The position numbers and the translations under genes were made by a program. Below, piece by piece: positions 1 to 64,000 of a stretch of 64,000 nucleotides of DNA. Numbering within the stretch: the first letter of the stretch is position 1; every line of letters begins with the position of its first letter. The DNA is taken from assembly GCA_036558225.1 (NCBI GenBank), contig DATBGA010000085.1, forward strand, positions 6,526 through 70,525, read 5' to 3'. Under the pieces are notes generated by a model. That model was not told the DNA's origin. It searched no databases and saw only the letters and a program-made list of their open reading frames with translations. This DNA is from Candidatus Methylomirabilota bacterium (GTDB taxonomy: Bacteria; Methylomirabilota; Methylomirabilia; Rokubacteriales; DASRDR01).

Positions 1-736
1 GATCGTCATCCCGCCCGGCCCGCGGCTGGGCGACGTGGTGGTCGTCGCCGAGCACCTCACGAAGGGCTACGGCGACCGCGTGCTGATCGACGACCTCTCC
101 CTCGCGATCCCGCGGGGGGCGATCGTGGGCGTCATCGGGCCCAACGGCGCCGGCAAGACGACCTTCGTCCGGATGATCGTGGGCCAGGAGAAGCCCGACC
201 GCGGCGCGATCCGGGTCGGCGAGACGGTCGTCCCCGCCTACGTGGACCAGAGTCGCGACGCGCTCGACGGCAAGAAGACCGTGTGGGAGGAGATCTCGGA
301 GGGGGCCGACATGCTGTCGCTGGGAAAGCGTCAGCTCAACTCCCGGAGCTACGTCGCCTCGTTCAACCTCAAGGGCGCGGATCAGCAGAAGCGCGTCGCC
401 GAGCTCTCGGGGGGCGAGCGGAACCGCGTCCACCTGGCGAAGCTCCTCAAGCGCGGCGGCAACCTCCTCCTGCTCGACGAGCCGACGAACGACCTCGACG
501 TCGACACCCTCCGCGCCCTCGAAGAGGCCCTGCTGACCTTTGCCGGGTGCGTCGTGGTGATCAGCCACGACCGCTGGTTCCTCGACCGAATCGCGACGCA
601 CATCATGGCGTTCGAGGACGAGGGCCGCGTGATCTGGTCCGAGGGAAGCTACGCCGACTACGAGGCGGACCGGAAGAAGCGCCTCGGGGCCGAGGCCGAG
701 CGGCCCCACCGCCTCCGCTACAAGCGGCTCAAGTAG
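1..736 (+). CDS. ettA: ABC-F family ATPase, EttA-like (3' portion; N-terminus lies upstream of the window)
   Basis: Frame is open from base 2. Second ABC cassette has Walker A GPNGAGKT, signature LSGGERNRV and Walker [13 protein letters not shown], followed by a basic C-terminal tail. TAG at 734-736. Confidence 0.85.
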
Positions 737-737
737 A

Positions 738-772
738 CCGCGTCCCTCGGGACCACCGGGGGGCGGACGCGC
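738..772. terminator. GC-rich stem-loop between convergent ettA and receiver genes
   Basis: Arms CGCGTCC / GGACGCG with an inner CCCTCGGG element. No U-tract, so it is only a candidate bidirectional terminator. Confidence 0.25.
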
Positions 773-774
773 CG

Positions 775-1227
775 CTACCCGGGGCTCGGCGGCTCCGCCA
801 GGATCCCCTGGATCACCGCCCGGAACTCGGCGATCGTGAACGGCTTCTCCAGGTAGCGGAGAGACGTCCCGTCCAGGAACCGGCGCGTCTCGGTGCTCAT
901 GATGTCCCCCGTGACGAACACCATGCGCCGGACGACCTCGGGGCACACGACCCGCAGCTCCTGGTAGAGGGCCGGGCCGTCCACGTCCGGCATCCGCACG
1001 TCGCTGACGATCAGCGCGTAGGCCCCACGGCGCACGAGCTCGAGCGCCTCGCGCCCGTCCATCGCCCGGTCGACCTCGTAGCCTTCCAGCGACAGGAACT
1101 CCGCCAGCAGCTCGCCCACGACCCGCTCGTCCTCGACGAGGAGGGCGCGCGTCTCGGGCCGACCGGCCGGCGGCGGGACCGGCTCGGGGACCGGGTCCAC
1201 CCGGGGGATTTCGACCGGCGCGCTCAC
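775..1227 (-). CDS. stand-alone CheY-like receiver protein (single-domain response regulator)
   Basis: Receiver signature (LLVEDE, phospho-acceptor context LIVSDVRMPDVDG, FVTG, EKPF) with no output domain. GTG start at 1227 overlaps the kinase stop in GTGA. The upstream part of the 296-aa track ORF is Arg/Pro-rich and overlaps the kinase out of frame. Confidence 0.8.
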   Translation of the reverse strand: MSAPVEIPRVDPVPEPVPPPAGRPETRALLVEDERVVGELLAEFLSLEGYEVDRAMDGREALELVRRGAYALIVSDVRMPDVDGPALYQELRVVCPEVVRRMVFVTGDIMSTETRRFLDGTSLRYLEKPFTIAEFRAVIQGILAEPPSPG

Positions 1228-3140
1228 GGCGCCTGGCTCCCGATCCGCCGCTCGCCGGAGGCCGGGTGGTCCGCCCGGGGGCCGGCGCGCGTCGGGAGCG
1301 CGATTGTGAACACGGTCCCCTGGCCCGGGGAGCTCCGGAACGTCACCGTGCCGCCATGGTCCTCGACGATCTTGTGCGCGATGGCCAGCCCGAGCCCCGT
1401 GCCCCCCACCTTGGTGGTGAAGAATGGGTTGAAGACGTCCGCCGTCTCCTCCGGCTTGATCCCGCTGCCGGTGTCCATCACCTCCAGCACGAGCCGGTCG
1501 CGGGACACGCCGCCGGGGCCCTCGGCATCCGGGGGCCAGCCCAGGCGCACGGTCAAGGTGCCGCCCTCGTCCTCCATGGCGTCGATGGCATTCGCGACGA
1601 GGTTGAGGAGGGCCTGGTAGAGGTGCTCGGCGTCTCCGGGGACGGGCGGCACCCCGGCCGGCCACTCGCGCCGCACGCGGATGCGACGGGCCTCGATCTG
1701 CGGCGCGTAGAGCTCGAGCGCCTGCTCGAGGAGCGGCGGGAGGTGCACGGGGGCGAGCTCGAGACGCGCGGGCCGGGCGAGCCGCAGAAGCCCGTCGACG
1801 ATCGCGTTGATCCGCTCGAGCTCGCGAGGGACCACGCTCTGGAACCGCTGGCGGAACCGCTCGTCGTCGAATCGCCGGGCGACGTGGCGGCTGAACGTCA
1901 TGATGGACGTCAGCGGGTTCTTGATCTCGTGCGCGAGGCCGGCCGCCAGCGTGCCCAGCGCCGCGAGACGGTCGGAGCGGCGGAGCTGCTCCTCCAGCTG
2001 GCGGACGGGCGTCAGGTCCCGGAGGACGGCCACCACTCCGAGGGCCTGCCCCTCCGCGCCGCGGAGGGGGGTCGTGGCCACCTCGACCGGCGCGGGCGGC
2101 CCGTCGCGCTGCGGCAGCGTGAGCACGGCCTGCGGCACCCCCACGCGGGTCCGGAGCGTCTCGAGTAGCAGGTCCCGGAACTCCGGGACGTGATGGAACG
2201 CCTCCGCGGCCGGCCGGCCCGTGAGCACGCTCGCCGCCCAGCCGGTGAGGGCCTCCGCGGCGGGGTTCACGGTGACCACGCGGCCGTCGAGGTCCAGCGT
2301 CACGAGCCCGTTCACGAAGGACCGGAGAATGTGATCGTTGTAGCTCTTCAGATCGGACAGCTCCGCGAAGCGCTGGTGCAGCGCCGCGTCGGCCACCTCG
2401 AGGTCCGTCCGCTGCTGGCGGAGCTGCGCCGCCATCTCGTTGAACGCGAGGGCGAGCCGGCCGAGCTCGTCGGAGCTGCCCGGGTGAATGCGCTGGTCCA
2501 GCTCCCCGCGCGCGATCGCGGCGACGCCGTCGGCGAGCTCGCGGACCGGCCGGGTGATCCGCCGGGCGACGACCGCTGTCGCCAGGCCGCCCAGCACGAG
2601 CGCGACCACGGCCAGCGCCGCCAGCTCGCGTCGGGTGCCGGCGATCTCCGCGTCCATGCGCCGCCGCGACAGCGCGATCCGCACGCTGCCCCAGCGGGTG
2701 CCGTCGACCAGGATCGGCACCGCGAAGTCGTAGAGCCGTTCCCCGTCCGACCCGGTCGTCTCCTGCAGCACGGGGGCGGCCGCGAGGGCCCGGAGGGACA
2801 CCGAATCCGACGGCGTGGAGCCGACCGCCCCGGGATCCCGGCTGTGCGCCACGACCTGGCCCAACCGGTCGAGGATCATCGCGTAGACCACGTCCGTCTC
2901 ATGGTCGAAGCGCACGACGTTCTGCTCGAGCGCCGTGAAGTTGTAGAGGAGGAGCGCGCCGGCCGACACGCCGGCCAGACCTTCCGCCAGAGCCGTCCCG
3001 CGGCGGTGGACCTCCTCGATGATGGTCGTCCGCTGCCGATGCTCCACGACGACCGCTACCGCGGCCATGAGGGCGGCGACGATCAGGATGGTCCCGATGA
3101 GGAGCTTGGTGCGAAGCGACACGAAGACGGGGCGAGTCAT
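1224..3140 (-). CDS. sensor histidine kinase (TM, ~150-aa periplasmic domain, TM, HAMP, PAS, HisKA, HATPase_c)
   Basis: Start is MTRPVFVSL (ATG at 3140). Two hydrophobic spans flank an extracytoplasmic segment. H-box LAHEIKNPLTSI, N-box NLVANAIDA, G-boxes DTGSGI and GGTGLGLAI. The first 325 aa of the 964-aa track ORF overlap the SBP gene and are rejected. Confidence 0.9.
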   Translation of the reverse strand: MTRPVFVSLRTKLLIGTILIVAALMAAVAVVVEHRQRTTIIEEVHRRGTALAEGLAGVSAGALLLYNFTALEQNVVRFDHETDVVYAMILDRLGQVVAHSRDPGAVGSTPSDSVSLRALAAAPVLQETTGSDGERLYDFAVPILVDGTRWGSVRIALSRRRMDAEIAGTRRELAALAVVALVLGGLATAVVARRITRPVRELADGVAAIARGELDQRIHPGSSDELGRLALAFNEMAAQLRQQRTDLEVADAALHQRFAELSDLKSYNDHILRSFVNGLVTLDLDGRVVTVNPAAEALTGWAASVLTGRPAAEAFHHVPEFRDLLLETLRTRVGVPQAVLTLPQRDGPPAPVEVATTPLRGAEGQALGVVAVLRDLTPVRQLEEQLRRSDRLAALGTLAAGLAHEIKNPLTSIMTFSRHVARRFDDERFRQRFQSVVPRELERINAIVDGLLRLARPARLELAPVHLPPLLEQALELYAPQIEARRIRVRREWPAGVPPVPGDAEHLYQALLNLVANAIDAMEDEGGTLTVRLGWPPDAEGPGGVSRDRLVLEVMDTGSGIKPEETADVFNPFFTTKVGGTGLGLAIAHKIVEDHGGTVTFRSSPGQGTVFTIALPTRAGPRADHPASGERRIGSQAP

Positions 3141-3151
3141 GCGACGTCCGC

Positions 3152-4789
3152 TCAGCGCGGTCGCTCGAGCCACACCTTGCGGAAGGGGATGTACGAGTCG
3201 CCGAGGCCGCTCACCTCGACTCCCTTGACGTACGGCTGGAAGAGGCGCTCGTACGTGTGGTGCCAGACGGGGATCACGGGGGCGTCCTCCAGCACCATCT
3301 CCTCCACCCGGCGGTAGACCTCGACCCGGCGCGCCATGTCCGGCTCGGCCCGCGCCCGCTCGAGCAGCGAGTCCACCGCCGGATTGGCGTAGCCCATGTA
3401 GTTCCACGGGCTCGCCGAGTAGAACAGCTTCGCGAGGAAGTTCTCGGGATCCGGCACGTCGGCGAACCAGGCCCGGAGAAAGACGGGGAGCTTCCGCTCG
3501 GCCATGGCCTTGGAGAAGCTCGGCCAGTCCGGATTGTACTGGAACTCCGCCGTGACCCCTACCGCCTCGAGATCCTTCCGGATCCGATCGTCCTCGCGAA
3601 GGATCTCCTCGGACCGGACGCTCGACCAGATCACGATGGGCGGCAGCCCGCGCCCGCCGGGATAGCCTGCCTGCGCCAGAAGCTCGCGCGCACGCGCGGG
3701 ATCGTAAGCGTAGCCCTTGAGCTTCGGGTTGTAGCCGAGCGTCCCGGGCGGGAGGATGCCCTTCGCGAAGGCGTAGCGGCCCAGCCAGATCTCCGAGACC
3801 ACCGCCTCTCGGTCGATGGCGTGGAGGAGCGCCTGGCGCACCCGCCGGTCGTCGAGCGGCTTCGTGCGCGTGCTGATCCCGTAGTGGCGAAGGCCGAAAA
3901 CCGGCCGGCGCACGTACTGGTAGGACTGCCCGGCGATGATCTGGCGGTAGTCCTTGGCGGGAATCGGGCTGTCCTCGAGCGCCCCCGCCTTGAACTCGGC
4001 GAAGACTCCGTCGGGGCCCTCCCCCGGAAAGATGCGATACACGAGCCGCGCGAGCTTCGGGGGCCCGTCGAAGTAGTCCGGGTTGGCGGCCAGCACGATC
4101 TCCTTCCCTCGGTCCCACCGCACGAAGCGGAAGGGACCCGTGCCGACGGGCTGGGCGCCGAACGCCTCCCCCTGCTCCTCCACCAGCTCGCGCGGCACGA
4201 TCTTGGCCTGGCCGACTGCCAGGATGGAGACGAAGGGCACTGGCGCCTCCGTCAGGGTGACGCGGACGGTGTAGCGGTCCACCACGGTGAGCCCCGAGAT
4301 GGCGCGGGCCCGACCCTCGCGAAACTCCTGCGCGCCTTGAATGCCCATGAAGTGATCGGCCCCTCCCGATCGGGTCCGCGGGTCCACGAGTCGGGTGAAG
4401 GAGTAGACGACGTCATCCGCCGTCACCTCCCGGCCGTGGTGGAACCTGACGCCCTTTCGGAGGGTGAAGGTCCAGGTGAGACCATCGCGCGAGGCGAGCC
4501 AGAACTGGGCGAGCGCTGGCGTGATGCTGAGGGTCTGGTCGAACTGGACGAGCCCGTCGAAGAGCTGCTGCATGACCGCGAGGCTGTAGATGTCGCGGAG
4601 CCGGGCCGGGTCGAGTGTCCCGGGGTCGTGGCCGATCGGGCGGCGATAGACTCCCCCCAGCTGGGCAGGCGAGCCCCCCTGGGCCCCGACCGAGGTCGAT
4701 CCGAGGCCCAGTGAGAGCCCAAGCGTGCCTAGGGCCAGCCAGCCGCCCCAGCGACGACGCGCGGAGCGTCCCGACGGGGCGGGACGCAT
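3152..4789 (-). CDS. family-5 extracellular solute-binding protein (peptide/nickel/opine type), orphan
   Basis: Signal peptide MRPAPSGRSARRRWGGWLALGTLGLSLGLG followed by a typical DppA/OppA/NikA-like SBP_bac_5 sequence. ATG at 4787-4789. No permease or ATPase genes are adjacent. Confidence 0.85.
   Translation of the reverse strand: MRPAPSGRSARRRWGGWLALGTLGLSLGLGSTSVGAQGGSPAQLGGVYRRPIGHDPGTLDPARLRDIYSLAVMQQLFDGLVQFDQTLSITPALAQFWLASRDGLTWTFTLRKGVRFHHGREVTADDVVYSFTRLVDPRTRSGGADHFMGIQGAQEFREGRARAISGLTVVDRYTVRVTLTEAPVPFVSILAVGQAKIVPRELVEEQGEAFGAQPVGTGPFRFVRWDRGKEIVLAANPDYFDGPPKLARLVYRIFPGEGPDGVFAEFKAGALEDSPIPAKDYRQIIAGQSYQYVRRPVFGLRHYGISTRTKPLDDRRVRQALLHAIDREAVVSEIWLGRYAFAKGILPPGTLGYNPKLKGYAYDPARARELLAQAGYPGGRGLPPIVIWSSVRSEEILREDDRIRKDLEAVGVTAEFQYNPDWPSFSKAMAERKLPVFLRAWFADVPDPENFLAKLFYSASPWNYMGYANPAVDSLLERARAEPDMARRVEVYRRVEEMVLEDAPVIPVWHHTYERLFQPYVKGVEVSGLGDSYIPFRKVWLERPR
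4766..4787 (-). promoter_or_regulatory. perfect 8-bp stem-loop that begins at the G of the SBP start codon
   Basis: mRNA sense is AU[GCGUCCCG]CCCCGU[CGGGACGC]. No Shine-Dalgarno in the 17 nt between the peptide-1 stop and this ATG. Confidence 0.3.
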
Positions 4790-4806
4790 CCAGGAGAGCG
4801 GGGCTG

Positions 4807-4953
4807 CTACCAGCCGCCGCCGCCGCCGCCGTCGCAGGCGTTGCCCACGGCCTGGAAGACCGGCATGTGGGTCTGCGTCCCCGACTCGATCACCGGGGCC
4901 ACAAGAAGAAAGGACACCACGATCACCAGCACGGTCCATACCTTCGTCATCAT
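4807..4953 (-). CDS. small secreted/membrane-anchored peptide P1 (48 aa), unknown family
   Basis: My own translation: MMTKVWTVLVIVVSFLLVAPVIESGTQTHMPVFQAVGNACDGGGGGGW. SD GGGAGG lies 2-5 nt upstream of ATGATG. Paralog of P2, with mostly synonymous differences in the shared 3' part. Below the size cut-off of the ORF track. Confidence 0.7.
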   Translation of the reverse strand: MMTKVWTVLVIVVSFLLVAPVIESGTQTHMPVFQAVGNACDGGGGGGW

Positions 4954-5026
4954 AGCCTCCCGGACGCCGGACGGCGCCCGACTGTGGGGGTTGGCTCGAT
5001 CGGAACCGTCGTGGTCGGAGAGGGTT

Positions 5027-5170
5027 CTACCAGCCGCCGCCGCCGCCGCCGTCGCAGGCGTTGCCGACCGCCTGGAAGACCGGCATGTGGGTCTTCGTCC
5101 CCGACTCGATCACCGGGGCCACCAGCAGGAAGGACGCGATGATCACAAGCATCGCCGTGAACCTGATCAT
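5027..5170 (-). CDS. small secreted/membrane-anchored peptide P2 (47 aa), paralog of P1
   Basis: C-terminal part of track ORF 5027..5404: MIRFTAMLVIIASFLLVAPVIESGTKTHMPVFQAVGNACDGGGGGGW. SD GGAGGAGG lies 8 nt upstream of the ATG at 5170. Sits downstream of a sigma-54 promoter match. Confidence 0.7.
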   Translation of the reverse strand: MIRFTAMLVIIASFLLVAPVIESGTKTHMPVFQAVGNACDGGGGGGW

Positions 5171-5187
5171 GGGCAGGCCTCCTCCAT

Positions 5188-5206
5188 GCGTCTCGTGGCG
5201 AGACGC
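5188..5206 (-). promoter_or_regulatory. stem-loop in the P2 5' leader, immediately 5' of the SD
   Basis: GCGTCTCG-CCA-CGAGACGC, a perfect 8-bp stem with a 3-nt loop. Confidence 0.3.
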
Positions 5207-5231
5207 GGTCTGTGGGTTCGGAGTGATGGAG

Positions 5232-5247
5232 AGCAAGGCCGGGGCCA
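5232..5247 (-). promoter_or_regulatory. sigma-54 (-24/-12) promoter for the peptide genes
   Basis: Minus strand reads TGGCCC-CGGCC-TTGCT against consensus TGGCAC-N5-TTGCW (10 of 11 specified positions, correct spacing). It lies about 60 nt upstream of the P2 ATG. Confidence 0.6.
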
Positions 5248-5348
5248 CCGCGGAATTCGATGGCCCCGCGAGGACGGAAGTATCCGCCAGGACGGGCGAA
5301 TCAGGTCTGCGCGTAGCCGGGGCTCGGCCGGTCGGACCAAAGACCGGA

Positions 5349-5368
5349 GTGCACTGTTTCCTGTGCAG
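5349..5368. promoter_or_regulatory. candidate enhancer (UAS) site A: GTGCAC-N8-GTGCAG
   Basis: Same architecture as sites B and C. Centre is about 110 bp upstream of the -24 element. Confidence 0.45.
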
Positions 5369-5432
5369 CCCCCCCGGCGATCGGGTGCGGATCTCCCCGA
5401 TCACGTCTGCAGAATCAGGGCCTTACGACGCG

Positions 5433-5473
5433 GTGCACACTAGACTGTGCACGGTGCACTGTCTACTGTGCAC
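5433..5473. promoter_or_regulatory. candidate enhancer sites B and C: two abutting GTGCAC-N8-GTGCAC units
   Basis: GTGCACactagactGTGCAC g GTGCACtgtctactGTGCAC. Centres are 21 bp apart, and the A-B centres are 84 bp apart (whole helical turns). The units overlap the stop codon of the enhancer-binding protein gene. TGCAC half-sites resemble NtrC-family sites. Confidence 0.5.
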
Positions 5474-6902
5474 CTCCCCCATCCGGTCGACCTCCGGCGG
5501 AGGCCAGGGCCACGGGGTCGATCCCCCAGGCCAGGAGCTTCGTCTTGAGCGAGTTCCGGTGGAGCCCGAGGAGCCGCGCCGCCTCCGACTGGTTCCACCG
5601 AACCCGCTCGAGGACGCGGAGGATGACCTGGCGGTCGAACCGCTCCCGGGCCTCGCGGAGCGGCAAGCTCGTGGGGTCGTCGACCAGGTGGCGCACGTCC
5701 GGGAGCATCAGGTCGAGCGGCACGTCCTTGACCTCGACGACGAGCCCGTCGGCCAGCGCGACGGCGCGCTCGATGACGTTCTGGAGCTCCCGCACGTTCC
5801 CCGGCCACCCGTACGCCATCAGGACGTCGAGCGCGGCCGGCGAGACCCCGGTGACGCGCTTGTGCAGGAGATGATTCGACCTCCGGATGAAGTGGTCGAC
5901 CAGGAGGGGGATGTCCTCGCGGCGGTCGCGGAGCGGCGGCACGGCGATCTGGACGACGTTCAGGCGGTAGTAGAGGTCCTCCCGCAGGCTCCCGCCCTGG
6001 ATGGCCTTGCGCAGGTCGGCGTTGGTGGCGGCGATCACCCGCACGTCGACCGGGATGCGCCGGGTCCCCCCGACGCGCTCGATCTCGCGCTCCTGGAGCA
6101 CGCGCAGGATCTTGGCCTGGAGGTCGACGCGCAGCGTGGCGATCTCGTCCAAGAACAGGGTGCCCCGGTGCGCCAGCTCGAACTTCCCGAGCTTCCGCGA
6201 GACGGCGCCGGTGAAGGAGCCTTTCTCGTGGCCGAAGAGCTCGGACTCGATGAGCGTCTCGGAGATCGCCGCCACGTTCACGGGCACGAACGGCTGGTCC
6301 CGCCGCGGCCCGTGCCGGTGGATCGCCCGCGCGACGAGCTCCTTCCCGGTTCCGCTCTCGCCCGCAATCAGCACGGTGAGCGGGTTCCGCGCCACGGCGC
6401 TGATCAGCTGGTAGAGCTGCTGCATCAGCGGATGCTGGCCGACGAGCTGGTCGAAGTCGCGCTCCCGCGCCAGCTCCGATCGGAGGTAGACGACCTCGCG
6501 GTCGAGCGCGCGGCGCTCGAGCGCACGGCGGATCAGGGGCAGGATCTCGTCCTCGTCGAACGGCTTGGTGACATAGTCGAGCGCGCCCAGCTTCATGGCC
6601 GCCACCGCGGCGGTCACGGTCTGGACCGCGGTCACCAGGACCACCTCAACGTGCTCGTCGATCGCCTTGATCCGCTCCAGGACCTCGATGCCGTCCATGC
6701 CGGGGAGCCGGAGGTCGAGCAGGACGAGGTCCACCGGTGCGCCCTGGACGCGCTCGAGGGCCTCAGGGCCGTCGCCCGCCTCCACGATCTGGTACTGTTC
6801 CTCCAGGACGAGCCGGAACGCCTCGCGGATGCCCGGGTCGTCGTCCACGACCAGGATGGTGGGGCGGGCGGCGCGGTCCGGCACGGACGGGAGCGGGGAC
6901 AT
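5463..6902 (-). CDS. sigma-54-dependent response regulator (NtrC family: REC + AAA+ + Fis-type HTH)
   Basis: Start is MSPLPSV (ATG at 6902). REC domain ILVVDDD and [16 protein letters not shown]+ Walker [24 protein letters not shown] (GAFTGA-type loop). C-terminal [19 protein letters not shown]. Confidence 0.9.
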
Positions 6903-6907
6903 TCCCC

Positions 6908-7588
6908 TCAGGAGGAGACCTCGACGGCGCGGGGATCCGGCTCGTAGAGCACGAACCGCATCGGCGTCGGGCGGTGGGCGTTGGTCGGGGTGATGTCCGA
7001 GGGGCAGGCCGAGTTGGCCGCCAGGACATCCATCTCCGCCAGGAGGTCGACGTAGTCGCCCGCCCGCGAGGGCGCCGCCATGGGCCGGACCGATCCGTCG
7101 GGCTGGACCGGCCACTGCATGAAGAAGTTGAAGGAGAAGGGCACGTCCTCGAGCTCGATGCCCCAGGGCGCGAGCGCCTCGGCGAGATTCGAGCGACAGC
7201 TCCGGTGTGGCCCGGTGTAATCCAGCCGGTTCCGGTAGTACTCCTCGCTGCAGGAGCCGCAGATGAGGTCGTGCACGCCCACCGTGTCGGCGATCAGGCG
7301 CATCATGGGCCGCCCGCGGTCGGACACGAGCGCCGCCCCCGTCCTCGGGTAGATCGTGCGGTTGAAGAGCACGGTGTTCTGCGGGGAGTACCGCTCGCCG
7401 AGGTCATCCCGGTTGAAGCAGACGAAGTCGCCGACCTGCTGCCCGTCGACGTCGATGACCCGCAGAACGAGCCCGCGAGCGACCTCGATCGCCGCGCCGT
7501 GACGCGCCGGGATCTCCACGATCCGGACCACGCGCCCCGGCACCGCCGCCCGACCGAGATGTGTCGCGCTCACTCGGGACCCCCGCAC
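6908..7588 (-). CDS. DUF1989 / urea-carboxylase-associated family protein
   Basis: The pattern (DVDGQQVGDFVCFNRDDLGERYSPQNT, HDLICGSC, CRSNLAEAL, FNFFM, AGDYVDLLAEMDVLAANSACPSD) matches my recollection of this family. The stop lies 5 nt before the regulator start. Start may be 7588 or 7573 (both GTG). Confidence 0.65.
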   Translation of the reverse strand: MRGSRVSATHLGRAAVPGRVVRIVEIPARHGAAIEVARGLVLRVIDVDGQQVGDFVCFNRDDLGERYSPQNTVLFNRTIYPRTGAALVSDRGRPMMRLIADTVGVHDLICGSCSEEYYRNRLDYTGPHRSCRSNLAEALAPWGIELEDVPFSFNFFMQWPVQPDGSVRPMAAPSRAGDYVDLLAEMDVLAANSACPSDITPTNAHRPTPMRFVLYEPDPRAVEVSS

Positions 7589-7697
7589 ACCCGTGCCCAG
7601 CCGGGCCGCCCGGCGTGCGGGGGGAGCGTATCACAGCTCGCGCACGCTATGATGGCCGCCGAAAAGTGCGCTCGTGATCGAGCGGGGAGGACGCGGA

Positions 7698-8540
7698 ATG
7701 GGGCGGCTCGAGGGCAAGGTGGCCATGGTGACCGGGAGCGGTGGCCAGCGCGGCTTCGGGCGGGCGATCGCGCGGCGGCTGGCGACCGAGGGGGCGGACC
7801 TGGTGCTCACGGATGTCGCGCCGGCTGGCATCCGCGTCGTGGCCCGGAAGCCTGCGACCGGCTGGGGCGGCCTCGAGACGGTCGCCGACGAGGTCCGGGA
7901 GGCCGGCCGCCGGGCCGTCACCGCCCTGGTCGACGTGCGCGCGGTCGAGCAGATCCAGCGCGCCGTCGACCTCGCGGACCGGACCTTCGGCCGGATCGAC
8001 ATCCTCGTCAACAACGCCGCCGCCCCGCCCGGCGCCGATCGCGTCCCGGTGGTCGAGCTCCCGGAGGAGGCGTGGCGCGAGGTCCTGGAGACCAACCTCA
8101 CCGGCACGTACCTCTGCAGCAGGGCCGTCGCCGGGCTCATGGTGGCGCGGGGCACGCCGGGCCGCATCATCAACATGTCCTCGAACTGCGGGAAGGCTGG
8201 CTACCCGCGCCTCGCCGCCTACTGCGCCTCCAAGTTTGGCGTGATCGGGTTCACCCAGGCGCTCGCCATGGAGCTCGCGCCGCACCGCATCACCGTGAAC
8301 GCGATCTGTCCCGGCTCGGCCGACACCGACCGGCTCGACTACCTCGGGCGGCGCCCCGACGGGAGCTACGACGAGACGCTCCGCGCGGAGGCCCTCGCCC
8401 AGCGCGCGGCCCAGATCCCGCTCAGGCGCGTCGCCGGCGCCGAGGACGTCGCGGAGCTGGCGGCCTTCCTCGGATCGGACGCCGCGGGCTACGTCACCGG
8501 GCAGGCCATCAACCTGGCCGGCGGCGCCGTCATGCACTGA
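7698..8540 (+). CDS. SDR family oxidoreductase (FabG-like)
   Basis: ATG preceded by GGGAGGA. Rossmann motif VTGSGGQRGFG, NNAA, catalytic Y-x3-K (YCASK). Confidence 0.85.
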   Translation: MGRLEGKVAMVTGSGGQRGFGRAIARRLATEGADLVLTDVAPAGIRVVARKPATGWGGLETVADEVREAGRRAVTALVDVRAVEQIQRAVDLADRTFGRIDILVNNAAAPPGADRVPVVELPEEAWREVLETNLTGTYLCSRAVAGLMVARGTPGRIINMSSNCGKAGYPRLAAYCASKFGVIGFTQALAMELAPHRITVNAICPGSADTDRLDYLGRRPDGSYDETLRAEALAQRAAQIPLRRVAGAEDVAELAAFLGSDAAGYVTGQAINLAGGAVMH

Positions 8541-8617
8541 CGCCTGGCAGGCCCGCCGGGTTTGCGCTAGGCTGAGCACTGGCGCTCGTTGATCGGATCC
8601 TCTTCGCTCGCATCCAC

Positions 8618-9649
8618 ATGGAATCGGAACCGACCGTCCGGCGCGCGTGGCCCACCCGGGTCCGGGGACTCCGGGCGCTGGCCCCGGGTCTCTTGCTGGC
8701 CGGCTGTGGCCTGCTGGACTCGCCGGCGACGACGCTGACGCCGCGATCCGACTTCGGCTGGACGTCCCACCGGATCTTCCTCCAGATCCTGCGCTGGGAC
8801 ACGGCGATCTTTCTGGTGGTCCAGGCCCTGCTCCTCGTCGCGATCTTCCGGTTCCGGGAGCGCGAGCCGGGGCCGATCCCCCGGCAGGTGCGCGGCAGCG
8901 CGAAGCTCGAGCTCGCCTGGACGCTCATCCCGGCGGTCATCCTGACCTTCATCGCCTTCCCGACCGTGGGCGCGATCTTCCGGACGCAGGCTGCGCCTCC
9001 GAAGAACGCGCTCCGGGTGAAGGTCATCGGGCATCAGTGGTGGTGGGAGTTCCAGTATCCGGAGCTCGGGATCGTCACCGCCAGCGACCTCCACCTCCCG
9101 GCCGGGCGCCCGGTGAGCCTCGAGATCGCGAGCTCCGACGTCATCCACAGCTTCTGGGTGCCCCAGCTCGGCGGCAAGCGCGACGCGATCCCCGGCGACC
9201 TGACGCGCATCGTCCTCACTCCCGACGCGCCCGGGGAATACTACGGCCAGTGCGCCGAGTTCTGCGGCGCCTCGCACGCCAACATGCGCCACCTCGCCGT
9301 CGTCGAGCCGCCGGAGGCCTTCGACGCGTGGGCGGCGAGGCAGAAGGAGCCCGCGGCGGCCCCGCCCGACGGGTCCCCGGCGGCGGTGGGGCTCCAGACC
9401 TTCCGGACGGGCACGTGCGTCGGATGCCACACGGTGCGCGGGCTGTCGGCGGGCGGGATCGGGCCCGACCTCACCCACTTCGGCTCCCGCCGGACGATCG
9501 CCGGCGGCATCCTCCCGAACACGCCGGAGAACCTGGCGCGGTGGGTCCGGCACGCGCCGGCGCTGAAGCCCGGGTCGATCATGCCAGAGCAGCAGCTCTC
9601 CGACACGGAGGTCACGGCGCTGGTCGCGTACCTCCAGAGCCTCCGCTGA
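8618..9649 (+). CDS. ctaC: cytochrome c oxidase subunit II fused to a C-terminal cytochrome c domain (caa3-type)
   Basis: Lipobox LLAGC, two TM helices, CuA motif HSFWVP...CAEFCGASHANM, heme c motif CVGCH. Confidence 0.9.
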   Translation: MESEPTVRRAWPTRVRGLRALAPGLLLAGCGLLDSPATTLTPRSDFGWTSHRIFLQILRWDTAIFLVVQALLLVAIFRFREREPGPIPRQVRGSAKLELAWTLIPAVILTFIAFPTVGAIFRTQAAPPKNALRVKVIGHQWWWEFQYPELGIVTASDLHLPAGRPVSLEIASSDVIHSFWVPQLGGKRDAIPGDLTRIVLTPDAPGEYYGQCAEFCGASHANMRHLAVVEPPEAFDAWAARQKEPAAAPPDGSPAAVGLQTFRTGTCVGCHTVRGLSAGGIGPDLTHFGSRRTIAGGILPNTPENLARWVRHAPALKPGSIMPEQQLSDTEVTALVAYLQSLR

Positions 9650-9651
9650 GC

Positions 9652-12108
9652 ATGGCCGACGGCGCCCACGCCGCGTCCGTCGCCGTCGCGGCTACCGCTC
9701 CGCGGGCCGCCGAGGCCCGCGGCCTCGCGTCCTGGCTGACCACGGTCGACCACAAGCGGATCGGCCTCCTCTACGGTGGGACCGCCCTCGCGTTCTTCCT
9801 GCTCGCGGGGCTCGAGGCCCTCCTCATCCGGCTCCAGCTGGCCCGGCCCGAGGGTCAGCTCCTCGGCGCCCAGCGGTACAACGAGCTGTTCACGATGCAC
9901 GGCACCAGCATGGTGTTCCTGGCGCTGATGCCGCTGTCCGTCGCGTTCTTCAACTACCTCATCCCGCTGATGGTCGGCGCGCGCGACGTGGCCTTCCCCC
10001 GGCTGAACGCGCTCTCGTACTGGGTCTTCCTCCTCGGCGGGCTCTTCCTGAACGCGAGCTGGCTCGTCGGCACGCCCCCGGACGCCGGCTGGTTCGGCTA
10101 CGCGCCGCTCACGTCGAAGCCGTTCTCGATCGGGCCGCACTCCGACTTCTGGCTGCTCGCTCTGCTCTTCCTCGGGACGTCGAGCATCCTCGGGTCGCTG
10201 AACTTCCTGGTGACGATCCTCAACCTGCGGGCGCCCGGGATGACGTTCCTCCGGCTGCCCCTCTTCGTCTGGACGACCCTCGTCACCAACGTCCTCATCC
10301 TCCTCGCCTTCCCGCCGATCACGGTCGCGCTGATCTTCCTGATGTTCGACCGCTTCTTCGGGACCTCCTTCTACGTCCCCGCTGGCGGGGGCTCGCCGCT
10401 CCTATGGCAGCACCTGTTCTGGATCTTCGGCCACCCCGAGGTCTACATCCTGATCCTGCCCGCGATGGGGATCGTCTCCGAGGTGCTGCCGACCTTCGCG
10501 CGGAAGCCCCTGTTCGGCTACCCCTCGATGGTCTACGCGACCGCCCTCATCGGCTTCCTCGGCTTCGGCGTCTGGGCCCACCACATGTTCGCGGTCGGCA
10601 TGGGCCCGATCGCCGACTCGGCGTTCGGGCTGACGTCGATGCTCATCGCCATCCCGACCGGGATCAAGATCTTCAACTGGCTGTCGACCATGTGGGGCGG
10701 CGCGCTCCGCTTCCGGACCGCGCTCTGCTTCGCGGTGGCGTTCGTCGGGATGTTCACCATCGGCGGCCTGTCCGGCATCATGCACGCCTCCCCGCCGGTC
10801 GATCTCCAGCAGACCGACTCCTACTTCGTGGTGGCGCACTTCCACTACGTGCTCTTCGGCGGCACGGTCCTGGCGCTCTTCGCCGGCATCTACTACTGGT
10901 TCCCGAAGATGACGGGCCGCCTCCTCGACGAGCGGCTGGGGCAAGTCCACTTTTGGCTGATGCTGATCGGATTCAACCTGACCTTCTTCCCCATGCACTT
11001 CCTCGGGCTGATGGGCATGCCGCGGCGGATCTACACGTACGCGCCGGGGCTCGGGTGGGACTTCTGGAACCTGGTCTGCACCGTCGGCGCGGTCCTCCAG
11101 GGGGTCTCGCTCGTCGTGTTCGTCCTGAACGTGGCCCGGAGCCTGCGGTCGGGCGCCGTGGCCGGCCCGGACCCGTGGGACGGGCGGACGCTCGAGTGGG
11201 CGCTGCCGTCGCCGCCGCCCGAGTACAACTTCGCGGCGCTGCCCACGGTCCTCCGGCGCGACGCCCTCTGGCTCACCAAGTACCCCGACGCGCGCGGCCC
11301 TGGCCTCGCCGATGCGCGCGCGCTCGTCACGCCGGTCGGGCCGATTTACATGCCGGCACCGTCCCACTGGCCCCTCCTCACCGCCCTGGCGATGATCGTG
11401 CTGGTCGGGGGCGCCCTGCTCCACCTGGGCGTGGTGATCGCGGGGGGGCTCCTGACCCTGCTCGCCGTCCTGGCATTCGCGACCGAGCTCGTCCCGGCGC
11501 CCGCGGCCGACGGCATGCACACGGCCGGGCACCACGAGCACCCGCACATCGGGGCCACCGGCCTCGACCACCGGAAGCTGGGCATCTGGGTGTTCATCGG
11601 CTCCGAGTGCCTGTTCTTCGGAACGCTGATCTCGACCTACACGGTCTACCGGGGCCGGAGCCTCCAGGGACCGTATCCACACGAGATCCTGAACGTGCCG
11701 CTGATCACCGTGAGCACGTTCATCCTCCTGATGTCGAGCCTGACGATGGTCCTGGGGGTGGCGGCCATCCAGGCGCGGGACGTGCGCGCCGCCCGCCGCT
11801 GGCTCCTGGCGACCGCCGCCCTGGGATGCCTGTTCCTGGTCGGCCAGGTGTACGAGTTCAGCCACTTCGTCCACGAGGGGCTCGGGCTCACGACGAACCT
11901 GTTCGCCGCGACCTTCTACGTCATGGTCGGTTTCCACGGCACCCACGTGACGGTGGGCGTGCTCTGGCTCCTGGCTCTCTGGTATCTCCTGACGCGCGGC
12001 CGCCTCGGGGCCCGGGACGAGGCGCTGGTGGACATGGTCGGGCTGTACTGGCACTTCGTCGACGTCGTGTGGATCGCGATCTTCACCCTGGTCTATCTCA
12101 TCCAGTAG
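9652..12108 (+). CDS. ctaD: cytochrome c oxidase subunit I fused in frame to subunit III
   Basis: ATG at 9652, 2 nt after the ctaC stop. Subunit I signatures: WLTTVDHKRIG, WFFGHPEVYILILP-type segment, HHMF. Subunit III-like helices run from HHEHPHIGATGLDHRKLGIWVFIGSECLFF to ...WHFVDVVWI. The first ~335 codons of the 1153-aa track ORF are an out-of-frame overlap of ctaC and are rejected. Confidence 0.9.
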   Translation: MADGAHAASVAVAATAPRAAEARGLASWLTTVDHKRIGLLYGGTALAFFLLAGLEALLIRLQLARPEGQLLGAQRYNELFTMHGTSMVFLALMPLSVAFFNYLIPLMVGARDVAFPRLNALSYWVFLLGGLFLNASWLVGTPPDAGWFGYAPLTSKPFSIGPHSDFWLLALLFLGTSSILGSLNFLVTILNLRAPGMTFLRLPLFVWTTLVTNVLILLAFPPITVALIFLMFDRFFGTSFYVPAGGGSPLLWQHLFWIFGHPEVYILILPAMGIVSEVLPTFARKPLFGYPSMVYATALIGFLGFGVWAHHMFAVGMGPIADSAFGLTSMLIAIPTGIKIFNWLSTMWGGALRFRTALCFAVAFVGMFTIGGLSGIMHASPPVDLQQTDSYFVVAHFHYVLFGGTVLALFAGIYYWFPKMTGRLLDERLGQVHFWLMLIGFNLTFFPMHFLGLMGMPRRIYTYAPGLGWDFWNLVCTVGAVLQGVSLVVFVLNVARSLRSGAVAGPDPWDGRTLEWALPSPPPEYNFAALPTVLRRDALWLTKYPDARGPGLADARALVTPVGPIYMPAPSHWPLLTALAMIVLVGGALLHLGVVIAGGLLTLLAVLAFATELVPAPAADGMHTAGHHEHPHIGATGLDHRKLGIWVFIGSECLFFGTLISTYTVYRGRSLQGPYPHEILNVPLITVSTFILLMSSLTMVLGVAAIQARDVRAARRWLLATAALGCLFLVGQVYEFSHFVHEGLGLTTNLFAATFYVMVGFHGTHVTVGVLWLLALWYLLTRGRLGARDEALVDMVGLYWHFVDVVWIAIFTLVYLIQ

Positions 12109-12127
12109 GATCGAAGGGATCTCCAGG

Positions 12128-12499
12128 ATGGCGGACAGCGTGAGCGGAGAAGCCTCCAAGGCCCCGGACCCTCGCCGCGACGCGGGCGCGGCGCACGTGG
12201 GTGCGGGCCCGCGCACCTATCTCGTGGTCGCGGCGTTCCTGCTGGCGATCACCGTCATGGAGGTGTGGATCTTCTACGTCCCCGCGCTGGCGCGCGTCGT
12301 GGTCCCGATCCTGCTGATCCTCTCGACGCTGAAGTTCTCGCTGGTCGCCATGTTCTACATGCACCTCCGGTTCGACCACGCGTGGTTCTCCTACGTCTTC
12401 GTCGGGCCCATCCTCATCGCGATCGGCCTCGCCGTGGCGCTGCTCTGGCTGTTCGGCCACGTCGGCACCACCGGGATCCCTCCCGCCGGCGCCGGGTGA
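12128..12499 (+). CDS. prokaryotic cytochrome c oxidase subunit IV family protein
   Basis: Small 3-TM protein directly after the subunit I/III gene. TYLVVAAFLLAITVMEV resembles COX4_pro proteins. Confidence 0.7.
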   Translation: MADSVSGEASKAPDPRRDAGAAHVGAGPRTYLVVAAFLLAITVMEVWIFYVPALARVVVPILLILSTLKFSLVAMFYMHLRFDHAWFSYVFVGPILIAIGLAVALLWLFGHVGTTGIPPAGAG

Positions 12500-12504
12500 T
12501 CGAG

Positions 12505-13323
12505 ATGTCCGCGTTCCACTGGCATCCGGAGGTCGCGCTCGGCCTGGAGGCGCTCCTGGCCGGATACCTCCTGCTGACGGGCGTCCTCCGGCGCCGGCTC
12601 CGCTGGGGGCCGCCCCCCTCCCGCGGACGTGTCGCGGCGTTCGTGGGCGGCACCATCCTCCTGGCGGGCGCGGTGCTCGGGCCCCTCGCCGAGTGGGCCG
12701 AGCACGTGGCGCTCTCAGCGCACATGGCCCAGCACCTCGTGCTGATCCTGGTGGTGCCGCTGCTCTGGCTGCTCGGCCTTCCGCCCTGGCTCCTCGCGCC
12801 CGTCGCCCGCGCGCCCGTCGTCGGCCGGCTCGGCTGGCAGCTCACGCGTCCCCTGCCGGCGCTCGCGCTCGCCTCCGCGGTCCAGATCGCCTGGCACATC
12901 CCGGGGGCGTTCGACGCCGCCCTCCGCGTCGAGCGGCTCCACGCCCTCGAGCACGTCTCGTTCCTGGCCACCGGGCTCCTGCTCTGGTGGCCGGTCGCCG
13001 GACCCTCGCCCGAGTGGCCCCGGCCGACCCCGCCCGCCCAGCTCCTCTATCTCTTCCTCGCGACGATCCCGATGATGGCGATCGCCGCCCCGATCACGCT
13101 GGCCGACGACGTCCTCTACCCGTTCTACTCCGAGTCTGGCCGCGCCTGGCCGCTCGCGCCCCGCACGGACCAGGAGCTGGCGGGGATCCTCATGTGGGTG
13201 GGTGGGATGTTCGGGTACCTGATCGCGGGCACCGTGGTGTTCTTCCGGTGGGCGGGCCCCGAGGTCCTGGCGGACGGCGAGGTGCCCCTCGAAGGGGCGG
13301 AGGCGACGGCGCATGGCGGGTGA
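12505..13323 (+). CDS. ctaG: cytochrome c oxidase assembly factor CtaG (Caa3_CtaG family membrane protein)
   Basis: Start is MSAFHWHPEV. Polytopic membrane protein with the HMAQHLVLILVVPLL motif typical of Bacillus-type CtaG. Lies in the oxidase operon. Confidence 0.75.
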   Translation: MSAFHWHPEVALGLEALLAGYLLLTGVLRRRLRWGPPPSRGRVAAFVGGTILLAGAVLGPLAEWAEHVALSAHMAQHLVLILVVPLLWLLGLPPWLLAPVARAPVVGRLGWQLTRPLPALALASAVQIAWHIPGAFDAALRVERLHALEHVSFLATGLLLWWPVAGPSPEWPRPTPPAQLLYLFLATIPMMAIAAPITLADDVLYPFYSESGRAWPLAPRTDQELAGILMWVGGMFGYLIAGTVVFFRWAGPEVLADGEVPLEGAEATAHGG

Positions 13324-14272
13324 GGGTCGCATCGTCCGCGAGGGCGTCGTCGCCGGCCTGATCGGCGCCGTCGCGGTAGCCGTCCTGATCCTGGTCTTCG
13401 ACATCGCGGGCGGCACGCCGCTCCAGAGCCCGGCCATCCTGGGCTCCGCCATCTTCCAGGGCATTCGCGATCCCAACCTCGTGACGGTGTCGGCCGGCCC
13501 GGTCATCGGCTACACGATCGTCCACGGCCTCGGGTTCATCGCGGTCGGGCTCATCGCGGCGTTCCTGGTGGCGACCGCCGAGCGCGAGCCGGCGATGGTG
13601 CTGGCGCTTCTCATCTTCTTCGCCGCCTTCGAGGTTTTCTTCCTGGCGCTGATCGCCTTCTGGGCCCTGCCGGTCCTGGGGGTGCTGGCGTGGTGGGAGA
13701 TCCTCGCGGGCAACCTGGTGGCCTCGGCGGCGATGCTCTACTACTTCCACCGGTGCCACCCGGGCCTCGCGCGGAGCCTGATCGGCCGCTGGGTGGACGT
13801 CGTTCGCGAGGGCATCGTGGCCGGGCTCCTGGGCGGCTCGGTGGTCGCGGTCTGGTTCCTCCTCTACGACGCGGTTCGCCTGCGCCCGCTCCACACGCCC
13901 GCGCTCCTGGGCGCGGCGGTCCTGCAAGGCCTTCGCGATCCCGAGCAGCTCATCCCCCAGCTGGACGTCGTGGTCGGGTACACCGTCTTCCACTTCGCCG
14001 TCTTCGTGGTCTTCGGGATCGCGGTCGCGGCCTTCCTGCTCGCGGCCGAGCGCGAGCCCCGGATCCTGCTCGGCCTCCTCGTCCTCTTCCTCTGCTTCCA
14101 GGTCTTCTTCTTCGGGTTCCTGGAGGCGCTCGACGCGCTGCTCGCCGGCGTGCTCCCCTGGTGGAACGTGGCGATCGGGAATCTCCTCGCGTCGGTGGCC
14201 ATGATCACGTACTTCTTCCTCGGCCACCGCTCGCTGGGCTCCCGCCTCCTGGCGGGCTGGACCGAGGACTGA
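13313..14272 (+). CDS. hypothetical 8-TM membrane protein made of two homologous ~155-aa halves
   Basis: Halves are REGVVAGLIGAVAVAVLILVFDIAGG...AEREP... and REGIVAGLLGGSVVAVWFLLYDAVRL...AEREP.... The gene overlaps the ctaG stop by 11 nt. Confidence 0.6.
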   Translation: MAGEGRIVREGVVAGLIGAVAVAVLILVFDIAGGTPLQSPAILGSAIFQGIRDPNLVTVSAGPVIGYTIVHGLGFIAVGLIAAFLVATAEREPAMVLALLIFFAAFEVFFLALIAFWALPVLGVLAWWEILAGNLVASAAMLYYFHRCHPGLARSLIGRWVDVVREGIVAGLLGGSVVAVWFLLYDAVRLRPLHTPALLGAAVLQGLRDPEQLIPQLDVVVGYTVFHFAVFVVFGIAVAAFLLAAEREPRILLGLLVLFLCFQVFFFGFLEALDALLAGVLPWWNVAIGNLLASVAMITYFFLGHRSLGSRLLAGWTED

Positions 14273-14273
14273 C

Positions 14274-14296
14274 GCCCGGCCGACGTGACGGCCGGC
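14274..14296 (+). terminator. candidate stem-loop after the oxidase operon
   Basis: GCCCGGCCG-acgtga-CGGCCGGC lies 2 nt after the stop. No U-tract. Confidence 0.3.
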
Positions 14297-14512
14297 ACGC
14301 GCCGGTTCTCCACGCCTCGCACGCGCCCCGCTCTCTTGGTCCACGGTCGCTCGGCGCGCGCAGACGCCCCCCGGCGCGGGTGACCCCGAAGTAGGCGCGA
14401 CGATACTCGAAACGCCGCCGGCCGCGCGCGTCGCCGCCGAGGGATTCCGCCCCGCTCCCGCGGCTGCTCCGCGGCGACCCAGGCAGAGCCTCCCCCTGAT
14501 ATCCTAGGGGCC

Positions 14513-15652
14513 GTGTGGCCCGCTCCGGTGTGGATCCGGACAGCCGACGAGGCCGAGGCCCTCGCCCGCGACCTTCACGGCGTTCCGGCCGTCGCCCTCG
14601 ACACCGAGGCCGATAGCCTCCACCACTACCCCGAGCGCCTCTGCCTGATCCAGCTCGCGGACCCTCGGGGCCGCGCCTTCTTCCTGGACGCCCTCGCCCT
14701 CGTCGACCTCGAGCCCCTGCGGCCCCTCTTCGCCGATCCGGCCACCGTGAAGGTCCTCCACAGCGGGGACAACGACGTCGTGTACCTGAAGCGCCGGTTC
14801 GGCCTCGCGTTCGCCGGTCTGTCCGACACCATGCTGGCCGCGCGCTTCCTCGGCGTGCGGGAGCTCGGCCTCGAGCGCCTGCTCCTAAAGTACATGGACG
14901 TCCCGCCGGCGCGGTCGCAGCAGAAGACCGACTGGGCGCGCCGCCCGCTGACGCCCGCGCAGGAGCACTACGCGGCCGAGGACGTCCGTCACCTCATCCC
15001 GCTCCGGGACCGTCTCCTCGCCGACCTGCGCGCGATCGGGCGCGAGAGCTGGCTCGAGGAGGAGTGCGAGGCGCTGGCGGCCCTCCCCGTCCCCGAGCGC
15101 CCGTCCGACGAGGACGGGTACCGGCGGATCCGGGGCGCCTCACGGCTCGCGCCGCGCGGCCTCGGGATCCTGCGCGTCCTCTATCTCCAGCGGGAAGCGT
15201 GGGCGCGTGCGGAGCATCGCCCGCCCTTCAAGGTCCTCAACCCGGAGACGCTGATCGCCTTGGCCGAGCGTCAGCCGGTCGAGCCGGCGGCGCTCGCCGG
15301 CGTGCCGGGGCTCAGCCCCCGTCTAGTGGAGCGCTACGGAGAGGACCTCCTGGCGGCCGTGGCGCGGGGGATCGAGGCGGGGCCCCCGGAGCCGCCACGG
15401 GGGCCTCGGCCGGCGCGCCCCGTCGTCACCAACGCCAGTCGCCAGCGAGCCGACGCGCTCCGGAAGTGGCGGACGGAGGCGGCCGAGGGATCGGGTCTCG
15501 ACCCCGGCGTCCTCCTGCCTCAGCGCCTGATCGACGCCCTCGCGCTCGACCCGCCGACGGACCCCGCCGGCCTACGCCGCGTCCCCGGGCTCCGGGACTG
15601 GCGCGTCGACGCCTTCGGCCGGGCGATCCTGGCCGCGCTCCGAACGACCTGA
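14513..15652 (+). CDS. rnd: ribonuclease D (DEDD 3'-5' exonuclease + HRDC)
   Basis: Exo motifs ALDTEADSL, HSGDNDV and YAAEDV, plus a C-terminal HRDC-like region. GTG start. Confidence 0.85.
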   Translation: MWPAPVWIRTADEAEALARDLHGVPAVALDTEADSLHHYPERLCLIQLADPRGRAFFLDALALVDLEPLRPLFADPATVKVLHSGDNDVVYLKRRFGLAFAGLSDTMLAARFLGVRELGLERLLLKYMDVPPARSQQKTDWARRPLTPAQEHYAAEDVRHLIPLRDRLLADLRAIGRESWLEEECEALAALPVPERPSDEDGYRRIRGASRLAPRGLGILRVLYLQREAWARAEHRPPFKVLNPETLIALAERQPVEPAALAGVPGLSPRLVERYGEDLLAAVARGIEAGPPEPPRGPRPARPVVTNASRQRADALRKWRTEAAEGSGLDPGVLLPQRLIDALALDPPTDPAGLRRVPGLRDWRVDAFGRAILAALRTT

Positions 15653-15678
15653 CCAACCCCGGCCCCGGAGGACACTCG

Positions 15679-16740
15679 ATGGCTTCGCGGCTCCGCGTCG
15701 GCGTGATCGGCACCGGCTTCGGCTCGCTCGTCCAGATCCCGGCGTTTCGCGCCAATCCTCGCGTCGAGGTCGTCGCGGTCGCGAGCGGCGCGCCCGGCAA
15801 GGCCCGGAAGACGGCCGACGCCCTCGGCGTCCCCCACGCCTTCGACGACTGGCGGAAGCTCGTCGCCGCCGACCTCGACCTCGTCAGCATCACGACGCCA
15901 CCTAGCCTGCACCACGCGATGGCGCTGGCGTCCCTGGACGCCGGGCGCCACGTGCTCTGCGAGAAGCCCATGGCGATGTCGGCCGGCGAGGCGCAGGACA
16001 TGCTGACGCACGGGGAGCGGGCCCGGCGCGTCCACGTGATCGACCACGAGCTGCGCTTCAACCCGAACCGCCGGAAGGCGCGGCGACTCATCGAGGAGGG
16101 GTTCGTCGGCGCGCCGCGCCACGTCCTCCTCACGGCGGTCAACGCGAGCCGGCACGATCCGACGAAGCCCTGGAGCTGGTGGTACGACGACGCCCAGGGC
16201 GGCGGGCTGCTCGGCGCGGTCGGCTCCCACCAGGTGGATCTCCTGCGCTACTGGCTCGGGGAGGTGGCCGCGGTCACCGGCACCGCCGGTGCCTTCATCT
16301 CCGAGCGGCCCCTGCCGGACGGTCGCGGTCAGCGTCGGGTGACCGCCGACGACTTCACGACGTTCTCCCTCCGCTTCCGATCGGGGGCGATCGGCACGGT
16401 GGTCCTCAGCGCCGTCGCCACCCACACGGTCGGGCCGCGCACCGAAGTCTGGGGCGACGCGGGATCGCTCGTCCTCGACGAGGCGGACCGGCTCTGGGGC
16501 GGGAAGCTCGGCGAGCCGCTGGCCGAGCTGACCGAGCCGGAGACCCTGCCCACCCCGCCGGGCATGCAGTACGTCTCGCTGTGGGGACTGTCGTTCGTGC
16601 GGCTGGTGGACCATCTCGTCCAGGCCACCCTCGACGGCGCCCCCGTCGCGCCGGCCGCCACCTTCCACGACGGCGCCGCCGTGCAGCGCGTGCTCGACGC
16701 GGTCCGCCAGGTCACGCAGGCCGGCTGGGTCTCCGTCTGA
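15679..16740 (+). CDS. Gfo/Idh/MocA family oxidoreductase
   Basis: Start is MASRLRVGVIGTGFG (Rossmann). EKP motif CEKPMA. The upstream 205 codons of the track ORF overlap rnd and are rejected. Confidence 0.85.
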   Translation: MASRLRVGVIGTGFGSLVQIPAFRANPRVEVVAVASGAPGKARKTADALGVPHAFDDWRKLVAADLDLVSITTPPSLHHAMALASLDAGRHVLCEKPMAMSAGEAQDMLTHGERARRVHVIDHELRFNPNRRKARRLIEEGFVGAPRHVLLTAVNASRHDPTKPWSWWYDDAQGGGLLGAVGSHQVDLLRYWLGEVAAVTGTAGAFISERPLPDGRGQRRVTADDFTTFSLRFRSGAIGTVVLSAVATHTVGPRTEVWGDAGSLVLDEADRLWGGKLGEPLAELTEPETLPTPPGMQYVSLWGLSFVRLVDHLVQATLDGAPVAPAATFHDGAAVQRVLDAVRQVTQAGWVSV

Positions 16741-16762
16741 GGTAACCTCGGCTATCCGACGC

Positions 16763-18340
16763 CTACAGGTCGTTGCCGGAGTACGACTGGTTGAACGACT
16801 TGTTGCAGAGCGGGAAGTCCGGCACGATGTTCTTCAGGAGCGCGTACGACAGAGGCCGCCAGTTCAGGAATGAAGGGTCGAGGACCTTCACGCGCTCGAG
16901 TCGGCCGCTCGCGTCGGTCATTACCCAGTGAACGATCCGTCCGCGCCACCCCTCCACCAGGGCGAAGGCGGCCTGGAAAGCCGGCGAGGGCTCCAGGGCT
17001 GCCACGAGTGGGCCGTCCGGTAGCATCTCCACGGCCTGCTCGATCAGCCCGACCGACTCTCGTGCCTCCCGCACTCGCACCAGCGTCCGTGCCTTCACGT
17101 CCCCCGCGTCGAGCACCGGCACGCTGAACGACAGCTCCCGGTACGCCGCGAACGGATGGTCGCGGCGCGTGTCGACGTCGAGGCCGGACGCACGCGCGAC
17201 GAAACCGACCACGCCATGGTCGCGCGCGATCGAAGGCGTGAGCTGGCCGGTGCCCTCGAGCCGATCGGCCACGAGCGAGTTCCCGAGACTGATTTCGACG
17301 ATCTCGTCGAAATCCGCCAGGGCCGCCCGCACCTCGCTCGCCACATCAAGACTGCGCGGCAGGTCCGCCCGGACGCCCCCGGGGAGGAGAATGCCCCGCA
17401 TGAGACGATGGCCGGTCAGGCGCTTGTTCAGGCGCAGCAGCCGTTCCCGGATTCGGAAGCAGTGCGAGTGCGCGACGGCAAAGCCGGTGTCGTTCGCGAT
17501 CATCCCGAAGTCGCCCACGTGGTTGTAGAGCCGCTCGAGCTCGAGAAGGATCACGCGTAGGTACCGTGCACGGGCCGGCACGATGGTGGCGCCGAGTGCT
17601 TCGATCGCCTGGCAGTAGGCGAGCGCGTGTCCCACGCTCGTATCGCCCGAAACGCGCTCGGCGAGCTCCACCCCGTCTTCCCGCGTCCTTCCCTCGAAGA
17701 GTTTCTCGGTCCCTTTGTGCGTGAAGTACAGCCGGGACTTCATGTCGATAATCGTCTCGCCCACCACGCTGAAGCGGAAGTGGCCCGGCTCGATGATACC
17801 CGCGTGGACCGGCCCCACCGGGATCTCGTAGACTCCCTCCCCGCCAACCTGCTGGAAGGGAAAGGCCTGCCCGTCGTCGCGGAAGTGGCGCGGTTCCGCA
17901 TCCTTGCGGAGCGGATAGTAGTCCGCGGGCCAGAAGGCGTGCCGGACCAGCGGGCGGGGATCGGGGTGCCCGACGGCCCGTATCCCCAGCACATCGAAGA
18001 GCTCGCGCTCGAAGCGAGACGCCGGATAGTGGAACGTGGCCAACGACGGGATCTCCGGCCGATCGGGCGCGACCGCCAGCGTCGCGCAGACGAACCAGTT
18101 CTCGCGGCCATGCGCGAACAGATAGTGCACCTCGAACCGCCCGACATCCCGCCGGCGATCGACGCCGACCATCAGTATGAGCTCGGCGCCCCAGCTCACG
18201 CGCAGCCACCGTGCCAGCCCGGGCACCACCTGGGCTTCGACCGCGCACCGGAGCACGCGCGTCTCGTGACTCTGAATCCAGGCCAGTCCGGCCGGGAATT
18301 CCCGCGCCAAGGCCGACGGCAGGCGGTCGAAACCGGTCAT
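16763..18340 (-). CDS. NuoC-NuoD / HycE-HyfG-like large subunit lacking the [NiFe] cysteine ligands
   Basis: Start is MTGFDRLP, with an ATGA overlap with the upstream gene. The N-terminal NuoC-like part precedes the large-subunit fold. The expected ERxCGxCxxxH reads ERVSGDTSVGH. The expected C-terminal DPCxxC reads DFPLCNKSFNQSYSGNDL. Confidence 0.85.
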   Translation of the reverse strand: MTGFDRLPSALAREFPAGLAWIQSHETRVLRCAVEAQVVPGLARWLRVSWGAELILMVGVDRRRDVGRFEVHYLFAHGRENWFVCATLAVAPDRPEIPSLATFHYPASRFERELFDVLGIRAVGHPDPRPLVRHAFWPADYYPLRKDAEPRHFRDDGQAFPFQQVGGEGVYEIPVGPVHAGIIEPGHFRFSVVGETIIDMKSRLYFTHKGTEKLFEGRTREDGVELAERVSGDTSVGHALAYCQAIEALGATIVPARARYLRVILLELERLYNHVGDFGMIANDTGFAVAHSHCFRIRERLLRLNKRLTGHRLMRGILLPGGVRADLPRSLDVASEVRAALADFDEIVEISLGNSLVADRLEGTGQLTPSIARDHGVVGFVARASGLDVDTRRDHPFAAYRELSFSVPVLDAGDVKARTLVRVREARESVGLIEQAVEMLPDGPLVAALEPSPAFQAAFALVEGWRGRIVHWVMTDASGRLERVKVLDPSFLNWRPLSYALLKNIVPDFPLCNKSFNQSYSGNDL

Positions 18341-19788
18341 GGCCCGGCGATCTCGGCGATCTGCCGGAGCAGGCTCGCGAGCGGCGCGGGCACGAAGAGC
18401 CCCAGGGCCACAAGCGCACCCAAGCAGACAGCTAGCGGAGCGAGCCGCCACGCCCCTCGGTCCCCAGAGACGACCTCCGCCGGCGACGCGCCGTAGAGCA
18501 TGCGATTCGCGTGAGCGACGAGCCCGACGCACGCGACGGTCAGGAGCGTCAGCACGATGCCCATCAGCCACGGCCGACCGATCGCGAAGCCCGCGCGGAG
18601 CACCGCCAGCTCCGACACGAACAGGCCGAACGGGGGCAAGCCGACCAGGGCCAGCGTGCCCGCCAGGAACAGCGCGCCGGTGCCCGGCATCGACCGGAGG
18701 AGCCCCGACACCCTCGCGATGTCGGCCGTCCGATATCGGCCGAGTACGCGGCCGGCCAGCAGGAACATCACGGCCTTCGCCAGCGTGTGGTTCAGGAGGT
18801 GCAGCATCGCCGCGATCGCGCCGGGCGCTCCCAGCGCCAACCCCACGCACATGAGCCCCATGTGCTCGATGCTCGAGTAGGCCAGCATCCGCTTGTAGTT
18901 TCGCTGCAGAAGGAGGCTGAACGCCGCGATCGCGAGCGAAAGGATCCCGAGCGCCACGAGGAGCCGGTTCGGAAACGCCGGACCGACGGCGGCGGCGACC
19001 ACGCCCCTCCAGCGGACGATCGCGTGGAGCGCGACCGCCAGCAGCACGCCCGACATCATGGCCGAGACGGGCGCCGGCGCCTCGGCGTGGGCGTCGGGAA
19101 GCCAGGTGTGCATCGGCGCCAGTCCGGCCTTCGTCCCATAGCCCACGAGAATGAAAACGAACGCGAGCTGCATCACCTCGGGCCGGAGACCCGGGGCGGC
19201 GGCCCGGAGCACGGTCCAGTTCAGGGCCGCCTCGTGGGAATCCGCCAGCCGCACGAAGTCGAAATACGCGAGCACGGTGCCCGCGAACGCGAGGGCGATG
19301 CCCACGGATCCCAGCAGCACGTACTTCCACGAGGCCTCGACGGAGGCCTTGCTCACGTCCAGCGCGATTAGCATCGCCGAGGCGATCGTGGTCGCCTCGA
19401 TCGCCACCCACATGAGCCCGACGTTGTTGGTCGTGACCGCGCACAGCATCGTGAAGGCGAACAGGTTGACGAAGATCTGGTACCGGCGGGCGCGCCGGGG
19501 CTCGTCGCTCCGCTCGAGCCCGGGGCCGAGCCACGCCGCCAGCGCGGTGACGATCGTCACGCAGACGGCCAGCAGCGCCGACAGCGCGTCGGCGCGCAGG
19601 ACCTCCTGCCAGCCCCCCACCAGCGGCTCGCCGCCGACGACCTGAGATCCGAGCGCGAAGGCCGCGCCCAGGGAGACGAGGGAGAGGACGGCGTTCACCC
19701 ATCCCACAACCCGCCGGAACGGGACCGCGACGAGCGCGAGCGCGGCCGCCAGCAGCGGAGGACCGAGGAGGAGCCCGAAGGTGCGCAC
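18337..19788 (-). CDS. HyfF / NuoN-M-like antiporter-type membrane subunit
   Basis: Proton-pumping subunit signatures (GYGTKAGLAPMHTWLPDAHAEAP, AYSSIEHMG). GTG start at 19788 chosen just after the upstream stop. Start is uncertain. Confidence 0.8.
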   Translation of the reverse strand: MRTFGLLLGPPLLAAALALVAVPFRRVVGWVNAVLSLVSLGAAFALGSQVVGGEPLVGGWQEVLRADALSALLAVCVTIVTALAAWLGPGLERSDEPRRARRYQIFVNLFAFTMLCAVTTNNVGLMWVAIEATTIASAMLIALDVSKASVEASWKYVLLGSVGIALAFAGTVLAYFDFVRLADSHEAALNWTVLRAAAPGLRPEVMQLAFVFILVGYGTKAGLAPMHTWLPDAHAEAPAPVSAMMSGVLLAVALHAIVRWRGVVAAAVGPAFPNRLLVALGILSLAIAAFSLLLQRNYKRMLAYSSIEHMGLMCVGLALGAPGAIAAMLHLLNHTLAKAVMFLLAGRVLGRYRTADIARVSGLLRSMPGTGALFLAGTLALVGLPPFGLFVSELAVLRAGFAIGRPWLMGIVLTLLTVACVGLVAHANRMLYGASPAEVVSGDRGAWRLAPLAVCLGALVALGLFVPAPLASLLRQIAEIAGP

Positions 19789-19793
19789 GAGCG

Positions 19794-20450
19794 TCAGTGC
19801 CGCAGCCGGCTCAGGCGCTCGACGTCCATGCTCTCGAACGTCTCGTGGATCTGGTAGACGAAGATCTGCATCACCAGGAACCCGAGGAGCGCGTCCAGGA
19901 ACACGCCGAGCTCCACGATCAGCGGGATGCCGTACGTGCCGAGGACCGCCAGCAACGCCAGCCCGTTCTCCAGCATGAGGAAGCCGATCACCTGCGTCAG
20001 CGCCTTCTTGCGGCTGACCAGGACGAACAGGCTGACCAGGACGAGGCCCATGGCGAGCGGCATGCCGGCCCGGGTGGGCAGGCGGCTGAGCGCCACCAGC
20101 GGGCGCGAGATCCCGTATCCGACCAGCACCAGCAGGCTGGCGATGACCAGCGAGGTCGCCGTGTTCACGTACGGCTCGAGCTCGCGCTCGGTGTGGAAAC
20201 GCCGCTCCATGCGCCGGAGCAACCACGGAATCGCGATGCCCTTGACGACCACGAGCAGGATCGCGACCCAGTACAGATCTCGCCGCTGGCCGTAGTGGGC
20301 GACGACGATGGTGACGCCGGCGAGGACCAGCGACTGCCACGCGAAGGCATTCACGAAGGCCGGGACTCCACGGCTCCACAGGAGGATGAATCCGAGCAGC
20401 AGGGCCAGGCTCGAGCCGAGGACGGTTAGCTGGGAGAACGTCGCCGTCAT
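19794..20450 (-). CDS. HyfE / HycP-like (NuoK-related) membrane subunit
   Basis: 218-aa polytopic protein with a C-terminal NuoK-like segment (GFLMLENGLALLAV). Position matches HyfE in hyf-type operons. Confidence 0.8.
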   Translation of the reverse strand: MTATFSQLTVLGSSLALLLGFILLWSRGVPAFVNAFAWQSLVLAGVTIVVAHYGQRRDLYWVAILLVVVKGIAIPWLLRRMERRFHTERELEPYVNTATSLVIASLLVLVGYGISRPLVALSRLPTRAGMPLAMGLVLVSLFVLVSRKKALTQVIGFLMLENGLALLAVLGTYGIPLIVELGVFLDALLGFLVMQIFVYQIHETFESMDVERLSRLRH

Positions 20451-20454
20451 CGCG

Positions 20455-21405
20455 TCACCGCAACAGGAAAGAGGACGAGACCGCCAGAAGGGCCAGCACG
20501 AATGACACGCTCAGGAGCTCCGGCACCCGGAAGAGGCGGAGCTTGGCGACGCGGGTCTCGAAGACGGCGACCGTGACGGCGAGCGCCATCATCTTCAGCA
20601 GGAAGCTCGCCACGGCCACGAGGAGCGCCTCGGGGGTCAGCGTTCGCGCCACGCCCCACGGCACGAAGAGGTTGCCCAGCAGGGCGAAGAAGATCAAGAG
20701 CTTGATCGCCGCCGCCCACTCGACGAGGGCCAAGTACCGCCCGGAGTATTCGAGAACCATAGCTTCATGGATCATCGTCAGCTCGAGGTGCGTGGCCGGG
20801 TTGTCCACCGGCAACCGCCCGGTCTCCGCCAGAGTCACGATGAAGAGCGCCGCGAATGCCAGCAGGTGCCCGGGGCTCACGGCGCTCGCGGGGTCGGCCA
20901 GGGTTGCCACGACGATCCGGCCCAAATTGGTGGAGCCCGCGCTCAGCGCGAGGGCGAACACCGCCAGGGCCACCGTCGGCTCAGCAAGGGCCGCGACGGT
21001 CACCTCGCGGCTCGCCCCCATGCCACCGAACGCGGAGCCCGGGTCGAGCCCTGCGAGCGCCAGCCAGAACGTACCCAAAAGCAGGAGGTACACGAGAACG
21101 ACCAGGTCGCCGATCGTGTCAAACGTGAGGGGCGCCGCCAGCACCGGAACAAGGGCGGCCGCCGTCACGGTGCTGGCGAAGATGACGAACGGCGCCGCCC
21201 GGAAGAGCCAGGAGGCGTTCCGGGAGACCACGACCTCCTTGCCGAAGAGCTTGCGCAGCTCGAGGTACGGCTGCCAGGCCGGCGCTCCGCGGCGGTTCTG
21301 CAGGCGGGCTTTCATCCAGCGAATCAGCCCCACGACCCCGGGCGCGAGGAGCAGCGCCAGCGCGATCTGTCCGAGCGCGATCGCGTAGCCTATCAGCCCG
21401 TCCAC
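20455..21405 (-). CDS. HycD / HyfC (NuoH-like) membrane subunit
   Basis: 316 aa. RLPVDNPATHLELTMIHEAMVLEYSG is the conserved NuoH/HycD loop. Confidence 0.85.
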   Translation of the reverse strand: MDGLIGYAIALGQIALALLLAPGVVGLIRWMKARLQNRRGAPAWQPYLELRKLFGKEVVVSRNASWLFRAAPFVIFASTVTAAALVPVLAAPLTFDTIGDLVVLVYLLLLGTFWLALAGLDPGSAFGGMGASREVTVAALAEPTVALAVFALALSAGSTNLGRIVVATLADPASAVSPGHLLAFAALFIVTLAETGRLPVDNPATHLELTMIHEAMVLEYSGRYLALVEWAAAIKLLIFFALLGNLFVPWGVARTLTPEALLVAVASFLLKMMALAVTVAVFETRVAKLRLFRVPELLSVSFVLALLAVSSSFLLR

Positions 21406-23432
21406 TGAGCCACCAGCAGGAGTGCGATGAGCGCGAGGATCATGTAGAGCAGGTAGAGATGAAGCGATCCCGCCTGCAGCCAGCGCACGCGGATGGCGGT
21501 TCGGCGCAGGAACGAGACGGCCGGCGCGTACAGCAGCCGCTCGAACCCGGGGTGTACCTCACTCCGGTAGGCGATCGACTGGACGAAGTACTTCGACTCG
21601 GGATGGAAGTCGATCGAGAGGTCCTCGGTCGGGCGATACAGCTCGGCGAAGACTCGCCGCAGCGGCTCGGCGAACGCGGTGGCCGTGTACTCCATGCGGG
21701 GCGTCTGGCCGATGCGGCCGCAGCCCCACGTGTCCCCTGCGCGGAGACGCCGATCCGCCGCCCCGAGCCGGAAGGCCGCCGCCAGGGCCACGGGCACCAG
21801 CACGAGCATGGCGGCGAGCGCCGCCGGCGCGATGACGCCCGCGGTCCCGGGAGCCTCGAGCCTCAGTCTGGGTATCCCGCTCACGAGGTCGGCCGGCAGG
21901 CCGCCCAGTCCCGCGACCGCCCTACTCAGGACCGGAATGACCAGGCTGGGAACAACGCCCAGGGCCACGCAAGCCACGGCGAGGGCGCCCATCCCCGCCT
22001 GCATCGTGGGCGGGACCTCGTGGGCGGCGGCAGCGTGGTCAGACCGCGGGATCGCAAGAAACGTGATGCCGAAGGCCTTCACGAAGCAGGCTGCCGCCAG
22101 CCCGCTCGTGAGCGCGAGCATCCCCGCCGCGAACGCCATGATCAAGCCGAGCTCTGGCCGCGGCAGCTGTGGGCCTCCCAGAAGCGCCTGGAACACCAGC
22201 CACTCCGAGACGAAGCCGTTCAACGGCGGCAGCCCCGAGATGGCGGCGGAGCCGACGAGAAAGCAGAAGGCGGTCCGCGGCATGCCTTTGATCAGCCCGC
22301 CGAGCTCCTCCATGTTCCGCGTGTGCGTCGCGTGCAACACCGCGCCCGAACCGAGGAAGAGCAACCCCTTGAAGCAGGCGTGGTTGAGGGTGTGGTACAG
22401 GCCGGCCACGAGCCCGAGCATCGCGAGGGACGGTAGCCCATAGCTCCGGAACATGAGCCCTGCGCCGATCCCGAGGAAGATGATGCCGATGTTCTCAACG
22501 GAGTGATAAGCCAGCAGCCGTTTAAGGTCGTGCTCCATCAGCGCGTAGAGCACGCCCAGCAGCGCTGACACGGCTCCGACCGCCAGGATCGTGCCGCCCC
22601 ACCAGGGCGGGCCGCCGCCGAGCAGGTCCAGCGCGAGTCGCAGCAGCCCGTAGACGCCGATCTTGATCATGGCGCCGGACATCAGGGCGGACACGTGGCT
22701 CGGGGCGGCCGGATGCGCGAGCGGGAGCCACACGTGGAGCGGCACCAGCCCCGCCTTGGAGCCGAACCCGAGGAGCCCGAGGAGGAACACGGCATGGCGC
22801 GTGGAGGGCGGCAGCGCCGCAGCAGCAGCCCGGAGATCGGCGAATCCCATAGAGGCCGCGCTCGCCGCCAGGAGCAGGAAGGCCGCCATCAGCAGCACCA
22901 GCCCACCGTGGGCCATCGCCAGGTACCAGAGAGCCGCCTGCCGCGTCTCCCGGCGGTCGGATTCGGTCATCACGAGGAAATAGGAGGCGACCGACATGCC
23001 CTCCCACAGGAGCAGGAATGTCGCGACGTTGTCGGCGAACGGGACAAGGCCCAGGGACAGCAGGAAGAGATTAAGCATGGCCCCGAGGAAGCGAAGCGAC
23101 CCGCGGCCTTCATAGACCTGGCTGTACGCTCCGCCGAAAACCACCGCGGGGACGGCCACGACCTCAACGACCAGGAGGAAAAAGGCCCCCAGACGGTCCA
23201 GACGCAGGCTGACGCCGCCTACCATCGCGAGCAACTGCGGAATCTCGAGCTCGAAGGGGATCCCCCGAAGCAGTGCATCCAGGCCGAGCGCGAGCCCGGC
23301 GCCAGCGCCTACGATCGCCCCGACGGTTGTGACGCCGCGGGCGCTCCGACCGTTCGGGGCAGCGAGAGCACCCACGGTGCCACCGAGATGGCCGAGCACC
23401 ATGACGAAGAAGAGCGACGGCGTGAGCGACAC
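21393..23432 (-). CDS. HyfB / HycC (NuoL-like) membrane subunit
   Basis: About 679 aa. GSKAGLVPLHVWLPLAHPAAPSHVSALMSG and AYHSVENIG motifs. GTG at 23432, 2 nt after the upstream stop. Start is uncertain. Overlaps the next gene by 13 nt. Confidence 0.8.
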   Translation of the reverse strand: MSLTPSLFFVMVLGHLGGTVGALAAPNGRSARGVTTVGAIVGAGAGLALGLDALLRGIPFELEIPQLLAMVGGVSLRLDRLGAFFLLVVEVVAVPAVVFGGAYSQVYEGRGSLRFLGAMLNLFLLSLGLVPFADNVATFLLLWEGMSVASYFLVMTESDRRETRQAALWYLAMAHGGLVLLMAAFLLLAASAASMGFADLRAAAAALPPSTRHAVFLLGLLGFGSKAGLVPLHVWLPLAHPAAPSHVSALMSGAMIKIGVYGLLRLALDLLGGGPPWWGGTILAVGAVSALLGVLYALMEHDLKRLLAYHSVENIGIIFLGIGAGLMFRSYGLPSLAMLGLVAGLYHTLNHACFKGLLFLGSGAVLHATHTRNMEELGGLIKGMPRTAFCFLVGSAAISGLPPLNGFVSEWLVFQALLGGPQLPRPELGLIMAFAAGMLALTSGLAAACFVKAFGITFLAIPRSDHAAAAHEVPPTMQAGMGALAVACVALGVVPSLVIPVLSRAVAGLGGLPADLVSGIPRLRLEAPGTAGVIAPAALAAMLVLVPVALAAAFRLGAADRRLRAGDTWGCGRIGQTPRMEYTATAFAEPLRRVFAELYRPTEDLSIDFHPESKYFVQSIAYRSEVHPGFERLLYAPAVSFLRRTAIRVRWLQAGSLHLYLLYMILALIALLLVAQWTG

Positions 23433-23434
23433 GT

Positions 23435-23962
23435 CTATCGCCGCGAGGGGCGGCCGGGCAGTCGATCGAGGGCGGCCAGGATGCCTCGGAGGATATCGGC
23501 GGGCTCGGGCGGACACCCGGCCACGAAGGCGTCCACCGGCACGATCTGGTCGACGCTACCGGCGACTGCGTAGCTCCCTCGGAAGACGCCACAGCTCTTG
23601 GCGCAGTCGCCCACCGCGACCACGAGCTTCGGCTCAGGGGTCGCCTCGTATGTCTTCAGCAGGGGCACCTCCATGTTCCGAGTGACCGGGCCGGTGACCA
23701 GCAGGAGGTCGGCGTGCCGCGGTGAGGCGACGAAGTGGAGGCCGAAGCGCTCGCAATCGTAGACGGGACCGGTCAGGCCGCTGATCTCGAGCTCGCAGCC
23801 GTTGCAGGATCCGGCGTCGACCTGGCGAATCGCGAGGGCTCGCCCCAGCAGCTGCCGTGTTCTCGCCTCCACTTGTCGCACCAAGTCGACAGCAGCTGCC
23901 TCACCCGGCTCGAGCGGCTCGGTGGCGAGCCCAACTCTCAAGATCTTGGCAAAGAGCGACAC
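23435..23962 (-). CDS. NuoB / HycG-like small subunit with an intact 4Fe-4S site
   Basis: Cys ligands are retained: GSCNGCELE, GDCAKSCG, GCPP. Confidence 0.85.
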   Translation of the reverse strand: MSLFAKILRVGLATEPLEPGEAAAVDLVRQVEARTRQLLGRALAIRQVDAGSCNGCELEISGLTGPVYDCERFGLHFVASPRHADLLLVTGPVTRNMEVPLLKTYEATPEPKLVVAVGDCAKSCGVFRGSYAVAGSVDQIVPVDAFVAGCPPEPADILRGILAALDRLPGRPSRR

Positions 23963-23963
23963 G

Positions 23964-24302
23964 TCAGCGGCGCCGCTGCTCGCGATGGAGCTCGCGGAGC
24001 ATGTCCTGCGTGCCCGCGAGCTGGCCCGTGAAAATTCGGCGGGCGACGGCCAGCAGTTCGCCGACCAGCGGATCGCGCAGGGCGTAGCGCACGGTGGTGC
24101 CTTGCTTCTGCGCCGTCACCACCTGGTTCGTCCGCAGTACCGCCAGGTGCTGTGAGACGAGTGACTGGTCGGCGCCGAGGGCGACCTGGAGCTCCTGTAC
24201 GGAGCGGTCCCGCTCCAACAGGAGCTCGACCAGACGAATCCGGATCGGATGGGCCAACGCCTTGAAGAAGCGGGCCTTGAAGGCCTGCAGCTCCCCGACC
24301 AT
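23964..24302 (-). CDS. ArsR/SmtB family transcriptional regulator
   Basis: Winged HTH: FKALAHPIRIRLVELL...SVQELQVALGADQSLVSQHLAVLR. I prefer the ATG at 24302 (MVGELQ) because the TTG at 24323 falls inside or upstream of the predicted promoter. The stop lies 1 nt before the NuoB-like start. Confidence 0.8.
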   Translation of the reverse strand: MVGELQAFKARFFKALAHPIRIRLVELLLERDRSVQELQVALGADQSLVSQHLAVLRTNQVVTAQKQGTTVRYALRDPLVGELLAVARRIFTGQLAGTQDMLRELHREQRRR

Positions 24303-24325
24303 AGGTGCCGAGCTCACGGTCAAAC

Positions 24326-24353
24326 ACTATATATAAGTACCATCATATTTCAA
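24326..24353 (-). promoter_or_regulatory. sigma-70-type promoter in a ~60-bp AT-rich island
   Basis: Minus strand reads TTGAAA-N16-TATAGT. This is the only strongly AT-rich stretch in this part of a 70% GC window. It contains the imperfect dyad ATCATAT...TAATGAT. Confidence 0.5.
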
Positions 24354-24386
24354 GATTGTAATGATCGGGGTACGAGAGAGGCGCGG

Positions 24387-25184
24387 CTAGTCGGTGCGGG
24401 CGGCGCCGGCGAGCGCGGCCACGCGCTCGGGATCGACGGGCGCGGTCGTCCGCCCCTCGCGCTTGATCCAGGTCCCGACGATCGCGCCGTCGGCCACCTG
24501 GAGCAGCCCCGCCACGGTGTCCGGCTCGACGCCGGACCCAACGAGGATCGGGCGGTCGGGCACCGCGGCGCGCACGCGCTTGACGTCGCCGAGCGGCGTC
24601 GGCTCGCCGGTCGCGACCCCTGAGACGACCAGGGCGTCGGCGAGCCCGCGGTAGGCGGCGTCCTTCGCCACCTGCTCCAGTTCGACCGGGGCGAGCGGGA
24701 CCGCGTGCTTCCCGCCCACGTCGACGAAGAGGCGGGTCGCCGTCCCGAGGAGCCGCCGGTAGCGCAGCGTCCCGTACGCGTCCCCCTGGAGCACGCCCTG
24801 ATCGGCGACCACCGCGCCCACGTGGACATTGACGCGCACGAACGCCGCCCCGACCGCGGCCGCGACCGCGAGCGCCGCCTGGGCGTCGTTCTTCAGCACG
24901 TTGATCCCGACCGGAAGGCGCACGGCGCGACGGACCTCGCTGGCGACGACCGCCGTGGCCGCGACGCTCGCCGGATCCGCGCGGCCCGGGCTGAACGGCG
25001 CGTCCCCGAAGTTCTCCACGAGGCAGGCGTGAAAGCCCCCCGCCTCGAGCGCGCGCGCGTCGGCCACCGCGCGCTCGATCACCGCGTCGAGCGAGCCCCC
25101 CCAGCGTGGGCTGCTGGGAAGCGGAAGGAGGTGGACCATCCCGATCAGCGCGCGCCGGAGTCCGGGGATCGCCTCGTGACTCAC
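24387..25184 (-). CDS. BtpA/SgcQ family TIM-barrel protein
   Basis: GMVHLLPLPSSP, ENFGDAPF, GINVLKND and VSGVATGEPT match the BtpA family. GTG start overlaps the upstream stop (GTGA). Confidence 0.75.
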   Translation of the reverse strand: MSHEAIPGLRRALIGMVHLLPLPSSPRWGGSLDAVIERAVADARALEAGGFHACLVENFGDAPFSPGRADPASVAATAVVASEVRRAVRLPVGINVLKNDAQAALAVAAAVGAAFVRVNVHVGAVVADQGVLQGDAYGTLRYRRLLGTATRLFVDVGGKHAVPLAPVELEQVAKDAAYRGLADALVVSGVATGEPTPLGDVKRVRAAVPDRPILVGSGVEPDTVAGLLQVADGAIVGTWIKREGRTTAPVDPERVAALAGAARTD

Positions 25185-26002
25185 GGCGCCCTCCGCGCCC
25201 GCGGGGCCCGGGCCGGGCCTTCTCCGCCCCGCTCCATCTCCGGGCCGAAGAGCTCCATCCGTCCCGCCAGGAGGGCGAGCGCCTGGCGCCACGCGCCGGC
25301 CTCCCGCTCCGTGAAGCTCGGCCGGGCGATCCGGTGGTCGTGCTTGTCGACGAACTGCTTGAGGTCGTCGGCGAGCGTCCGGAGCTTCTCCCGCGTGAGG
25401 GCAACCAGGCGCGCCGTCTCGGGCCGGGCGCCGCCGCGCGCGAGCGCGAGATCCAGGTGCGGGAGACAGAGCCCCTCCGAGGACGCGTAGGCCGGCCCGA
25501 GCGGCGGACCGGCGAGGCCGCCGAGGAGCGCGTCGAGATGGCACGCCTCGGCCGCGACCAGCTCCACGCACACCGGGCAGCGGGCGCGCCGGGGCCGCGA
25601 CGGAGCCCCGCGGCCGCGCCCGTCGCCGACCAGGCCCCGCCAGCCGCGACGCCGGCCCGGCACCGCCACCTGGCGCGCGGTCTCGTCGAGCCAGCGGCAC
25701 GCGCGCTCGACGAGGGCGTGATAGACGATCGCCGTCCCCAGGGCGGCCTCGGGCCTTTCGCGAAGCGCCGTCGCGTGGGCGGCGCAGAAGCCCCAGGCCT
25801 TGGCGAGCCGCTCGCGGGACAAGGGATCGGTGACGTGCTCCCTCAGGAGCGCGGCGAGGTGCCGGTCCGCCACGTCAAGGAGGCATCCGCAGACGGGGCA
25901 CCCCGGTCGGGCGCACGCCTCGATGAGGCGGTGATCCCCGTGCCCGCTCACGGGCCGGGTCGCATCGGGGTCCCGGCCCTGACGACGAACCCGCGCCGGC
26001 AC
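25181..26002 (-). CDS. Cys-rich hypothetical protein with a duplicated CPVC...C-x2-H module (possibly DUF6062-like)
   Basis: Module 1: CPVCGCLLDVADRHLAALL...GFCAAHATAL. Module 2: CPVCVELVAAEACHLDALL...GLCLPHLDLAL. The family name is from memory only. Start is uncertain (GTG at 26002 or an internal GTG). Confidence 0.5.
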   Translation of the reverse strand: MPARVRRQGRDPDATRPVSGHGDHRLIEACARPGCPVCGCLLDVADRHLAALLREHVTDPLSRERLAKAWGFCAAHATALRERPEAALGTAIVYHALVERACRWLDETARQVAVPGRRRGWRGLVGDGRGRGAPSRPRRARCPVCVELVAAEACHLDALLGGLAGPPLGPAYASSEGLCLPHLDLALARGGARPETARLVALTREKLRTLADDLKQFVDKHDHRIARPSFTEREAGAWRQALALLAGRMELFGPEMERGGEGPARAPRARRAP

Positions 26003-26033
26003 GCGATCCCGTCCCGCGTGTCCGTTCGGCCGT

Positions 26034-26852
26034 TCATGATGGGTACTTCAGGCCACCCGGTCCCGCGCTGTCAAGCCGGGTCAGGCCGCTCGCGCGGAGG
26101 CGATCGAGAAACCGGCGGACGCGCGCCGCGTTGACGCCGAGATCGCCGACGCCGATCCGCGAGAGCGACCGGACGTCGACCCGGCTGCCCGAGCCACGGG
26201 AGCGAACGCGCACGACGACGTCGTCCTTGAAGCCGAACCAGGGCGTCGTGGCCGTCGCCTCCAGCCGTCCTTCCCCAGGCACCGCCGCCACGATCTCCCA
26301 GCCGAGACCGCGCGCGGCCGCCTCGACCGCCGGAAAGACGCGATCGGGCGGTGCAGCCAGGTCGAGCGGCACCAGGTCCGGGAACGCGCGCCGTTGCTGA
26401 GCGGCCACCGCCGGTCCAGCGTACTCCACCGGATTCCGGGCGCCGGCCCGCCGGGCGATGACCGCCGCGAACGCGGGCGGATCCTCCGGGTCGGTCGTGA
26501 CGTCGTGGATCGGCGGGACCCGATGCGCCTGCGCCTGCATCCGCCAGGGAATCCCGAACGCGGTCAGCGCGACGGCCAGGGCGAGGACTCCGATCCCCAG
26601 TCGCCGGCCCGAGTGTCGAGCCACGCCCACGACGACGGCGACGAGGGCCACCACGGTCGCCACCAATCCCAGCTCCGCGCCCCAGCGCAGGAGCGCGAAG
26701 GCCGGTCCGAGACTCCACCACCCGACCCGATATCCGGGCCCGGCCAGGAGCACGCCCAGGCCGGCGAGCCCCGCGAGGGCCACCGCCAGACCGGGCAGGA
26801 ACCGACCGAGACGGCTCACTGGCACCTCCCGCGACACGCCGGGGCGCGGCAT
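26034..26852 (-). CDS. DUF1499 domain membrane protein
   Basis: Start is MPRPGVS. N-terminal TM helices, then a C-terminal region (TTPWFGFKDDVVVRV...VDVRSLSRIGVGDLGVNAARV) typical of DUF1499. Confidence 0.6.
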   Translation of the reverse strand: MPRPGVSREVPVSRLGRFLPGLAVALAGLAGLGVLLAGPGYRVGWWSLGPAFALLRWGAELGLVATVVALVAVVVGVARHSGRRLGIGVLALAVALTAFGIPWRMQAQAHRVPPIHDVTTDPEDPPAFAAVIARRAGARNPVEYAGPAVAAQQRRAFPDLVPLDLAAPPDRVFPAVEAAARGLGWEIVAAVPGEGRLEATATTPWFGFKDDVVVRVRSRGSGSRVDVRSLSRIGVGDLGVNAARVRRFLDRLRASGLTRLDSAGPGGLKYPS

Positions 26853-26965
26853 GGAGATTCGGGAATCGCCACCGCTCCATCGGGAAGCCACGGAGCCGGC
26901 GGCAGCATCTCGATACTCCGCCGTGGTTTCGCGGTCAAGCCGGGGCGCTCGCGTATACTCGCGAC

Positions 26966-28006
26966 GTGCGGCTCGCTCTCCCTGCGCTGCTGGGCCTCGT
27001 CGCGGTCCTCGGGACGGGGTGCCAGAGCCCGGGCTCCCCGAAACCCGGCAGCCCACCGCATCACGTCGAGGGGGGCTTCCGCAACCTCAACCCCTCGTAC
27101 GCGCGGCCGGATTTCTGGACGCGGTGGAAGTTCGTCATTCCCCGCCTCCTGAGCTCGACCTTCTCGGCCCACGCCGGGCTCCCGGCCGTCCCGAACGACG
27201 GGCACGCCCTCCGGGAGAACGCCGGCGCGCCCACCATCACCTGGGTGGGGCACTCCACGGTCCTGGTCCAGCAGGACGGGGTGAACTTTCTCACCGATCC
27301 CCAGTGGTCGGAGCGGGCGAGCCCCCTGTCGTTCGCCGGGCCGCGCCGGGTGATGCCGCCCGGCGTCCGCTTCGAGGATCTGCCGCCGATCGATCTCGTC
27401 CTCATCTCGCACGACCACTACGATCACCTGGACGCCTCGACCGTCGAGCGGCTGTGGGCCGCCCACCAGCCGCGCTTCCTCGTCCCGCTCGGGCTCAAGG
27501 CTTGGTTCGCGAAGCTCGGGATCGACAGCGTGGACGAGCTCGACTGGTGGGAGAGCCGGACCGTCAAGGGCCTCACGGTCGTCTGCGTCCCCACCCAGCA
27601 CTGGAGCGCGCGCACCCTGTGGGACCAGAACCGGCGGCTGTGGGCCGGCTGGGCCGTGCTCGGGCGGGACCGGCGCTTCTACTTCGCGGGAGACACCGGC
27701 TACTACGCGCCGATATTCCAGGAGATCGGCCGCCGCCTGGGCCCCTTCGATCTCGGCGCCATCCCGATCGGCGCCTACATGCCCCGGGCCATGATGCGCT
27801 TCTCGCACCTCACGCCCGAGGAGGCGCTACAGGTGTTCGACGACATCGGCGCGCGGCGCCTGGTCGCCATCCACTGGGGGACCTTCAACCTCGCGCAGGA
27901 GCCGCTCGGCGAGCCTCCGATCCGGACGGAGGCGGAGGCGCGCCGGCTGAGCCTGGATCCCGAGCGGATCTGGATCCTGAGGCACGGCGAGACCCGGTCG
28001 TGGTGA
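26966..28006 (+). CDS. MBL-fold metallo-hydrolase lipoprotein (NAPE-PLD-like)
   Basis: Lipobox LGTGC. Metal motif ISHDHYDHLD. TATACT lies only 7 nt upstream of the GTG start, so the mRNA may be leaderless. Confidence 0.8.
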   Translation: MRLALPALLGLVAVLGTGCQSPGSPKPGSPPHHVEGGFRNLNPSYARPDFWTRWKFVIPRLLSSTFSAHAGLPAVPNDGHALRENAGAPTITWVGHSTVLVQQDGVNFLTDPQWSERASPLSFAGPRRVMPPGVRFEDLPPIDLVLISHDHYDHLDASTVERLWAAHQPRFLVPLGLKAWFAKLGIDSVDELDWWESRTVKGLTVVCVPTQHWSARTLWDQNRRLWAGWAVLGRDRRFYFAGDTGYYAPIFQEIGRRLGPFDLGAIPIGAYMPRAMMRFSHLTPEEALQVFDDIGARRLVAIHWGTFNLAQEPLGEPPIRTEAEARRLSLDPERIWILRHGETRSW

Positions 28007-28030
28007 GGCCGACTCGCCGCCCCGAACGGC

Positions 28031-28420
28031 TCACCGGCGAGGCGCCGCGCGGTCGCGGTCGGTGATGACGACGACGCGGCCCTTGTCGCTCACGAAGCCG
28101 TTCACGGCCCAGCTGAGCGCGCTCACGATCAGCGCGCCCCAGAAGGCCGCCCAGAAGCCCTGCACCTCGAACCCCGGCACGACCACCGAGGTCAGCCAGA
28201 GACAGAGGGCGTTGAGCACGAACAGGAAGAGACCGAGCGTGACGAGGGTCAGCGGCAGCGTCAGCACGAGGAGGACCGGACGCACGATGGCATTGACCAG
28301 GCCGAGCACCAGCGCGGCCACGACGACCGTCGTGGCGCTGTGCGCCTGGATGCCGGTCACGATCTCCGTCGCCAGCCAGATGGCCACGGCGTTGACGACG
28401 ACCCGGATCAGGAAGCCCAT
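28031..28420 (-). CDS. DUF360 / phage-holin-4_2-like 4-TM protein
   Basis: Start is MGFLIRVVVNAVAIWLA. 129 aa with four hydrophobic helices. Confidence 0.6.
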   Translation of the reverse strand: MGFLIRVVVNAVAIWLATEIVTGIQAHSATTVVVAALVLGLVNAIVRPVLLVLTLPLTLVTLGLFLFVLNALCLWLTSVVVPGFEVQGFWAAFWGALIVSALSWAVNGFVSDKGRVVVITDRDRAAPRR

Positions 28421-28534
28421 CGCCCGCTCCTCCTCGCGAGGATCGCGCGGAGCCGCGCGGTCCGCCCTCAGTATGCACCAGGCCGCGAGGACCGCGCGGG
28501 CCGGGGCACCCGGCGTCGGGCGCCGGGGGGCGGC

Positions 28535-30766
28535 GTGCTGATCCTCTTCGGTCTGACGATCTTCGTCGGCGCGAGTCTCCTGTTCCTGGTCCAGCCAATG
28601 TTCGCGCGGATGGCGCTGCCGCTCCTCGGCGGCGCGCCGGCCGTGTGGAACACGGCGATGGTGTTCTACCAGGCGGTCTTGCTGGCCGGCTACGCGTACG
28701 CCCACTTCAGCACGCGCTGGCTCGGGCCGCGCCGGCAAGCCGGCCTCCATCTCCTGGTGCTGGTCCTGCCGCTGGTGGCCCTGCCGATCGCGCTGCCGCA
28801 CGGCTGGACGCCGCCCGGAAACGCGAGCCCCATTCCGTGGCTCCTCGCGCTGCTCACCGTCGCCGTCGGGCTGCCCTTCTTCGCGGTCTCCGCGACGAGC
28901 CCGGTCGTGCAGGCCTGGTTCGCCGCCACTGGCCTTCCGGCCGCGCGGGATCCCTACGTGCTGTACGCCGCGAGCAACCTCGGCAGCATGCTGGCGCTCC
29001 TCTCCTATCCGGTCCTCGTCGAGCGCCTTCTCCGCCTGGATTCGCAGAGCCGGCTCTGGGCGTGGAGCTACGGGGTCTTCGTCGCGCTCGCCGCCGCTTG
29101 CGCCGTCGCGCTCTGGCGCGCCGCGACGGCCCGCCGCGCGGAGGCCCCCGGGCAGGAGACGGCACCGGCTCCGGCCGCCGACGCCGGACCCGACGGCATG
29201 GGCCGGCCGATCACGCCCGCCCGGCGCGCTCGCTGGGTCGTCCTCGCGGCGGTCCCGTCAAGCCTGATGCTGAGCGTCACGACCTACCTGTCGACAGATA
29301 TCGCGGCGATCCCGCTCCTCTGGGTCGTGCCGCTGGCCATCTACCTCCTGACGTTCACCCTCGTGTTCGGCCGCCGGCGGATCGTCCCGCACCGCGTCTG
29401 GGTCGAGATCCTGCCGGTCGCGCTGCTACCGCTCGTCCTCATCCTCGTGGCCCGGGCGAACGAGCCCCTCGCCCTGGTGATTCCCACGCACCTCGTGGTC
29501 TTCTTCATCGCCGCGATGGTCTGCCACGGCGAGCTGGTCGGGGACCGGCCCGACCCGCGCCACCTGACCGAGTTCTATCTCTGGATCTCCGTCGGGGGCG
29601 TCACCGGGGGCGCGTTCACGGCGCTGCTCGCCCCGGTCGTCTTCACGAACGTCCTGGAGTATCCCCTCGTGCTCGCGATCCTCCCGCTCCTGCCGGCGCG
29701 CCCTGCCGCCGCGTGGCAGGGTCGCGTCCGTCAGGTCCTGGACATCCTGCTGCCCCTGGGCCTCGGCGCCGTGACCGTCGCGCTGATCGTGGGCCTCGAG
29801 CGCGCCGGTCTCGGCGGGGTGTGGATCGGCCCGGCGATCGGACTGGTGACCCTCCTGTGCCTCGCGTTCTGGCGCCGGCCCGTGCGCTTCGCGCTCGGTC
29901 TCGCCGCGCTCCTCCTGGCGGGCTCCGTGTACCGCGGCGAGGAGGGACAGCTCCTCTACGCCGAGCGGAGCTTCTTCGGCGTCTCGCGCGTGACGCGAGA
30001 CCCGAGCGGCCAGTACCACATGCTCATGCACGGGACGACGCTCCACGGGATGCAGGGGCTCGCCCCCGCGCGCCGGCGGGAGCCGCTGACCTACTTCCAT
30101 CCGAACGGGCCGCTCGGGCAGTTCTTCGCCGCGGTCGACGGCCCGGTGCCGCGGCGGGCAGTGGCCGTGGTCGGCCTCGGCGCGGGGTCGCTCGCCTGCT
30201 ACGGGAAGCCCGAGCAGCGCTGGACGTTCTACGAGATCGACCCCACCGTGCTCCGCATCGCCGGGAACACGGCGTTCTTCACATTCCTGCGGGACTGTCC
30301 CCCGAAGCCCTTCGTCATCCTGGGGGATGCCCGGCTCACGCTGGTGCATGCCCCCGACGCGGCCTACGACCTCATCATCCTCGACGCCTACAGCTCGGAC
30401 GCACCGCCGATGCACCTCATCACGCTCGACGCCGTGCGGCTCTACCTCACGAAGCTCGCCCCGGGGGGCGTGCTGCTCTTCAACATCTCGAACCGCCACC
30501 TCGTGCTGGAGCCGGTGCTCGGCGTGATCGCGCGGGCGGCGGGCCTCGTCGCGCGCACCCGGGACGACGTGCACGTCGACGACGCCGAGCGCCGGACGGG
30601 GAGGGTGGAGTCGCAGTGGGTGGCGATGGCGCGACGCGAGGAGGACCTGGGCGCCCTCCGGAGCAACGCGCTCTGGAAGGCGCCGACCGCGCCGCCGGGC
30701 GCCCAGCCCTGGACCGACAACTTCGCGAGCCTCCTGACGGCCTTTCGCTGGGTGCCCCGGCCCTGA
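28535..30766 (+). CDS. fused polytopic membrane domain / spermidine-synthase-like class I methyltransferase-fold protein
   Basis: About 450 aa of TM helices are followed by VVGLGAGSLA...DLIILDAYSSD (spermidine synthase-like). GTG start at 28535 is tentative. Confidence 0.7.
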   Translation: MLILFGLTIFVGASLLFLVQPMFARMALPLLGGAPAVWNTAMVFYQAVLLAGYAYAHFSTRWLGPRRQAGLHLLVLVLPLVALPIALPHGWTPPGNASPIPWLLALLTVAVGLPFFAVSATSPVVQAWFAATGLPAARDPYVLYAASNLGSMLALLSYPVLVERLLRLDSQSRLWAWSYGVFVALAAACAVALWRAATARRAEAPGQETAPAPAADAGPDGMGRPITPARRARWVVLAAVPSSLMLSVTTYLSTDIAAIPLLWVVPLAIYLLTFTLVFGRRRIVPHRVWVEILPVALLPLVLILVARANEPLALVIPTHLVVFFIAAMVCHGELVGDRPDPRHLTEFYLWISVGGVTGGAFTALLAPVVFTNVLEYPLVLAILPLLPARPAAAWQGRVRQVLDILLPLGLGAVTVALIVGLERAGLGGVWIGPAIGLVTLLCLAFWRRPVRFALGLAALLLAGSVYRGEEGQLLYAERSFFGVSRVTRDPSGQYHMLMHGTTLHGMQGLAPARRREPLTYFHPNGPLGQFFAAVDGPVPRRAVAVVGLGAGSLACYGKPEQRWTFYEIDPTVLRIAGNTAFFTFLRDCPPKPFVILGDARLTLVHAPDAAYDLIILDAYSSDAPPMHLITLDAVRLYLTKLAPGGVLLFNISNRHLVLEPVLGVIARAAGLVARTRDDVHVDDAERRTGRVESQWVAMARREEDLGALRSNALWKAPTAPPGAQPWTDNFASLLTAFRWVPRP

Positions 30767-30862
30767 CCGGGGTCAGACTTCGCCTTCGGGACATTTCCCG
30801 GCCTGCTCGCCCGGCATAGAATGGCGGGAGGTCCAGGTCCGCCCCCGACCATAGGAGCCACC

Positions 30863-32203
30863 ATGCGCACGTTCGACCGCTCCCGAGCCCTCCTCGAGCG
30901 CGCCCGCCGGTCGCTGGCCGGCGGCGTCTCGAGCCCCGTCCGCGGCACCGCCCCGGTTCCCCTGTACTTCACGCGGGGAGTGGGGCCCCGCCTCCAGGAC
31001 GCCGACGGTCACTGGTACATCGACTACGCGGCGGCCTGGGGGCCGGTGATCCTCGGCTACTCCCACCCCGCGCTCGTCGCCGCCGCGCACCGAGCCGCCG
31101 AGCACCCGTTCACCTACGGCGCCCAGCACGAGCTGGAGATCTCGGTGGCCGAGCGGATCCAGGCAGCCGTCCCCTCCGCAGAGCGGGTCGCGTTCAGCTC
31201 GAGCGGCAGCGAGGTCGTGCAGCTCGTGCACCGCCTCGCGCGCGCCTTCACGCGGCGGAACGTCATCCTGAAGTTCGAGGGCCACTACCACGGCTGGATC
31301 GACGGCGCGCTGGTGAGCTACCACCCGCGGGAAGGGCTCGGCCCCCGTGAGACGCCGAACGTCATCCCGGGCTCCTTCGGCCAGGTGCCGAACGTCGTCG
31401 AGAACGTCCTCGTCGCGCCGTGGAACGACCTCGCGGTGCTGGAGGGGCTGTTCCGCAGCCATCCCGACCGGATTGCGGCGGTGATGATGGAGCCCGTCCT
31501 CTGCAACAGCGGCTGCCTCATGCCGGCGCCCGGCTACCTCGAGGGCGTCCGCGACCTCTGCCGCCGCCACGGAACGCTCTTCATCATGGACGAGGTCATC
31601 ACGGGCTTCCGGATCGCGCTCGGCGGCGCGCAGGCGCACTTCGGCGTCACGCCCGATCTGTCGACGTTCGGGAAGGCGGTGGCGGGCGGCGCGCCGCTGT
31701 CGGTCGTGGCCGGGCGCCGCGAGATCATGGAGCAGCTTCACGGCGCGGGGGTCGCCTTCGGCGGCACCTTCAACGGCAACCCGCTGTCGCTCGCGATCGC
31801 CGACGCCACCCTCGAGGAGCTCGCGCGGGACGGCGGGGCGGCCCTGGTCCAGGCCAACCGCACAGGCCAGGCGCTGATGGAGGGAATCCGAACGTGCGCC
31901 CACCGGCACGGCCTGCCGGCCCTCGTCACGGGGTTCGGCGCCGCCTTCACGGTCCACTTCACCCGGCGGGCCGAGCTCCAGGACTACCGGGACACGCTCG
32001 ACGACGACGCAGAGCTCCTGGACCGGTTCCTCCGCGGCGCCCTGGACGAGGGGCTCCACGTCCTCCCCGACGGCCGGTTCTACGTCTCGGCTGTCCACAC
32101 GGCGGCCGAGGTCGACGAGACGCTCGGCATCGTGGACCGCGTGTTCGCCACGCTCGGGACGCCCGCGCGGCGGGCGGACCGGCTCACGGCCAGCCGGCCC
32201 TGA
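30863..32203 (+). CDS. class III PLP-dependent aminotransferase (glutamate-1-semialdehyde aminomutase-like)
   Basis: GGAG 6 nt upstream of the ATG. SSSGSEVV, FIMDEVITGFR, PLP-lysine context STFGKAVAGG. Confidence 0.85.
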   Translation: MRTFDRSRALLERARRSLAGGVSSPVRGTAPVPLYFTRGVGPRLQDADGHWYIDYAAAWGPVILGYSHPALVAAAHRAAEHPFTYGAQHELEISVAERIQAAVPSAERVAFSSSGSEVVQLVHRLARAFTRRNVILKFEGHYHGWIDGALVSYHPREGLGPRETPNVIPGSFGQVPNVVENVLVAPWNDLAVLEGLFRSHPDRIAAVMMEPVLCNSGCLMPAPGYLEGVRDLCRRHGTLFIMDEVITGFRIALGGAQAHFGVTPDLSTFGKAVAGGAPLSVVAGRREIMEQLHGAGVAFGGTFNGNPLSLAIADATLEELARDGGAALVQANRTGQALMEGIRTCAHRHGLPALVTGFGAAFTVHFTRRAELQDYRDTLDDDAELLDRFLRGALDEGLHVLPDGRFYVSAVHTAAEVDETLGIVDRVFATLGTPARRADRLTASRP

Positions 32204-32267
32204 GGCCGAGCTCTGTTACGACAGCGGAAGGGCCCGCGGCTCGGGCGAGCTCGGCGGGCGACAAACG

Positions 32268-32308
32268 CACGCCGGCCCGGCTCCCCGTCCGGGGAACCGG
32301 GCCGGGTG
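32268..32308 (-). terminator. stem-loop terminator between the convergent aminotransferase and csp genes
   Basis: CACGCCGGCCCGG...CCGGGCCGGGTG (12-bp stem with one bulge), followed on the minus strand by CGTTTGT. Confidence 0.4.
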
Positions 32309-32323
32309 CTAGAAAGCCCTGAC

Positions 32324-32524
32324 TCAGACCTTCTTGACGTTCGACGCCTGGAGGCCCTTCGGGCCCCGGGTCACCTCGAACTCGACCCGGTCACCTTCGG
32401 CCAGGCTGCGGAAGCCGCTTGCCTGGATGGCCGAGTAGTGGACGAACACGTCCTGCCCGTCCTCCTGGGTGATGAATCCATAGCCCTTTGCGTCGTTGAA
32501 CCACTTCACTAGTCCCTGCGCCAT
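32324..32524 (-). CDS. cspA: cold-shock protein (CspA family)
   Basis: 66 aa. RNP1 KGYGFI, RNP2 VFVHY. SD GGAGGAG. Confidence 0.95.
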
Positions 32525-32664
32525 ACTCAGTACTCCTCCTTGCTTGGTTCCCGCCGATGCGGCGGTGCTTCCCCCACATCGGGGGACAAAGGAAAACGCC
32601 GCGTGAACCCGGGTTCACGCGGCGTTGCCTTCACACGACTGTCTAACCACTGAACCACGAAGCT
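32525..32664 (-). promoter_or_regulatory. ~140-nt structured csp 5' leader
   Basis: Three consecutive hairpins: CCGCCG-atg-CGGCGG, TCCCCC-acatc-GGGGGA, and a perfect 32-nt palindrome AACGCCGCGTGAACCCGGGTTCACGCGGCGTT. Confidence 0.45.
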
Positions 32665-32670
32665 GGCGGC

Positions 32671-32698
32671 ATTGTACAACGGCCGACCCCCGCGTCAA
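32671..32698 (-). promoter_or_regulatory. sigma-70 promoter of csp
   Basis: Minus strand reads TTGACG-N16-TACAAT. Confidence 0.6.
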
Positions 32699-32776
32699 GT
32701 GAAAACACGGTCTTGTCAGGAGTATCACCATCCCCGATATCACTGGCTTGTATCGGATGTGACTATCACTCGTAAC

Positions 32777-33916
32777 ATGATGTCACATTTAGCTAATCTG
32801 GCTGGCGTCTGGCCCACAGCCGCGGCCTACCGCCCCGACCCTCCGGGCGCGATTTGGGGTATTCTGAGGCCCATAACGAGGCTCCGGGCGTCTTTCGCGA
32901 CATTCGGACGTTGGACCTTCGGGCATTGGACTTTGGTCCAGGGCGTCACAGTGTCGCTGACCCTCATAGGATGCCTGGCCGGTCCGGGGCCGGGGCCGGC
33001 TTGGGCCGGACACGGCGGGGTCGTACAGGCGAACCGCGCCGCCGCGGGCCCCTACGCCCTGTCCGTCTGGACCCAGCCCTCGCCGCCGACGGCGGGCCCC
33101 TGGCACGTCGACGTCGCGGTGATGCGCGAGGGCGGCGTGCCCGTCACGGACGCCGCGGTCCGGGTCCGCGCCGAACCCCTCGCGGGCCCGGCCCCGCCCG
33201 TGGAGGCGGACGCGCGCCGCGACGCCGACCCGCTCGGCGTGCGCTATCGCGCGAGCCTCACGCTCCCCGCTGCCGGGCCGTGGCGGATCTCCGTGTCCGT
33301 CGCCGGACCGGCCGGCTCCGGTGCGCTCGCCTTCCCCGTCGATGTCGAGCCGGCGAGCCGTGGCTGGTGGCTTGCAGCCGTCCTCGGCGGCGCCGGGCTC
33401 GTCCTCCTGGTTGCGATCACCGCCCTCCGGCGACGCCGTCTCGCGGCCGCCGCGATCGGGGTGCTGCTCCTGGTCACGCCCGCGTGGCCGCACGCCACCC
33501 TGGTGCGGTCGAGCCTCGCCCGGCGCGCCACGCTCACTACCGCGGCGGACCGCGTCCAGCTCTGGTTCAACGAGGCCATCGAGCCCAAGTTCTCGCGCGT
33601 CTCGGTGTGGGACGCCGCCGGCCAGCAGATGGATCTCGCCGACGCGCGGATCGAGCCCGAGGACCCGAAGCGCCTGAGCGTCGGGTTGAAGCCGCTCGCC
33701 CGGAGCACCTACCGCGTCCGCTTCCGCGTCCTCTCAGTCGACGGTCACGTCGTCGAGAGCGAGTTCCCCTTCACGCTGCCCCGTAGCGGCGTCGGGCGGG
33801 GGCGGCCGAGGCGTGGGAGGCAAGCTCCCGCGACGGGACTCGCGGCGAGCGGCTCGGCTCGCGGCGTCGGCGCTCAGTCGAACGTCGTGAGCTGGGCGGC
33901 CGCCTGGCGGTCGTAG
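32777..33916 (+). CDS. FixH/YtkA-like domain, TM hairpin and CopC domain fused in one ORF (copper-handling protein)
   Basis: Possible lipobox TLIGC. Ig-like domain (GPYALSVWTQPSPPTAGPWHVDVAVM...GPWRISVSV). TM, RRRR, then a signal-peptide-like helix LAAAAIGVLLLVTPAWP. CopC follows, starting HATLVRS and containing SVDGH. Start codon is uncertain (ATG 32777/32780, TTG 32933, GTG 32951). The 3' end overlaps the convergent ABC ATPase gene by 43 nt. Confidence 0.6.
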   Translation: MMSHLANLAGVWPTAAAYRPDPPGAIWGILRPITRLRASFATFGRWTFGHWTLVQGVTVSLTLIGCLAGPGPGPAWAGHGGVVQANRAAAGPYALSVWTQPSPPTAGPWHVDVAVMREGGVPVTDAAVRVRAEPLAGPAPPVEADARRDADPLGVRYRASLTLPAAGPWRISVSVAGPAGSGALAFPVDVEPASRGWWLAAVLGGAGLVLLVAITALRRRRLAAAAIGVLLLVTPAWPHATLVRSSLARRATLTTAADRVQLWFNEAIEPKFSRVSVWDAAGQQMDLADARIEPEDPKRLSVGLKPLARSTYRVRFRVLSVDGHVVESEFPFTLPRSGVGRGRPRRGRQAPATGLAASGSARGVGAQSNVVSWAAAWRS

Positions 33917-34677
33917 CCGAGGCTCGCCTGGAGGAGCTGGCGCGTGTAGGGCTCGGCGGGCGCCGCGGCGCGCAGCTGGTCCTGGGTCAGCTCTTCCACG
34001 ACGCGCCCGCCGTTCATCACGAGCAGCCGCTCGCAGAGGTGCGCCACGACGGCGAGGTTGTGGCTCACGAGGACGTATGTCAGGCCGCGCTCGCGCCGAA
34101 GCCGGGCGAGCAGGTTCAGGATCTCGGCCTGCACCGACACGTCGAGCGCCGAGGTCGGCTCGTCGAGGAGCAGGATGCGGGGCTCCAGGATGAGGGCGCG
34201 GGCGATCGACACGCGCTGGCGCTGGCCGCCGGACAGCTGATGCGGGAACCGGAACCGGAAGCTCGGACCGAGCCCGACCTCCGCGAGAGCCCGCTCGACG
34301 CGCCGGTCGGCTTCGCGCCCGGCGAGCCCGTGAATGGCCAGGGGCTCGATGAGGACCCGGTCCACCGTATGGCGCGGGTGGAGCGAGCCGTACGGGTCCT
34401 GGAAGACCATCTGGCAAACGCGGGCGAACGCCCGCACGCGATGCGGCCCCTGCGTCTGGCCGGCCACGGTGATCCGTCCAAGCGCCGGCGCGACCAGGCC
34501 GGCGATGGCGCGCAGGACCGTGGTCTTCCCGGAGCCCGACTCGCCGACCAGGCCGAACGCAGCGCCCTCGGCCACGCGGAACGACACGTTCCGGACGGCC
34601 TGCACCGTCCCCGCGCCGTGCCCGAAGAGCACGTCGAGACCCTCGACCTCGAGGATTACCGGCGCGCGGCCGCTCAT
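33874..34677 (-). CDS. peptide/nickel ABC transporter ATP-binding protein (DppF/OppF-like)
   Basis: Walker A GESGSGKT, signature LSGGQRQR, Walker B LLLDEPTSALD. Confidence 0.9.
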   Translation of the reverse strand: MSGRAPVILEVEGLDVLFGHGAGTVQAVRNVSFRVAEGAAFGLVGESGSGKTTVLRAIAGLVAPALGRITVAGQTQGPHRVRAFARVCQMVFQDPYGSLHPRHTVDRVLIEPLAIHGLAGREADRRVERALAEVGLGPSFRFRFPHQLSGGQRQRVSIARALILEPRILLLDEPTSALDVSVQAEILNLLARLRRERGLTYVLVSHNLAVVAHLCERLLVMNGGRVVEELTQDQLRAAAPAEPYTRQLLQASLGYDRQAAAQLTTFD

Positions 34678-35186
34678 TCGATGAGCGCGTCCGCCCGCGC
34701 GCGCACGGACTGAGGGATCGCGACGCCGACGGCCTTCGCGGTCTTGCGGTTGACGACGAAGTGGAACCGGCCGGCCTGCTCCACCGGGAGGTCTCCGGGG
34801 TTGGCGCCCAGCAGAATGCGCTGGACGATCTTGGCGGAGAGCCGGCCGATCGTGTCATAGCTCTCGCCATGGGCGGCCAGCGCCCCGTTGACGACGCTCC
34901 AGCGCTCCTGGAACATCGTCGGCAGGCGCTTCGACAGCGCGCTTTCGATGAGCCACTCCGTCCGGCTGGCTACCATCGCGTCCGCCACGTAGAACCGGGT
35001 ATCCACCTCTCCGGGCCGGAGGGCGCGCACACCAGCCCGCAGTCCGTCGACGGCCGTGGCGCACGCTCCCCCGCCCTGGATGAGGACACCCACGCGATAG
35101 GGGCGAGCCGGCTGCGCCTCGACCGCCGTCGGCCAGGTGACAAGCGCGAGCCCCCAGAGGCTCGCGAGCGCCAGCCGGATCGTCAT
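34674..35186 (-). CDS. half-size ABC_sub_bind-family binding protein (internal ~150-aa deletion relative to the paralog at 39982-40962)
   Basis: 170 aa. A signal peptide plus YRVGVL N-terminus is joined to the C-terminal lobe ...GANPGDLPVEQAGRFHFVVNRKTAKAVGVAIPQSVRARADALIE. Its stop overlaps the dppF-like ATG (ATGA). Confidence 0.55.
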   Translation of the reverse strand: MTIRLALASLWGLALVTWPTAVEAQPARPYRVGVLIQGGGACATAVDGLRAGVRALRPGEVDTRFYVADAMVASRTEWLIESALSKRLPTMFQERWSVVNGALAAHGESYDTIGRLSAKIVQRILLGANPGDLPVEQAGRFHFVVNRKTAKAVGVAIPQSVRARADALIE

Positions 35187-35239
35187 CGGCCCGGTCCCCG
35201 TGCCCGATCGCTCGATGGCCGGCCAGCTGGCGCGGCGGC

Positions 35240-36085
35240 TCACGCCGGCGCTCCGTCCCGCCACGCGGGGTCCCGCTGGAGGACCTCCAGCTCGGCGACC
35301 GGCCGGTCGACGCGGGGCAGCGAGCGAAGGAGGCCCTTGGTGTAGGGATGGCGCGCGGCCGCGAGCTCCTGGGCGCGGCACGTCTCGACGATCCGCCCCG
35401 CGTACATGATCAGCACGCGGTCGCAGAACGACGCCACCAGGTTGAGGTCGTGGCTGATGAAGACGAGCCCCATCCCGCGCTCGGTGACGAGGTCGTCGAG
35501 GATCGCGAGGACCTGCATCTGCACGGTGACGTCGAGCGCCGAGGTGGGCTCGTCGGCGATCAGGAGGTCCGGACCCGCGGCCAGCATCATGGCGATCATG
35601 ATCCGCTGGCCCATGCCGCCCGAGACCTCGTGCGGATAGGCGTCGTACACGCGCGCGGGATTCCGGATCCGCACCGCATCCAGCATCTCGAGGGCCCGCC
35701 GGCGGGCTTCCTTCCAGGACGAGCCCGAGTGCACCCGCCACGCCTCGGCGACCTGGTCGCCGACCGGCATCACGGGGTTCAGTGAGAACTTGGGGTCCTG
35801 GAGGACCATCGCGATCCGGTGGCCGCGGATGTCCCGCATCGCGGGCTCGCTCGCGGTCAGGAGGTCGATCCCCTCGAAGACGAGCCGGCGCGCGGTGACC
35901 TCGCCGGGCGGCGGAACCAGGCGCAGGATCGCGCGCCCGGTCATGGATTTCCCGGAGCCCGACTCCCCCACGATCCCGAGCTTCTCGCGCCCGACCTCGA
36001 AGGAGACGCCCCGGACGGCCTCGACGGTGGCGACCCGCCCTGGGAATCGGACCCAGAGATCTTCGACGGTGAGGATCGAGGTCAC
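35240..36085 (-). CDS. peptide/nickel ABC transporter ATP-binding protein (DppD/OppD-like)
   Basis: Walker A GESGSGKS, signature VSGGMGQR, Walker B LIADEPTSALD. Confidence 0.9.
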   Translation of the reverse strand: MTSILTVEDLWVRFPGRVATVEAVRGVSFEVGREKLGIVGESGSGKSMTGRAILRLVPPPGEVTARRLVFEGIDLLTASEPAMRDIRGHRIAMVLQDPKFSLNPVMPVGDQVAEAWRVHSGSSWKEARRRALEMLDAVRIRNPARVYDAYPHEVSGGMGQRIMIAMMLAAGPDLLIADEPTSALDVTVQMQVLAILDDLVTERGMGLVFISHDLNLVASFCDRVLIMYAGRIVETCRAQELAAARHPYTKGLLRSLPRVDRPVAELEVLQRDPAWRDGAPA

Positions 36086-36092
36086 GCCAGGA

Positions 36093-37016
36093 TCATCCGG
36101 TCTTGGGATCGAGGACGTCCCGCAGCCCGTCCCCCAGCAGGTTGAACCCGAGGCTCACCACGAGGATGGCGATCCCCGGCACCGTGGCCACCCACCACTG
36201 GTCGAGGAGAAAGCGCCGGCCCGAAGCGATCATGGCGCCCCACTCGGGAGCGGGCGGCTGGGCGCCGAGACCCAGGAAGCCGAGCCCGGCGGCGGTCAGG
36301 ATGATCCCCGCCATGTCGAGGCCGACACGGACGATCAGGGACGAGGTGCAGAGCGGGACCACGTGCCCGAGCACGATGCGCATTGGCCCGGCCCCCTGGA
36401 GCCGGATGGCCGAGATGAAGTCGCTCCGCCGGATCGTCAGCGTCTCCGCGCGCGCGACGCGGGCGTACGGCGGCCAGGCCGTGAACGCGATGGCGATGAC
36501 CGCGTTCTCGATGCCGGGCCCGAGGGCGGAGACGAAGGCCAGCGCGAGGATCAGCCGCGGAAAGGCGAGAAAGACATCGGTCACGCGCATGAGGGCCGTG
36601 TCGACCCATCCCCCCATGTACCCAGCCGCGGTGCCGATGAGGAGGCCCGTCGGGGCGACCATCACGACGACCAGCCCCACGATCACCAGCGTGATGCGCG
36701 ATCCGTAGAGCACGCGCGTGTAGATGTCCCGTCCCAGCTCGTCTGTGCCGAACCAGTACTGCGTGCTCGGCGGCCGGAGGCGCTGCCCGAGGTCCTGGGT
36801 CACCGGGGACTGGTGAGTGAGGTACGGGACGAACACGGCGACGAGCACGAGGGCCACCAGGATCGCGAGGCCGGCCATCGCGAGCGGGTTCCGCCGGAAC
36901 GCGAGCCAGCCGACGTACCCCTGGCCGAGGCGGGCCTGGGTGCGTGACGCCGGGGTTTCGGCGAGAAGCCAGGCCCGCCACTTCGGCAGCGCGGCGGCCT
37001 GGGCCGCGGTCGTCAT
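36093..37016 (-). CDS. ABC transporter permease (DppC/OppC-like)
   Basis: Start is MTTAAQ. BPD_transp_1 core with the N-terminal OppC-type extension (GTDELGRDIYTRVLYG). ATGA overlap with the upstream permease gene. Confidence 0.85.
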   Translation of the reverse strand: MTTAAQAAALPKWRAWLLAETPASRTQARLGQGYVGWLAFRRNPLAMAGLAILVALVLVAVFVPYLTHQSPVTQDLGQRLRPPSTQYWFGTDELGRDIYTRVLYGSRITLVIVGLVVVMVAPTGLLIGTAAGYMGGWVDTALMRVTDVFLAFPRLILALAFVSALGPGIENAVIAIAFTAWPPYARVARAETLTIRRSDFISAIRLQGAGPMRIVLGHVVPLCTSSLIVRVGLDMAGIILTAAGLGFLGLGAQPPAPEWGAMIASGRRFLLDQWWVATVPGIAILVVSLGFNLLGDGLRDVLDPKTG

Positions 37017-38080
37017 CGGGCGCGCGGATCCACGAGGCGGTAGAGGAGGTCGGAGAGGAGGTTGAGCCCGATGAACACCGTCCCCACCACGATCGTGCCC
37101 CCGAGCACCGCGTTCATGTCGGCGTTGAGCAGCGAGTTCGTGATGTACTGCCCGAGGCCCGGCCAGGCGAAGACCGTCTCGGTCAGCACCGACCCCTCCA
37201 GCAGGTTCGCGTAGGCGAGGGCGACGACCGTGATCAGCGGGACCAGCACGTTCCCGAAGGCGTGCCGCCAGACGACCCGACGCTCGGACAGCCCCTTGAT
37301 CCGGCCGGTGGTGACGTATTCTTGTCCGAGCTCCGTCAGCATGAAGCTGCGGGTCATCCGGGCGAGATAGGCGAGCGAGAAGTAGCCGAGGAGTGATGCC
37401 GGCAAGATGACGTGACGGAGGGCGTTCCCGAGCACCTCCCACTCGCCGGCCAGCGCGGCGTCGAGCATGATCACCCCGCTGACCGTCGGCACCAGGTCGT
37501 CGAACGCCACGTCGAGGCGTCCGGGCCCGGCCACCCAGTCGAGCCGCGCGTAGAAGACGAGCAGGCCCATGAGCCCGAGCCAGAAGACCGGGACCGAGTA
37601 GCCGAAGAGGCTCAGGACACGGATGGCCTGGTCGACCCACCCCCCGCGCCGCACGGCGGCGAACACCCCGAGGGGGATGCCGAGCACCGCGCCGATGAGC
37701 GTCGCCACCGTCGCCAGCTCGAGCGTGGCCGGGAACACCCGGCGGATGTCGGTGAGGACCGGATTGGAGGTCAGGACCGACCGTCCGAAGTCCCCCGCCA
37801 GCACCTTAAGGAGGTAGATCCAGAACTGCTGCCAGAGGGGGAGGTCGAGGCCGAGCTCGCGCTTGACCCGCTCGTACACCTCCACCGGCGCGCGGTCCCC
37901 CACCGCCGCCAGGACCGGATCGATCGGGACGACGCGCCCGATCAGGAACGTGACGAGCAGGAGACCGAGGAAGGTGAGCGCGACCGTCCCGGCGACCCGC
38001 GCCACTGGCCACAGGACGCGAACCGGGAGCGAGGTCGCCCTCGCTCCCGGCGGAAGCGTCCCGGCCGACGCGCCGGTCAC
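37013..38080 (-). CDS. ABC transporter permease (DppB/OppB-like)
   Basis: Typical DppB sequence (LGLDLPLWQQFWIYL, TTGRIKGLSERRVVWRHAFGN). Start may be GTG 38080 or GTG 38005 and is not resolved. Confidence 0.8.
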   Translation of the reverse strand: MTGASAGTLPPGARATSLPVRVLWPVARVAGTVALTFLGLLLVTFLIGRVVPIDPVLAAVGDRAPVEVYERVKRELGLDLPLWQQFWIYLLKVLAGDFGRSVLTSNPVLTDIRRVFPATLELATVATLIGAVLGIPLGVFAAVRRGGWVDQAIRVLSLFGYSVPVFWLGLMGLLVFYARLDWVAGPGRLDVAFDDLVPTVSGVIMLDAALAGEWEVLGNALRHVILPASLLGYFSLAYLARMTRSFMLTELGQEYVTTGRIKGLSERRVVWRHAFGNVLVPLITVVALAYANLLEGSVLTETVFAWPGLGQYITNSLLNADMNAVLGGTIVVGTVFIGLNLLSDLLYRLVDPRAR

Positions 38081-38106
38081 CGGTCGCCGGTCGTCCGCGA
38101 CGTCAG

Positions 38107-39684
38107 CTACTTCTTGATCCCGGCGTAGAGGTTGTTCTCGAAGCTCGGCCCGATGACGAAGCCGTCCACGTTCTTCCCGTGGGCCGCGACCTCGATCTCC
38201 TGGAACATGATGATGAAGGGCGAGACGCGCTGGTGCTCGCGCTGGATCGCCTCGTACATCGCCTGCCGCTTCTTGGCGTCCCGCTCCTTCACCGCCGCCG
38301 CCGTCTGCTTGGTCATGTCGGGGATGTCCCAGCTGTTGCGCCAGGCCAGCGTCTTCGACTTGGAGGCGTCCGTGTTGTCCACGTTCATCGCGAACGTCTC
38401 GGCGTTGCTGTGGGGGTCCTGGTAGTCCGGCCCCCACTGGAGAAGCATCACGTCGTGGTTCCGCGCCCGGTACTTCGTGATGACCTGCTTGCCGTCGCCC
38501 GGGAGCAGCTCGAGCTTGATCCCGGCCTTGGCCCAGCTCGCCTGGATCGCCTGGGCGATGTCGGTGTTCGGCGAGGTGTTGCGCACGTCCATCGTCACGC
38601 TGAAGCCGTCCGGCACACCGGCCTTGGCCAGGAGCGCCTTGGCCTTGGCGAGGTCGAACTTGTAGGGCTTGTCGTCGATGGCCCCCAGGAACCCCTTGGG
38701 CAGGAAGGACTGGTGGACGACGTAGCTCCCGCGCAGGATGTTCTCCTCGATGGAGGCATAATCGACCAGCCACTTCAGGGCTTCCCGCACCTCGGGCTTG
38801 GCGAGGTTGGGGTTCTTCTGGTTCATGCTGACGTACCAGATGGAGCCCTTCCGGGCCTGCTGGGTCACGATGTTGGCGTTGCCCTTGATGGCATCCAGCT
38901 GGTCCTTGGTCAGGTTGCGCGCGTAGTCGACGTCACCCTTCTCGAGGAGGAGCCGCTGGCTCGCCGGCTCGGCCACGTGGCGCACGACGACCCGGCGCGC
39001 GATAGCCTTCGCCCCCTGGTAGTTGTCGTTCCGCTCCAGCACGTAGGAGTCGTTGGCCTTCCAGCTGACCAGCTTGAACGGCCCGGAGCCCGCCGAGTTG
39101 GTCTTGAGCCACTCGTTCCCGAAGTCGCCGCTCTTCTCGTGGGCCTGGACGGTCTTCATGTCGACGATCCCACCGATGACCGCCGTCAAGCAGTAGTAGA
39201 AGAACGTGGGCGCCACCTGGTCGCCCGTCTCGATGACGAGCGTCTGGTCATCCGTCGCCCGGATCCTCTCCTTGGCGTTGTCCTTGCCGAGTCCGAACTG
39301 GGTCAGGATGAATCCGGGCGTCTTGTTCATGATGACGGCCCGCTGGAGCGAGTAGGCGGCATCGTGCGCCGTCACCGGGTTGCCCGACGCGAACTTGACG
39401 CCCTTCTTCATCTTGAAGGTGTAGGTCTTGCCGTCGGCGCCGAGCGACCAGCTCTCGGCCAGCTCGCCCTTGAGCTTCGAGACGTCCGCGAGGTCGTAGC
39501 TGATCAGACGCTCGTACATGTTGCCGACCACCTCGCTCCCCGAGAACTCGAACGACTCGGCGGGGTCCAGCGAGATGATGTCGTCGATCTGCTTGGCCAT
39601 GACGACCGTGTCCTTGGGCGTCGCCGCCAGGGCGGGACCGGCGATCAGGACCATCGCCGCGACGAGCCAGGTGATCCTCTTCAT
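38107..39684 (-). CDS. family-5 ABC transporter substrate-binding protein
   Basis: Start is MKRITWLVAAMVLIAGPALA (signal peptide), followed by an SBP_bac_5-like sequence. First gene of the dpp-like operon. Confidence 0.9.
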   Translation of the reverse strand: MKRITWLVAAMVLIAGPALAATPKDTVVMAKQIDDIISLDPAESFEFSGSEVVGNMYERLISYDLADVSKLKGELAESWSLGADGKTYTFKMKKGVKFASGNPVTAHDAAYSLQRAVIMNKTPGFILTQFGLGKDNAKERIRATDDQTLVIETGDQVAPTFFYYCLTAVIGGIVDMKTVQAHEKSGDFGNEWLKTNSAGSGPFKLVSWKANDSYVLERNDNYQGAKAIARRVVVRHVAEPASQRLLLEKGDVDYARNLTKDQLDAIKGNANIVTQQARKGSIWYVSMNQKNPNLAKPEVREALKWLVDYASIEENILRGSYVVHQSFLPKGFLGAIDDKPYKFDLAKAKALLAKAGVPDGFSVTMDVRNTSPNTDIAQAIQASWAKAGIKLELLPGDGKQVITKYRARNHDVMLLQWGPDYQDPHSNAETFAMNVDNTDASKSKTLAWRNSWDIPDMTKQTAAAVKERDAKKRQAMYEAIQREHQRVSPFIIMFQEIEVAAHGKNVDGFVIGPSFENNLYAGIKK

Positions 39685-39797
39685 GCACGACTCCTTTCGG
39701 TGTGGCGGCGGCTCCCGGGCGGCCAGGCGGGTGGCGCCGCAGGAATCCGGGCCGAGGCTGTTGACGCATGATCGGGGCGGCCCGCCCGGCCTGTCAA

Positions 39798-39823
39798 GCC
39801 GCGGCAGGGAGCCGCGGCAGGGA
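39798..39823. repeat. exact tandem duplication of a 13-mer (GCCGCGGCAGGGA x2)
   Basis: Read directly from the sequence. It lies upstream of the dpp-like operon, next to a CTTGACAG (-35-like) element on the minus strand. Confidence 0.8.
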
Positions 39824-39981
39824 GCGGACCGGTCCGGCGGCCGGCCCCGGGAGTCGGGCGCCGCCCGTCGCCTCCGGCGGGCCCTCGCCCGCATCCGGGA
39901 TCGCAGCGCGCCGCTCCGCCCGCCCGGCTCGCACGCGTCACCGTCGATTTCTCGCGCCGGTGGCCAGCCGAGGTCAGTCCA

Positions 39982-40962
39982 TCACTCGATGACGTGAGAC
40001 GCCTGTGCCCGCAGCGATGTCGGAATGGTGAGCCCAAGGGACGACGCGGTCCTCAGGTTGAGGACGAGCTCGAACTCGGTCGGCTGCTCGATCGCCAGGC
40101 TGCCGGGCTTGGTCCCTCGGAGAACCCGGTCCACGTACACGGTGGCCCGGCGGACGATGGCGTCGACGTCGGGGCCATAGCTCAAGAGAGCCCCGGCCTG
40201 AGCCCACGGACCCCAGCCCGACACGACCGGGAGCATCCGTCGGGCGGCGAGCTCCATGATTCGCTGACGGCCGAACGTCATCAGCCGGGAAGACACCACG
40301 ATGATCGCTTCCGCGCGTCCGGCATCCGCGGCCTGGAATGCTCCTTCTACATCAGCAAGCGCTCGGACCTCGAGCGATTGCACGTGTATGCCGAGCGTTC
40401 GCCCGGCGGCCTGGGTCTCGGCGTACTCCGGATCGACGTGCGTGGGATTCCAGAGCACGCCCACCCGTGAGATCCGGGGCGCCGCCTCCTTCAGGAACTG
40501 AAGCCGCTTCGCCGCCAGGTCGGACGACACGAACGTCACGCCGGTCACGTTTCCGCCCGGCCTCGCCAGGCTCGGCACGAGACCCGCTTGCACGGGATCC
40601 GTGCTGACCGCCATGACGATGGGAATCGTGTTGGTCGCGGTCCGGGCGAACGGGGCGACGTCGCCTCCCATGGCGAAGATCACGTCGGGCTTGAGCGCCG
40701 CGAGCTCCACCGCGAGCGCCGCGAGCCGCTCGGGATTGCCCTCCGCGTAGCGGTACACGGTCGTCAGGTTCTTTCCCTCGACGTAGCCAAGCTCGCTCAG
40801 GCCCTGGCGAAACGCCGCGAGGTTCGGATCTCTCTCGGGGGTGCTGAACAAGAGCACGCCCACACGCGCGATCTTCGGCGGCCGTTGCGCCTCGGCGGCG
40901 AGCAGTCCGGCAAGAAGCGGAATGACCGCGCCGACGATGACCCTGCTGGCCGGCAGTCTCAC
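39982..40962 (-). CDS. ABC_sub_bind family substrate-binding protein (full length, 326 aa)
   Basis: Signal peptide, then RVGVLLFS...GGNVTGV...the typical C-terminal ...EQPTEFELVLNLRTASSLGLTIPTSLRAQASHVIE. Confidence 0.8.
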   Translation of the reverse strand: MRLPASRVIVGAVIPLLAGLLAAEAQRPPKIARVGVLLFSTPERDPNLAAFRQGLSELGYVEGKNLTTVYRYAEGNPERLAALAVELAALKPDVIFAMGGDVAPFARTATNTIPIVMAVSTDPVQAGLVPSLARPGGNVTGVTFVSSDLAAKRLQFLKEAAPRISRVGVLWNPTHVDPEYAETQAAGRTLGIHVQSLEVRALADVEGAFQAADAGRAEAIIVVSSRLMTFGRQRIMELAARRMLPVVSGWGPWAQAGALLSYGPDVDAIVRRATVYVDRVLRGTKPGSLAIEQPTEFELVLNLRTASSLGLTIPTSLRAQASHVIE

Positions 40963-41112
40963 AACCGTCCCCGCTTGGCACCCAGTCTACTGCATTGCCC
41001 TGAGCCGAGGCAGGCCCGGCGTCGCGATCACGGTGGCCGGCGCCGGTCGTCCGCCCCACGCCCGAGACCGGCCGCCGCGGCGAGCTCCGAGGCCCGGCGG
41101 GCGGCGCGCGAA

Positions 41113-41988
41113 TTACCCCTTCACCGACCCCGCCGTCAGCCCCTGGACGAGATAGCGCTGGAAGACCAGGACCAGCAGCACCGCCGGCAGCGCCCCCAGG
41201 AACCCCGAGGCCGCGATGACCGAGTAGTCGATGTTGATCTGGGCGTTCATCGCGGCGATCACCGGGGGCAGCGTGGTCGTGCCGGGCTTCGTGTTCAGCA
41301 CCAGCGCCACCAGGAACTCGTTCCAGCACAGCATGAAGGTGAAGGCGCCGCCCGCCACGAGGCCCGGCCCGGACACCGGCAGGACGACCCGGTAGTAGGC
41401 CTGGAGGCGATTGCACCCGTCGACCAGGGCGCTCCGGTCCAGCTCCGGGGGGATCGTCTCGAAGTACGCCTTCATGATCCAGATGGTGAACGGGAGGGTG
41501 AAGGCGCAGTACGCGACGGTCAGCCCGGTGAGCGTGTTCTGGAGCCCGAGCGCGCGGAACATCAGGAAGAAGGCCGGGATCAGCACGATCGTGGGGAGCA
41601 TCCGGGTGAAGAGCAAGGCGTAGAGCGATACGCCCTTGAGCGGGAACCGGAAGCGGGCGTAGGCGTACCCGGCGGTCGTGCCGACCACGAGGTTCAGCGC
41701 GGTCACGAAGGACGCGACGATCAGCGTGTTCAGCATGGAGGGCAGGATCTTCGCGGCCTGCCCCTCCGCGTGGAAGCGCACCAGCCCGAGGACCATCCGG
41801 TAGTTGTCGAACGTCACTTCCGGCGGAACGAGGGAGAGCGGCCGCGCCAGCAGGTGCTTCTGGTACGAGATGCTCGTGACGAACAGCCACACGAAGGGCC
41901 CGATGAGCCAGAGCGTCACCGCGCCGACCAGGCCGTAGACGAGGAGGCGGCGCGCCAGTCCCCGCTCGCCGACGATCGACCCGCCCAT
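41113..41988 (-). CDS. carbohydrate ABC transporter permease (MalG-like)
   Basis: Start is MGGSIVG. EAA loop region DRSALVDGCNRLQAYYRVVLPVSGPGL. 1-nt TGATG overlap with the upstream gene. Confidence 0.85.
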   Translation of the reverse strand: MGGSIVGERGLARRLLVYGLVGAVTLWLIGPFVWLFVTSISYQKHLLARPLSLVPPEVTFDNYRMVLGLVRFHAEGQAAKILPSMLNTLIVASFVTALNLVVGTTAGYAYARFRFPLKGVSLYALLFTRMLPTIVLIPAFFLMFRALGLQNTLTGLTVAYCAFTLPFTIWIMKAYFETIPPELDRSALVDGCNRLQAYYRVVLPVSGPGLVAGGAFTFMLCWNEFLVALVLNTKPGTTTLPPVIAAMNAQINIDYSVIAASGFLGALPAVLLVLVFQRYLVQGLTAGSVKG

Positions 41989-42992
41989 CAGGCCTCCGCC
42001 TCGAACCGGCGCATCACCGCCCAGTGGTACACGAAGGTCAGGAGGAGGCACAGCGCCGTCAGCGTGTACAGGATCGCCGTGCCGGGGCCGAACTTGAAGA
42101 AGCTGAAGGCCGTCAGGAAGCCGAGCCACGAGATGGTCGTGGTGTCCTGGCCGGGGCCGCCCATCGTCAGGATGTAGATGAGGTCGAGCATCAGGAAGCC
42201 GTTCACAGTGCTCAGCACCAGGACCAGGAACAGGATGGGCTTGAGCGCCGGGAGCGTGACGTAGCGGAGCCGCCGCCAGTACCCCGCCCCGTCCACGGCC
42301 GCCGCCATGTAGTGCTCCTCGGGAATCGACTGCATGCCGGCCAGGAACAGGAGCGTCGCGAACGGCGCCTGGTTCCACATGTAGACCGAGACCAGCACGT
42401 TGAGCGCGCGGAACCCGTCCTTGAAGAAGGCGATGTACCCGTCGATCAGCCCCGCCCGGTGGAGGACACCGTTGAGCATCCCGAACTCGAAGTCCAGGAT
42501 CCCGATCCAGAGGAGCCCCACCACCACGCGGGAGAGCGACCAGGGGACGAGGAGGAGGCTCCGCATCAGGGGGCGCCCGGCGAAGCGCTCGTGGAGCACG
42601 AGCGCCATCCCGAGCCCCATCAGCGTGGCCTCGAGCACGAACGCCGCCACGAAGTAGAGGGTGCGCCAGAGCGAGCTCCAGTACACGGGGTCGGCGAACG
42701 TCCGCGCGTAGTTCTGGAGGCCCACGAACCGGAAGAGCGGCAGCTGCACGCCGAAGAGGTCGATGGCCGGCCCGGTGGCCCGGAGCAGGTTCACGTCGGC
42801 GAAGCTCATCCACAGGGAGTAGGCGAGCGGGAACACGATGACGAGGAAGATCGCGACGACCGCCGGCGCGATCAGCAGCCACGCGAACAGCGCCTCCGAG
42901 AGGGCGACCGGCCTGAAGGCGGATCGCGTCCGCCTCCGGCCGGCCCTCTCGATGCTGAGCGCACCAGGCGCCCCGGCTCCGTCGGCGCCCAT
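41988..42992 (-). CDS. carbohydrate ABC transporter permease (MalF-like)
   Basis: Start is MGADGAG. EAA loop AAAVDGAGYWRRLRYVTLPALKP. Confidence 0.85.
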   Translation of the reverse strand: MGADGAGAPGALSIERAGRRRTRSAFRPVALSEALFAWLLIAPAVVAIFLVIVFPLAYSLWMSFADVNLLRATGPAIDLFGVQLPLFRFVGLQNYARTFADPVYWSSLWRTLYFVAAFVLEATLMGLGMALVLHERFAGRPLMRSLLLVPWSLSRVVVGLLWIGILDFEFGMLNGVLHRAGLIDGYIAFFKDGFRALNVLVSVYMWNQAPFATLLFLAGMQSIPEEHYMAAAVDGAGYWRRLRYVTLPALKPILFLVLVLSTVNGFLMLDLIYILTMGGPGQDTTTISWLGFLTAFSFFKFGPGTAILYTLTALCLLLTFVYHWAVMRRFEAEA

Positions 42993-43018
42993 CACAAGCT
43001 CCTCGCCCGGCGGGCGTC

Positions 43019-44314
43019 CTAGGCGAGCGACTTCTGCAGCTTGGCCAGGTCCTTCAGGCCCTGCGGCACCGTCGTGGCGCCGCGAATGATGTTCTGCACG
43101 ATGGGGATGGCCTTGGTGTCGTACTCCCCGTACCACGGCTCCTTGTAGGCCGCGATGACCTTCCCCTTCGTGTACTGGGTCTTGAGGAGCTTCAGGTCGA
43201 TCCAGTTGTCGTAGGACTTCATGACCTCGGGGGTGTCGTACATCTCGGGGTACGGGTTGTCCAGGCCCGCGAGCAGGCACCACTGCCGCTGGACGTACCA
43301 GTCGCCGTTCAGGTTCCCGCCCAGGAACCGGGTGAGCTTCCAGGCCTCCTCCGGGTTCTTCGTCTTGGCGTTGATGGTGTACCCGTCCGTCCACATGTAG
43401 GACTGGCCGGTGCCCGGGTACATCGTCATCTTCGCCTTCTTGGGCGCGAGCTTCGAGTTCTCGGGCTCACCGGCGCTGGACTTGAGGTAGTAGGAGTGGG
43501 TCGTCGTGTACGCGTAGCGCCCGGTCCAGAACAGGCGGTGGGTCTCGGTCGACGAGGTCTTGGTGAGGACCTCGGGATTGACCAGCTCCGCCTTCCACGC
43601 CTTCTGCCAGCGCTCCATCGCGCGGGCGGCGCCGGGCTCCTGGTCGACGATCACCTGGTTCTTCGCGTCGAAGACGTTGGCCCCCTCGGAGAAGCAGTCG
43701 CTCATGAACTGCGGCATCGTCCCGGAGGGGCTGTTGTTCCAGTTCGGCAGGTAGGGCGTCTCGCTGACCTTGTCCCGCTTGAGCTTCATCGAGTGGTCCA
43801 TGAGCTCGTCCCAGCTCTTCGCGGGCGCCTTGATGCCGGCTTGCTGCAGCATCGGCTCGTTGTAGATCAGGATGAACAGGCTCGTGAAGTACGGCAGGGA
43901 CGAGAGCGAGCCGTCCTTGTTCTTGAGACTGTCGAGGTTCGCCGGCGTCATCTTCTTCTTGAGCTCGTCCACGCCGGGCAGGTCGTCGATCTTCCGCAGG
44001 AGGCCGTTCTCGTGCCAGCGCTCGCGGAAGTTGTGGGCGCAGTACATCACGTCCACCACCTCGCCGGCGAAGGCGCGGGTCTCCATCGTCGGATGGTACT
44101 GGGCCCAGGGGAGGGCCTCGTACTTCACCTGGCCGCCGTACTTCTTGTTGAAGTAGTCGACGTAGTCCTTGACGGTGTCCGGCTTGAACACCCACCCGCT
44201 GAAGTTGATAGGCTTGTCGGCGCGCGCGGCCCGGGCTCCGGCCGCGGCGAGCGCCGTCGAGGCTCCGAGCATGCCTGCACCCTTGAGGAAGGTCCGGCGA
44301 TTCAGTCGGCTCAT
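43019..44314 (-). CDS. extracellular sugar-binding protein with Tat signal
   Basis: MSRLNRRTFLKGAGMLGAS twin-arginine signal, followed by an SBP_bac_1-like sequence. Confidence 0.85.
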   Translation of the reverse strand: MSRLNRRTFLKGAGMLGASTALAAAGARAARADKPINFSGWVFKPDTVKDYVDYFNKKYGGQVKYEALPWAQYHPTMETRAFAGEVVDVMYCAHNFRERWHENGLLRKIDDLPGVDELKKKMTPANLDSLKNKDGSLSSLPYFTSLFILIYNEPMLQQAGIKAPAKSWDELMDHSMKLKRDKVSETPYLPNWNNSPSGTMPQFMSDCFSEGANVFDAKNQVIVDQEPGAARAMERWQKAWKAELVNPEVLTKTSSTETHRLFWTGRYAYTTTHSYYLKSSAGEPENSKLAPKKAKMTMYPGTGQSYMWTDGYTINAKTKNPEEAWKLTRFLGGNLNGDWYVQRQWCLLAGLDNPYPEMYDTPEVMKSYDNWIDLKLLKTQYTKGKVIAAYKEPWYGEYDTKAIPIVQNIIRGATTVPQGLKDLAKLQKSLA

Positions 44315-44763
44315 GGCGTCCCTCCGGCTCGAGTCACTGCCGAGTCAGACATCGGTGGGTCGGCGCTGACGCGCGGGGCACTCGACGCCCGGCCGCGGCG
44401 CGACCATCGCCCCGTAACGGCGCGATTCTCCCGAGGTTGCCGCGACCCTGTCAAGGGCCATCCCCCTCGCGGAGGCCGGAACTCGTGAACCGCTTCACGG
44501 AGGCCCGAAAGATTGACACCGTCGAAGCGATGAAGTAGCGTGCCCGTTCAGCGTGGCGGACCGGCGAGACTTGCGGGGCCTGCGCTGGCGAGCGTCGGCA
44601 GTCCGCGGCGGCCACTGACGTTCGTCATCGTCCGGGCTCGACCGCGGCGGGCGGTCCCATTCACCGGGGCGGATTCCTGCGGGTCTTGTCCTCGCACCCG
44701 AATTGGGTGTAGGGATCCGTCGAGGTAGTCATGTCTTTTCGACTAGTTGCGGTGGGAGGTGTC

Positions 44764-44779
44764 TGGCACGGTTGCTGCA
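44764..44779 (+). promoter_or_regulatory. sigma-54 (-24/-12) promoter
   Basis: TGGCAC-GGTTG-CTGCA against TGGCAC-N5-TTGCA (10 of 11 positions, exact spacing). Intergenic, with the predicted TSS about 5 nt before the ATG at 44795. Confidence 0.5.
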
Positions 44780-44794
44780 CTGCGTCACGGCGCG

Positions 44795-45220
44795 ATGATC
44801 GCTCAAGTTTCGAAGACGCGAGACGTGGTCTTCAGCGGAGCGCTGGCGGTGACCTCGACATCGCTGAAGGCGGTGGTCCCGATCGACGCGGTGACCGGCC
44901 CCGTGACCATCACCAACGCCATCGGCACGACGACGAGCACCGCCATCTTCAAGATGCTGCCCAGGATCACCGGCTTCCCCCCGGAGGCCGAGCTGGGCAG
45001 CACGGTCGTCGTCAGCGGAACCAATCTCAAGAAGGGGGCGACGCATCCCGTCGTCAAGGTCGGGTCGGTTGCGGCGGTCGTCGTCGACTCGTCGCCGACG
45101 GAGGTGACGTTCACAGTTCCGCCCCTGGCGGTTAGCTCGAAGATCACGATCACCACGGCGGACGGCACCGCGACCGGCGCCATGAATCTGACCGTGATGC
45201 CGGGTTTCATCGGGATCTGA
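44795..45220 (+). CDS. small IPT/TIG-repeat protein (one partial and one complete Ig-like repeat), possibly a gene fragment
   Basis: PRITGFPPEAELGSTVVVSGTNL...VKVGSVAAVVVDSSPTEVTFTVP...ITITTADGTATG is a typical IPT/TIG repeat. No signal peptide and no SD. Start is uncertain. Confidence 0.5.
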   Translation: MIAQVSKTRDVVFSGALAVTSTSLKAVVPIDAVTGPVTITNAIGTTTSTAIFKMLPRITGFPPEAELGSTVVVSGTNLKKGATHPVVKVGSVAAVVVDSSPTEVTFTVPPLAVSSKITITTADGTATGAMNLTVMPGFIGI

Positions 45221-45224
45221 AGAG

Positions 45225-45241
45225 GCCCGGCTGAGCCGGGC
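45225..45241 (+). terminator. short stem-loop after the IPT/TIG ORF
   Basis: GCCCGGC-tga-GCCGGGC lies 4 nt after the stop. No U-tract. Confidence 0.3.
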
Positions 45242-45252
45242 GAGCGCGGCCC

Positions 45253-45340
45253 TCAGCCCCTGGCGGCGCCGCCCTGCCCGCGGAGGTCGAGGACGCACCC
45301 TGGCGACGCGCCGCGGCCTCGGCTATCCTCCAGGGCGAGC
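45253..45340 (-). pseudogene. remnant of the 3' end of a paaK-like gene
   Basis: Minus frame reads ...LEDSRGRGASPGCVLDLRGQGGAARG*. The intact PaaK at 58982 ends ...IERSAGKAKRVLDLRGQGG*. No upstream PaaK body exists; the PIG-L gene starts at 45491 on the other strand. Confidence 0.4.
45268..45296. repeat. left copy of a 29-nt direct repeat (28/29 identical to 58986-59014)
   Basis: GCCGCCCTGCCCGCGGAGGTCGAGGACGC against GCCGCCCTGTCCGCGGAGGTCGAGGACGC. Confidence 0.85.
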
Positions 45341-45490
45341 GGCGATGCAGACCGGCACGTCTCCAGCTGCGCAGGAAACCGCGCGCGTCTCCACGATCGG
45401 CACGGGCAGGGCGGGCAGCGGTCCGCCGCGATGCGGAAGCCGTGCGCGTGATCGGGCGAGGCGGCGCGGCCGGCGCCCGCACGCCGCTTG

Positions 45491-46150
45491 ATGCGGCCGC
45501 TCTCGCTCGCCGGGGTCCATGACCGACCCCTCCGCGTCCTCTGCCTCGGCGCCCACTGCGACGACATCGAGATCGGCTGCGGCGGCACCATCCTCATGCT
45601 GGCGCGCCGGGTTCCCCGCCTCGCGGTGGAGTGGGTCGTGCTGAGCGGCGACGACGCGCGCGCCCGCGAGGCCCAGCGCTCCGCCGACGCCTTCCTCTCC
45701 GGGGTGGCGGCGCGCCGGCTGGTGGTCGAGCGCTTTCGCGACGGCTACCTCCCCTACCAGGGCGAGCGCGTGAAGGACTACGTCGAGTCCCTCAAGACGC
45801 GGGTCGATCCCGACGTGGTGTTCGCGCCCTACCGGGCGGACTGGCATCAGGATCACCGGTTCGTCGCCCAGCTGGCTTGGAGCACGTTCCGGGACCATCT
45901 GATCCTCGAGTACGAGACCCCGAAGTACGACCCCGAGCCCGGCGGGGCGCCGAACCTCCTGGTGCCGCTCGAGGACGACATCGCGGAGACGAAGGTGCGG
46001 TACTTGCTCGACGCCTACCCGTCCCAGGCGAGCAAGCCGTGGTTCACCCGCGACGTCTTCCTCGGTGGCCTGCGCCTGCGCGGAATCCAGGCTCGGGCCC
46101 GGTTCGCCGAGGCCTTCCACGCGCGCAAGCTGCTCCTGGCCGCCCCGTGA
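45491..46150 (+). CDS. PIG-L/LmbE family de-N-acetylase
   Basis: LGAHCDDIEIGCGGT and DWHQDH motifs. Confidence 0.85.
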   Translation: MRPLSLAGVHDRPLRVLCLGAHCDDIEIGCGGTILMLARRVPRLAVEWVVLSGDDARAREAQRSADAFLSGVAARRLVVERFRDGYLPYQGERVKDYVESLKTRVDPDVVFAPYRADWHQDHRFVAQLAWSTFRDHLILEYETPKYDPEPGGAPNLLVPLEDDIAETKVRYLLDAYPSQASKPWFTRDVFLGGLRLRGIQARARFAEAFHARKLLLAAP

Positions 46151-46200
46151 GTCGCCGAGATCACGCTGGACAGCCCGAGGGCCGGACGGCCGGCCCGGCC

Positions 46201-47037
46201 CTACACTCCCCGATCGCTGGGAGCCAGCCGACGGGACGCGGCATCCGGCGCGACCGGTTCCGCGGGCGCAGAGCGCCAGATCTTCCACGGCGTCTTGCCG
46301 GCGGCCTCCAACTCCTGCAGGGCCAGCCAGTCCTTGGGCGTGTCCATGCACGCCCAGAAGCCGTCGTGCGCGTACCCGAACAGCCGACGCTGGGCGACCA
46401 GCCGCGAGAAGAGCCCGTCGACCAGGTCCTCACCGGGCGCCAGCCAGTCGAAGATCTCGGGCCGGAACGCGAAGAAGCCGCCGTTGATCCGGAGGCCGGC
46501 CTCGGCGGCCAGCGGGAGGCCGTCCACCATTCCCCGGCGGTCCACCGAGACGAAGTGGTGGGTGGAGGGAAGGCGCACGGTGATCAGGCCGCCGAGCGCA
46601 CCGCTCGCCCGGAAGCGCGCGAGGAAGTCCGGGAGATCGAGGTCCGCCAGCCCGTCCGCGTAGTTCGCGAGGAACATCGCCCCGCCGAGGTATCCCCGGA
46701 CTGCCCGGAGACGCTCGCCGATGCTGGCGCGGAGGCCCGTCGGCACGAGCGTCACCGTCCACTCGTCGAGTGGCTCCGGGCGGACCCGCAGTCGATTCAC
46801 GCCTCCCGGGAGGGACTCCGCGGCGACGGGCTCCCACTCCCGCAGGAAGTGGCGCGCGATCCGCTGGCCGCCATGCCCGAGGCACAGGACGAAGTCGCGG
46901 TGCCCGTGACCCGCGTACCACCGCATGAGGTGCGTCAGGATCGGCTCGCGGCCGATCGGCACGAGAGGCTTCGGGACGCCCGGCGCATGCCCTCGCAGGC
47001 GGATCCCCTGGCCGCCGCAGAAGAGGACGACGGTCAC
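46201..47037 (-). CDS. rfbF: glucose-1-phosphate cytidylyltransferase
   Basis: VVLFCGGQGIRLRG...KPLVPIGREPILTHLMRWY...DGFWACMDTPKD is RfbF-like. Confidence 0.85.
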   Translation of the reverse strand: MTVVLFCGGQGIRLRGHAPGVPKPLVPIGREPILTHLMRWYAGHGHRDFVLCLGHGGQRIARHFLREWEPVAAESLPGGVNRLRVRPEPLDEWTVTLVPTGLRASIGERLRAVRGYLGGAMFLANYADGLADLDLPDFLARFRASGALGGLITVRLPSTHHFVSVDRRGMVDGLPLAAEAGLRINGGFFAFRPEIFDWLAPGEDLVDGLFSRLVAQRRLFGYAHDGFWACMDTPKDWLALQELEAAGKTPWKIWRSAPAEPVAPDAASRRLAPSDRGV

Positions 47038-47100
47038 GGCGCGGCGGGCCGGGGCGCTCGGGTCACGGCTCCCCTACGCGGGCGTGAGCGAGGCGAAGGA

Positions 47101-47631
47101 TCATTCGGCGAAGTCCGGGAACGACCGATCCCGATCCGAGACGACCCGGACGGACTCGGGCCACGGGATGGCGAAGGCCGGGTCGTCCCATCGAACCCCG
47201 CGCGCCGCCTCCGGCCGGTGGAACTCCGACATCTGGTACGCGACCTCGGTGCCGTCCGCCAGCGTCTGGAAGCCGTGCGCGACCCCCTCGGGGACATAGA
47301 GCATCCGGTAGGATCCCTCCCGCAGCTCGACCGCGACATGCCGCCGGAAGGTGGGCGATTGCCGGCGAAGGTCTACGATCACGTCGTGAATGGCCCCCCG
47401 AACACAGCGGACCAGCTTCGCTTCCTGATGGGGCGCGTCCTGATAGTGCAGGCCGCGCACCGTCCCGCGGCGCTCGGTGAAGGACACGCTGCACTGCACG
47501 AGCCGCGGGTTCAGCCCGTGCGCGGTGAACTCCTCCTGGCACCACGTGCGCGCGAAGAAGCCCCGGACGTCCCGATGCAGATCCGGCTCCACGATGAACG
47601 CTCCGGGCAGCAAGGCGGGCGTGAAGATCAT
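47101..47631 (-). CDS. rfbC: NDP-4-dehydro-6-deoxyhexose 3,5-epimerase (RmlC/RfbC cupin)
   Basis: DVRGFFARTW, RGLHYQ and YVPEGVAHGFQTL motifs. Confidence 0.85.
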   Translation of the reverse strand: MIFTPALLPGAFIVEPDLHRDVRGFFARTWCQEEFTAHGLNPRLVQCSVSFTERRGTVRGLHYQDAPHQEAKLVRCVRGAIHDVIVDLRRQSPTFRRHVAVELREGSYRMLYVPEGVAHGFQTLADGTEVAYQMSEFHRPEAARGVRWDDPAFAIPWPESVRVVSDRDRSFPDFAE

Positions 47632-47756
47632 GCGCGCCCGGGACCCAGGCTACACGCAGTCCTCACGGTGAGGCCGCCCGGCTCCATGCCGCCCCGAGCA
47701 TACACCGAAGGGGGACGGGGAGGCGGCAGGAACCCCCGCGCCCTCCGCCCGACGTC

Positions 47757-49280
47757 ATGACGAGCGCCGATCCGGGCGCGCTGAGCGAGCCACTCTCGGG
47801 TCGCGCCTGGGACTCGCCGACGGTTCGCCGTCAGTGGCGGCAGCGCGCCGCCTGCTACGCGGGCGCGGGCGTCCGGCGGGGCGACCTGATCTTCCTGCAC
47901 CACGGCAACACGCTCGAGCACTTCGTGGACCTGCTGGCGCTGTGGGCCCTGGGCGCCTCGGCCGCGCCCATCGACCCGAGGCTCACCGGCTTCGAGATCG
48001 AGACACTGGCGCGGAGCGCTCGCCCTCGCGCGTCGCTGTGGCCGGCGCCGCCGGGGGCCGACGTCGCCGCCGCGATGGCCGCCCTCGGCGTCGCGGTCCT
48101 GGAGTCACCCCACGCCAGCGACCTCACGGGTGGACGGAGCGCCGAGAGTCGCTCGATCGACGCGCTGGAGCCGGACCGCGACGCGCTCGTGCTCTTCACG
48201 TCCGGCACCACCGGCTCCCCCAAGGCCGTGGTCCACACTCACCGGTCGCTGCAGAGCAAGTGGGCGGCCCTCCGGGCCCACGTGGATCTCGGCGATCTCG
48301 AGCGGACCCTGTGCGTGCTGCCCACGCACTCCGGGCACGGTCTCGTCTGCAACGCGCTCTATCCGTGGCTGTCGGGCCGAGCCCTGGCCGTGCTCCCGGC
48401 GTTTCGCTCCGAGGCGATCCTGCGTCTCGGCGCGCTGGTGGACGAGCACGGGATCACCTTCCTGTCGTCCGTGCCTGCCCTCTGGCGGCTCGCCCTCAGG
48501 ACCGCCCGCGCGCCACGCGCCGGGACGCTGCGGCGCGTCTTCTGCGGATCCGCGCCGCTGTCGGCCGCGATGTGGCGCGACATCGCCGAGTGGACGGGAG
48601 CCGCCGCGGTCTCCAACGTCTACGGCCTCACCGAGACGGGCAGCTGGGTGGCGGGATCCGCGCCGGGAACGGCGCCCGAGGACGGGCTGATCGGGCTCCC
48701 GTGGGGCGCGACGCTCAGGGTGGGTTCGGACTCCGCCGCGCCTCATGAGATCCCGCCCGACCGGCCGGCGGCGGCCGACGCGGTCGGACCCGTGTGGGTC
48801 CGCACCCCCGCCCTCATGCGCGGGTATCTCGGACGGGAGGATCTGACCGCCAAGGCGGTCCGCGCGGGCTGGCTCGACACCGGTGACATCGGGTGCCTCG
48901 ACTCGGCCGGCCGCTTGCACCTCCGAGGGCGCCAGCGGGACGAGATCAACCGCGGAGGAGTGAAGGTCTACCCGACAGACATCGAGACGGTCGTCGAGCA
49001 GTTCGATCGGACCCTCGACGCCTGCGCCTTCGGATACGACGACGGGTCGGGCGAGGACGAAGTGGCGCTGGCGGTGGTGCTGAGCGCCACCGACGTCGCC
49101 ACGCTGCGGCGGCTCCATTCGTGGGTGCGCGAGCGCCTGGCGGGGTACCAGCTCCCCCGCCGCTGGTTCCTCGTGGAGGAGATCCCGCGGACCGCCGGCG
49201 GCAAGGTCAGCCGGCTCCAGGTCGCGGCGCGCTGCGCGGGCCTCCATCCGGTGGACCCGCGCGACCTGGCGGCGGGCTGA
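47757..49280 (+). CDS. adenylate-forming enzyme (AMP-dependent synthetase/ligase)
   Basis: FTSGTTGSPKAV, YGLTETG, TGDIG and a C-terminal GGKVSR lysine motif. Confidence 0.85.
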   Translation: MTSADPGALSEPLSGRAWDSPTVRRQWRQRAACYAGAGVRRGDLIFLHHGNTLEHFVDLLALWALGASAAPIDPRLTGFEIETLARSARPRASLWPAPPGADVAAAMAALGVAVLESPHASDLTGGRSAESRSIDALEPDRDALVLFTSGTTGSPKAVVHTHRSLQSKWAALRAHVDLGDLERTLCVLPTHSGHGLVCNALYPWLSGRALAVLPAFRSEAILRLGALVDEHGITFLSSVPALWRLALRTARAPRAGTLRRVFCGSAPLSAAMWRDIAEWTGAAAVSNVYGLTETGSWVAGSAPGTAPEDGLIGLPWGATLRVGSDSAAPHEIPPDRPAAADAVGPVWVRTPALMRGYLGREDLTAKAVRAGWLDTGDIGCLDSAGRLHLRGRQRDEINRGGVKVYPTDIETVVEQFDRTLDACAFGYDDGSGEDEVALAVVLSATDVATLRRLHSWVRERLAGYQLPRRWFLVEEIPRTAGGKVSRLQVAARCAGLHPVDPRDLAAG

Positions 49281-49293
49281 CGCGGCCGCGCCG

Positions 49294-49590
49294 ATGAGAT
49301 CCGATCGGCTCGACCGGGCCAAGCTCCTGAAGGAGCTCCGGACGCTCATCGTCAACGGCAGCCCCGGCCTGGACGGGAGCCTGTCCGACGGCGCTTCGCT
49401 GATCGCCTCCGGGCTGGTGGAGTCGACGACCCTGGTCAGCGTGGCGCTGTGGGTCGAGGACCGCATCGGCCGGGAGATGAACCTCGCGGACTTCGATCTC
49501 GCCGTGGAATGGGACTCCATCGACGCGATCCTGGACTTCGTGCAGCGGCACGCCGCCCGTCCCGGCGGGCATCGGTCGCGACACGGATAG
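49294..49590 (+). CDS. acyl/peptidyl carrier protein
   Basis: 98 aa. Phosphopantetheine-site-like LIASGLVESTTLVSVALWVED. Lies 13 nt after the ligase stop. Confidence 0.7.
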   Translation: MRSDRLDRAKLLKELRTLIVNGSPGLDGSLSDGASLIASGLVESTTLVSVALWVEDRIGREMNLADFDLAVEWDSIDAILDFVQRHAARPGGHRSRHG

Positions 49591-49600
49591 GGTTCCGGCC

Positions 49601-50713
49601 ATGTACGAGATCGTGAGCTACCGCTCCGAGCTCAAGCGCGAGGTCGCCCGGCTGCAGCGACATCTCTGGGGCGGCGACGAGGCCGTCAACACCGCCTACT
49701 TCGAGTGGAAGTACGAGCAGAACCCCTACCTCCCGGATCCATTCCTCTGCCTCGCCCTCTCCGAGGGCCAGGTGGTCGGCATGCGCGGCATGTTCGGGTC
49801 CTGCTGGGAGATCGGCCCGGACGCGACGCGCTTCGTGGTCCCGTGTGGCGACGACCTCGTCATCGCGCCCGATCACCGCCACCGCGGGCTGTTCGGTCGG
49901 ATCATGGACGCCACGGTCGCGGAGCTGGCCCGCCATAAGTATCCGGTGACGTTCAGCCTCAGCGCCGGGGTGGTGGCGCTGGCCGGGTCCCTCGCCAGGG
50001 GGTGGCGCTCCGTGGGCTCGGTGCGCGAGGTCTCCCGCGGCGCGGGGGCGCCGTCCCTCCCCTGGCGCCTGGCCAGGCGCGTCCGGGGTTGGCCGGGCGC
50101 GCGACGCTTGGCCAGGCTCGCCTCGCGCGTCGGGAGCGACCCGTTCCGGCACCTGGACACGATGGCCCGCCGCCTGCCCGCCGGCCCTGCGGTCTGGTGC
50201 ACTGCCGAGCCGCGCCCCGAGGCGATGGCCGACCTGGTCCATCGGCTCGGTCACGACAGCCGCATCCGCCACGTCCGCGACGCACGGTACCTGGCCTGGA
50301 GGTTCGCGAACCCGCTCCACGACTACCGCTTCCTCCTGGCCGGGGACGACCGGCTCGAGGGATACCTCGTCCTCCAGACCTACCGGCTGGTGGGGCGCGG
50401 CCGCGTCAACGTGGTCGACTGGGAGGCGTCAGGTCCGGATGTCCGCCGGGCCCTCCTGGGGGCGGCGATCGACTGGGGCCGCTTCGCGGGACTGAGCACC
50501 TGGACGATGGGCCTCCCTCGGGAGGTCGAGGTGCTGCTCGGCGAGAGCGGGTTCCTTCCCGTCGCCCGTCACCCCCTGATGCCCCAGGGCACGGCGGTGC
50601 TCGTGCGGGCGGTGACACGGTCGCCCGGCGAGTCCGGGCCGGCGCTCGGGGGCCGCCGCCTCCTGGATGCCGCGAACTGGGACATGCGCATGCTCTACTC
50701 CATGGCGGGATGA
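49601..50713 (+). CDS. GNAT-fold acyltransferase (370 aa, extended)
   Basis: GNAT motif A-like VIAPDHRHRGLFGRIMDATV. Directly follows the carrier protein gene. Confidence 0.6.
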   Translation: MYEIVSYRSELKREVARLQRHLWGGDEAVNTAYFEWKYEQNPYLPDPFLCLALSEGQVVGMRGMFGSCWEIGPDATRFVVPCGDDLVIAPDHRHRGLFGRIMDATVAELARHKYPVTFSLSAGVVALAGSLARGWRSVGSVREVSRGAGAPSLPWRLARRVRGWPGARRLARLASRVGSDPFRHLDTMARRLPAGPAVWCTAEPRPEAMADLVHRLGHDSRIRHVRDARYLAWRFANPLHDYRFLLAGDDRLEGYLVLQTYRLVGRGRVNVVDWEASGPDVRRALLGAAIDWGRFAGLSTWTMGLPREVEVLLGESGFLPVARHPLMPQGTAVLVRAVTRSPGESGPALGGRRLLDAANWDMRMLYSMAG

Positions 50714-50717
50714 GCCC

Positions 50718-51800
50718 ATGACCGAGCCCGCCCGGTCGCCTGCCCGCGTGCTCGTCACCGGCCACCGCGGCTACATCGGCGCCGTCCTGGTGCCGCTCCT
50801 GCGGGACCTCGGCCACGACGTCGTCGGCGTCGACTCGGATCTCTACCGAGGGTGCGACTTCTGGCCGGCGGCCGCGGACGGCCTCCCGACGCTCGCGGCA
50901 GACGTGCGCGACATCCGCGCGACCGACCTCGCGGGCGTCGAGGCGATCATCCACCTCGCGGCGCTGTCGAACGACCCCCTGGGAGACCTCGATCCCGAGG
51001 TCACCGACGAGATCAACCGCGCCGCCTCGGTGCGCCTGGCCCGCCTCGCCCGTGAGGCCGGGGTCGCCCGATACCTCTTCTCGTCGTCCTGCAGCAACTA
51101 CGGCGCGACGGGCGACGCGCCCGTGGACGAGGAGGGGATGCTCCGCCCGCTCACGCCGTACGCGATCTCCAAGGTCCGTGTGGAGCAGGAGGTGGCCCGG
51201 CTCGCCGACGCGCGGTTCAGCCCCACCTTCCTCCGGAGCGCGACGGCCTACGGCGTCTCTCCGCGCCTCCGCCTGGACCTGGTCGTCAACGACCTCGCAG
51301 CCTGGGCCGTCGTCACCGGGCGCGTGCGGGTGCGGAGCGACGGCACGCCGTGGCGCCCGCTCGTCCATGTGGAGGACATCGCGCGCGCCTTCATCGCGAT
51401 CCTGGCCGCCCCGCGAGCGGCGGTTCACAACCAGGCCTTCAACGTGGGCGTCTCCGGCGAGAACTACCGGGTCCGGGACCTGGCCGAGATGGTCAGCCGG
51501 GCGGTACCGGGCTCCCGGATCGAGTATGCGGAGGGCGCGGGGCCGGATCCCCGCAGCTATCGCGTCGAGTTCGGCAAGTTGGCGCGCGCCGTGCCGGCCT
51601 TCGTCCCGCGGTGGACGGTGAGCGCGGGGATCGGTCAGCTGGTGCACGCCTTCCGGGACGCGGGCCTCACGGGGGCCGACCTCGAGGACCCGCGCTTCCG
51701 CCGCGTCCGACGGGTTCGCCAGCTCATGGCCGACGGGTCCCTGGACGCCCGCTTGCGTCGGCGGGCGGAGGCGCCCGCGCGGACGTCCGGTGCGTCATGA
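50718..51800 (+). CDS. NAD-dependent sugar epimerase/dehydratase (extended SDR)
   Basis: VLVTGHRGYIG Rossmann motif, catalytic YAISK. Confidence 0.8.
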   Translation: MTEPARSPARVLVTGHRGYIGAVLVPLLRDLGHDVVGVDSDLYRGCDFWPAAADGLPTLAADVRDIRATDLAGVEAIIHLAALSNDPLGDLDPEVTDEINRAASVRLARLAREAGVARYLFSSSCSNYGATGDAPVDEEGMLRPLTPYAISKVRVEQEVARLADARFSPTFLRSATAYGVSPRLRLDLVVNDLAAWAVVTGRVRVRSDGTPWRPLVHVEDIARAFIAILAAPRAAVHNQAFNVGVSGENYRVRDLAEMVSRAVPGSRIEYAEGAGPDPRSYRVEFGKLARAVPAFVPRWTVSAGIGQLVHAFRDAGLTGADLEDPRFRRVRRVRQLMADGSLDARLRRRAEAPARTSGAS

Positions 51801-53056
51801 GCGCCGCCGCGCCTGACGCGGCCCCCGGAGGCGCGTGCCGCGTCTGCCGCGCGCCGCTCCGGCACACCCTGGTGGACCTGGGCGTCTCTCCGCTCTGCGA
51901 ATCCTACATCCCTGCCGAGCGCCTCGACGTCATGGAGCCCCACTATCCGCTGCACGCCTACGTCTGCGACGGGTGCTGGCTCGTCCAGGTGCGCGAGTAC
52001 GTGCGGCCCGAGGCGATCTTCACGGAGTACGCCTACTTTTCCTCTTACTCCGACTCCTGGCTCGCCCACGCGGCCGCCTACGTCGACCGGATCGTGCCGC
52101 GGCTCGGGCTCGGTCCGGGGAGCCTCGTCGTCGAGGTCGGCAGCAACGACGGCTACCTCCTCCAGTACCTCGTCGCCCGCGGCATCCCGGCGCTGGGCGT
52201 CGAGCCGGCCCGCAACGTCGCCGCCGCCGCGACCGAGCGGGGCATACCCACGATCGTCGACATGTTCGGGCGACGGGCGGCGCAGGCGCTCGTCGCCGCC
52301 GGGCGACGGGCGGACCTCCTGATCGGCAACAACGTGCTGGCCCAGGTGCCGGACCTCGACGACTTCGTCGCCGGCCTGGCCCTCGCGCTGGCGCCCGGCG
52401 GCGTCCTGACGCTGGAGTTCCAGCACCTCCTGCGCCTCCTCGAGGAGAGCCAGTTCGACACGATCTACCACGAGCACTTCTCGTACTTCTCCCTCGGGAC
52501 CGCCGCGCGAGTCCTGGCCGCCCACGGGCTCGCCGTGTTCGACGTCGAGGAGCTCCCGACCCACGGCGGCTCCTTGCGCGTGTACGCCGAGCGGCGGGAG
52601 CGCGCGGGACGCCCGGCGAGCGACCGGGTCCCCGCCCTCCTCGCGCGCGAGCGCGCGGCGGGGCTCGAGTGCCTGGATGCCTACGCCGGCTTCCGCGAGC
52701 GGGTCCACGAGGCCAAGCGGGCGCTCCTCGAGTTCCTCATCGGCGCCCGGCGTGCGGGCAAGCGCGTGGCGGGCTACGGGGCGCCCGGCAAGGGCAACAC
52801 CCTCCTGAACTTCTGCGGGATCGGGACCGACCTCGTCGAGTGCACGGTGGACCGCAACCCGTACAAGCAGGGAAAGTTCCTCCCGGGAAGCCGCATCCCG
52901 ATCTTCGCCCCCGAGCACATCGCGGCGACCCGGCCCGACTACCTCCTGATCCTCCCGTGGAATCTCCGGGAGGAGATCATGGGGCAGATGGCCGGGATCC
53001 GGGCCTGGGGCGGGCAGTTCGTCGTCCCGATCCCTCGCGTGGCCGTCTACCCGTGA
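51797..53056 (+). CDS. NDP-hexose C-methyltransferase (Zn-ribbon + class I SAM MTase + C-methyltransferase C-terminal domain; TylCIII-like)
   Basis: CRVCRAPL...DLGVSPLCESY, EVGSNDGYLL, HEHFSYFS. ATGA overlap with the upstream gene. Confidence 0.8.
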   Translation: MSAAAPDAAPGGACRVCRAPLRHTLVDLGVSPLCESYIPAERLDVMEPHYPLHAYVCDGCWLVQVREYVRPEAIFTEYAYFSSYSDSWLAHAAAYVDRIVPRLGLGPGSLVVEVGSNDGYLLQYLVARGIPALGVEPARNVAAAATERGIPTIVDMFGRRAAQALVAAGRRADLLIGNNVLAQVPDLDDFVAGLALALAPGGVLTLEFQHLLRLLEESQFDTIYHEHFSYFSLGTAARVLAAHGLAVFDVEELPTHGGSLRVYAERRERAGRPASDRVPALLARERAAGLECLDAYAGFRERVHEAKRALLEFLIGARRAGKRVAGYGAPGKGNTLLNFCGIGTDLVECTVDRNPYKQGKFLPGSRIPIFAPEHIAATRPDYLLILPWNLREEIMGQMAGIRAWGGQFVVPIPRVAVYP

Positions 53057-54339
53057 CCGCAGGCCTCGGCGCCGAGCTTCACCGCTGGATCCGGGAGCTC
53101 TACCCCATTGGCCGGAGCCTCACGGGCGACGGGGTCCGCGAGACGCTCCGCCGGCTCGCGGAGCTCCTCCCCCTGTCCGTGCGGGAGGTGCCGTCGGGAA
53201 CGCGTGTCCTCGACTGGACCGTGCCGCCGGAGTGGAACCTGCGCGACGCCTGGATCGAGAGCTCGCGTGGCGAGCGCGTCGTCGACGCCCGTCGCTCCAC
53301 GCTGCATGTCGTCGGGTACAGCCGGCCGGTGCGCGCCCGCCTCACGCTGGCGGAGCTCCGGCCTCACCTGTTCTCGCTACCCGATCGCCCCGACTGGATT
53401 CCCTATCGCACCTCCTACTATGCGGACGGCTGGGGCTTCTGCCTGACCGACCGGCAGCTCCAGGCGCTGCCCGACGACCGCTACGAGGTCTGCATCGACG
53501 CCACCCTCGAGCCGGGCAGCCTCACCTACGGCGAGTGCGAGCTCCCGGGCGAGGTCGAGGACGAGGTCCTCCTCTCGACGCACGTCTGCCACCCGTCACT
53601 CTGCAACGACAACCTCTCGGGAATGGTGATCGCGGCGTTCCTCGGCCAGCGGCTGGCCGCGCGCCGGCGGCGGCACACCTACCGGCTCCTGTTCGTGCCC
53701 GGCACCATCGGCTCGATCGCCTGGCTGGCGCTGAACGAGTCCCGGGTGAGCCGCATCGCGCACGGCCTGGTGCTGACCTGCCTCGGGGACGCGGGCTCGC
53801 CCACGTACAAGCGCAGCCGGCGGGGCGACGCCGTCATCGACCGGGCCGCCGCGCACGTGCTCGCCGCGCGGGGTCGCCACCGGCTCCTCGACTTCACGCC
53901 CTGGGGCTACGACGAGCGGCAGTACTGCTCGCCGGGCTTCGACCTGCCCGTGGGCTGCCTGATGCGCACGCCGCACGGGCAGTTCGCCGAGTACCACACG
54001 TCGGCCGATGATCTCGAGCTCGTCCGCCCGGAAGCGCTCGAGGACTCGCTGGAGATCGCGACGGCCGTCCTCGACCTGCTCGATCGGAATCGCCTCTTCG
54101 TCAATCGCCAGCCGAAAGGCGAGCCGCAGCTGGGCCGTCGCGGCCTCTATCCGTCGATCGGTGGCGGCGCGCAGGCGACGGAGCAGCTCGCCCTCCTCTG
54201 GGTCCTCAATCTCTCCGACGGGCGCCACAGCCTGCTGGACATCGCGCAGCGGGCGGGGCTGGCGTTCGAGGCAGTCGCCCGCGCCGCCGACGCCCTCGCC
54301 GCGCACGACCTCCTCCGCGAGGTGCCCGCCGCTCGCTGA
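53053..54339 (+). CDS. DUF4910 / aminopeptidase-like domain protein of polysaccharide clusters
   Basis: LYPIGRSLTGDGVRETL, EVPSGTRVLDWTVPPEWN, IPYRTSYYADGWGFC and HVCHPSLCNDNLSG match that family. GTGA overlap. Confidence 0.75.
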   Translation: MTAGLGAELHRWIRELYPIGRSLTGDGVRETLRRLAELLPLSVREVPSGTRVLDWTVPPEWNLRDAWIESSRGERVVDARRSTLHVVGYSRPVRARLTLAELRPHLFSLPDRPDWIPYRTSYYADGWGFCLTDRQLQALPDDRYEVCIDATLEPGSLTYGECELPGEVEDEVLLSTHVCHPSLCNDNLSGMVIAAFLGQRLAARRRRHTYRLLFVPGTIGSIAWLALNESRVSRIAHGLVLTCLGDAGSPTYKRSRRGDAVIDRAAAHVLAARGRHRLLDFTPWGYDERQYCSPGFDLPVGCLMRTPHGQFAEYHTSADDLELVRPEALEDSLEIATAVLDLLDRNRLFVNRQPKGEPQLGRRGLYPSIGGGAQATEQLALLWVLNLSDGRHSLLDIAQRAGLAFEAVARAADALAAHDLLREVPAAR

Positions 54340-54398
54340 GGACCCGCGGGCGCAGCGACGCGGCGACCCCGGATCGGCACGCCACCGGATCCCGTCCA

Positions 54399-55148
54399 TC
54401 ACCGACGGCCCACGAGACCCAGGCTGCGCTTCACGATCCGATACCCCCCGTCGCGGTCCACCCGGGTCCGGAAGTAGGCGAGGGCCTCCATCCGACGGTC
54501 CGCCCGGCAATACGGCGCACAGGCATCGTAGTAGCGCATGACGGACTCGAGCGTCGGGAAGAGGATCGTGCTCGAGAACGTGGAGCACGCGACGCTCCGG
54601 AAGACATCGTGGAACGCCGGGAGGATGACGCTCCGGCCGACCTCCGAGACCGTCCGCACGTCGGCCGGAACCGGGTAGAGCCGCTCGAGGTCGGTGAACC
54701 ACTCGGCGTTGTTCCCGACGTCCGGCGTCACCACGGCGAAGCGAGCCCCCAGGCCGTCGAGCAGCCGGCTCACCGCCTCGACGACGCGAGCCGGCCGTGC
54801 CGCGTAGTAGAGCGAATACACCGCGTAGACCAGCGTGAAGCGACCGGGCAGCGCCAGGCGGCCGAGGTCGTCCATGTCGCCGGCCAGCACCTCGACGTTC
54901 GCGCCGGAAAGCTGCGCGCGAAGGGCGGCGGTCATCTCGGGCGAGCTGTCGAGGCCCACGATGCGCCTGACCATGCTGGCCAGCGGGATCATCTGGCGCC
55001 CCAGGCCGGGCCCCAGATCCAGGACCACGTCCTCCGGCGAGGGCGCGAGCAGCCCCAGGACGAACTGATCGAAGTCGGCCGACGGGGCGCCGCGGTTGCA
55101 CGCCGTCCGCTGGCGGAGCTGGTCGGGCGTGTTGATCCGGTTCAGCAC
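54399..55148 (-). CDS. class I SAM-dependent methyltransferase
   Basis: VLDLGPGLG motif I. Confidence 0.75.
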   Translation of the reverse strand: MLNRINTPDQLRQRTACNRGAPSADFDQFVLGLLAPSPEDVVLDLGPGLGRQMIPLASMVRRIVGLDSSPEMTAALRAQLSGANVEVLAGDMDDLGRLALPGRFTLVYAVYSLYYAARPARVVEAVSRLLDGLGARFAVVTPDVGNNAEWFTDLERLYPVPADVRTVSEVGRSVILPAFHDVFRSVACSTFSSTILFPTLESVMRYYDACAPYCRADRRMEALAYFRTRVDRDGGYRIVKRSLGLVGRR

Positions 55149-55178
55149 GTGAGGCGCTCCGTCGCGTCCTCGGGCGCT

Positions 55179-56105
55179 TCAGCGGTACGCGGGTGTCCGC
55201 CGGTACCAGGCGATCGTGTCCGCAAGACCGTCCTCGAGCGTCATCCGCGGCGCCCATCCGGTGAGCCTCAGGCTGCCCTCGACGTCGGCCGCGACGGGCC
55301 GCTCGAGGGGCCGGTCGGGCAACGCGCCCCAGCGCGGGGCGCCGGCCACGCCCATCAGCCCATAGATCCGCTCCACCACCTCGCGGATCGTCACCAGCCG
55401 TCCCGAGCCGAGCTCGACGGTCCGTCCGTCGAGGCCGGGGGACGCGGCCGCGGCCTCGAGGCCGCGCGCCACGTCGTCGACGTGGATCCAGTCCACGGCG
55501 CGCGCGCCGCTCGAGAGCGCCGGGGACTCGCCTCGCAGCAGCGAGGTGATCACGAACGGGACGAGCTTCGTCGTGTCCTCCTGGCCGGGGCCATACACCA
55601 TGGAGAGCCGCGCGATGACGACGGGGACGTCGTAGAGCGCGTGGCCCAGCCGCGCAACACCGCTACCCGCCCACTTGGCCGCCGCGTATGGGGAGCTCGG
55701 CGTGGCGGTCGCGGGCTCGCCGGCCCCCGGCTCCTCCATGGAGCCCGCGACCACGAGCCGCTGGCAGCCCTCGCGCGCCAGCGCGGTGACAACATGGACG
55801 GTCTGCGCCAGGTTGTCCAGCACGAGCGAGGCGGCGTGGTCGAGCCGGCGGTCACCGGTCACGCGCCCCGCGAGATGGAAGACCCACTCCGGCCGGAGGT
55901 CCCGCGCGAGGTCGCCGACCGCGGCGGCGTCGGTGAGGTCCACGGCGTGCGGCTCGACGCCCGCCGGCGTCCGGTTGCGGCCGCCCGGCCGGACCACGCC
56001 GTGCACCGCGTGTCCCGCCGCCACGAGCCGGGTCGCGAGGTGGCCGCCCACGAAGCCGGCGGCTCCCGTGACCAGGACAGAGCGGCGCGAGGCCCTCAGC
56101 GCCAT
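55179..56105 (-). CDS. NAD-dependent epimerase/dehydratase family protein
   Basis: Start is MALRASRRSVLVTGAAGFVGGHL. Catalytic YAAAK. Overlaps the GT2 stop by 10 nt. Confidence 0.8.
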   Translation of the reverse strand: MALRASRRSVLVTGAAGFVGGHLATRLVAAGHAVHGVVRPGGRNRTPAGVEPHAVDLTDAAAVGDLARDLRPEWVFHLAGRVTGDRRLDHAASLVLDNLAQTVHVVTALAREGCQRLVVAGSMEEPGAGEPATATPSSPYAAAKWAGSGVARLGHALYDVPVVIARLSMVYGPGQEDTTKLVPFVITSLLRGESPALSSGARAVDWIHVDDVARGLEAAAASPGLDGRTVELGSGRLVTIREVVERIYGLMGVAGAPRWGALPDRPLERPVAADVEGSLRLTGWAPRMTLEDGLADTIAWYRRTPAYR

Positions 56106-57157
56106 GGTCTCCGGGAGCGCCAGTACGCGCGCCAGCACGCGAGGAGGGGCGCGCCCATCGGCGCCGTCTGGGCCCACGAGCCGACGCGAAGCCACGCGTG
56201 TCGCCGCAGGCGGCGGCCCGCCTCCGGACTCAGCCGGTCGAGCGACGCCAGGACCTCCTCGCGCTCGCTCGCGCCGAATCCACCCGAGCGGGGGCCATCC
56301 CCGAGCAGGGCGAAGAGCAGGATGGCGCGATAGCGGCGCTCGAGAAACGCGGGGCCGAGCCTCCGCCAGACCTCGCACACATCGCCCCGCGTCTCGCTCA
56401 GCGACTCCACGAAGCCCGCGTAGCGCTCCACGGCCGCGACGGCCGGGCGCCACGGGAGCGAGTGGAACGCGCTCGCGGCGTGGAGCCGGTACGAGTACGC
56501 CTCGTCGGGTGCCGTGGCCTTCCAGGAGCCGTCCAGCAGGCCGAGCCACAGGACATCGTCGGCGTGAGCGAGACCCTCGAAGGCGGGCATGCCGCCCACG
56601 GCGTCGTACGCCGAGGAGCGCACCACGACGCCCATGCCCGTCATGTCTCTCCGATAGGCCAGCCGCGACGCCAGGAGCTCGGCCATCGTCTCGCGAGCCG
56701 GCATGGGCCGGCACGGGCGCAGGACGCGGCCGCGAGCGTCGATCAGCCGGAAGTGGGTCGTGAACAGGGCGGCATCCGGACAGCGCCGGATCAGCTCGTC
56801 GACGATCGCCAGGTAGTCGGGATCCAGCCGGTCGTCGTGGCCGACGAACAAGAGGTACTCGCCCTTCTCGACGGCGGCCGCGCGCCGCCAGTTCAGCTCG
56901 ATCGGCAGAGCGCGAGAAGCCGTCCGCACCCGGACCCTCGAGTCCCGCACCGCCCCCAGCCACTCGGCGGTCCCGTCGGTGCTCCCGTTCTCCAGGATCT
57001 CCAGCGCGAGATCGCCGTACGACTGCGCGAGGATGCTGTCGACGCACTCCGGCAGGTAGCGCCCGCCGTTGTGGACGGGGAGCACGACCGTGAACCGCGG
57101 CCGCCGCGAGGCCGGCCGCCGCGCGGCCGTCATGCGCCGCGGGAAGCGCGCGGCCAC
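56096..57157 (-). CDS. family 2 glycosyltransferase
   Basis: FTVVLPVHNGGRYLPECVDSILAQSY and a GHDD (DxD-like) motif. Start is 57157 or 57133. Confidence 0.8.
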   Translation of the reverse strand: MAARFPRRMTAARRPASRRPRFTVVLPVHNGGRYLPECVDSILAQSYGDLALEILENGSTDGTAEWLGAVRDSRVRVRTASRALPIELNWRRAAAVEKGEYLLFVGHDDRLDPDYLAIVDELIRRCPDAALFTTHFRLIDARGRVLRPCRPMPARETMAELLASRLAYRRDMTGMGVVVRSSAYDAVGGMPAFEGLAHADDVLWLGLLDGSWKATAPDEAYSYRLHAASAFHSLPWRPAVAAVERYAGFVESLSETRGDVCEVWRRLGPAFLERRYRAILLFALLGDGPRSGGFGASEREEVLASLDRLSPEAGRRLRRHAWLRVGSWAQTAPMGAPLLACWRAYWRSRRPWR

Positions 57158-57355
57158 GTCACGACACGGCGATCGGGAAGCCGGCCGGTCGAGCCGGCGC
57201 GACGGGCACGGACGCGGTCACCTCGGGAGAAGGCGATGCTCACGATCCGCCAGACACGTTAAGAGGCGATCGCGGACGAGTCAAGGTCGGACCGCCCCGG
57301 CCCTTGACGGGCTCCGCTCGGTCCGAAAAGATGAGCGCTCGACAGGGCCACGATC

Positions 57356-58909
57356 GTGCTCATGGATGCTCGAGCGCTTCGCGACGGCGACGCCATCACG
57401 GCGGATCTCTGCGTCGTGGGCGCCGGTGCGGCGGGGCTGTCGGTGGCGCTCGAGCTGCTCGGCGCTCCGATCCGGGTGCTGCTGCTGGAGCGAGGCGGCA
57501 CGGCGGACCGCCCCGGCCGCGAGGGGATCTATCGCGTGGTCGACGGGTCCCCGCCCTGTCTCGACGTCGATCCCGACCGTGTCGGGTACGTCGGCGGCGC
57601 GACCAATCACTGGTTCGGCAACTGCCGCCCGCTGGACCAGGACGACTTCGAGCGGCGGGAGTGGATCCCGGACAGCGGCTGGCCGTTCCGCCGGGACGAG
57701 CTGGTGCCGTTCTACGAGCGGGCCCAGGAGCTGCTCGGCCTCGGCGGCTTCCGCCTCTACGACCTCGACGCGTGCCGGCCGCATCTCGCGCATCAGCCGC
57801 TCGATCTCCCGCCGGACGTCCTCGTCCACCGGGTCCTGCAGACGTGCCCTCAACCGAGGCTGGCCGCCCTCCACCGGAGGCGCCTTCACGACGCGGCCAA
57901 TGTCCAGGTGGCCGCCGGGGCCCGCGTGACCCACCTCGAGACGAACGACCGGGGCGACACCGTGAGAGCGGCGCACGCCGTCGCCGGCGGGCGCCGGCTC
58001 CGCGTGACCGCGCGGGTGTTCGTCCTGGCCGCCGGGGGGATCGAGAATCCTCGGCTCCTGCTGGACTCCACCGATTCGGATGCCGCCGGGCTCGGGAACC
58101 GCCACGATCTGGTCGGCCGTTTCTTCATGGAGCACAAGTTCGTGGACGTCTCGATCGGCCCCTGGAGCCGCGACCGGGACGTGAGCTTCCACAGTCGAGC
58201 GCAGCCGGTCGGGCCCGCGCTGATCTGGGGCCACCTGTCGCTGTCGGCGGGCTTCATGCGGGCGGAGCGCGTGCCCGGCCTGTCCTTGTGGTTCCTCGCG
58301 GCAGAGTCGCCAACGCCGAGCGTCGCCTCGGCCATCCGGCTCAAGAACCTGCTGCTCGGACGGGTGCGAGGGGCGACGCCGCTGAGGGATCTACGGGCGA
58401 CGCTGGGCGCCCCCCGCGAGGTCGGGCGGCGGACGTGGCAGAAGCTCCGTGGCCGACACGGGACACCAGGCCAGGCTCTCCGGATCGAGGTGGAGCAGAC
58501 GCCGGCGCCGGGGAACCGCGTGCTACTGTCGCGGAAGCGCGATCGCTCCGGTCGACGGGGCGTCGCGCTCGCGCTCCGTGTGACCGACGAGGAGATGCGG
58601 CGGCACGCCCGCTCGCTGAAGGCCGCGGCCGACGCCATCGGACTCGACGGTCCCCGAATCGCGACGACCATGGAGGCTCTGTTCGGCGGCGGCCGGGCCG
58701 GCTACTTCTCGCACCACATGGGAACGACCCGTATGGCGGTGGATCCACGGAAGGGCGTAGTCGACCCTGACTGTCGTGTCCACGGCGTCTCGAATCTCTT
58801 CGTCGCCGGAAGCTCCGTCTTCCCGACCGGGGGCACGGCGGGACCCACGCTCACGATCGTCGCGCTGGCGGTGCGCCTCGCCCGGCATCTCCAGCAGGGT
58901 CACCTCTGA
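57356..58909 (+). CDS. GMC family FAD-dependent oxidoreductase
   Basis: VVGAGAAGLSVA dinucleotide fold. C-terminal HHMGTTRM active-site region. Confidence 0.85.
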   Translation: MLMDARALRDGDAITADLCVVGAGAAGLSVALELLGAPIRVLLLERGGTADRPGREGIYRVVDGSPPCLDVDPDRVGYVGGATNHWFGNCRPLDQDDFERREWIPDSGWPFRRDELVPFYERAQELLGLGGFRLYDLDACRPHLAHQPLDLPPDVLVHRVLQTCPQPRLAALHRRRLHDAANVQVAAGARVTHLETNDRGDTVRAAHAVAGGRRLRVTARVFVLAAGGIENPRLLLDSTDSDAAGLGNRHDLVGRFFMEHKFVDVSIGPWSRDRDVSFHSRAQPVGPALIWGHLSLSAGFMRAERVPGLSLWFLAAESPTPSVASAIRLKNLLLGRVRGATPLRDLRATLGAPREVGRRTWQKLRGRHGTPGQALRIEVEQTPAPGNRVLLSRKRDRSGRRGVALALRVTDEEMRRHARSLKAAADAIGLDGPRIATTMEALFGGGRAGYFSHHMGTTRMAVDPRKGVVDPDCRVHGVSNLFVAGSSVFPTGGTAGPTLTIVALAVRLARHLQQGHL

Positions 58910-58981
58910 GCGTGCTTCCTGAACCCCGCTGACGGCGGCGGCGGGATCCACGCCGTCCCCGGTCCATTGGTGGGAGCCGGA

Positions 58982-60286
58982 TCAGCCGCCCTGTCCGCGG
59001 AGGTCGAGGACGCGCTTGGCCTTGCCGGCGCTCCGCTCGATCGTCTTCGGCGCGACGATGGTGACCTCGGCGGCCACGCCGAGGGAGTCGAGCAGCCGAT
59101 GGCGGACGCGGGCGGCCAAGGCGCCGGTCGCCGCGGCGCCCGGCGCCGACGCCCCCGGCTGGCCTTCCACCTGTACCTCGAGCGTGTCGAGGGTGTGCTC
59201 GCGCCGCACGACCAGGAGATAGTGCGGGGCGAGCTCCGGCACCTGGAGCAGCGCGTGCTCCACCTGCGAGGGATACACGTTGACGCCGCGGATGATGAGC
59301 ATGTCGTCGGACCGCGCCATGATGCGCCCCAGGCGGACCAGGGTTCGCCCGCAGCGGCACGGGCTCGGGTCGAGCGCCGTGAGGTCTCGCGTCCGGTAGC
59401 GGAGCAGCGGCATCCCCTCCTTGCTGAGCGTCGTGAGGACGAGCTCCCCCGTCGTGCCGGCCGGCACCGGCTCGAGGGTCGTCGGGTCGACGATCTCGGG
59501 GAGGAAGTGGTCCTCGGCCACGTGCATGCCCTGGCGCTCCGAGCACTCGACGGCGACGCCGGGCCCCGTGATCTCCGACAGCCCGTAGATGTTGAGCGCC
59601 ATCAGGCGGAGCCGCTGCTCGATGGTGGTCCGCATGGCCTCGGTCCACGGCTCGGCGCCGAAGAAGCCGACCCGGAGGCGCAGCGGCGCCCTCGGCAGGC
59701 CCGCCTCCTCGATCGCCTCCGCGAGATGCAGCGCGTAGGAGGGCGTGCAGCAGAGCACGGTGCTCCCGAAGTCCTGAAGGGCGACGAGCTGCCGCTCCGT
59801 GAACCCGCCCGACATCGGGATGACCGCCGCCCCGATCGACTCCGCGCCGTAGTGGAAGCCGAGACCCCCCGTGAACAGGCCGTATCCGTACGCGTTCTGC
59901 ACGACGTCCCCCGGGCGGACGCCGCCCGCCCGGAGCGTCCGGCCCATCACCTCCGTCCAGACGTCCAGGTCCCCGCGCGTGTAGGCGACGACGGTGGGCT
60001 TGCCGGTCGTCCCCGAGGAGGCGTGGATGCGCACGACCTCGTCCATCGGGACCGCGAGGAGGCCGAAGGGGTACGTGTCGCGGAAGTCGGCCTTCGTCGT
60101 GAAGGGCAGGCGCCGCAGGTCGTCGAGCGCGCGGATCGCGTCGGGTCTCACCCCGGCGGCGGCGAGTCGGTCTCGGTGGAGCGGCACCCGGGCGGCGCGC
60201 GCCAGCAGAGCGCGCAGGCGTTCGAGCTGGAGCCGCTCGAGGTCGGACCGCGGCAGTGTCTCGACCGGTGCCGTCAGATCGCTCAC
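58982..60286 (-). CDS. paaK: phenylacetate-CoA ligase
   Basis: GTG start preceded by GGAGGG. SSGTTGKPTV, YGLSE, and a PaaK-type C-terminal domain. Confidence 0.85.
   Translation of the reverse strand: MSDLTAPVETLPRSDLERLQLERLRALLARAARVPLHRDRLAAAGVRPDAIRALDDLRRLPFTTKADFRDTYPFGLLAVPMDEVVRIHASSGTTGKPTVVAYTRGDLDVWTEVMGRTLRAGGVRPGDVVQNAYGYGLFTGGLGFHYGAESIGAAVIPMSGGFTERQLVALQDFGSTVLCCTPSYALHLAEAIEEAGLPRAPLRLRVGFFGAEPWTEAMRTTIEQRLRLMALNIYGLSEITGPGVAVECSERQGMHVAEDHFLPEIVDPTTLEPVPAGTTGELVLTTLSKEGMPLLRYRTRDLTALDPSPCRCGRTLVRLGRIMARSDDMLIIRGVNVYPSQVEHALLQVPELAPHYLLVVRREHTLDTLEVQVEGQPGASAPGAAATGALAARVRHRLLDSLGVAAEVTIVAPKTIERSAGKAKRVLDLRGQGG
58986..59014. repeat. right copy of the 29-nt direct repeat (inside the last codons of paaK)
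   Basis: See 45268-45296. Confidence 0.85.
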
Positions 60287-60385
60287 GGCGAACCCTCCTC
60301 TCCCGGCACATCGGCTCGGCCATGCCGTGGTCGCGCCGATGACGGGCGCGGGGGGCGAGCCCGTGCCCGTCATTCTCCCACGTCG

Positions 60386-63079
60386 TCAGGGCGCGAGCAG
60401 GCGCAGCTCCGCGACGGACCACGGGTGGAAGGCGTCCCGTCCGGTCTGGACGATCCGCAGCCCGCGCACCCGGATAGGCGGAAAGGTGACGACCATCCGC
60501 TCGACGCCGGCGCGCAGCGCGTGCGTCCCCACCCACACGAGCGGCCCCACCCAGCGGACCGTCGCCGCGAGGTTCTCCCAGCCGGCATCGCGCGCGACCT
60601 GGACGGCCAGGCCGCGCGGGTACTCGAGCGGGGCGCCGCCCTGGTCCAGCTCGAGCCCGCCGAGCTCCGCCTCGGCCTCCAGCTCGACCTGGAGCCACTC
60701 GCCGGGAGCCTGCGGGACTCGGCTCGACCAGCGGGTCTCCACGCGCCCGTCCGTCGCGGCGCTCGGATCGTCGCCGGCCGGCGCCGCCGTGACCCGGGCG
60801 GGCGACGCGCGCGCAACGCGGCCCGGCGAGCCTGGCGGCGCAAGCCGGCCGAGGAGCCGGTAGCCGCCCACGTCGGCCGCGGTGAAGCCGATGCCCGCGT
60901 CCCGCAGCGCGGCCTCGATGGACGGCCCCGACGGGGACGTCGCGGGGTACGCGACTGCCGCGTCCGGTCCCGGAACGAGGAACGGCAGCCGCTCGAGCGG
61001 CGTCACCAGGCCGTAGCGGTCGACCCGGACGTTGTCGGGCAGCGCGACGAGCCTCTCGCCGGACGCCTCGGCGAGCCGCGGCCCCTCCCCGTGGTCGGCG
61101 TAGACGTGCCGCGCGCCCATCGCGAGGAGCGCGCTGGCCGCTGCCCGCGCGTCGACGGAGGGCTCGGCCGCCGGCGCGCCGGCCTCGTAAACGAACAACT
61201 CGCGCACGGTCCATGGGAAGCGCTCGTCCCGCCCGAGGTGCGTGAGGCGCACGTAGCGCGCCGGCCGCACCGGGAATCGCGCCTCCACCCGGCCCCAGCG
61301 CACGCGCCCCATCGGATGCCCCGCCGCCCAGTAGAGGGGCCCGTAGTAGGTCGGGACCTCACGCGCGACGGACCACTCCACGCCGCCGGTCGAGGTGTCG
61401 AGGCGAAAGCCGATCGGCACCTCCTGGTAGCCCCCCGGCAGCCAGGTCACCATGCCCACGGGACGGACGCGTCCGAGGTCGACCTGGAGCCAGGCGCCCT
61501 CCGGCCGGCCCGTGGTTCGCCATCGGGTCCCGGCGTCCCGATCGATCGCGTGGCTCGCCAGTTCGGGCCGCACTGACGCGGTGGCGGTCCACCCGGCCGG
61601 CGGGATCTCGCGGAGCCCAGACGGCTCGAGCCGGAAGCCGGTGAAGAGCGGCCCGAGGGGCGTGCTCTCTCGCTCGTAGCGGATCCCCGCGGCGGCCAGG
61701 CTCTCGACGAAGCCGGCCGGGACGCTCTCCGGCGCGAGGTATGCCACGCGCGACGCCGCGTCGACCCGCGCCGCGCGGACCGTATCGTCGGCCAGGTAGA
61801 AGTGGGAGAGCGTGACACGCCCGCCGCTCGTGAAGCTGACCACGTCCGGGTCGTGCGTGTAGACCTCCGTGAGCCCGCGCGCGGCCAGGCCGTCGGGGAC
61901 GGCGGCCGCGCGAGCCAGCGCCGCGCGCGACGCGCGCCAGCGATCGACGGACCGCAGCGCCGGGTACGCTTTCGCGTCGCTCGCGGCGTGAGCGAGGACC
62001 AGTGCCGCGACCGCGGCGACAGCCCAGGCCGGGCGCCATCGCGCCACACGCCCCAGCGCGCCCCCCAGGACTACCGGCAGGAGCGCGAGGATCGGCAAGA
62101 GGTAGCGCGGATCCTCGGTGGCCAGGGCCTGGCCTCGCTCCGTGACCAGCACCGCCGCCAGAGAGACTGCCGTCGCCAATCCCAGCAGGAGCCGGCCGGC
62201 GCGATCGCCACGCGGGTCCCCCAGGGCCAGGACCAGGGCGAGCCCGACGATGGCGACCGCCGCGATCGCGGTGACGCGCGCCAGGACCAAGGCATCCGGC
62301 ACGCCCACGACGCGCGGCAGGGAGTTCCCCAGGAGGTCCCGCAGGTGATGGGCAATCTGCTTCGGGGGGACGAGGGCGACCGACACGATCGGGAGGCGCG
62401 CGTAGACGCCGGCGAACAGCCAGACCGGCAGACTGCCTAGGAGGAACGCGAGCGGGGCCAGAGCCGCCGCGCCACCGACGCGCGGCCGCTGAACCACGAG
62501 CGCCAGGGCGCACGCCACGAGCACTGGCACGATCAGGAGGTTGATCCACCAGCACAGCCCTCCGACGAGCCCGAGCACGATCTGGGCTCGCGCCCGGCCG
62601 GACCTCGACTGGTCTACGTCGACCGCGGCAAGCGTGAGGAGCAGGCAGAGCGGTGTGAGGACGAGCAGGAGGCTGTAGACGAGCCGCGCGTCGCCGGCCC
62701 ACTTCATGAGGTACGGCGAGGGCACGAGGGTCAGGGCGACGGCCCACCAGCCGGCCCGGAAGACCCGCTGCGCCAGCAGCGCCGCTACCGGGACGTGCGC
62801 CAGCGTCACGAGGACGCCGAGCAGGCGGAGCGTCGCCACCGACTCGCCGAGGACGGCGAACGACAGGGCGTGGAGGTAGCCGTCGACGGCCCCCATGAAG
62901 GACTGCCCGTAGAGGAAGAACGGGAACTGGCCGTGCAGGACGTCCCGGCCCATCAGGCCCATCGTGGCCTCGTCGAACCAGATGTAGGCGGTGGCGGCGG
63001 CGCCGGCGCGGATCGCGACTCCGATCGCGCCGAGGAGACCGAGCCCGACGACGAGCCGCCCCGCGCCCGGCCGGGACAT
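60386..63079 (-). CDS. GT-C type (ArnT/PMT, GT39-like) membrane glycosyltransferase with two C-terminal F5/8 type C (discoidin) domains
   Basis: Start is MSRPGAG. About 12 TM helices with an early FDEATMG loop. Two discoidin-like modules (AIDRDAGTRWRT...WLQVDLG and ATDGRVETRWSS...WLQVELE). Confidence 0.7.
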   Translation of the reverse strand: MSRPGAGRLVVGLGLLGAIGVAIRAGAAATAYIWFDEATMGLMGRDVLHGQFPFFLYGQSFMGAVDGYLHALSFAVLGESVATLRLLGVLVTLAHVPVAALLAQRVFRAGWWAVALTLVPSPYLMKWAGDARLVYSLLLVLTPLCLLLTLAAVDVDQSRSGRARAQIVLGLVGGLCWWINLLIVPVLVACALALVVQRPRVGGAAALAPLAFLLGSLPVWLFAGVYARLPIVSVALVPPKQIAHHLRDLLGNSLPRVVGVPDALVLARVTAIAAVAIVGLALVLALGDPRGDRAGRLLLGLATAVSLAAVLVTERGQALATEDPRYLLPILALLPVVLGGALGRVARWRPAWAVAAVAALVLAHAASDAKAYPALRSVDRWRASRAALARAAAVPDGLAARGLTEVYTHDPDVVSFTSGGRVTLSHFYLADDTVRAARVDAASRVAYLAPESVPAGFVESLAAAGIRYERESTPLGPLFTGFRLEPSGLREIPPAGWTATASVRPELASHAIDRDAGTRWRTTGRPEGAWLQVDLGRVRPVGMVTWLPGGYQEVPIGFRLDTSTGGVEWSVAREVPTYYGPLYWAAGHPMGRVRWGRVEARFPVRPARYVRLTHLGRDERFPWTVRELFVYEAGAPAAEPSVDARAAASALLAMGARHVYADHGEGPRLAEASGERLVALPDNVRVDRYGLVTPLERLPFLVPGPDAAVAYPATSPSGPSIEAALRDAGIGFTAADVGGYRLLGRLAPPGSPGRVARASPARVTAAPAGDDPSAATDGRVETRWSSRVPQAPGEWLQVELEAEAELGGLELDQGGAPLEYPRGLAVQVARDAGWENLAATVRWVGPLVWVGTHALRAGVERMVVTFPPIRVRGLRIVQTGRDAFHPWSVAELRLLAP

Positions 63080-63161
63080 CACCGGAACCCCCCGGATCCG
63101 GAAGACGACGAAGGGGTCGCAGCGTCCGCCGCGACCCCTCGCCTCACGGCCCGGGCCGGAA

Positions 63162-64000
63162 TCAGGCGTGCTGGAAAACCGACGTGTCCACCTCGAGCTC
63201 GGCGAGGCGGGCGGCCGTCGGCCGGCCGCTCTCACCGTCCCATCCAGCCATCTCGTAGTACAGGCGCCGGGCCGCCAGGAACTGGTCGGGATCGACCCGC
63301 TCGCCCTTGAGAGCCCCGTTGCCGATCCCCTCGTGCATCCGGGCCGGGAGCACGTCGTCGGCGGGCGTGAAGCCCTCGCGGCAGTTGAACAGCCGCGCGA
63401 GGGTGTTCGACCGCTCGCCCACCTTCATGAGCTCGTAGAGGCTCATGTTCCAGCCGGTCACACTGTTCACGTAGCCGATGAACTGCTCGAGGCCCAGCGC
63501 GTTGAGCGGCGTCCCCACGAAGTCGCACATCCCCACCGAGTTGTAGAAGCTCCAGACCTGCTGCGTGTAGTAGTACGCCCGCACCTTCCGTGGGCCGAAG
63601 TCGAGCATCTTCACCGGCTCGATGAGCCCGAGCCCCCCGAGCGGGTGCCCGTCCGGGTGGAAGCCCTCGTAGAGGGGGTCGTGCGGCGCCTCCATGTGGT
63701 CCGCCCCGGTGGGCGAGAGCGCGTAGGCGAGCGCCAGGCTCTTCTTCCCGCGCGGGTCATGCATCGGGAGCTCCTGCCCTTTGACGTGCATGGCGAACCG
63801 CTCGGCGCCGCGGCCGAGCCGCTCCGCCGCGCGCTTGACGCCCTCGCCCAGGAGCTCGCCGATCCCCTCCCGCCGGCCGATCAGATGCACCATCTGCTCC
63901 ACGGCCTCGGCGCTGCCCCAGACGAGCTCGACGCCGCCCGTGTCGGCCTTCGTGATGATGCCGTGCTCGTAACACTCCATCGCGAAGGCGATGGCGACCC
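63162..64000 (-). CDS. aor: aldehyde:ferredoxin oxidoreductase family protein (3' portion; continues beyond the window)
   Basis: AIAFAMECYEHGIITKADTGG...GADHMEAPHD...the C-terminal AOR domains. The frame is open to base 64000. Confidence 0.85.
   Translation of the reverse strand, partial: VAIAFAMECYEHGIITKADTGGVELVWGSAEAVEQMVHLIGRREGIGELLGEGVKRAAERLGRGAERFAMHVKGQELPMHDPRGKKSLALAYALSPTGADHMEAPHDPLYEGFHPDGHPLGGLGLIEPVKMLDFGPRKVRAYYYTQQVWSFYNSVGMCDFVGTPLNALGLEQFIGYVNSVTGWNMSLYELMKVGERSNTLARLFNCREGFTPADDVLPARMHEGIGNGALKGERVDPDQFLAARRLYYEMAGWDGESGRPTAARLAELEVDTSVFQHA

Follow-up and report, generated by a model that had tools for sequence, protein, structure and literature searches.

Signalling from a solute-binding protein (SBP) to a sensor kinase has several precedents, among them the family-5 system CBP-ChiS and the sigma-54-linked systems AioXSR and LuxPQ-LuxO, and SBP genes located beside signalling rather than transporter genes typically encode proteins that stimulate kinases (PMC8050422). 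The ligands of the SBP-dependent kinases covered in this 2021 review are small molecules or ions, not products of the same operon. In the LuxP-LuxQ-(LuxU)-LuxO pathway of Vibrio, a periplasmic SBP and a self-made signal act through a kinase on an NtrC-type sigma-54 activator. In AioX-AioS-AioR, an orphan SBP gene lies beside the genes for a Cache-like kinase and a sigma-54 response regulator, and in CBP-ChiS of Vibrio, an SBP_bac_5 protein controls the kinase via its periplasmic domain (PMC8050422).

Systems of other kinds share further features with the locus described here. The agrBDCA and comCDE operons of Firmicutes are auto-induced and carry a peptide precursor gene together with a sensor kinase gene. 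Peptide-based self-signalling is, to our knowledge, rare outside Gram-positive bacteria. For the enterococcal pheromones, a family-5 SBP (PrgZ or OppA) binds a self-made hydrophobic oligopeptide that is the C-terminal fragment of a signal peptide. In MgrB-PhoQ, ZraP-ZraSR and CpxP-CpxAR, a small envelope protein under two-component control acts back on the kinase, and ZraSR is sigma-54 dependent.

Judged from its sequence, the cluster described here looks like a new, peptide-based self-sensing circuit of the SBP-dependent sigma-54 two-component type. It lies in a 64,000-nucleotide stretch of DNA that was analysed as a whole (the window). The reading that we favour, with a probability of about 0.4, is that of a self-contained two-component circuit, near-exclusive to Rokubacteria, whose only visible regulated product beyond the sensor proteins would be a small exported peptide. 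The original prediction of seven minus-strand genes is confirmed by the ORF coordinates and by Pfam domain assignments. These genes and the associated control elements are:

6908-7588, minus strand: DUF1989 protein (Pfam DUF1989, E 2e-57)
5463-6902, minus strand: NtrC-type sigma-54 activator (Pfam Response_reg, Sigma54_activat, AAA_lid_14 and HTH_8)
5350-5472, no strand assigned: three TGCAC-N8-GTGCA palindromes, activator-type sites
5233-5247, minus strand: predicted sigma-54 promoter TGGCCCCGGCCTTGC (-24 GG, -12 GC)
5027-5170, minus strand: peptide gene P2, 47 aa, MIRFTAMLVIIASFLLVAPVIES followed by GTKTHMPVFQAVGNACDGGGGGGW, with the predicted cleavage between the two, after IES
4807-4953, minus strand: peptide gene P1, the tandem paralogue of P2, 48 aa (47 aa if translation starts at the second ATG, 4950)
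3152-4789, minus strand: SBP of the DppA/OppA type with its own signal peptide (Pfam SBP_bac_5, E 3e-86)
1224-3140, minus strand: sensor histidine kinase (Pfam sCache_3_2 at residues 37-168, then HAMP, PAS, HisKA and HATPase_c)
775-1227, minus strand: lone receiver (Pfam Response_reg only)

Only 5 nt separate the DUF1989 stop codon from the activator ATG, 17 nt the P1 stop codon from the SBP ATG, and 11 nt the SBP stop codon from the kinase ATG. The coupling noted earlier for kinase and receiver was found in the sequence, where the stop codon of the one and the start codon of the other share the letters GTGA. P1 and P2 are genuine paralogues that form a tandem repeat with a unit of 217 nt, and each is preceded by a GGAGG-type ribosome-binding site. 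Because no terminator-like sites occur between the operon genes, the gaps are 11-73 nt and the last junction overlaps, the peptide gene(s), SBP, kinase and receiver, in this order, are predicted to form one operon.

The comparison covered 124 loci: 44 from genomes, anchored on the peptide, and 80 from metagenomes, anchored on the SBP. The conserved unit consists of four genes: the activator, the peptide (in 1-5 tandem copies), the orphan SBP and the Cache-HAMP-PAS kinase. Among the peptide-anchored loci with enough sequence, the SBP gene directly follows the peptide gene in 40/40, the kinase gene is present after the SBP gene in 33/34, and the activator gene lies upstream of the peptide gene in 38/40. 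With the SBP as anchor, the peptide was found in 72/72 loci, the kinase in 49/49 and the activator in 43/44. The co-conservation that had been expected thus holds for these four genes in both anchoring directions, but not for DUF1989 and the lone receiver, and the seven genes can no longer be regarded as one module. The cluster occurs almost only in Rokubacteria, an uncultured soil phylum, and its flanks change by clade (SDR, COX and ABC-F genes here; another kinase, SLT, ComM-like, patatin or endonuclease genes elsewhere). Functional linkage of the four core genes is well supported. In one locus (L006), the activator, kinase and receiver have been lost while five peptide copies and the SBP have been kept.

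The control region lies between the activator gene and the first peptide gene. The first two palindromes (5455-5472 and 5434-5451) are in a 21-bp register, equal to the TRF period over the palindromes (21), and the third is at 5350-5367. They are the only 3 matches to this pattern in 64 kb (0.01 expected), and 46/46 matches in 687 kb of related loci fall within the activator-peptide spacer; no other palindrome target was seen within 64 kb or within +/-10 kb of the relatives. The palindromes are 100-225 nt upstream of the putative promoter, which itself precedes the P2 start codon by about 63 nt. A TGGC-N7-TTGC(T) element is present at -78 to -113 in 35/36 non-redundant relatives, with a variable N7 spacer between fixed flanking elements. 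This element, its fixed spacing and the upstream activator sites together characterize it as a predicted sigma-54 dependent promoter. The gene for sigma-54, rpoN, was not found in the sequence searched, and its presence in the genome is therefore assumed. Activator-driven transcription of the peptide genes is well supported as a prediction, since the DNA just ahead of the first of these genes carries both the conserved sigma-54 promoter and the activator-type palindromes.

Members of the NtrC family are recognized by a receiver with a phospho-acceptor Asp, a GAFTGA-type AAA+ loop and a C-terminal Fis-type HTH. The activator belongs to this family: it has a DDD...D receiver pocket, an AAA+ domain with a GSFTGA loop and a Fis-type HTH. 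It reached no NCBIfam equivalog cutoff (AtoC, NtrC, ZraR and others), scoring 475 against 714 for AtoC, 439 against 559 for NtrC and 395 against 760 for ZraR; LuxO was also among the matches. The kinase, in which TM, periplasmic sCache_3_2 (about 135 aa), TM, HAMP, PAS, HisKA and HATPase segments follow one another, scored 362 against 646 for AtoS and 226 against 479 for ZraS. The resemblance to AtoC, NtrC, ZraR and LuxO on the one hand and to AtoS and ZraS on the other is thus at the family level only. An anti-phage defence system was considered and rejected: the PADLOC matches of the activator are generic sigma-54 AAA+ ones (RtcR models), those of the activator and lone receiver to SduA and PD-T4-6 are weak receiver-domain matches (E about 1e-4 to 1e-5), and no known system is represented.

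The SBP is of the family-5 (cluster C) peptide-binding type represented by DppA and OppA. Its best solved relatives are the peptide binders 8upi, DppA, HbpA, AibA, MppA, OppA and PrgZ (PDB 4faj). In DppA, the Asp408-type residue anchors the alpha-amino group of the ligand, that is, its free N-terminus. Asp444 of the SBP aligns to DppA Asp408, and among 34 orthologues this position holds Asp in 33 and Glu in 1; the protein thus combines the SBP_bac_5 domain with the acidic residue that anchors N-termini. Its predicted structure is of low confidence (pLDDT 49.5). The original prediction of an SBP without a transporter partner was borne out, as no permease or ATPase gene is present within the module or adjoins the SBP gene in any of the 124 related loci; the ABC-F fragment at 35-736 lies on the opposite strand and is not a transporter. 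In SBP-dependent kinase systems (TorT-TorS, LuxP-LuxQ, CBP-ChiS, AioX-AioS and HptA-HptS), SBP and signalling genes are associated, and physical contact between the SBP and the sensor domain alters kinase activity. This locus, in which the gene association is present and conserved among relatives, is a candidate for such a system.

It is possible that this SBP is an ordinary transport protein for a distant Dpp/Opp permease, with the kinase and activator regulating only peptide uptake and the small ORFs being leader-like or accessory. A complete Dpp/Opp-type ABC operon does exist in the window at 33874-39894, and this transporter, about 30 kb away, could in principle accept the module SBP, in which the ligand-anchoring Asp of the DppA type is kept. 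However, that operon has its own family-5 SBP, only 29% identical to the one in the module, and permease and ATPase genes are unlinked in all 124 loci; the location of the SBP gene beside signalling genes also points to kinase stimulation (PMC8050422). Moreover, the small ORFs are not mere leaders, as strong protein-level purifying selection acts along their whole length. We therefore regard this explanation as very unlikely. An output role of the peptide (antimicrobial, surface-active or envelope-related), with the SBP, kinase and activator sensing peptides from the environment or some other cue and no feedback, is in our judgement quite unlikely. The peptide gene is indeed the first, multi-copy gene of the regulated operon and encodes its only non-regulatory product, the palindromes have no second target in the range given above, and the Gly-rich C-terminal tail is like that of some Gly-rich bacteriocins. 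Yet genes for immunity, export or modification are linked to it in none of the 124 loci, and such peptides usually diversify, while this one is near-frozen across the phylum. The strict adjacency of peptide and SBP genes, whose coordinates abut or overlap in two loci (L041 and L043), suggests joint action of the two proteins.

The peptide might instead modulate the kinase from the membrane or the periplasm, as a product of the same system that damps or amplifies it by feedback, with the SBP sensing an external oligopeptide or a related ligand. Its 47 aa, single hydrophobic helix and short outside tail correspond to the layout of MgrB; in NCBIfam, kinase and activator have ZraS and ZraR among their better hits; and the peptide gene is placed behind the system's own sigma-54 promoter. 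In addition, the invariant SFLLVAPVIESGT at the membrane-periplasm boundary is conserved far above the level of a normal signal peptide, consistent with a retained helix whose contacts are specific. Nevertheless, the -5/-3/-1 pattern (P..I.S) makes a good signal-peptidase site, and the 1-5 tandem copies and the retention of peptide and SBP without the kinase in L006 agree better with a peptide that pairs with the SBP, as its ligand or partner, than with one that pairs with the kinase. The resemblance to MgrB, ZraP and CpxP is one of layout, as no sequence relationship to these or to other known modulator families was detected with Pfam or NCBIfam; their systems have no SBP, and the modulators are not in multi-copy tandem arrays. 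Altogether we consider the modulator explanation unlikely, but if it were true, the peptides would even then count as a new family of small kinase regulators.

The family of these peptides carries no annotation and comprises 57 clusters in a set of 1.84 billion proteins, and P1 and P2 gave no match in Pfam (E <= 0.01) or NCBIfam (E <= 1). In this respect the earlier view that the system is without a described counterpart stands, since no described family in these collections matches the peptide. The predicted Sec signal is canonical, with a hydrophobic core of 17 residues following a basic N-terminus, and the cleavage-site pattern has Pro, Ile and Ser at positions -5, -3 and -1, followed by G/A-T. 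Two motifs stand out, an LLVAPV(I/L)ES block and an F..G.A block. The former is invariant while its synonymous sites are free (Ala, Pro and Leu are each encoded by four different codons), a sign of translation and of constraint at the protein level; for comparison, the HisKA domain of the kinase is only 78% identical in distant loci. Conservation of the peptide peaks within its predicted signal sequence, which would be odd if the cleaved C-terminal peptide were the ligand, and the peptide may be uncleaved and retained in the membrane. The peptide-metal complex proposed earlier is weak: only 8/34 mature peptides contain Cys, and there is no conservation of His, Met or the terminal Trp either, making a metal-binding role unlikely. 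A RiPP cluster was likewise rejected, because the peptide has no conserved enzyme partner, DUF1989 being restricted to one clade, and because so few of the mature peptides contain Cys.

In the self-contained circuit that we favour, the NtrC-type activator, bound to the palindromes and acting on the -24/-12 promoter, would drive the peptide gene(s), SBP, kinase and receiver as one operon. Judging by sequence rules, the peptides would be exported via Sec and cleaved, so that an acidic, Gly-rich product of 19-24 residues would reach the periplasm. Gene linkage and the known SBP-kinase systems suggest that the SBP could capture either this peptide or the LLVAPVIES fragment of the signal sequence, and that the loaded SBP could then alter kinase activity via the periplasmic Cache domain. 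The kinase would set the phosphorylation of the activator and thereby feed back on the operon, so that the circuit would report how much of its self-made peptide is present, as a form of quorum, confinement or periplasm sensing. As a peptide of about 2 kDa may not exit the periplasm of a double-membrane cell, true cell-to-cell signalling is uncertain. The closed loop proposed originally is thus partly supported, namely in its activator-driven peptide transcription and in the linkage of its genes; the metal complex is unlikely, and DUF1989 and the receiver are not fixed parts.

Several differences set this putative circuit apart from the systems introduced above. The LuxPQ signal, AI-2, is an enzyme-made small molecule, whereas the candidate here is a gene-encoded peptide; LuxP belongs to a different SBP family, LuxQ, a hybrid kinase, depends on LuxU, and the output of LuxO is small RNAs, whereas here it would be the signal's own operon. 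AioXSR differs in its external oxyanion ligand (arsenite), its SBP of the phosphonate-binding family, its oxidase operon output and its lack of a peptide gene, and CBP-ChiS in its chitin oligosaccharide ligand, an SBP that is also transporter-linked, and the absence of both a sigma-54 activator and an encoded peptide. As in agr and com, a precursor gene is predicted to lie in an auto-induced operon with a kinase gene. However, the agr and com peptides bind directly to the membrane domain of the kinase, the regulators are of the LytTR type, and neither an SBP nor sigma-54 is involved; those operons also encode dedicated processing and export proteins, for which no gene was seen in any related locus. 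The LLVAPVIES block would occupy the same position in its precursor as an enterococcal pheromone does, but that pheromone is imported and acts on a cytoplasmic receptor without a kinase, and its precursors are lipoproteins cut by signal peptidase II and Eep. A more specific proposal, tentative and somewhat doubtful, is that Rokubacteria signal to themselves by a gene-encoded, Sec-exported peptide, perhaps LLVAPVIES, which acts through the orphan SBP and the Cache kinase on the sigma-54 activator, an undescribed auto-induction design for double-membrane cells. The locus is a compact, strongly conserved four-gene candidate for peptide self-signalling in a widespread soil phylum without a cultured member. 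With its promoter and activator sites defined and its peptide short enough to synthesize, rebuilding and testing it in a model host should be feasible.

The two remaining genes are variable. DUF1989 is an addition of one clade and stands outside the conserved module, and its proposed part in the system is not sustained: it is absent from three loci with the same SDR/COX flank (L014, L040 and L042) and from all distant loci. The NCBIfam UAAP1/2 and Tdm domain matches of the protein are far below cutoff. The lone receiver is not a fixed component either: L015 lacks it, and at least 14 distant loci have a HisKA-HATPase-REC protein in its position. The count of two receivers but only one kinase therefore applies only to this clade, while in many sister clades a second, cytoplasmic hybrid kinase replaces the receiver. 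Either the GTGA-coupled receiver or this hybrid kinase may serve as a phosphate sink or branch. The lone receiver is a variable accessory, probably a remnant or reduced form of the hybrid kinase: in NCBIfam it is matched best by hybrid-kinase receiver domains, and it shares 54% identity with the receiver of the hybrid kinase in L016.

All seven minus-strand genes of the module that had been listed in the original prediction were recovered, and their open reading frames (ORFs) and Pfam domains agree exactly with that list.

Genes of the module in the window (basis of the assignment in parentheses)
6908-7588, minus: DUF1989 protein (ORF and Pfam)
5463-6902, minus: NtrC-type activator, consisting of a receiver, a sigma-54 AAA+ domain and HTH_8 (ORF and Pfam)
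5027-5170, minus: P2, a small peptide of 47 aa, predicted to be exported (ORF)
4807-4953, minus: P1, its tandem paralogue of 48 aa (ORF)
3152-4789, minus: family-5 solute-binding protein, SBP, mature part at residues ~37-545 (ORF and Pfam)
1224-3140, minus: sensor kinase, sCache_3_2-HAMP-PAS-HisKA-HATPase, Cache domain at residues ~36-170 (ORF and Pfam)
775-1227, minus: receiver-only protein (ORF and Pfam)

The G+C content of this region is about 70%. The gaps are 5 nt between the DUF1989 and activator genes, 17 nt between P1 and the SBP and 11 nt between the SBP and the kinase, while the kinase/receiver junction is a GTGA overlap. The block is flanked by an SDR gene (7674-8540) in divergent orientation and by an ABC-F ATPase fragment (35-736) in convergent orientation. 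The translated activator has an acidic receiver pocket and a GSFTGA loop, the H-box of the kinase reads HEIKNPL, and the lone receiver keeps all of its catalytic residues. All module proteins scored below the cutoffs of the named NCBIfam orthologue groups, and searches for known defence systems, Rfam families and tRNAs found none.

A peptide-anchored scan, using one genome per species (GTDB), yielded 44 related loci, of which 35 are labelled Rokubacteria or Methylomirabilota, six "uncultured bacterium", and one each Dehalococcoidia, Verrucomicrobiia and Binatia. The window proteins were mapped onto these loci, and each component was counted over the loci with enough sequence. The SBP gene directly followed the peptide gene without exception (40/40), the kinase gene followed the SBP gene in 33 of 34 loci (exception L006), and the activator gene preceded the peptide gene in 38 of 40 (exceptions L006 and L018). 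A reciprocal, SBP-anchored scan of metagenome contigs gave 80 loci with SBPs 60-86% identical; where there was enough sequence, the peptide motif lay 5' of the SBP gene in 72/72 loci, the kinase 3' of it in 49/49 and the activator upstream in 43/44. As judged by sequence and comparison, activator, peptide, SBP and kinase form a conserved four-gene unit. Thus, the proposed co-conservation stood for these four in both anchoring directions, but not for DUF1989 or the lone receiver. The best 120 matches listed from an SBP homology search were all close orthologues (at least 68% identity), with no peptide-free outgroup among them. The flanks are COX-SDR-(DUF1989) and ABC-F in the window and its close relatives; the neighbours in other clades are, among others, another kinase, a lytic transglycosylase, a ComM-like ATPase, a patatin and an endonuclease-family protein.

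Three loci (L032, L035 and L048) carry a complete Rokubacteria-type module in MAGs labelled Dehalococcoidia, Verrucomicrobiia and Binatia. Mis-binning is more likely than transfer, as gene order and sequence identity match those of the Rokubacteria loci. In L006 (9440-11000; Rokubacteria MAG MFD04850.bin.1.411) the module is degenerate: only the first few codons of the activator are left, kinase and receiver are missing, and the -12 element has ATGC in place of TTGC. What is kept is the SBP and a tandem array of five peptide copies that are nearly identical to one another (216-nt unit); single-base indels affect three of these. This state may reflect real decay or a long-read assembly error. 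In L018 (7000-10200), no activator gene is present within 10 kb 5' of the peptide, where a gamma-glutamyltranspeptidase-like gene and others are found. Because L018 still has the sigma-54 promoter and one activator palindrome, its activator is probably encoded elsewhere in that genome.

DUF1989 occurs only in the clade closest to the window and is absent from all distant loci; even where the COX/SDR flank is present (L014, L040 and L042), the SDR gene is directly followed by the activator gene. This clade-restricted presence rules DUF1989 out as a component of the module. The receiver-only gene is likewise confined to the closest clade, with none in L015, and at its position at least 14 distant loci have a cytoplasmic HisKA-HATPase-REC hybrid kinase of about 380 aa. 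Thus, the fixed picture of one kinase with two receivers had to be given up. The hybrid kinase gene lies 3' of the sensor kinase gene in many sister clades (e.g. L017 13745-14812 and L036 13683-14831), and in L047 (11764-14781) the two are fused into a protein of 1005 aa. The lone receiver is best read as a remnant of this accessory hybrid kinase, since the hybrid occupies the same position, the L016 hybrid-kinase receiver is 54% identical to the window receiver, and the latter has a Pro-rich, linker-like start and hybrid-kinase receivers as its best NCBIfam matches.

Within the interval between the activator stop and P2, TGGCCCCGGCCTTGC (5233-5247) is an exact match to the sigma-54 pattern TGGC-N7-TTGC. 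Of 36 non-redundant loci, 35 have such a promoter 78-113 nt 5' of their first peptide gene, the N7 spacer being variable. Three TGCAC-N8-GTGCA palindromes (5350-5472), two of them spaced by 21 bp, lie 5' of the promoter. They are the only ones in the 64-kb window (3 observed versus 0.01 expected), and in 687 kb of related loci all 46 such palindromes fall within the activator-peptide spacer. Sequence and comparison thus show a conserved sigma-54 promoter with putative activator sites 5' of the peptide genes. As no terminator-like site separates the downstream genes, the expected transcript is P2-P1-SBP-kinase-receiver, with the activator predicted to be transcribed separately, together with DUF1989; the one terminator-like site in 8 kb is inside the P1 coding sequence and within the number due to chance. 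No rpoN gene was found in the window or the related loci searched. In one clade, further TGGC-N7-TTGCT sites (L017 4165 and 4482; L026 1965, 2279 and 6120; L035 4018) precede a kinase gene outside the module, a few kb away, whose HAMP-HisKA-HATPase product has about 484 aa. The palindromes are absent from these sites, which are therefore likely served by a different activator.

P1 and P2 matched no family in Pfam or NCBIfam. With P2 as the query, 5.8 billion proteins yielded 218 matches at E ≤ 10, and the 120 listed are 43-83 aa long, have no Pfam domain and are named only "hypothetical protein". When 1.84 billion cluster representatives were searched exhaustively with a profile, just 57 clusters came up. 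Those of greater length that were inspected turned out to be gene calls with frameshifts or ORFs extended too far at the N-terminus, and the weakest of the long matches is a repeat protein unrelated to the family, leaving no Rosetta-stone fusion between the peptide and either the SBP or the kinase. The peptides form a real, very narrow family, with one copy per locus in most cases and two, four or five in others. The consensus is M-[TA]-K-x-hydrophobic(10)-S-F-L-L-V-A-P-V-I-E-S-[GA]-T-x(3-5)-x-F-Q-A-[IV]-G-[NT]-A-[CDES]-Gly-rich tail, in which L15, L16, V17, A18, P19, V20, E22, S23, F32, G36 and A38 are invariant in all clades. The codons of the invariant block differ freely at synonymous positions, with four each in use for Ala, Pro and Leu, so the constraint is on the protein, and a cause at the RNA or DNA level is ruled out. 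The layout is that of a Sec signal: a basic N-terminus is followed by a core of some 17 hydrophobic residues, and positions -5, -3 and -1 are taken by Pro, Ile and Ser, respectively, with G/A-T next, in keeping with the (-3,-1) rule for signal peptides. By these comparisons the peptide is translated, strongly constrained and equipped with a predicted export signal.

The predicted mature peptide has 19-24 residues and is GTKTHMPVFQAVGNACDGGGGGGW in the window. Of 34 mature peptides, 8 contain Cys and 11 His or Met; 14 end in D, 10 in W and 5 in G. The suggestion of a peptide-metal complex does not survive this comparison, and a metal-binding or thiol peptide is rejected as unlikely, none of Cys, His, Met or the terminal Trp being conserved among relatives. 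A RiPP cluster is also ruled out, a modifying enzyme being linked in no locus. Five tandem ORFs of about 84 aa in L030, for which Pfam matched no family, proved spurious: they are the antisense strand of a 691-aa secreted protein (5080-7155, minus) built from approximately seven repeats, each some 93 aa long (…VSFGWSAGTGATEYWLE.GTTG.GSTNLY…TWQFNDYTY).

The closest solved relatives of the SBP are peptide binders: 8upi, DppA, HbpA, AibA (AI-2/peptide-type), MppA, OppA and the pheromone binder PrgZ. Asp444 of the SBP aligns with D408 of mature DppA, which in DppA structures holds the alpha-amino group of the ligand, and this position is Asp in 33 and Glu in one of 34 orthologues. An AlphaFold model built from 32 close orthologues had a pLDDT of only 49.5 and a pTM of 0.40. 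By sequence and comparison, this is a peptide-type SBP with no linked transporter. However, the window also contains a complete Dpp/Opp-type ABC importer operon (33874-39894, minus), whose own SBP is 29% identical to that of the module, and therefore the description "orphan" fits the module only, not the genome as a whole.

Dpp/Opp operon and neighbouring genes
38107-39894, minus: family-5 SBP of the operon
37013-38128, minus: permease
36082-36981, minus: ORF without a Pfam match, probably the second permease
35240-36085 and 33874-34677, minus: ATPases
39982-40962 and 43019-44314, minus: past the operon, an ABC_sub_bind (PF04392) SBP, then an SBP_bac_1 protein

Between the ATPase genes (about 34686-35012) only the C-terminal third of a PF04392 SBP is encoded, possibly a gene remnant.

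Of the closed sensory loop originally proposed, the regulatory part (promoter plus activator sites) and the gene linkage hold. The activator, under control of the kinase, would bind the palindromes and fire the promoter, and the SBP, with the operon's own peptide as its ligand, would act on the Cache domain of the kinase, as SBPs do in CBP-ChiS, AioX-AioS and LuxP-LuxQ (PMC8050422). We give this explanation, in which a self-made peptide feeds back on its own operon through SBP, kinase and activator, a probability of roughly 0.4. The peptide as ligand is favoured by the absolute peptide-SBP adjacency in both anchoring directions, by abutting or overlapping coordinates of the two genes (L041 and L043), by multi-copy peptides next to a single-copy SBP, and by L006, in which peptides and SBP are kept while activator, kinase and receiver are lost.

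However, the best-conserved block of the peptide lies inside the predicted signal sequence and is invariant, whereas even the HisKA domain of the kinase has only 78% identity in distant loci, which is odd. Three readings may account for it. The helix may be retained and contact the kinase or the SBP, making the peptide a modulator comparable to MgrB; a specific processing step may require the block; or the ligand may be a released fragment of the signal peptide, by analogy with the enterococcal pheromones, which are signal-peptide fragments bound by PrgZ.

Several elements of the proposed loop are already known. An SBP, a kinase and a sigma-54 activator are combined in AioXSR and LuxPQ-LuxO, and a family-5 SBP acts on a kinase in CBP-ChiS. 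Auto-induced operons encoding both peptide and kinase are represented by agr and com of Firmicutes, and small envelope proteins that feed back on their own kinase by MgrB, ZraP and CpxP. The literature searched contained no description of the peptide or the module. What appears to be new is the combination, for which the libraries and papers searched offer no described counterpart: a gene-encoded, phylum-restricted peptide, predicted to be Sec-exported, comes first in a sigma-54 operon, with genes for an orphan SBP of the peptide type and the kinase further along. The module has real potential to represent a kind of peptide signalling new to double-membrane bacteria; that it amounts to an auto-induction circuit for quorum or confinement sensing, with a self-made peptide signal read through SBP, kinase and sigma-54 activator, is less likely than not.

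An aa3/caa3-type cytochrome oxidase cluster (8618-12108, plus) adjoins the module. It encodes COX2 with a C-terminal cytochrome c domain (CVGCH), then a fused COX1-COX3 of about 820 aa, an arrangement also seen in the related loci L003 and L005.

Follow-up and report, generated by a model that had tools for sequence, protein, structure and literature searches.

The window (the whole 64-kb stretch of DNA that was analysed) has two tandem genes, P2 and P1, which, as their conservation across related genomes shows, are real coding genes of an undescribed peptide family. The two are the first genes of a predicted sigma-54-dependent operon, with co-transcription expected to run on into the genes for a binding protein, a kinase and a receiver. 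Overall, the family seems to belong to a new form of binding-protein-dependent two-component signalling. The peptides most likely feed back on their own signalling circuit rather than bind metal, because their genes sit between the sigma-54 activator gene and the binding-protein/kinase pair. The genes and the repeats within them are as follows.

5463-6902, minus strand: activator, an NtrC/AtoC/ZraR-type response regulator (REC, sigma-54 AAA+, HTH_8) of 479 aa
5027-5170, minus strand: P2, 47-aa peptide gene MIRFTAMLVIIASFLLVAPVIESGTKTHMPVFQAVGNACDGGGGGGW (database gene call P0014)
4807-4953, minus strand: P1, 48-aa peptide gene MMTKVWTVLVIVVSFLLVAPVIESGTQTHMPVFQAVGNACDGGGGGGW, 47 aa if the start is at 4950 (database gene call P0001)
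4813-4835, minus strand: (GGC)~7 microsatellite encoding the Gly run of P1, with a P2 twin at 5033-5055
3152-4789, minus strand: periplasmic solute-binding protein of 545 aa, SBP_bac_5 (2.6e-86), DppA/OppA/HbpA clade
1224-3140, minus strand: sensor histidine kinase of 638 aa with TM, periplasmic sCache_3_2 (residues about 35-170), TM, HAMP, PAS, HisKA and HATPase (Pfam)
775-1227, minus strand: stand-alone receiver of about 150 aa, Response_reg (1.3e-19)

P2 and P1 are separated by 73 nt, and the P2 ORF is enclosed by the 3’ end of a mechanical 125-aa GTG ORF (5027-5404), as described in an earlier note made from the sequence alone. The Shine-Dalgarno sequences are GGAGGAGG (5178-5185) for P2 and GGGAGG (4956-4961) for P1. 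The first ATG of P1 is 2 nt from GGGAGG and the second (4950) is 5 nt from it. Since the second ATG is better spaced and the database gene call is also 47 aa, the true length of P1 is probably 47 aa. The last 108 nt of the two genes differ at six sites; five are synonymous (Phe, Leu, Leu, Ala and Val) and one results in Q/K, exactly the count given earlier. There are 14 differences in the first 36 nt, and the two genes share no similarity in their untranslated flanks.

The search for homologues found 265 proteins of 44-48 aa, nearly all from Rokubacteria/Methylomirabilota MAGs. A profile search of 1.84 billion representatives resolved the family into 61 clusters at 50% identity and found no relatives beyond the same narrow family. 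The weak outliers of that search look spurious, such as P0170, a protein of VAPLVESGLHCG repeats. The family is almost confined to uncultured soil and groundwater Rokubacteria, with MAGs obtained from Microflora Danica, Angelo Reserve and NC groundwater sites. Across 57 gene copies, the invariant Ala, Pro, Ser, Gly and Ala columns each use 3-4 different codons and therefore point to selection at the protein level. The median pairwise dN/dS is 0.34, and both results bear out the earlier claim that the ORFs are coding and under purifying selection. Neither peptide has a Pfam or NCBIfam match, and there is no Rfam match in 4600-5600. A full-text search by the conserved core motifs found no literature on the family, which the earlier note also did not recognise. 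The corresponding search for a Rokubacteria kinase and peptide returned nothing relevant.

The conserved core of the family is LLVAPVIESGT-x4-xFQAxGxA-(C)-[DE]-Gly-rich. The most invariant part is the C-terminal half of the hydrophobic segment together with APVIESGT (L15, A18, P19, E22, S23, G24). The 4-residue x4 stretch and the start of the hydrophobic region are variable, and the C-terminal part of the peptide is nearly invariant. The earlier note described the N-terminal part as diverged. This holds for the first 36 nt, but the N-terminal part is not simply diverged, since it includes the most invariant residues of the family. Its other statement, that conservation is the reverse of a RiPP leader and core, is upheld by the nearly invariant C-terminal part. 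Paralogous peptides from the same locus differ in the x4 stretch, which may be a linker and not a specificity determinant. The length of the Gly run ranges from 2 to 6 across the family, sometimes broken by A, D or S, and the terminal residue may be W, D, F, E or G. By inspection, the N-terminus consists of M(M)TK and about 17 hydrophobic residues, followed by P-V-I-E-S|G (Ile at -3, Ser at -1). In the AlphaFold2 model, residues 2-22 form a helix (pLDDT >90), 23-30 a coil and 31-39 a short helix, and the Gly tail is disordered. This agrees with the earlier description of the N-terminus as resembling a signal peptide or membrane anchor, and the hydrophobic segment could equally be either.

The control region (5171-5480) lies upstream of P2 and includes the following elements, listed with the hairpin of P1.

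5455-5472: enhancer palindrome 1, TGCAC-N8-GTGCA, overlapping the activator stop codon, about -225 from the promoter
5434-5451: enhancer palindrome 2, 21 nt (two helical turns) from palindrome 1, -204 from the promoter
5350-5367: enhancer palindrome 3, about -118 from the promoter
5232-5247, minus strand: sigma-54 -24/-12 promoter element, TGGCCCCGGCCTTGCT, GG-N10-GC
5188-5206, minus strand: 5’-UTR hairpin of P2, GCGTCTCG-CCA-CGAGACGC, just 5’ of the Shine-Dalgarno sequence
4962-4979, minus strand: hairpin of P1, GGGCGCC-GTCC-GGCGTCC, 5’ of the P1 Shine-Dalgarno sequence

The promoter element is the single match to TGGC-N7-TTGCT in the 64-kb window. In about 40 of 42 loci the element recurs with fixed spacing, 128-148 nt 5’ of the APVIESG codons, while the 7 spacer bases vary. 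TGCAC-N8-GTGCA has three matches in 64 kb against 0.01 expected, and all are upstream of the first peptide gene. Tandem Repeats Finder calls palindromes 1 and 2 as a 21-nt repeat. The palindromes of related loci are at -225, -204 and -118 and are absent elsewhere in those loci; palindrome 1 is near -225 in at least 13 loci, with no other site in those 8-16 kb. A promoter scan found no sigma-70 promoter in 3000-5600. The terminator scan of the same region gave one terminator-like match, which is inside P1 and does not represent an above-chance signal. The element, the sites and the adjacent activator gene are those of a sigma-54-dependent promoter with upstream activator sites, at which the activator would bind.

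A GC-rich hairpin of 7-10 bp is found at the same place before nearly every peptide gene, with stems of different sequence. The thermodynamic z-scores of the UTR hairpins range from -1.2 (the P2 5’-UTR hairpin) to 0.05 and are not significant alone in 70% GC DNA; therefore, the case for these hairpins comes from the comparative pattern.

The gene order is shared by nearly every complete locus among the 42: an NtrC-type sigma-54 activator, one to five peptide genes, SBP_bac_5, an sCache histidine kinase and often a receiver. The exception is locus L007. The order is kept while the flanking genes change and protein identity drops to 53-65%, and independent gene calls with precomputed Pfam matches give the same order. 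Some MAGs have two modules each. The earlier note had missed this sigma-54 operon context (activator, SBP_bac_5, sCache kinase and receiver). The DUF1989 and short-chain dehydrogenase genes were considered as module parts and rejected, as they accompany the module in close relatives only. In distant loci the flanks instead encode an unannotated secreted protein, an SLT transglycosylase and a FecR-like protein. Genes for a RiPP-type modifying enzyme, a protease or an exporter are absent within ±8 kb in the window and the loci examined, which is consistent with the earlier view that this is not a classical RiPP cluster.

The activator has Pfam matches to Response_reg (3.6e-31), Sigma54_activat (9.6e-71) and HTH_8 (1.9e-11). 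Its top NCBIfam scores are to AtoC, NtrC and ZraR, all under the equivalog cut-offs. In about 38 of the 42 loci the gene immediately precedes the peptide genes, and its product is presumed to activate the peptide operon. The kinase has its highest NCBIfam scores with AtoS and ZraS, both partners of sigma-54 activators, and it is syntenic in every locus that extends far enough. The GTG start of the receiver overlaps the stop codon of the kinase (GTGA). The receiver is also found in close relatives; called independently, it is a Response_reg protein of 159 aa.

The solute-binding protein has its own signal peptide (…RRRWGGWLALGTLGLSLGLGSTSVGA/QG) and starts 17 nt past the P1 stop. Most loci have a gap of 13-27 nt between the last peptide stop and the binding-protein start. 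Among solved structures, the nearest are peptide binders (DppA, OppA, MppA, HbpA/AibA and the pheromone binder PrgZ), with NikA as a weaker match. D444 of the window protein aligns with DppA D408, and the Asp is kept in 31 of 32 orthologues. We take DppA D408, like OppA D419, to be the Asp that anchors the alpha-amino group of the ligand. The Arg specific for dipeptides (DppA R355) falls in an alignment gap in the window protein. No transporter-type ABC ATPase is encoded within ±8 kb of the loci in close relatives, where the sole nearby ABC protein, with two ABC_tran domains and ABC_tran_Xtn, is an ABC-F encoded convergently. A binding-protein gene beside a kinase gene, with no ABC permease or ATPase genes, fits a binding-protein-dependent kinase module in which the two proteins would make contact. 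Signalling from family-5 binding proteins to receptors has precedents (CBP to ChiS, AibA to TlpB and DppA to Tap), and kinase-stimulating binding proteins are typically encoded beside signalling genes, according to a review on binding-protein signalling (PMC8050422).

Three roles had been suggested for the peptides: an exported signal, a metal-binding peptide and a bacteriocin-like product. The gene context best fits the first. The peptides may be a self-made periplasmic ligand or modulator of the sensor of their own operon, forming an autoregulatory loop of either sign. We hold this reading tentatively, as a plausible one. The phosphorylated NtrC-type regulator would bind the three TGCAC-N8-GTGCA sites and turn on the sigma-54 promoter at 5232-5247. 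A single transcript would then carry P2, P1, the binding protein, the kinase and the receiver. Peptide output would be high relative to the receptor genes, because each peptide gene has a strong Shine-Dalgarno sequence and a hairpin and the genes come in one to five tandem copies.

The peptides would be Sec substrates, given the N-terminal Lys/Arg, the hydrophobic helix (about 17 residues) and, after it, the invariant A-P-V-I-E-S/G-T. Cleavage by signal peptidase I would probably follow VIES, with Ser at -1, Ile at -3 and Pro at -5, and yield a periplasmic product 20-24 aa long, GT-x4-xFQAxGxA(C)[DE]-Gly(n)-[W/D/F]. The candidate ligand for the mature binding protein is GTQTHMPVFQAVGNACDGGGGGGW. 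A released peptide of 24 residues would be roughly 2 kDa, as estimated from the residue number, and would need an exporter to get out of the periplasm. The DppA/OppA-type binding protein may capture this peptide and dock on the periplasmic sCache domain of the kinase. Docking would alter the kinase output to the activator and close the loop. The feedback may act positively, as autoinduction, or negatively, like that of MgrB, CpxP and ZraP.

Two features of the peptide seem to count against its being a ligand. The hydrophobic segment and APVIESGT are conserved far beyond the needs of a generic Sec signal, and this conservation fits a functional transmembrane helix at least as well. The x4 stretch differs between paralogues of the same locus, yet it would be nearest to the proposed binding anchor. 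In addition, sCache_3-type domains can bind small ligands directly, so the kinase may sense something else.

The module resembles other binding-protein-dependent sensors, namely LuxP-LuxQ, TorT-TorS, CBP-ChiS (Vibrio), AibA-TlpB (H. pylori) and DppA-Tap (E. coli), in that the binding-protein gene is by a sensor gene and not a transporter. The kinase has a periplasmic Cache-type domain, as is found in the sensor kinases of this kind, and the binding protein belongs to SBP_bac_5, like CBP, AibA and DppA. The module differs from them in that the presumed ligand is co-encoded in the operon by one to five small genes, which the sigma-54 activator apparently drives. This self-ligand arrangement is absent from the excerpts of the review on binding-protein signalling (PMC8050422).

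The module also shares a short, ribosomal, exported and unmodified-looking peptide with the PrgZ/cCF10, RRNPP and AIP/ComC systems. The binder is homologous to PrgZ and OppA. The peptide genes are likewise linked to kinase and regulator genes, with apparent autoregulation. Unlike Gram-positive peptide signalling, the module has neither AgrB-type nor C39-ABC-type processing and export, nor an Opp permease and cytoplasmic RRNPP receptor, within it or beside it. The proposed sensing is also extracytoplasmic, by way of the binding protein and kinase, in a host with a predicted outer membrane. In an autoinducer reading, the module would be a self-contained circuit of an outer-membrane bacterium that runs from a Sec-exported unmodified peptide through an OppA-like binder, an sCache kinase and a sigma-54 activator back to the peptide genes, and MAGs with two modules may run two separate channels. 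Such a circuit is conceivable, but we consider it unlikely. Rokubacteria are predicted to have two membranes (PMC5712423). Because of the predicted outer membrane and because no exporter is encoded, a loop confined to the periplasm that reports peptide stability, leakage or proteolysis is more likely than a diffusible quorum signal.

As the main alternative, the peptide could be an uncleaved small membrane protein (N-in, C-out) whose transmembrane helix and short periplasmic tail bind the kinase or tether the binding protein and exert feedback in the manner of MgrB on PhoQ. The binding protein would then sense an external peptide or other ligand independently. MgrB is a 47-aa membrane peptide acting on PhoQ, ZraP is a sigma-54-dependent periplasmic repressor of ZraSR, and CpxP on CpxA is also a small feedback modulator. 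The likeness to all three is that of a small envelope product at a sensor locus, with its gene apparently under the cognate regulator. The likeness to ZraPSR extends to the sigma-54 activator and the ZraS/AtoS-like kinase, and that to MgrB includes the size and the one confident helix (2-22) of the 47-aa peptide. The invariance of the C-terminal half of this helix and of ESGT is unusual in a cleavable signal peptide, and the variable x4 resembles a linker joining two conserved modules. On the other hand, the hydrophobic stretch is short, at about 17 residues, and includes a Pro, and the small residues after it form a pattern that signal peptidase I could accept. In Pfam and NCBIfam the peptide is unrelated in sequence to MgrB and to all other known small regulators; the LTXXQ motif and the MgrB-type Cys pair are lacking, and at most one Cys is present, in one clade. 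The module further differs from the MgrB, CpxP and ZraP systems in its tandem peptide genes and in the binding protein that is always interposed. An uncleaved peptide leaves unexplained the constant co-encoding of a peptide-type binding protein with an intact anchor Asp. A functional analogy to MgrB is possible, but this alternative as a whole seems somewhat unlikely.

It is less probable that the peptides are the output of the system, either a secreted antimicrobial, surface-active or matrix effector or a RiPP precursor whose modifying enzymes are encoded elsewhere. Environmental peptides sensed by the binding-protein/kinase pair would trigger their production. Amplification to 2-5 tandem copies, the features that suggest high expression, the predicted dependence on a two-component system and a Gly-rich tail like that of some microcins are consistent with this. 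However, none of the 42 loci has immunity, export or modification genes, and the flanks vary. The mature part of the peptide is almost invariant between species whose neighbouring proteins are only 55-65% identical, and competitive toxins usually diversify. The reversal of leader and core conservation also does not fit a RiPP, and the signal is of Sec type and not a double-glycine leader. The bacteriocin-like role suggested earlier thus has no support, given the absence of immunity and export genes and the near invariance of the mature part.

A periplasmic soft-metal (Cu/Ni) peptide, analogous to ZraP of ZraPSR and binding through His, Met and Cys, is very improbable. The idea came from the window copies, which have all three residues; the adjacent kinase and regulator score against ZraS and ZraR, and family-5 binding proteins include NikA. 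The invariant His/Met/Cys core claimed in the earlier note is limited to the comparison of the two window copies. In the family as a whole, His and Met fall within the hypervariable x4 stretch, and Cys occurs in 22 of 57 copies, all of a single clade, with D, S, E or A otherwise. The more distant half of the family (…ESGTSGSTQxFQAIGTADGG…) has no His, Met or Cys and keeps the whole module. There is also no Pfam match to ZraP, CpxP or Spy. A disulfide partner was considered and rejected, since the mature binding protein of the Cys-bearing clade is Cys-free and the Cys columns of the kinase are cytoplasmic; no Cys in the binding protein or in the kinase periplasmic domain co-varies with that of the peptide. 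The pattern of family conservation already largely refutes the metal-ligand role.

A cis-acting leader of the SecM/MifM/VemP type, in which export-sensitive arrest would open a downstream hairpin and control translation of the binding protein, would be consistent with the N-terminal export signal, the conserved C-terminal motif near the stop codon and a hairpin in the window (GCGUCCCG…CGGGACGC) that reaches the last base of the binding-protein AUG, but is scarcely credible, as the approximately 26 residues from the hydrophobic segment to the stop are too few to clear the ribosome tunnel, the terminal residues vary, the hairpin is not conserved across loci and every tandem copy is preceded by a Shine-Dalgarno sequence of its own.

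Rokubacteria have large genomes and are abundant in soil and groundwater; to our knowledge, none of their signalling systems is known from experiment. The module is among their most conserved lineage-specific cassettes. Products of 45-48 aa are too short for many ORF length cut-offs, and one of the two was missed in this way here. The family, which lacks a model and a name, is ready for direct addition to databases. The module is compact, with five genes and a 300-bp control region, and can be tested in a heterologous host with no need to culture Rokubacteria. If the peptide is the ligand of its own sensor, small-peptide feedback would be combined in one operon with sigma-54 activators and binding-protein-dependent kinases. 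It would also be one of the rare examples of signalling by a ribosomal peptide in an outer-membrane bacterium. We know of no such architecture described for peptide-based cell-cell or envelope-state signalling. If the autoinducer reading is true, the circuit would be a defining trait of the uncultured Rokubacteria.

The two tandem minus-strand genes P2 and P1 encode small peptides that probably serve as a self-encoded ligand or modulator of their own sensor. The pair lies in the following setting.

35-736, plus strand: C-terminal half of an ABC-F (EttA-like) gene, convergent to the others; full-length counterparts have ABC_tran, ABC_tran_Xtn and ABC_tran domains
775-1227, minus strand: receiver-only protein, its GTG start overlapping the kinase stop codon
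1224-3140, minus strand: histidine kinase (TM, sCache_3_2, TM, HAMP, PAS, HisKA, HATPase), 11 nt after the binding-protein gene
3152-4789, minus strand: SBP_bac_5 binding protein with its own signal peptide, 17 nt after P1
4807-4953, minus strand: P1, 48 aa, GGGAGG Shine-Dalgarno before the start; (GGC)~7 microsatellite at the 3' end (4813-4835)
4962-4979: hairpin before P1
5027-5170, minus strand: P2, 47 aa, GGAGGAGG before the start; (GGC)~7 microsatellite at the 3' end (5033-5055)
5188-5206: hairpin before P2
5232-5247: sigma-54 -24/-12 element TGGCCCCGGCCTTGCT
5350-5367, 5434-5451 and 5455-5472: palindromes TGCAC-N8-GTGCA, upstream of the promoter
5463-6902, minus strand: NtrC/AtoC/ZraR-type response regulator (REC, sigma-54 AAA+, HTH_8), separated from P2 by a 292-nt control region
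6908-7588, minus strand: DUF1989 protein, upstream of the activator gene
7674-8540, plus strand: short-chain dehydrogenase, divergent, flanking the module

The minus strand of 4600-5400 carries both ORFs as the earlier note described them. P1 is an entry of the mechanical ORF list and P2 forms the 3' end of a 125-aa GTG ORF, with a gap of 73 nt between the two genes. The second ATG of P1 (4950) is better spaced to the GGGAGG than the first, and the database gene call for P1 (P0001) has 47 aa. A codon-by-codon comparison reproduced exactly the six substitutions counted earlier, here over the last 108 nt, of which five are silent (Phe, Leu, Leu, Ala, Val) and one gives Q/K. Over the first 36 nt there are 14 differences. 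Since both the 5' and the 3' flanks of the two genes are unrelated to each other, the pair is not a recent DNA duplication passively carried along.

The peptide family is without a model, a name or a literature. Among 5.8 billion proteins searched, 265 are homologues (44-48 aa); each is either unnamed or called "hypothetical", and no Pfam domain is assigned to any of them. P1 and P2 have zero matches in Pfam and NCBIfam, and the motif strings occur in zero papers in a full-text literature search. A profile search of 1.84 billion representatives gave 61 clusters, all recognisably the same peptide except for a few spurious matches. One weak match, P0170 (165 aa), consists of six repeats of VAPLVESGLHCG and resembles a translated DNA repeat array, not a family relative. 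The family consensus is M-x-K-(hydrophobic x10)-SFLLVAPVIESGT-x4-(P/Q)-[VIF]-FQA-[VI]-G-[NT]-A-(C)-[DE]-Gly(2-6)-[W/D/F/E/G]. Codons were compared over 57 gene copies, taken from the window and 40 loci. Each invariant column (Ala, Pro, Ser, Gly and Ala) uses 3-4 different codons and the median pairwise dN/dS is 0.34, so selection acts on the amino-acid sequence, as in a real, translated family. The Gly run is encoded almost exclusively by GGC throughout the family, which makes it a microsatellite prone to slippage. It has 2 to 6 Gly, and the last residue alternates between W, F, D, E and G; therefore, the length and end of the tail are weakly constrained.

Back-translated motif scans, with one genome per species, yielded 42 loci, nearly all from Candidatus Rokubacteria, Rokuibacteriota or Methylomirabilota MAGs of soils and groundwater. 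Four sit in bins labelled Nitrospira(ceae), Verrucomicrobiia or Actinomycetota but have Rokubacteria-like neighbour genes. The window has a GC content of 70% and the same neighbour genes as the Rokubacteria-type loci, which places it in this lineage.

Synteny was surveyed at all 42 loci using tblastn with the module proteins and a regular expression for the peptide. The order of activator, 1-5 peptide genes, binding protein, kinase and usually receiver is kept wherever the contig is long enough, except at one locus (L007), and it persists even where identity to the window proteins falls to 59% for the binding protein, 53% for the kinase and 60% for the activator. Independent metagenome gene calls with precomputed Pfam matches give the same picture, including a case of five tandem 46-aa genes. 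The DUF1989 and short-chain dehydrogenase genes border the module in all close relatives, as in the window, but not at distant loci, and could be either cargo specific to the lineage or a target of the system. The distant loci instead have an unannotated secreted protein, an SLT transglycosylase, a FecR-like protein and an extra HATPase protein. Since the flanking genes change between clades, the conserved unit is the four- to five-gene module. The earlier note was correct that maturation and export genes are not adjacent, but it overlooked this module around the peptides.

Two observations concern the flanks. The secreted protein of the distant loci (~265 aa, no Pfam match; L032:5450-6253, also L022:5387-6262 and L038:5255-6235) is encoded directly upstream of the activator gene, near the SLT transglycosylase and FecR-like genes, and is missing from the window clade; inspection by eye shows an H-x4-D…H-x-H pattern (…DHHNAVDV…GAHIHIG…), which recalls LAS-type zinc peptidases. 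In the window, ORF translations of 8618-13323 (plus strand) resemble by eye a cytochrome c oxidase-like cluster, with a subunit II bearing a c-type haem motif, a subunit I/III-like fusion and a CtaG-like membrane protein.

The -24/-12 element is the single TGGC-N7-TTGCT in the window. It lies 128-148 nt ahead of the APVIESG codons in about 40 of the 42 loci, and its seven internal bases vary freely. The palindrome has three matches in 64 kb, all in this region, where shuffles expect 0.01. It recurs at -225, -204 and -118 from the promoter in at least 13 close loci and several distant ones, and nowhere else within those 8-16 kb loci. Beside a sigma-54 activator gene, the palindromes show the arrangement classical for a sigma-54 enhancer. 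A GC-rich hairpin of 7-10 bp just 5' of the Shine-Dalgarno, 20-50 nt upstream of the start codon, precedes nearly every peptide gene at all loci. The stems vary between loci and tandem copies (GCGTCCCG/CGGGACGC, GGCGCC/GGCGCC, GGAATCCTC/GAGGATTCC, GGGTGCTC/GAGCACCC); the position is kept, as is a loop, CUCAUGGGGAG, in distant loci. The folding energies alone are not significant in such GC-rich DNA, so the support is the comparative pattern. The hairpins have no Rfam match; mRNA stabilisation and a processing site are two possible roles. In most loci the last peptide stop is 13-27 nt from the binding-protein start with no conserved terminator between them; therefore, peptides, binding protein, kinase and receiver are read as one operon.

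The nearest solved relatives of the binding protein are peptide binders (8upi at 1e-77, DppA, HbpA, the AI-2-binding AibA, MppA and OppA). The pheromone binder PrgZ is more distant, and scores for NikA and opine binders are much lower. When aligned to a DppA structure by HMMER, D444 of the window protein matches DppA D408, the Asp anchoring the alpha-amino group of the ligand, and 31 of 32 orthologues keep this Asp. The dipeptide-specific Arg position falls in a gap, which would be compatible with a longer ligand. A second SBP_bac_5 homologue, elsewhere in the window (38605-39573, minus strand), is distant, with 29% identity to the binding protein of the module. No ABC permease or transporter ATPase was found near the module in the window or related loci. 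The sole nearby ABC protein of close relatives is the convergent ABC-F, with two ABC_tran domains and ABC_tran_Xtn; since ABC-F is not a transporter, no ABC transporter partner for the binding protein lies nearby. The kinase has its best NCBIfam scores to AtoS and ZraS, which partner with sigma-54 activators. Family-5 binding proteins are known to act on receptors (CBP on ChiS, AibA on TlpB, DppA on Tap), and genes of kinase-stimulating binding proteins adjoin signalling genes, according to a review of signalling by solute-binding proteins (PMC8050422).

By inspection, the peptide N-terminus appears to have the three-part form of a Sec signal, with Lys/Arg at position 3-4, about 17 hydrophobic residues, a Pro and then V-I-E-S|G, a putative cleavage site that would place Ile at -3 and Ser at -1. 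In an AlphaFold2 model built on the family alignment, residues 2-22 form a confident helix (pLDDT above 90), followed by coil over SGT and x4 (the variable four-residue stretch), a short helix of lower confidence over VFQAVGNAC and a Gly tail that is disordered. The peptides are probably cleaved after VIES. The favoured but tentative version is a cleaved ligand acting through the binding protein; an uncleaved, MgrB-like modulator is less likely. The main argument for a functional transmembrane segment is that the extreme conservation of LLVAPVIESGT goes beyond the needs of signal peptidase. The ~23-24 residues up to the site are a typical Gram-negative signal peptide length and short for a stable membrane anchor.

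Among the roles offered in the earlier note, an exported signal fits the gene context best, and this context supports a possible signalling function. The earlier note's invariant His/Met/Cys core of soft-metal ligands, the basis for a metal-binding peptide, is contradicted by the family, and that role is rejected. The His and Met of "THMP" lie in the sole hypervariable stretch (alternatives include TSVP, SRLP, TSMP and GSTQ); the Cys occurs in 22 of 57 copies, all from the clade nearest the window, and is elsewhere D, S, E, A or absent; and the distant half of the family (…ESGTSGSTQxFQAIGTADGG…) lacks all three. The core is therefore a local feature and not a conserved function, and neither the binding protein nor the periplasmic domain of the kinase has a partner Cys. 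A RiPP or bacteriocin finds no support, since no locus has enzyme, immunity or export genes, the mature part is near-invariant and the conservation pattern is opposite to leader and core. A SecM/MifM-like arrest peptide is dismissed because the hydrophobic segment is too near the stop codon, the terminal residue varies and the window's downstream hairpin is not kept in other loci.

In loci with two copies, the upstream gene is of the MTKLTAIL… type (like P2) and the downstream gene of the MMTKVWTVL… type (like P1). These form two orthologous series across species, so the duplication is old and both copies were retained. Copy number reaches five (L003, L044, L045, L007). Three MAGs have two modules each, complete or partial and differing in their peptides (L010/L013, L015/L041, L018/L027); one genome may run two separate signalling channels, or the bin may mix two strains. 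L007 has five near-identical 216-bp tandem units (7050-8400), three frameshifted by 1-nt indels, with merely the first codons of the activator gene (MSPLP) upstream; tblastn found no kinase gene after its binding protein. It may be a decaying module or a misassembly (a long-read artefact in the repeat).

For the self-encoded ligand, the activator would bind the three palindromes and fire the sigma-54 promoter, and the operon would yield plentiful peptide and less receptor, as Shine-Dalgarno strength, hairpins and gene copy number suggest. The peptides would be exported, and the binding protein, with no transporter genes nearby, would capture the new N-terminus and modulate the sCache kinase, which by family pairing would set the phosphorylation state of the activator. 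Either a positive or a negative loop is compatible with the sequence. Since Rokubacteria have outer-membrane and LPS genes (PMC5712423) and the module has no exporter, a periplasm-confined loop is favoured over a freely diffusible quorum signal; it would act as a readout of peptide stability, of proteolysis or of leakage through the envelope. The surrounding parts belong to ordinary families, and the novelty is in the peptide family and the wiring, a new form of two-component signalling that depends on a binding protein and includes small-protein feedback; here ligand-like peptide genes open a sigma-54 operon whose later genes encode a transporter-less peptide-binding protein and its kinase.

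Follow-up and report, generated by a model that had tools for sequence, protein, structure and literature searches.

By its letters and its conservation, the region from position 5188 to 5473 of the window (the whole stretch of 64,000 nucleotides that was analyzed) contains a genuine sigma-54 promoter, strongly conserved and accompanied by three candidate activator sites, ahead of two small peptide genes, P2 and P1 (Table 1). We think it likely that this is the control region of a P2-P1 operon at which the adjacent NtrC-family activator, seated on the three dyads, would drive the sigma-54 promoter. The peptide operon is probably the conserved core of a small regulon under the same activator. 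The kind of switch, a sigma-54 promoter with an NtrC-type enhancer, is already known, and the present system is a new member of it.

Table 1. Features of the peptide locus, in positions of the window
Feature	Coordinates	Strand	Basis
NtrC-family (group I) enhancer-binding response regulator gene	5463..6902	minus	Pfam Response_reg, Sigma54_activat, AAA_lid_14, HTH_8
Candidate enhancer site C, distal member of pair; core TGCACAGTAGACAGTGCA at 5455-5472	5454..5473	.	letters and conservation
Candidate enhancer site B, 21 bp from C; core TGCACAGTCTAGTGTGCA	5433..5452	.	letters and conservation
IHF-like site AATCAGGGCCTTA	5413..5425	plus	8/9 defined positions of WATCAANNNNTTR
Candidate enhancer site A, proximal single; core TGCACAGGAAACAGTGCA	5349..5368	.	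letters and conservation
Sigma-54 -24/-12 promoter TGGCCCCGGCCTTGCT	5232..5247	minus	sequence match and conservation
Leader stem-loop GCGTCTCG-CCA-CGAGACGC, about +16 to +34	5188..5206	minus	letters and folding
Peptide gene P2, 47 amino acids; ATG at 5170; Shine-Dalgarno GGAGGAGG at 5185-5178	5027..5170	minus	ORF
Peptide gene P1, 48 amino acids, tandem copy of P2	4807..4953	minus	ORF
Family-5 solute-binding protein	3152-~4790	minus	Pfam
sCache-HAMP-PAS histidine kinase	1224-3140	minus	Pfam
Lone receiver	775-1251	minus	Pfam

The -24/-12 box reads TGGCCC-CGGCC-TTGCT on the minus strand, with the GG-N10-GC spacing of the consensus TGGCAC-N5-TTGCW, and rereading of the letters confirmed the position that the original prediction had given it. 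Its description there as near consensus stands insofar as 10 of the 12 consensus positions match, but the score alone is not significant. The pattern has 2 matches in the window, compared with 0.39 expected, and in the genome scan the 10/12 class was no commoner than a reversed-pattern control (150 matches versus 439). Because this class is not enriched over the control, the peptide promoter could not be called from sequence alone, and the call was based instead on conservation and on the link with the enhancer sites. Of 30 related loci across the order, 27 have a single TGGC-N7-TTGC at a distance of 65 to 95 bp upstream of the first peptide gene. Alignment A1 has a mean identity of only 53%, yet its TGG and TTGCT columns do not vary, and TGG and TTG are kept in the more distant A2 set; promoter and sites form conserved islands across genus, family, and order. 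The prediction had also been made conditional on the genome having rpoN, and this gene is present, with the Sigma54_DBD domain (PF04552) scoring 201 bits at C34:23131-23604, inside a 518-amino-acid open frame. Transcription is predicted to start near 5221, which would make the leader about 51 nt long.

Sites A, B, and C were recovered where they had been described, with 3 matches compared with 0.11 expected and none of 100 shuffles giving 3, and the spacings of 21 bp (B-C) and 84 bp (A-B), originally given between centers, are the same from start to start. The conserved core is the 18-mer TGCAC-N8-GTGCA, which site A matches perfectly, its deviant base being only the outer base of a hexamer. 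The TGCAC half-sites had been called typical of NtrC, and they do agree with the published NtrC box (PMC8743547). Measured upstream from the TGGC, the sites begin at 120, 204, and 225 bp, where the original prediction had put the enhancer at 100 to 230 bp, and as in an NtrC-type upstream activating sequence there are at least two phased dyads 80 to 300 bp upstream of the promoter. One detail has to be corrected: B and C had been said to straddle the stop codon of the activator gene, but the spacer of site C contains the TAG (5465-5463), and site B is wholly downstream of that stop.

Comparison of related loci revealed the same arrangement. In 11 loci of the same genus site C is identical in sequence and in position (-7 relative to the stop), the three-site layout is found in all same-genus loci, and the sites are kept whether or not they overlap the coding tail of the activator. 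The half-sites of the dyads are invariant columns in A1, alongside the -24/-12 bases, and the spacer of site A, (A/G)GAAACA, is conserved in the genus. Across loci the members of the pair lie 21 to 22 bp apart, and in 8 of 13 loci the single site is 118 bp away from the promoter. The distance from pair to single is either 81 to 85 bp (9 loci) or 94 to 95 bp (4 loci), with none in between; since these two classes differ by one helical turn, they fit the same-face phasing that had been proposed for the sites.

Between the B/C pair and site A, 8 bp from site B, lies an IHF-like site that is among 6 such matches in the window. Of 13 same-genus peptide loci, 9 have a match of at least 8/9 at the corresponding position, as does one further cluster of sites in the genome (C162a), compared with 2 of 5,000 random 66-bp intervals. 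The genome contains an IHF-alpha gene over the profile cutoff as well as a beta-like gene. The usual place of an IHF site is between enhancer and promoter, whereas this one lies between enhancer sites.

The leader carries the perfect 8-bp hairpin that had been described beside the Shine-Dalgarno sequence, ending 2 nt before it. The evidence for the fold consists of per-sequence folds and explicit pair counting: the hairpin folds in 9 of 11 leaders of the genus, and 83% of cells are paired, compared with 23 to 51% in slid controls, with compensatory change in 4 of 8 pairs. The RNAalifold structure of alignment A3 was discarded because in it the leader was base-paired to promoter sequence that is not transcribed, and Rfam gave no match in 4600-5600. 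One stem recurring before P2 and after P1 (GCGTCTCG and GCGTCCCG in this genome) was considered as a common RNA recognition element but rejected, because relatives, although they retain a hairpin behind the last peptide gene, have unrelated stems there.

Homologues of P2 were found in 45 of 61 related genomes. The gap from P1 to the binding-protein gene is only 17 nt. The hairpin there lacks a U-tract, and the search for intrinsic terminators gave none. The genes for the binding protein, the kinase, and the receiver (775..4795, minus strand) are probably cotranscribed with the peptide genes.

The host is an uncultured Rokubacteria bacterium, known as a MAG. Its genome contains 16 perfect TGCAC-Nx-GTGCA dyads with N8, compared with 0 to 6 for each other spacing from 0 to 20. 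The genome-wide search for paired sites that the original prediction had suggested showed that they are not a generic repeat: 15 of the 16 cores fall into 7 promoter-linked clusters with the same pair-plus-single layout and a -24/-12 element downstream of each. The recurring order is the pair (21 to 22 bp apart), the IHF-like site, the single site (81 to 85 or 94 to 95 bp away), and the promoter. Among 129 strict TGGC-N7-TTGC elements in the genome, six have at least two sites within 400 bp upstream, while about 0.75 promoters would be expected from site density to have even one. The remaining two clusters have weaker -24/-12 elements, that of C121 at the same 118-bp distance and that of C162a kept in the orthologue in genome G014.

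The other targets comprise S8, astacin-like, and M4-like proteases, a Tle1-like lipase, a tyrosinase, and a YcaO locus. Since sites and promoter also stand ahead of secreted-enzyme genes, a regulon rather than a single switch is indicated, and since six or more further transcription units have this layout in front of them, the activator probably controls a small regulon. Orthologues of the Tle1-like gene in genomes G003 and G009 keep the three sites; in G009 the orthologue of the tyrosinase gene has retained the pair together with a promoter, and in G014 the S8+MBL unit has retained a promoter and all three sites. The conservation of the small-protein/YcaO member in G003 is ambiguous, the pair being some 600 bp upstream and the direction of an otherwise good -24/-12 element being opposite.

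The neighboring gene was confirmed by Pfam to be of the NtrC family, with a receiver (REC), a sigma-54 AAA+ domain, and a Fis-type HTH, the architecture of a cognate activator. The protein has the Walker A motif GESGTGKE and a GSFTGA loop, which replaces the canonical GAFTGA with one substitution and with F and T kept, and we infer D63 to be its phospho-acceptor. No NCBIfam equivalog scored over its cutoff (AtoC, 475 versus 714; NtrC, TIGR01818, 439 bits versus 559; LuxO, NF041946, 334 versus 800). This activator is the likely binder of the sites, because its gene is always directly upstream of the sites at the peptide locus, because in two relatives the sites are found only here, and because its recognition helix tracks the type of site. 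Genome-wide counts of perfect sites in the two relatives are 4 for G005 (98% complete) and 3 for G007, of which 3 in each belong to the peptide locus. The helix HRNSLK(T/A)KL accompanies N8 sites with the inner bases WGT..ACW, and HRNSLKR(M/L)L accompanies N7 sites, TGCACCA-N3-TGGTGCA, a link that comes from only two to three independent lineages. Across 80 loci of homologous activators, N8 sites were seen only behind orthologues with 65% identity or more. The genome also encodes about a dozen further sigma-54 activators of full length; the paralogous activators C120 and C133 (closest, 58% identity) are followed by convergent coding sequence, are without similar sites, and were not counted among the components of the system. 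The original inference that the neighboring regulator acts on the peptide genes through sigma-54 is thus supported by rpoN, clustering, conservation, phasing, and the domains of the activator.

The promoter and enhancer might be real and the sites nevertheless be bound by another activator, either the NtrC-like protein of contig C35 or the neighbor of cluster C167, with the adjacent regulator working elsewhere or jointly; we consider this improbable. The TGCAC half-sites are those of enterobacterial NtrC (PMC8743547), and the C35 activator has a classic helix, NRNTLRKKL, and is encoded beside an NtrB-like kinase. Canonical NtrC as the binder is weakened, however, by the sigma-54 promoters of glnA and amtB in the host, which have a different dyad, TGCCC-N7-GGGCA, about 100 to 120 bp upstream, and no nitrogen-assimilation gene is found among the targets. 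As that dyad showed no genome-wide enrichment, its own assignment to NtrC is only suggestive. The C167 cluster adjoins a second activator operon, between two divergent sigma-54 promoters, and its sites share with site A an A/T-rich spacer, unlike B and C; the second activator may share or jointly exert control of the sites, and the spacer could mark a second binder. Yet no activator gene was seen among the (unscanned) open reading frames by the corresponding cluster of G014, and any binder other than the adjacent activator has to contend with the confinement of the sites to the peptide locus in G005 and G007 and with the shift of site type along with the helix of that activator.

Perfect palindromes of 18 to 20 bp are also typical of repressor operators, and the dyads might accordingly belong to a conventional dimeric factor, a repressor or co-regulator without AAA+ function, that modulates sigma-54 promoters activated in some other way. 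This is very unlikely: the sites lie 80 to 340 bp upstream of the -24 element and never overlap it, they occur in phased sets of three like the enhancers of NorR (PMC2831303), they are found only with sigma-54 promoters, and they always follow an activator gene whose Fis-type HTH is related to that of the TGCAC-recognizing NtrC. Least credible, and close to refuted, is the explanation that the GTGCAC pairs are a generic repeat or due to chance, the -24/-12 match fortuitous, and the peptide genes read from another promoter. The hexamer is indeed not overrepresented in the window (16 occurrences, 15.8 expected), and the promoter score has no significance of its own, but the specificity for the N8 spacing, the confinement of sites to the promoter-linked clusters, and the conservation of orthologous positions across the order while the flanks diverge all speak against chance, and a promoter scan found no sigma-70-like promoter in 4600-5600.

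With the adjacent activator taken as the binder, the closest known counterpart is enterobacterial NtrC at glnAp2, which likewise has TGCAC/GTGCA half-sites in dyad symmetry, several sites 100 to 250 bp upstream of a GG-N10-GC promoter, rpoN, and a REC-AAA+-Fis-HTH activator that needs oligomerization. In contrast to the 17-bp NtrC box, TGCACCAnnnTGGTGCA (PMC8743547, PMC4987338), which has N7 and inner bases CCA..TGG, the box described here has 18 bp, N8, and WGT..ACW. The activator is not NtrC proper (NR-I), being below the TIGR01818 cutoff and having as its kinase the periplasmic-sensing sCache-HAMP-PAS protein rather than NtrB; its targets are peptide and secreted-enzyme genes, not nitrogen genes, while the host's glnA and amtB use another dyad. 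Three enhancer sites, all of which are required, are known for NorR at Escherichia coli norVW (PMC2831303), and three dyads per sigma-54 promoter fit three DNA-bound dimers building one hexamer. NorR, however, is a one-component sensor with a GAF domain and closely packed GT-N7-AC sites, whereas the present activator is a two-component response regulator whose third site lies 8 to 9 turns from the pair, with the IHF-like site between.

In circuit logic only, the system resembles LuxO/qrr quorum sensing of Vibrio, where a periplasmic binding protein and a kinase (LuxP/LuxQ) feed an NtrC-family sigma-54 activator. The outputs here are peptide and exoenzyme genes instead of small RNAs, and the putative signal would be a gene-encoded peptide from the regulated promoter itself; a LuxO-type activator was rejected, given the NF041946 score and the protein-coding targets. 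The WATCAANNNNTTR match in the upstream region and the presence of IHF genes recall IHF-assisted promoters such as nifH and Pu, except that the site here, whose role is putative, is flanked by the distal pair and by the proximal single site and is not between enhancer and promoter.

From the elements, their conservation and mutual association, and rpoN, all of which were computed, we infer the binder, its phosphorylation, the bend, the hexamer, and the start in the following mechanism. Sigma-54 RNA polymerase would wait as a closed complex on TGGCCC-N5-TTGCT (5247-5232). The response regulator encoded upstream would be phosphorylated, most likely by the sCache-HAMP-PAS kinase of the module, and its dimers would occupy the three 18-bp dyads TGCAC-N8-GTGCA, with C and B two turns apart and A eight turns further. 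An IHF-type bend at 5413-5425 would gather the three dimers into one AAA+ hexamer, which would loop about 120 bp to the promoter and open it with ATP, transcription starting near 5221. The stem-loop at the 5' end of the mRNA, before the ribosome-binding site, would most likely serve as a stabilizer or a modulator of translation. The whole system would form a positive feedback loop.

A wider reading, which we put forward tentatively and hold to be doubtful, is a sigma-54-wired peptide autoinduction circuit with quorum-sensing-like logic that, together with a copied cassette, makes up a portable, genus-specific exoproduct regulon. The activator could turn on its own putative signal peptides together with their binding-protein/kinase receptor, and a cassette of about 250 bp (pair, IHF-like site, single site, and -24/-12 element) could have been copied before sporadic accessory genes, which could be those for the secreted proteases, the Tle1-like lipase, the tyrosinase, and the YcaO peptide-modification locus.

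Promoter and enhancer taken alone are an ordinary type of switch. The locus can now be drawn as a wiring diagram, in which a named activator, a promoter with three 18-bp sites and a candidate bend, and a set of putatively coregulated genes have their places. If the assignment of the activator is true, it would give the DNA code of a new branch of the NtrC family, with an N8 rather than an N7 box, and a three-site layout whose spacing is quantized by the helical turn, and it would tie an undescribed family of exported peptides to the control of secreted proteases, a lipase, a tyrosinase, and a YcaO locus.

We have little doubt that the peptide genes P2 and P1 are preceded by a genuine sigma-54 promoter. 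The minus strand at the proposed position reads TGGCCC-CGGCC-TTGCT, with a GG to GC gap of exactly 10 nt, and the window holds two TGGC-N7-TTGCW matches where 0.39 are expected. Scoring against the genome background, suggested with the original prediction, does not raise this element above chance on sequence alone: it belongs to the class matching 10 of 12 consensus positions, which is not enriched genome-wide (150 matches versus 439 in a reversed-pattern control); the class matching at least 11 of 12 is enriched (43 versus 26). What supports the promoter is the comparison between loci. The peptide family was found in 45 of 61 related genomes, and 27 of the 30 fetched peptide loci, a set that takes in other families of the order, carry a single TGGC-N7-TTGC 65 to 95 bp 5' of the first peptide gene. 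TGG, TTGCT, and the TGCAC/GTGCA half-sites are the invariant columns of a 17-sequence alignment (mean identity, 53%), and a further alignment, built from more distant loci, retains TGG and TTG. A scan of positions 4600 to 5600 revealed no sigma-70-like promoter, and rpoN, which the prediction presupposes, is present on contig C34.

The three 20-bp units predicted upstream (sites A, B, and C) were recovered. With at most one mismatch, GTGCAC-N8-GTGCAC occurs three times in the window, always at these sites, compared with 0.11 expected (three reached in 0 of 100 shuffles), and the lone hexamer GTGCAC is not enriched (16 versus 15.8 expected). The conserved core, TGCAC-N8-GTGCA, is 18 bp long and has a perfect match in site A. 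Sites B and C had been said to straddle the stop codon of the adjacent activator gene; the TAG (5465-5463) lies instead within the spacer of site C. A count over spacers of 0 to 20 nt gave 16 perfect TGCAC-Nx-GTGCA matches in the genome at x = 8, against 0 to 6 at any other length; the six matches at x = 15 are a by-product of tandem pairs. Fifteen of the 16 perfect cores fall in seven clusters, on contigs C85 (the window locus), C57, C121, C162 (two, C162a and C162b), C167, and C189. The genome contains 129 strict TGGC-N7-TTGC matches, 6 of which have at least two sites within 400 bp upstream; from site density, less than one promoter with even one site is expected. In the other two clusters the -24/-12 elements are weaker: TGGCGTGGATCTCGCT in C121, with the 118-bp distance to the proximal site that is seen in peptide promoters, and GGGCATGGGCCGTGCA in C162a, which agrees with CGGCACGGGCCGTGCA in the orthologous unit of the related genome G014. 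Rather than being common throughout the genome, then, the sites are rare, with a -24/-12 element downstream of every cluster, and the dyads are very probably the enhancer of the sigma-54 promoter.

Features of the peptide locus and of related control regions (window coordinates unless a contig is named; G000 is the source genome)
Feature	Position	Strand	Description
Adjacent activator	5463-6902	minus	Response_reg + Sigma54_activat + AAA_lid_14 + HTH_8
Site C	5454-5473		pair with B
Site B	5433-5452		pair with C
IHF-like site	5413-5425		AATCAGGGCCTTA; between pair and site A, 8 bp from B
Site A	5349-5368		single site
-24/-12 element	5247-5232	minus	
Leader hairpin	5206-5188		GCGTCTCG-CCA-CGAGACGC
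Shine-Dalgarno of P2	5185-5178	minus	GGAGGAGG
ATG of P2	5170	minus	
P2	5027-5170	minus	
P1	4807-4953	minus	
Post-P1 hairpin	4766-4806		GCGTCCCG-CCCCGT-CGGGACGC
Genes past P1, in order		minus	family-5 solute-binding protein; sCache-HAMP-PAS-HisKA-HATPase kinase; lone receiver
C57 cluster	G000 C57:19260-19298		downstream: 950-aa tyrosinase-domain protein
C121 cluster	G000 C121:40450-40488		downstream: 79-aa protein, YcaO
Two C162 clusters	G000 C162:9350-9471 and 14674-14794		downstream of C162a: unknown 303-aa protein, S8 subtilase, metallo-beta-lactamase-like protein; of C162b: astacin/M10-like protease, unknown 819-aa protein
C167 cluster	G000 C167:15869-16107		downstream: secreted 412-aa protein
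C167 divergent promoters	G000 C167:15800-16260		TGGCACTCCCGTTGC and TGGCGTCCTTCTTGC
C189 cluster	G000 C189:1827-1948		downstream: Tle1-like (DUF2235) phospholipase
amtB region	G000 C177:4143-4278		sigma-54 promoter TGGCACTCGCGTTGCA; 17-bp dyad TGCCC-N7-GGGCA
glnA region	G000 C127:14789-14900		sigma-54 promoter CGGCACGGCGGTTGCT; 17-bp dyad TGCCC-N7-GGGCA
L122/L123	G014 C10:2143300-2143720		divergent enhancer; promoter TGGCGCGAATCTCGCT on both strands

All seven clusters share one layout, a pair 21 to 22 bp apart and a third site 82 to 84 bp off, except that the third site of C167 is at 199 bp. The pair spacing is likewise 21 to 22 bp across 13 same-genus or same-family peptide loci, and the pair-to-single spacing is 81 to 85 bp in nine of them and 94 to 95 bp in four, with none intermediate. 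These two classes represent a one-turn quantum that keeps the helix face, in agreement with the same-face phasing originally proposed. The single site lies 118 bp from the promoter in 8 of the 13 (range, 105 to 122). The IHF-like site matches eight of nine defined positions of the IHF consensus, WATCAANNNNTTR; a match of at least 8/9 recurs at the corresponding position of C162a and of 9 of 13 same-genus loci, a score reached by 2 of 5,000 random 66-bp intervals of the source genome. The genome encodes an IHF-alpha above its cut-off and a beta-like subunit.

Regulon membership is conserved where orthologues exist. The Tle1-like gene keeps three sites in the related genomes G003 and G009 (spacings, 83/21 and 81/21), the tyrosinase gene of G009 keeps the pair and TGGCGTGAATCTCGCA, and G014 again has the S8-metallo-beta-lactamase unit and the C167-type protein. 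The 32 sites of G014 form about 11 clusters, whose further targets are M10/astacin-like and M4-like proteases, a TPR and HupE/UreJ pair, and unknown proteins. The theme of the regulon is secreted or surface enzymes, sporadic across genomes.

The control regions of unrelated genes at four G014 loci (L116, L118, L122, and L123) and at C121 of the source genome (~40000-40490) are 68 to 74% identical over ~245 bp and have further blocks in common: GAAC-N5-GATTCT after the pair, AAGTGCCCGGC, and the promoter TGGCG(C/T)GAATCTCGCT. One enhancer-promoter cassette looks to have been copied to new genes. L122/L123 is a divergent enhancer with mirror symmetry: a central pair is flanked by one single site at 84 bp and another at 82 bp, with identical promoters directed outwards.

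The adjacent activator, an NtrC-family response regulator with the Walker A motif GESGTGKE and the loop GSFTGA, probably binds the dyads. At every locus examined, the 3' end of its gene lies within site C or immediately ahead of it. Whole-genome counts of perfect sites are 4 in G005 (98% complete) and 3 in G007, with three in each at the peptide locus; therefore, the regulon in its smallest form is confined to the module of activator and peptide operon. Counts are 10 to 32 in members of the genus whose regulons are larger; G006, where the module was not detected, has 0 and G001 has 4, both genomes being just 68 to 70% complete. In a set of 80 loci with homologous activators, drawn from many phyla, N8 sites stand behind orthologues of at least 65% identity only. 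The recognition helix HRNSLK(T/A)KL pairs with N8 sites (inner bases WGT..ACW) and HRNSLKR(M/L)L with 17-bp TGCACCA-N3-TGGTGCA sites, each in few independent lineages. At four loci from other families of the order (L024, L041, L022, and L030), canonical 17-bp NtrC-type boxes take the place of the 18-bp box behind the orthologous activator, whose recognition helix is HRNSLKR(M/L)L.

Canonical NtrC might instead bind the dyads, but the glnA and amtB sigma-54 promoters of the source genome, both good ones, carry TGCCC-N7-GGGCA ~100 to 120 bp upstream. This motif, not enriched genome-wide, is a candidate box for canonical NtrC, distinct from TGCAC-N8-GTGCA. Nor is the adjacent activator NtrC itself: the box is 18 rather than 17 bp, and the kinase type and targets differ. 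It reached no NCBIfam equivalog cut-off (AtoC, 475/714; NtrC, 439/559), and LuxO was rejected as its identity at 334 versus 800. At C167, the two divergent promoters flank three common sites, and one serves a ferredoxin-kinase-activator operon encoding an activator of 48% identity; an A/T-rich spacer is found in site A and all three C167 sites and is absent from B and C. The arrangement there could reflect a cascade or another activator that uses the same motif.

The nearest orthologues of the adjacent activator (92 to 93% identity) are from Candidatus Rokubacteria/Methylomirabilota MAGs. In three Syntrophaceae/Deltaproteobacteria MAG loci (L050, L053, and L051) whose activator homologues are 49 to 51% identical, TGGC-N7-TTGC lies ~250 bp downstream of the homologue's stop codon, and a comparable arrangement of activator and own target promoter may exist outside Rokubacteria.

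The predicted leader hairpin, with its perfect 8-bp stem and 3-nt loop, was confirmed at ~+16 to +34 from the inferred start and forms in 9 of 11 leaders from the genus. Forcing the alignment into this structure paired 83% of cells, versus 23 to 51% in slid controls, a score somewhat favored by taking the structure from one aligned sequence. Four of eight stem pairs show compensatory change. The stem-loop has no Rfam match and is not a terminator, because it has no U-tract; most likely it is a stabilizing 5' stem-loop or a translation modulator. Another strong hairpin without a U-tract directly follows P1, overlapping the start of the binding-protein gene; relatives keep a hairpin there, with unrelated stems, and it could set the peptide:receptor expression ratio.

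The control element as such is a known type of switch, and the locus works like the enhancer-dependent NtrC/glnAp2 promoter. Its three-site logic is similar to that of NorR, whose enhancer also has three sites, all needed for activator ATPase activity (PMC2831303). We infer that the activator would bind when phosphorylated and that three dimers would come together as a single hexamer over an IHF-type bend. The interest lies in what is wired together, namely, an undescribed exported-peptide family, a putative receptor, and exoenzyme genes in an uncultured phylum, for which this analysis supplies precise, testable sites.
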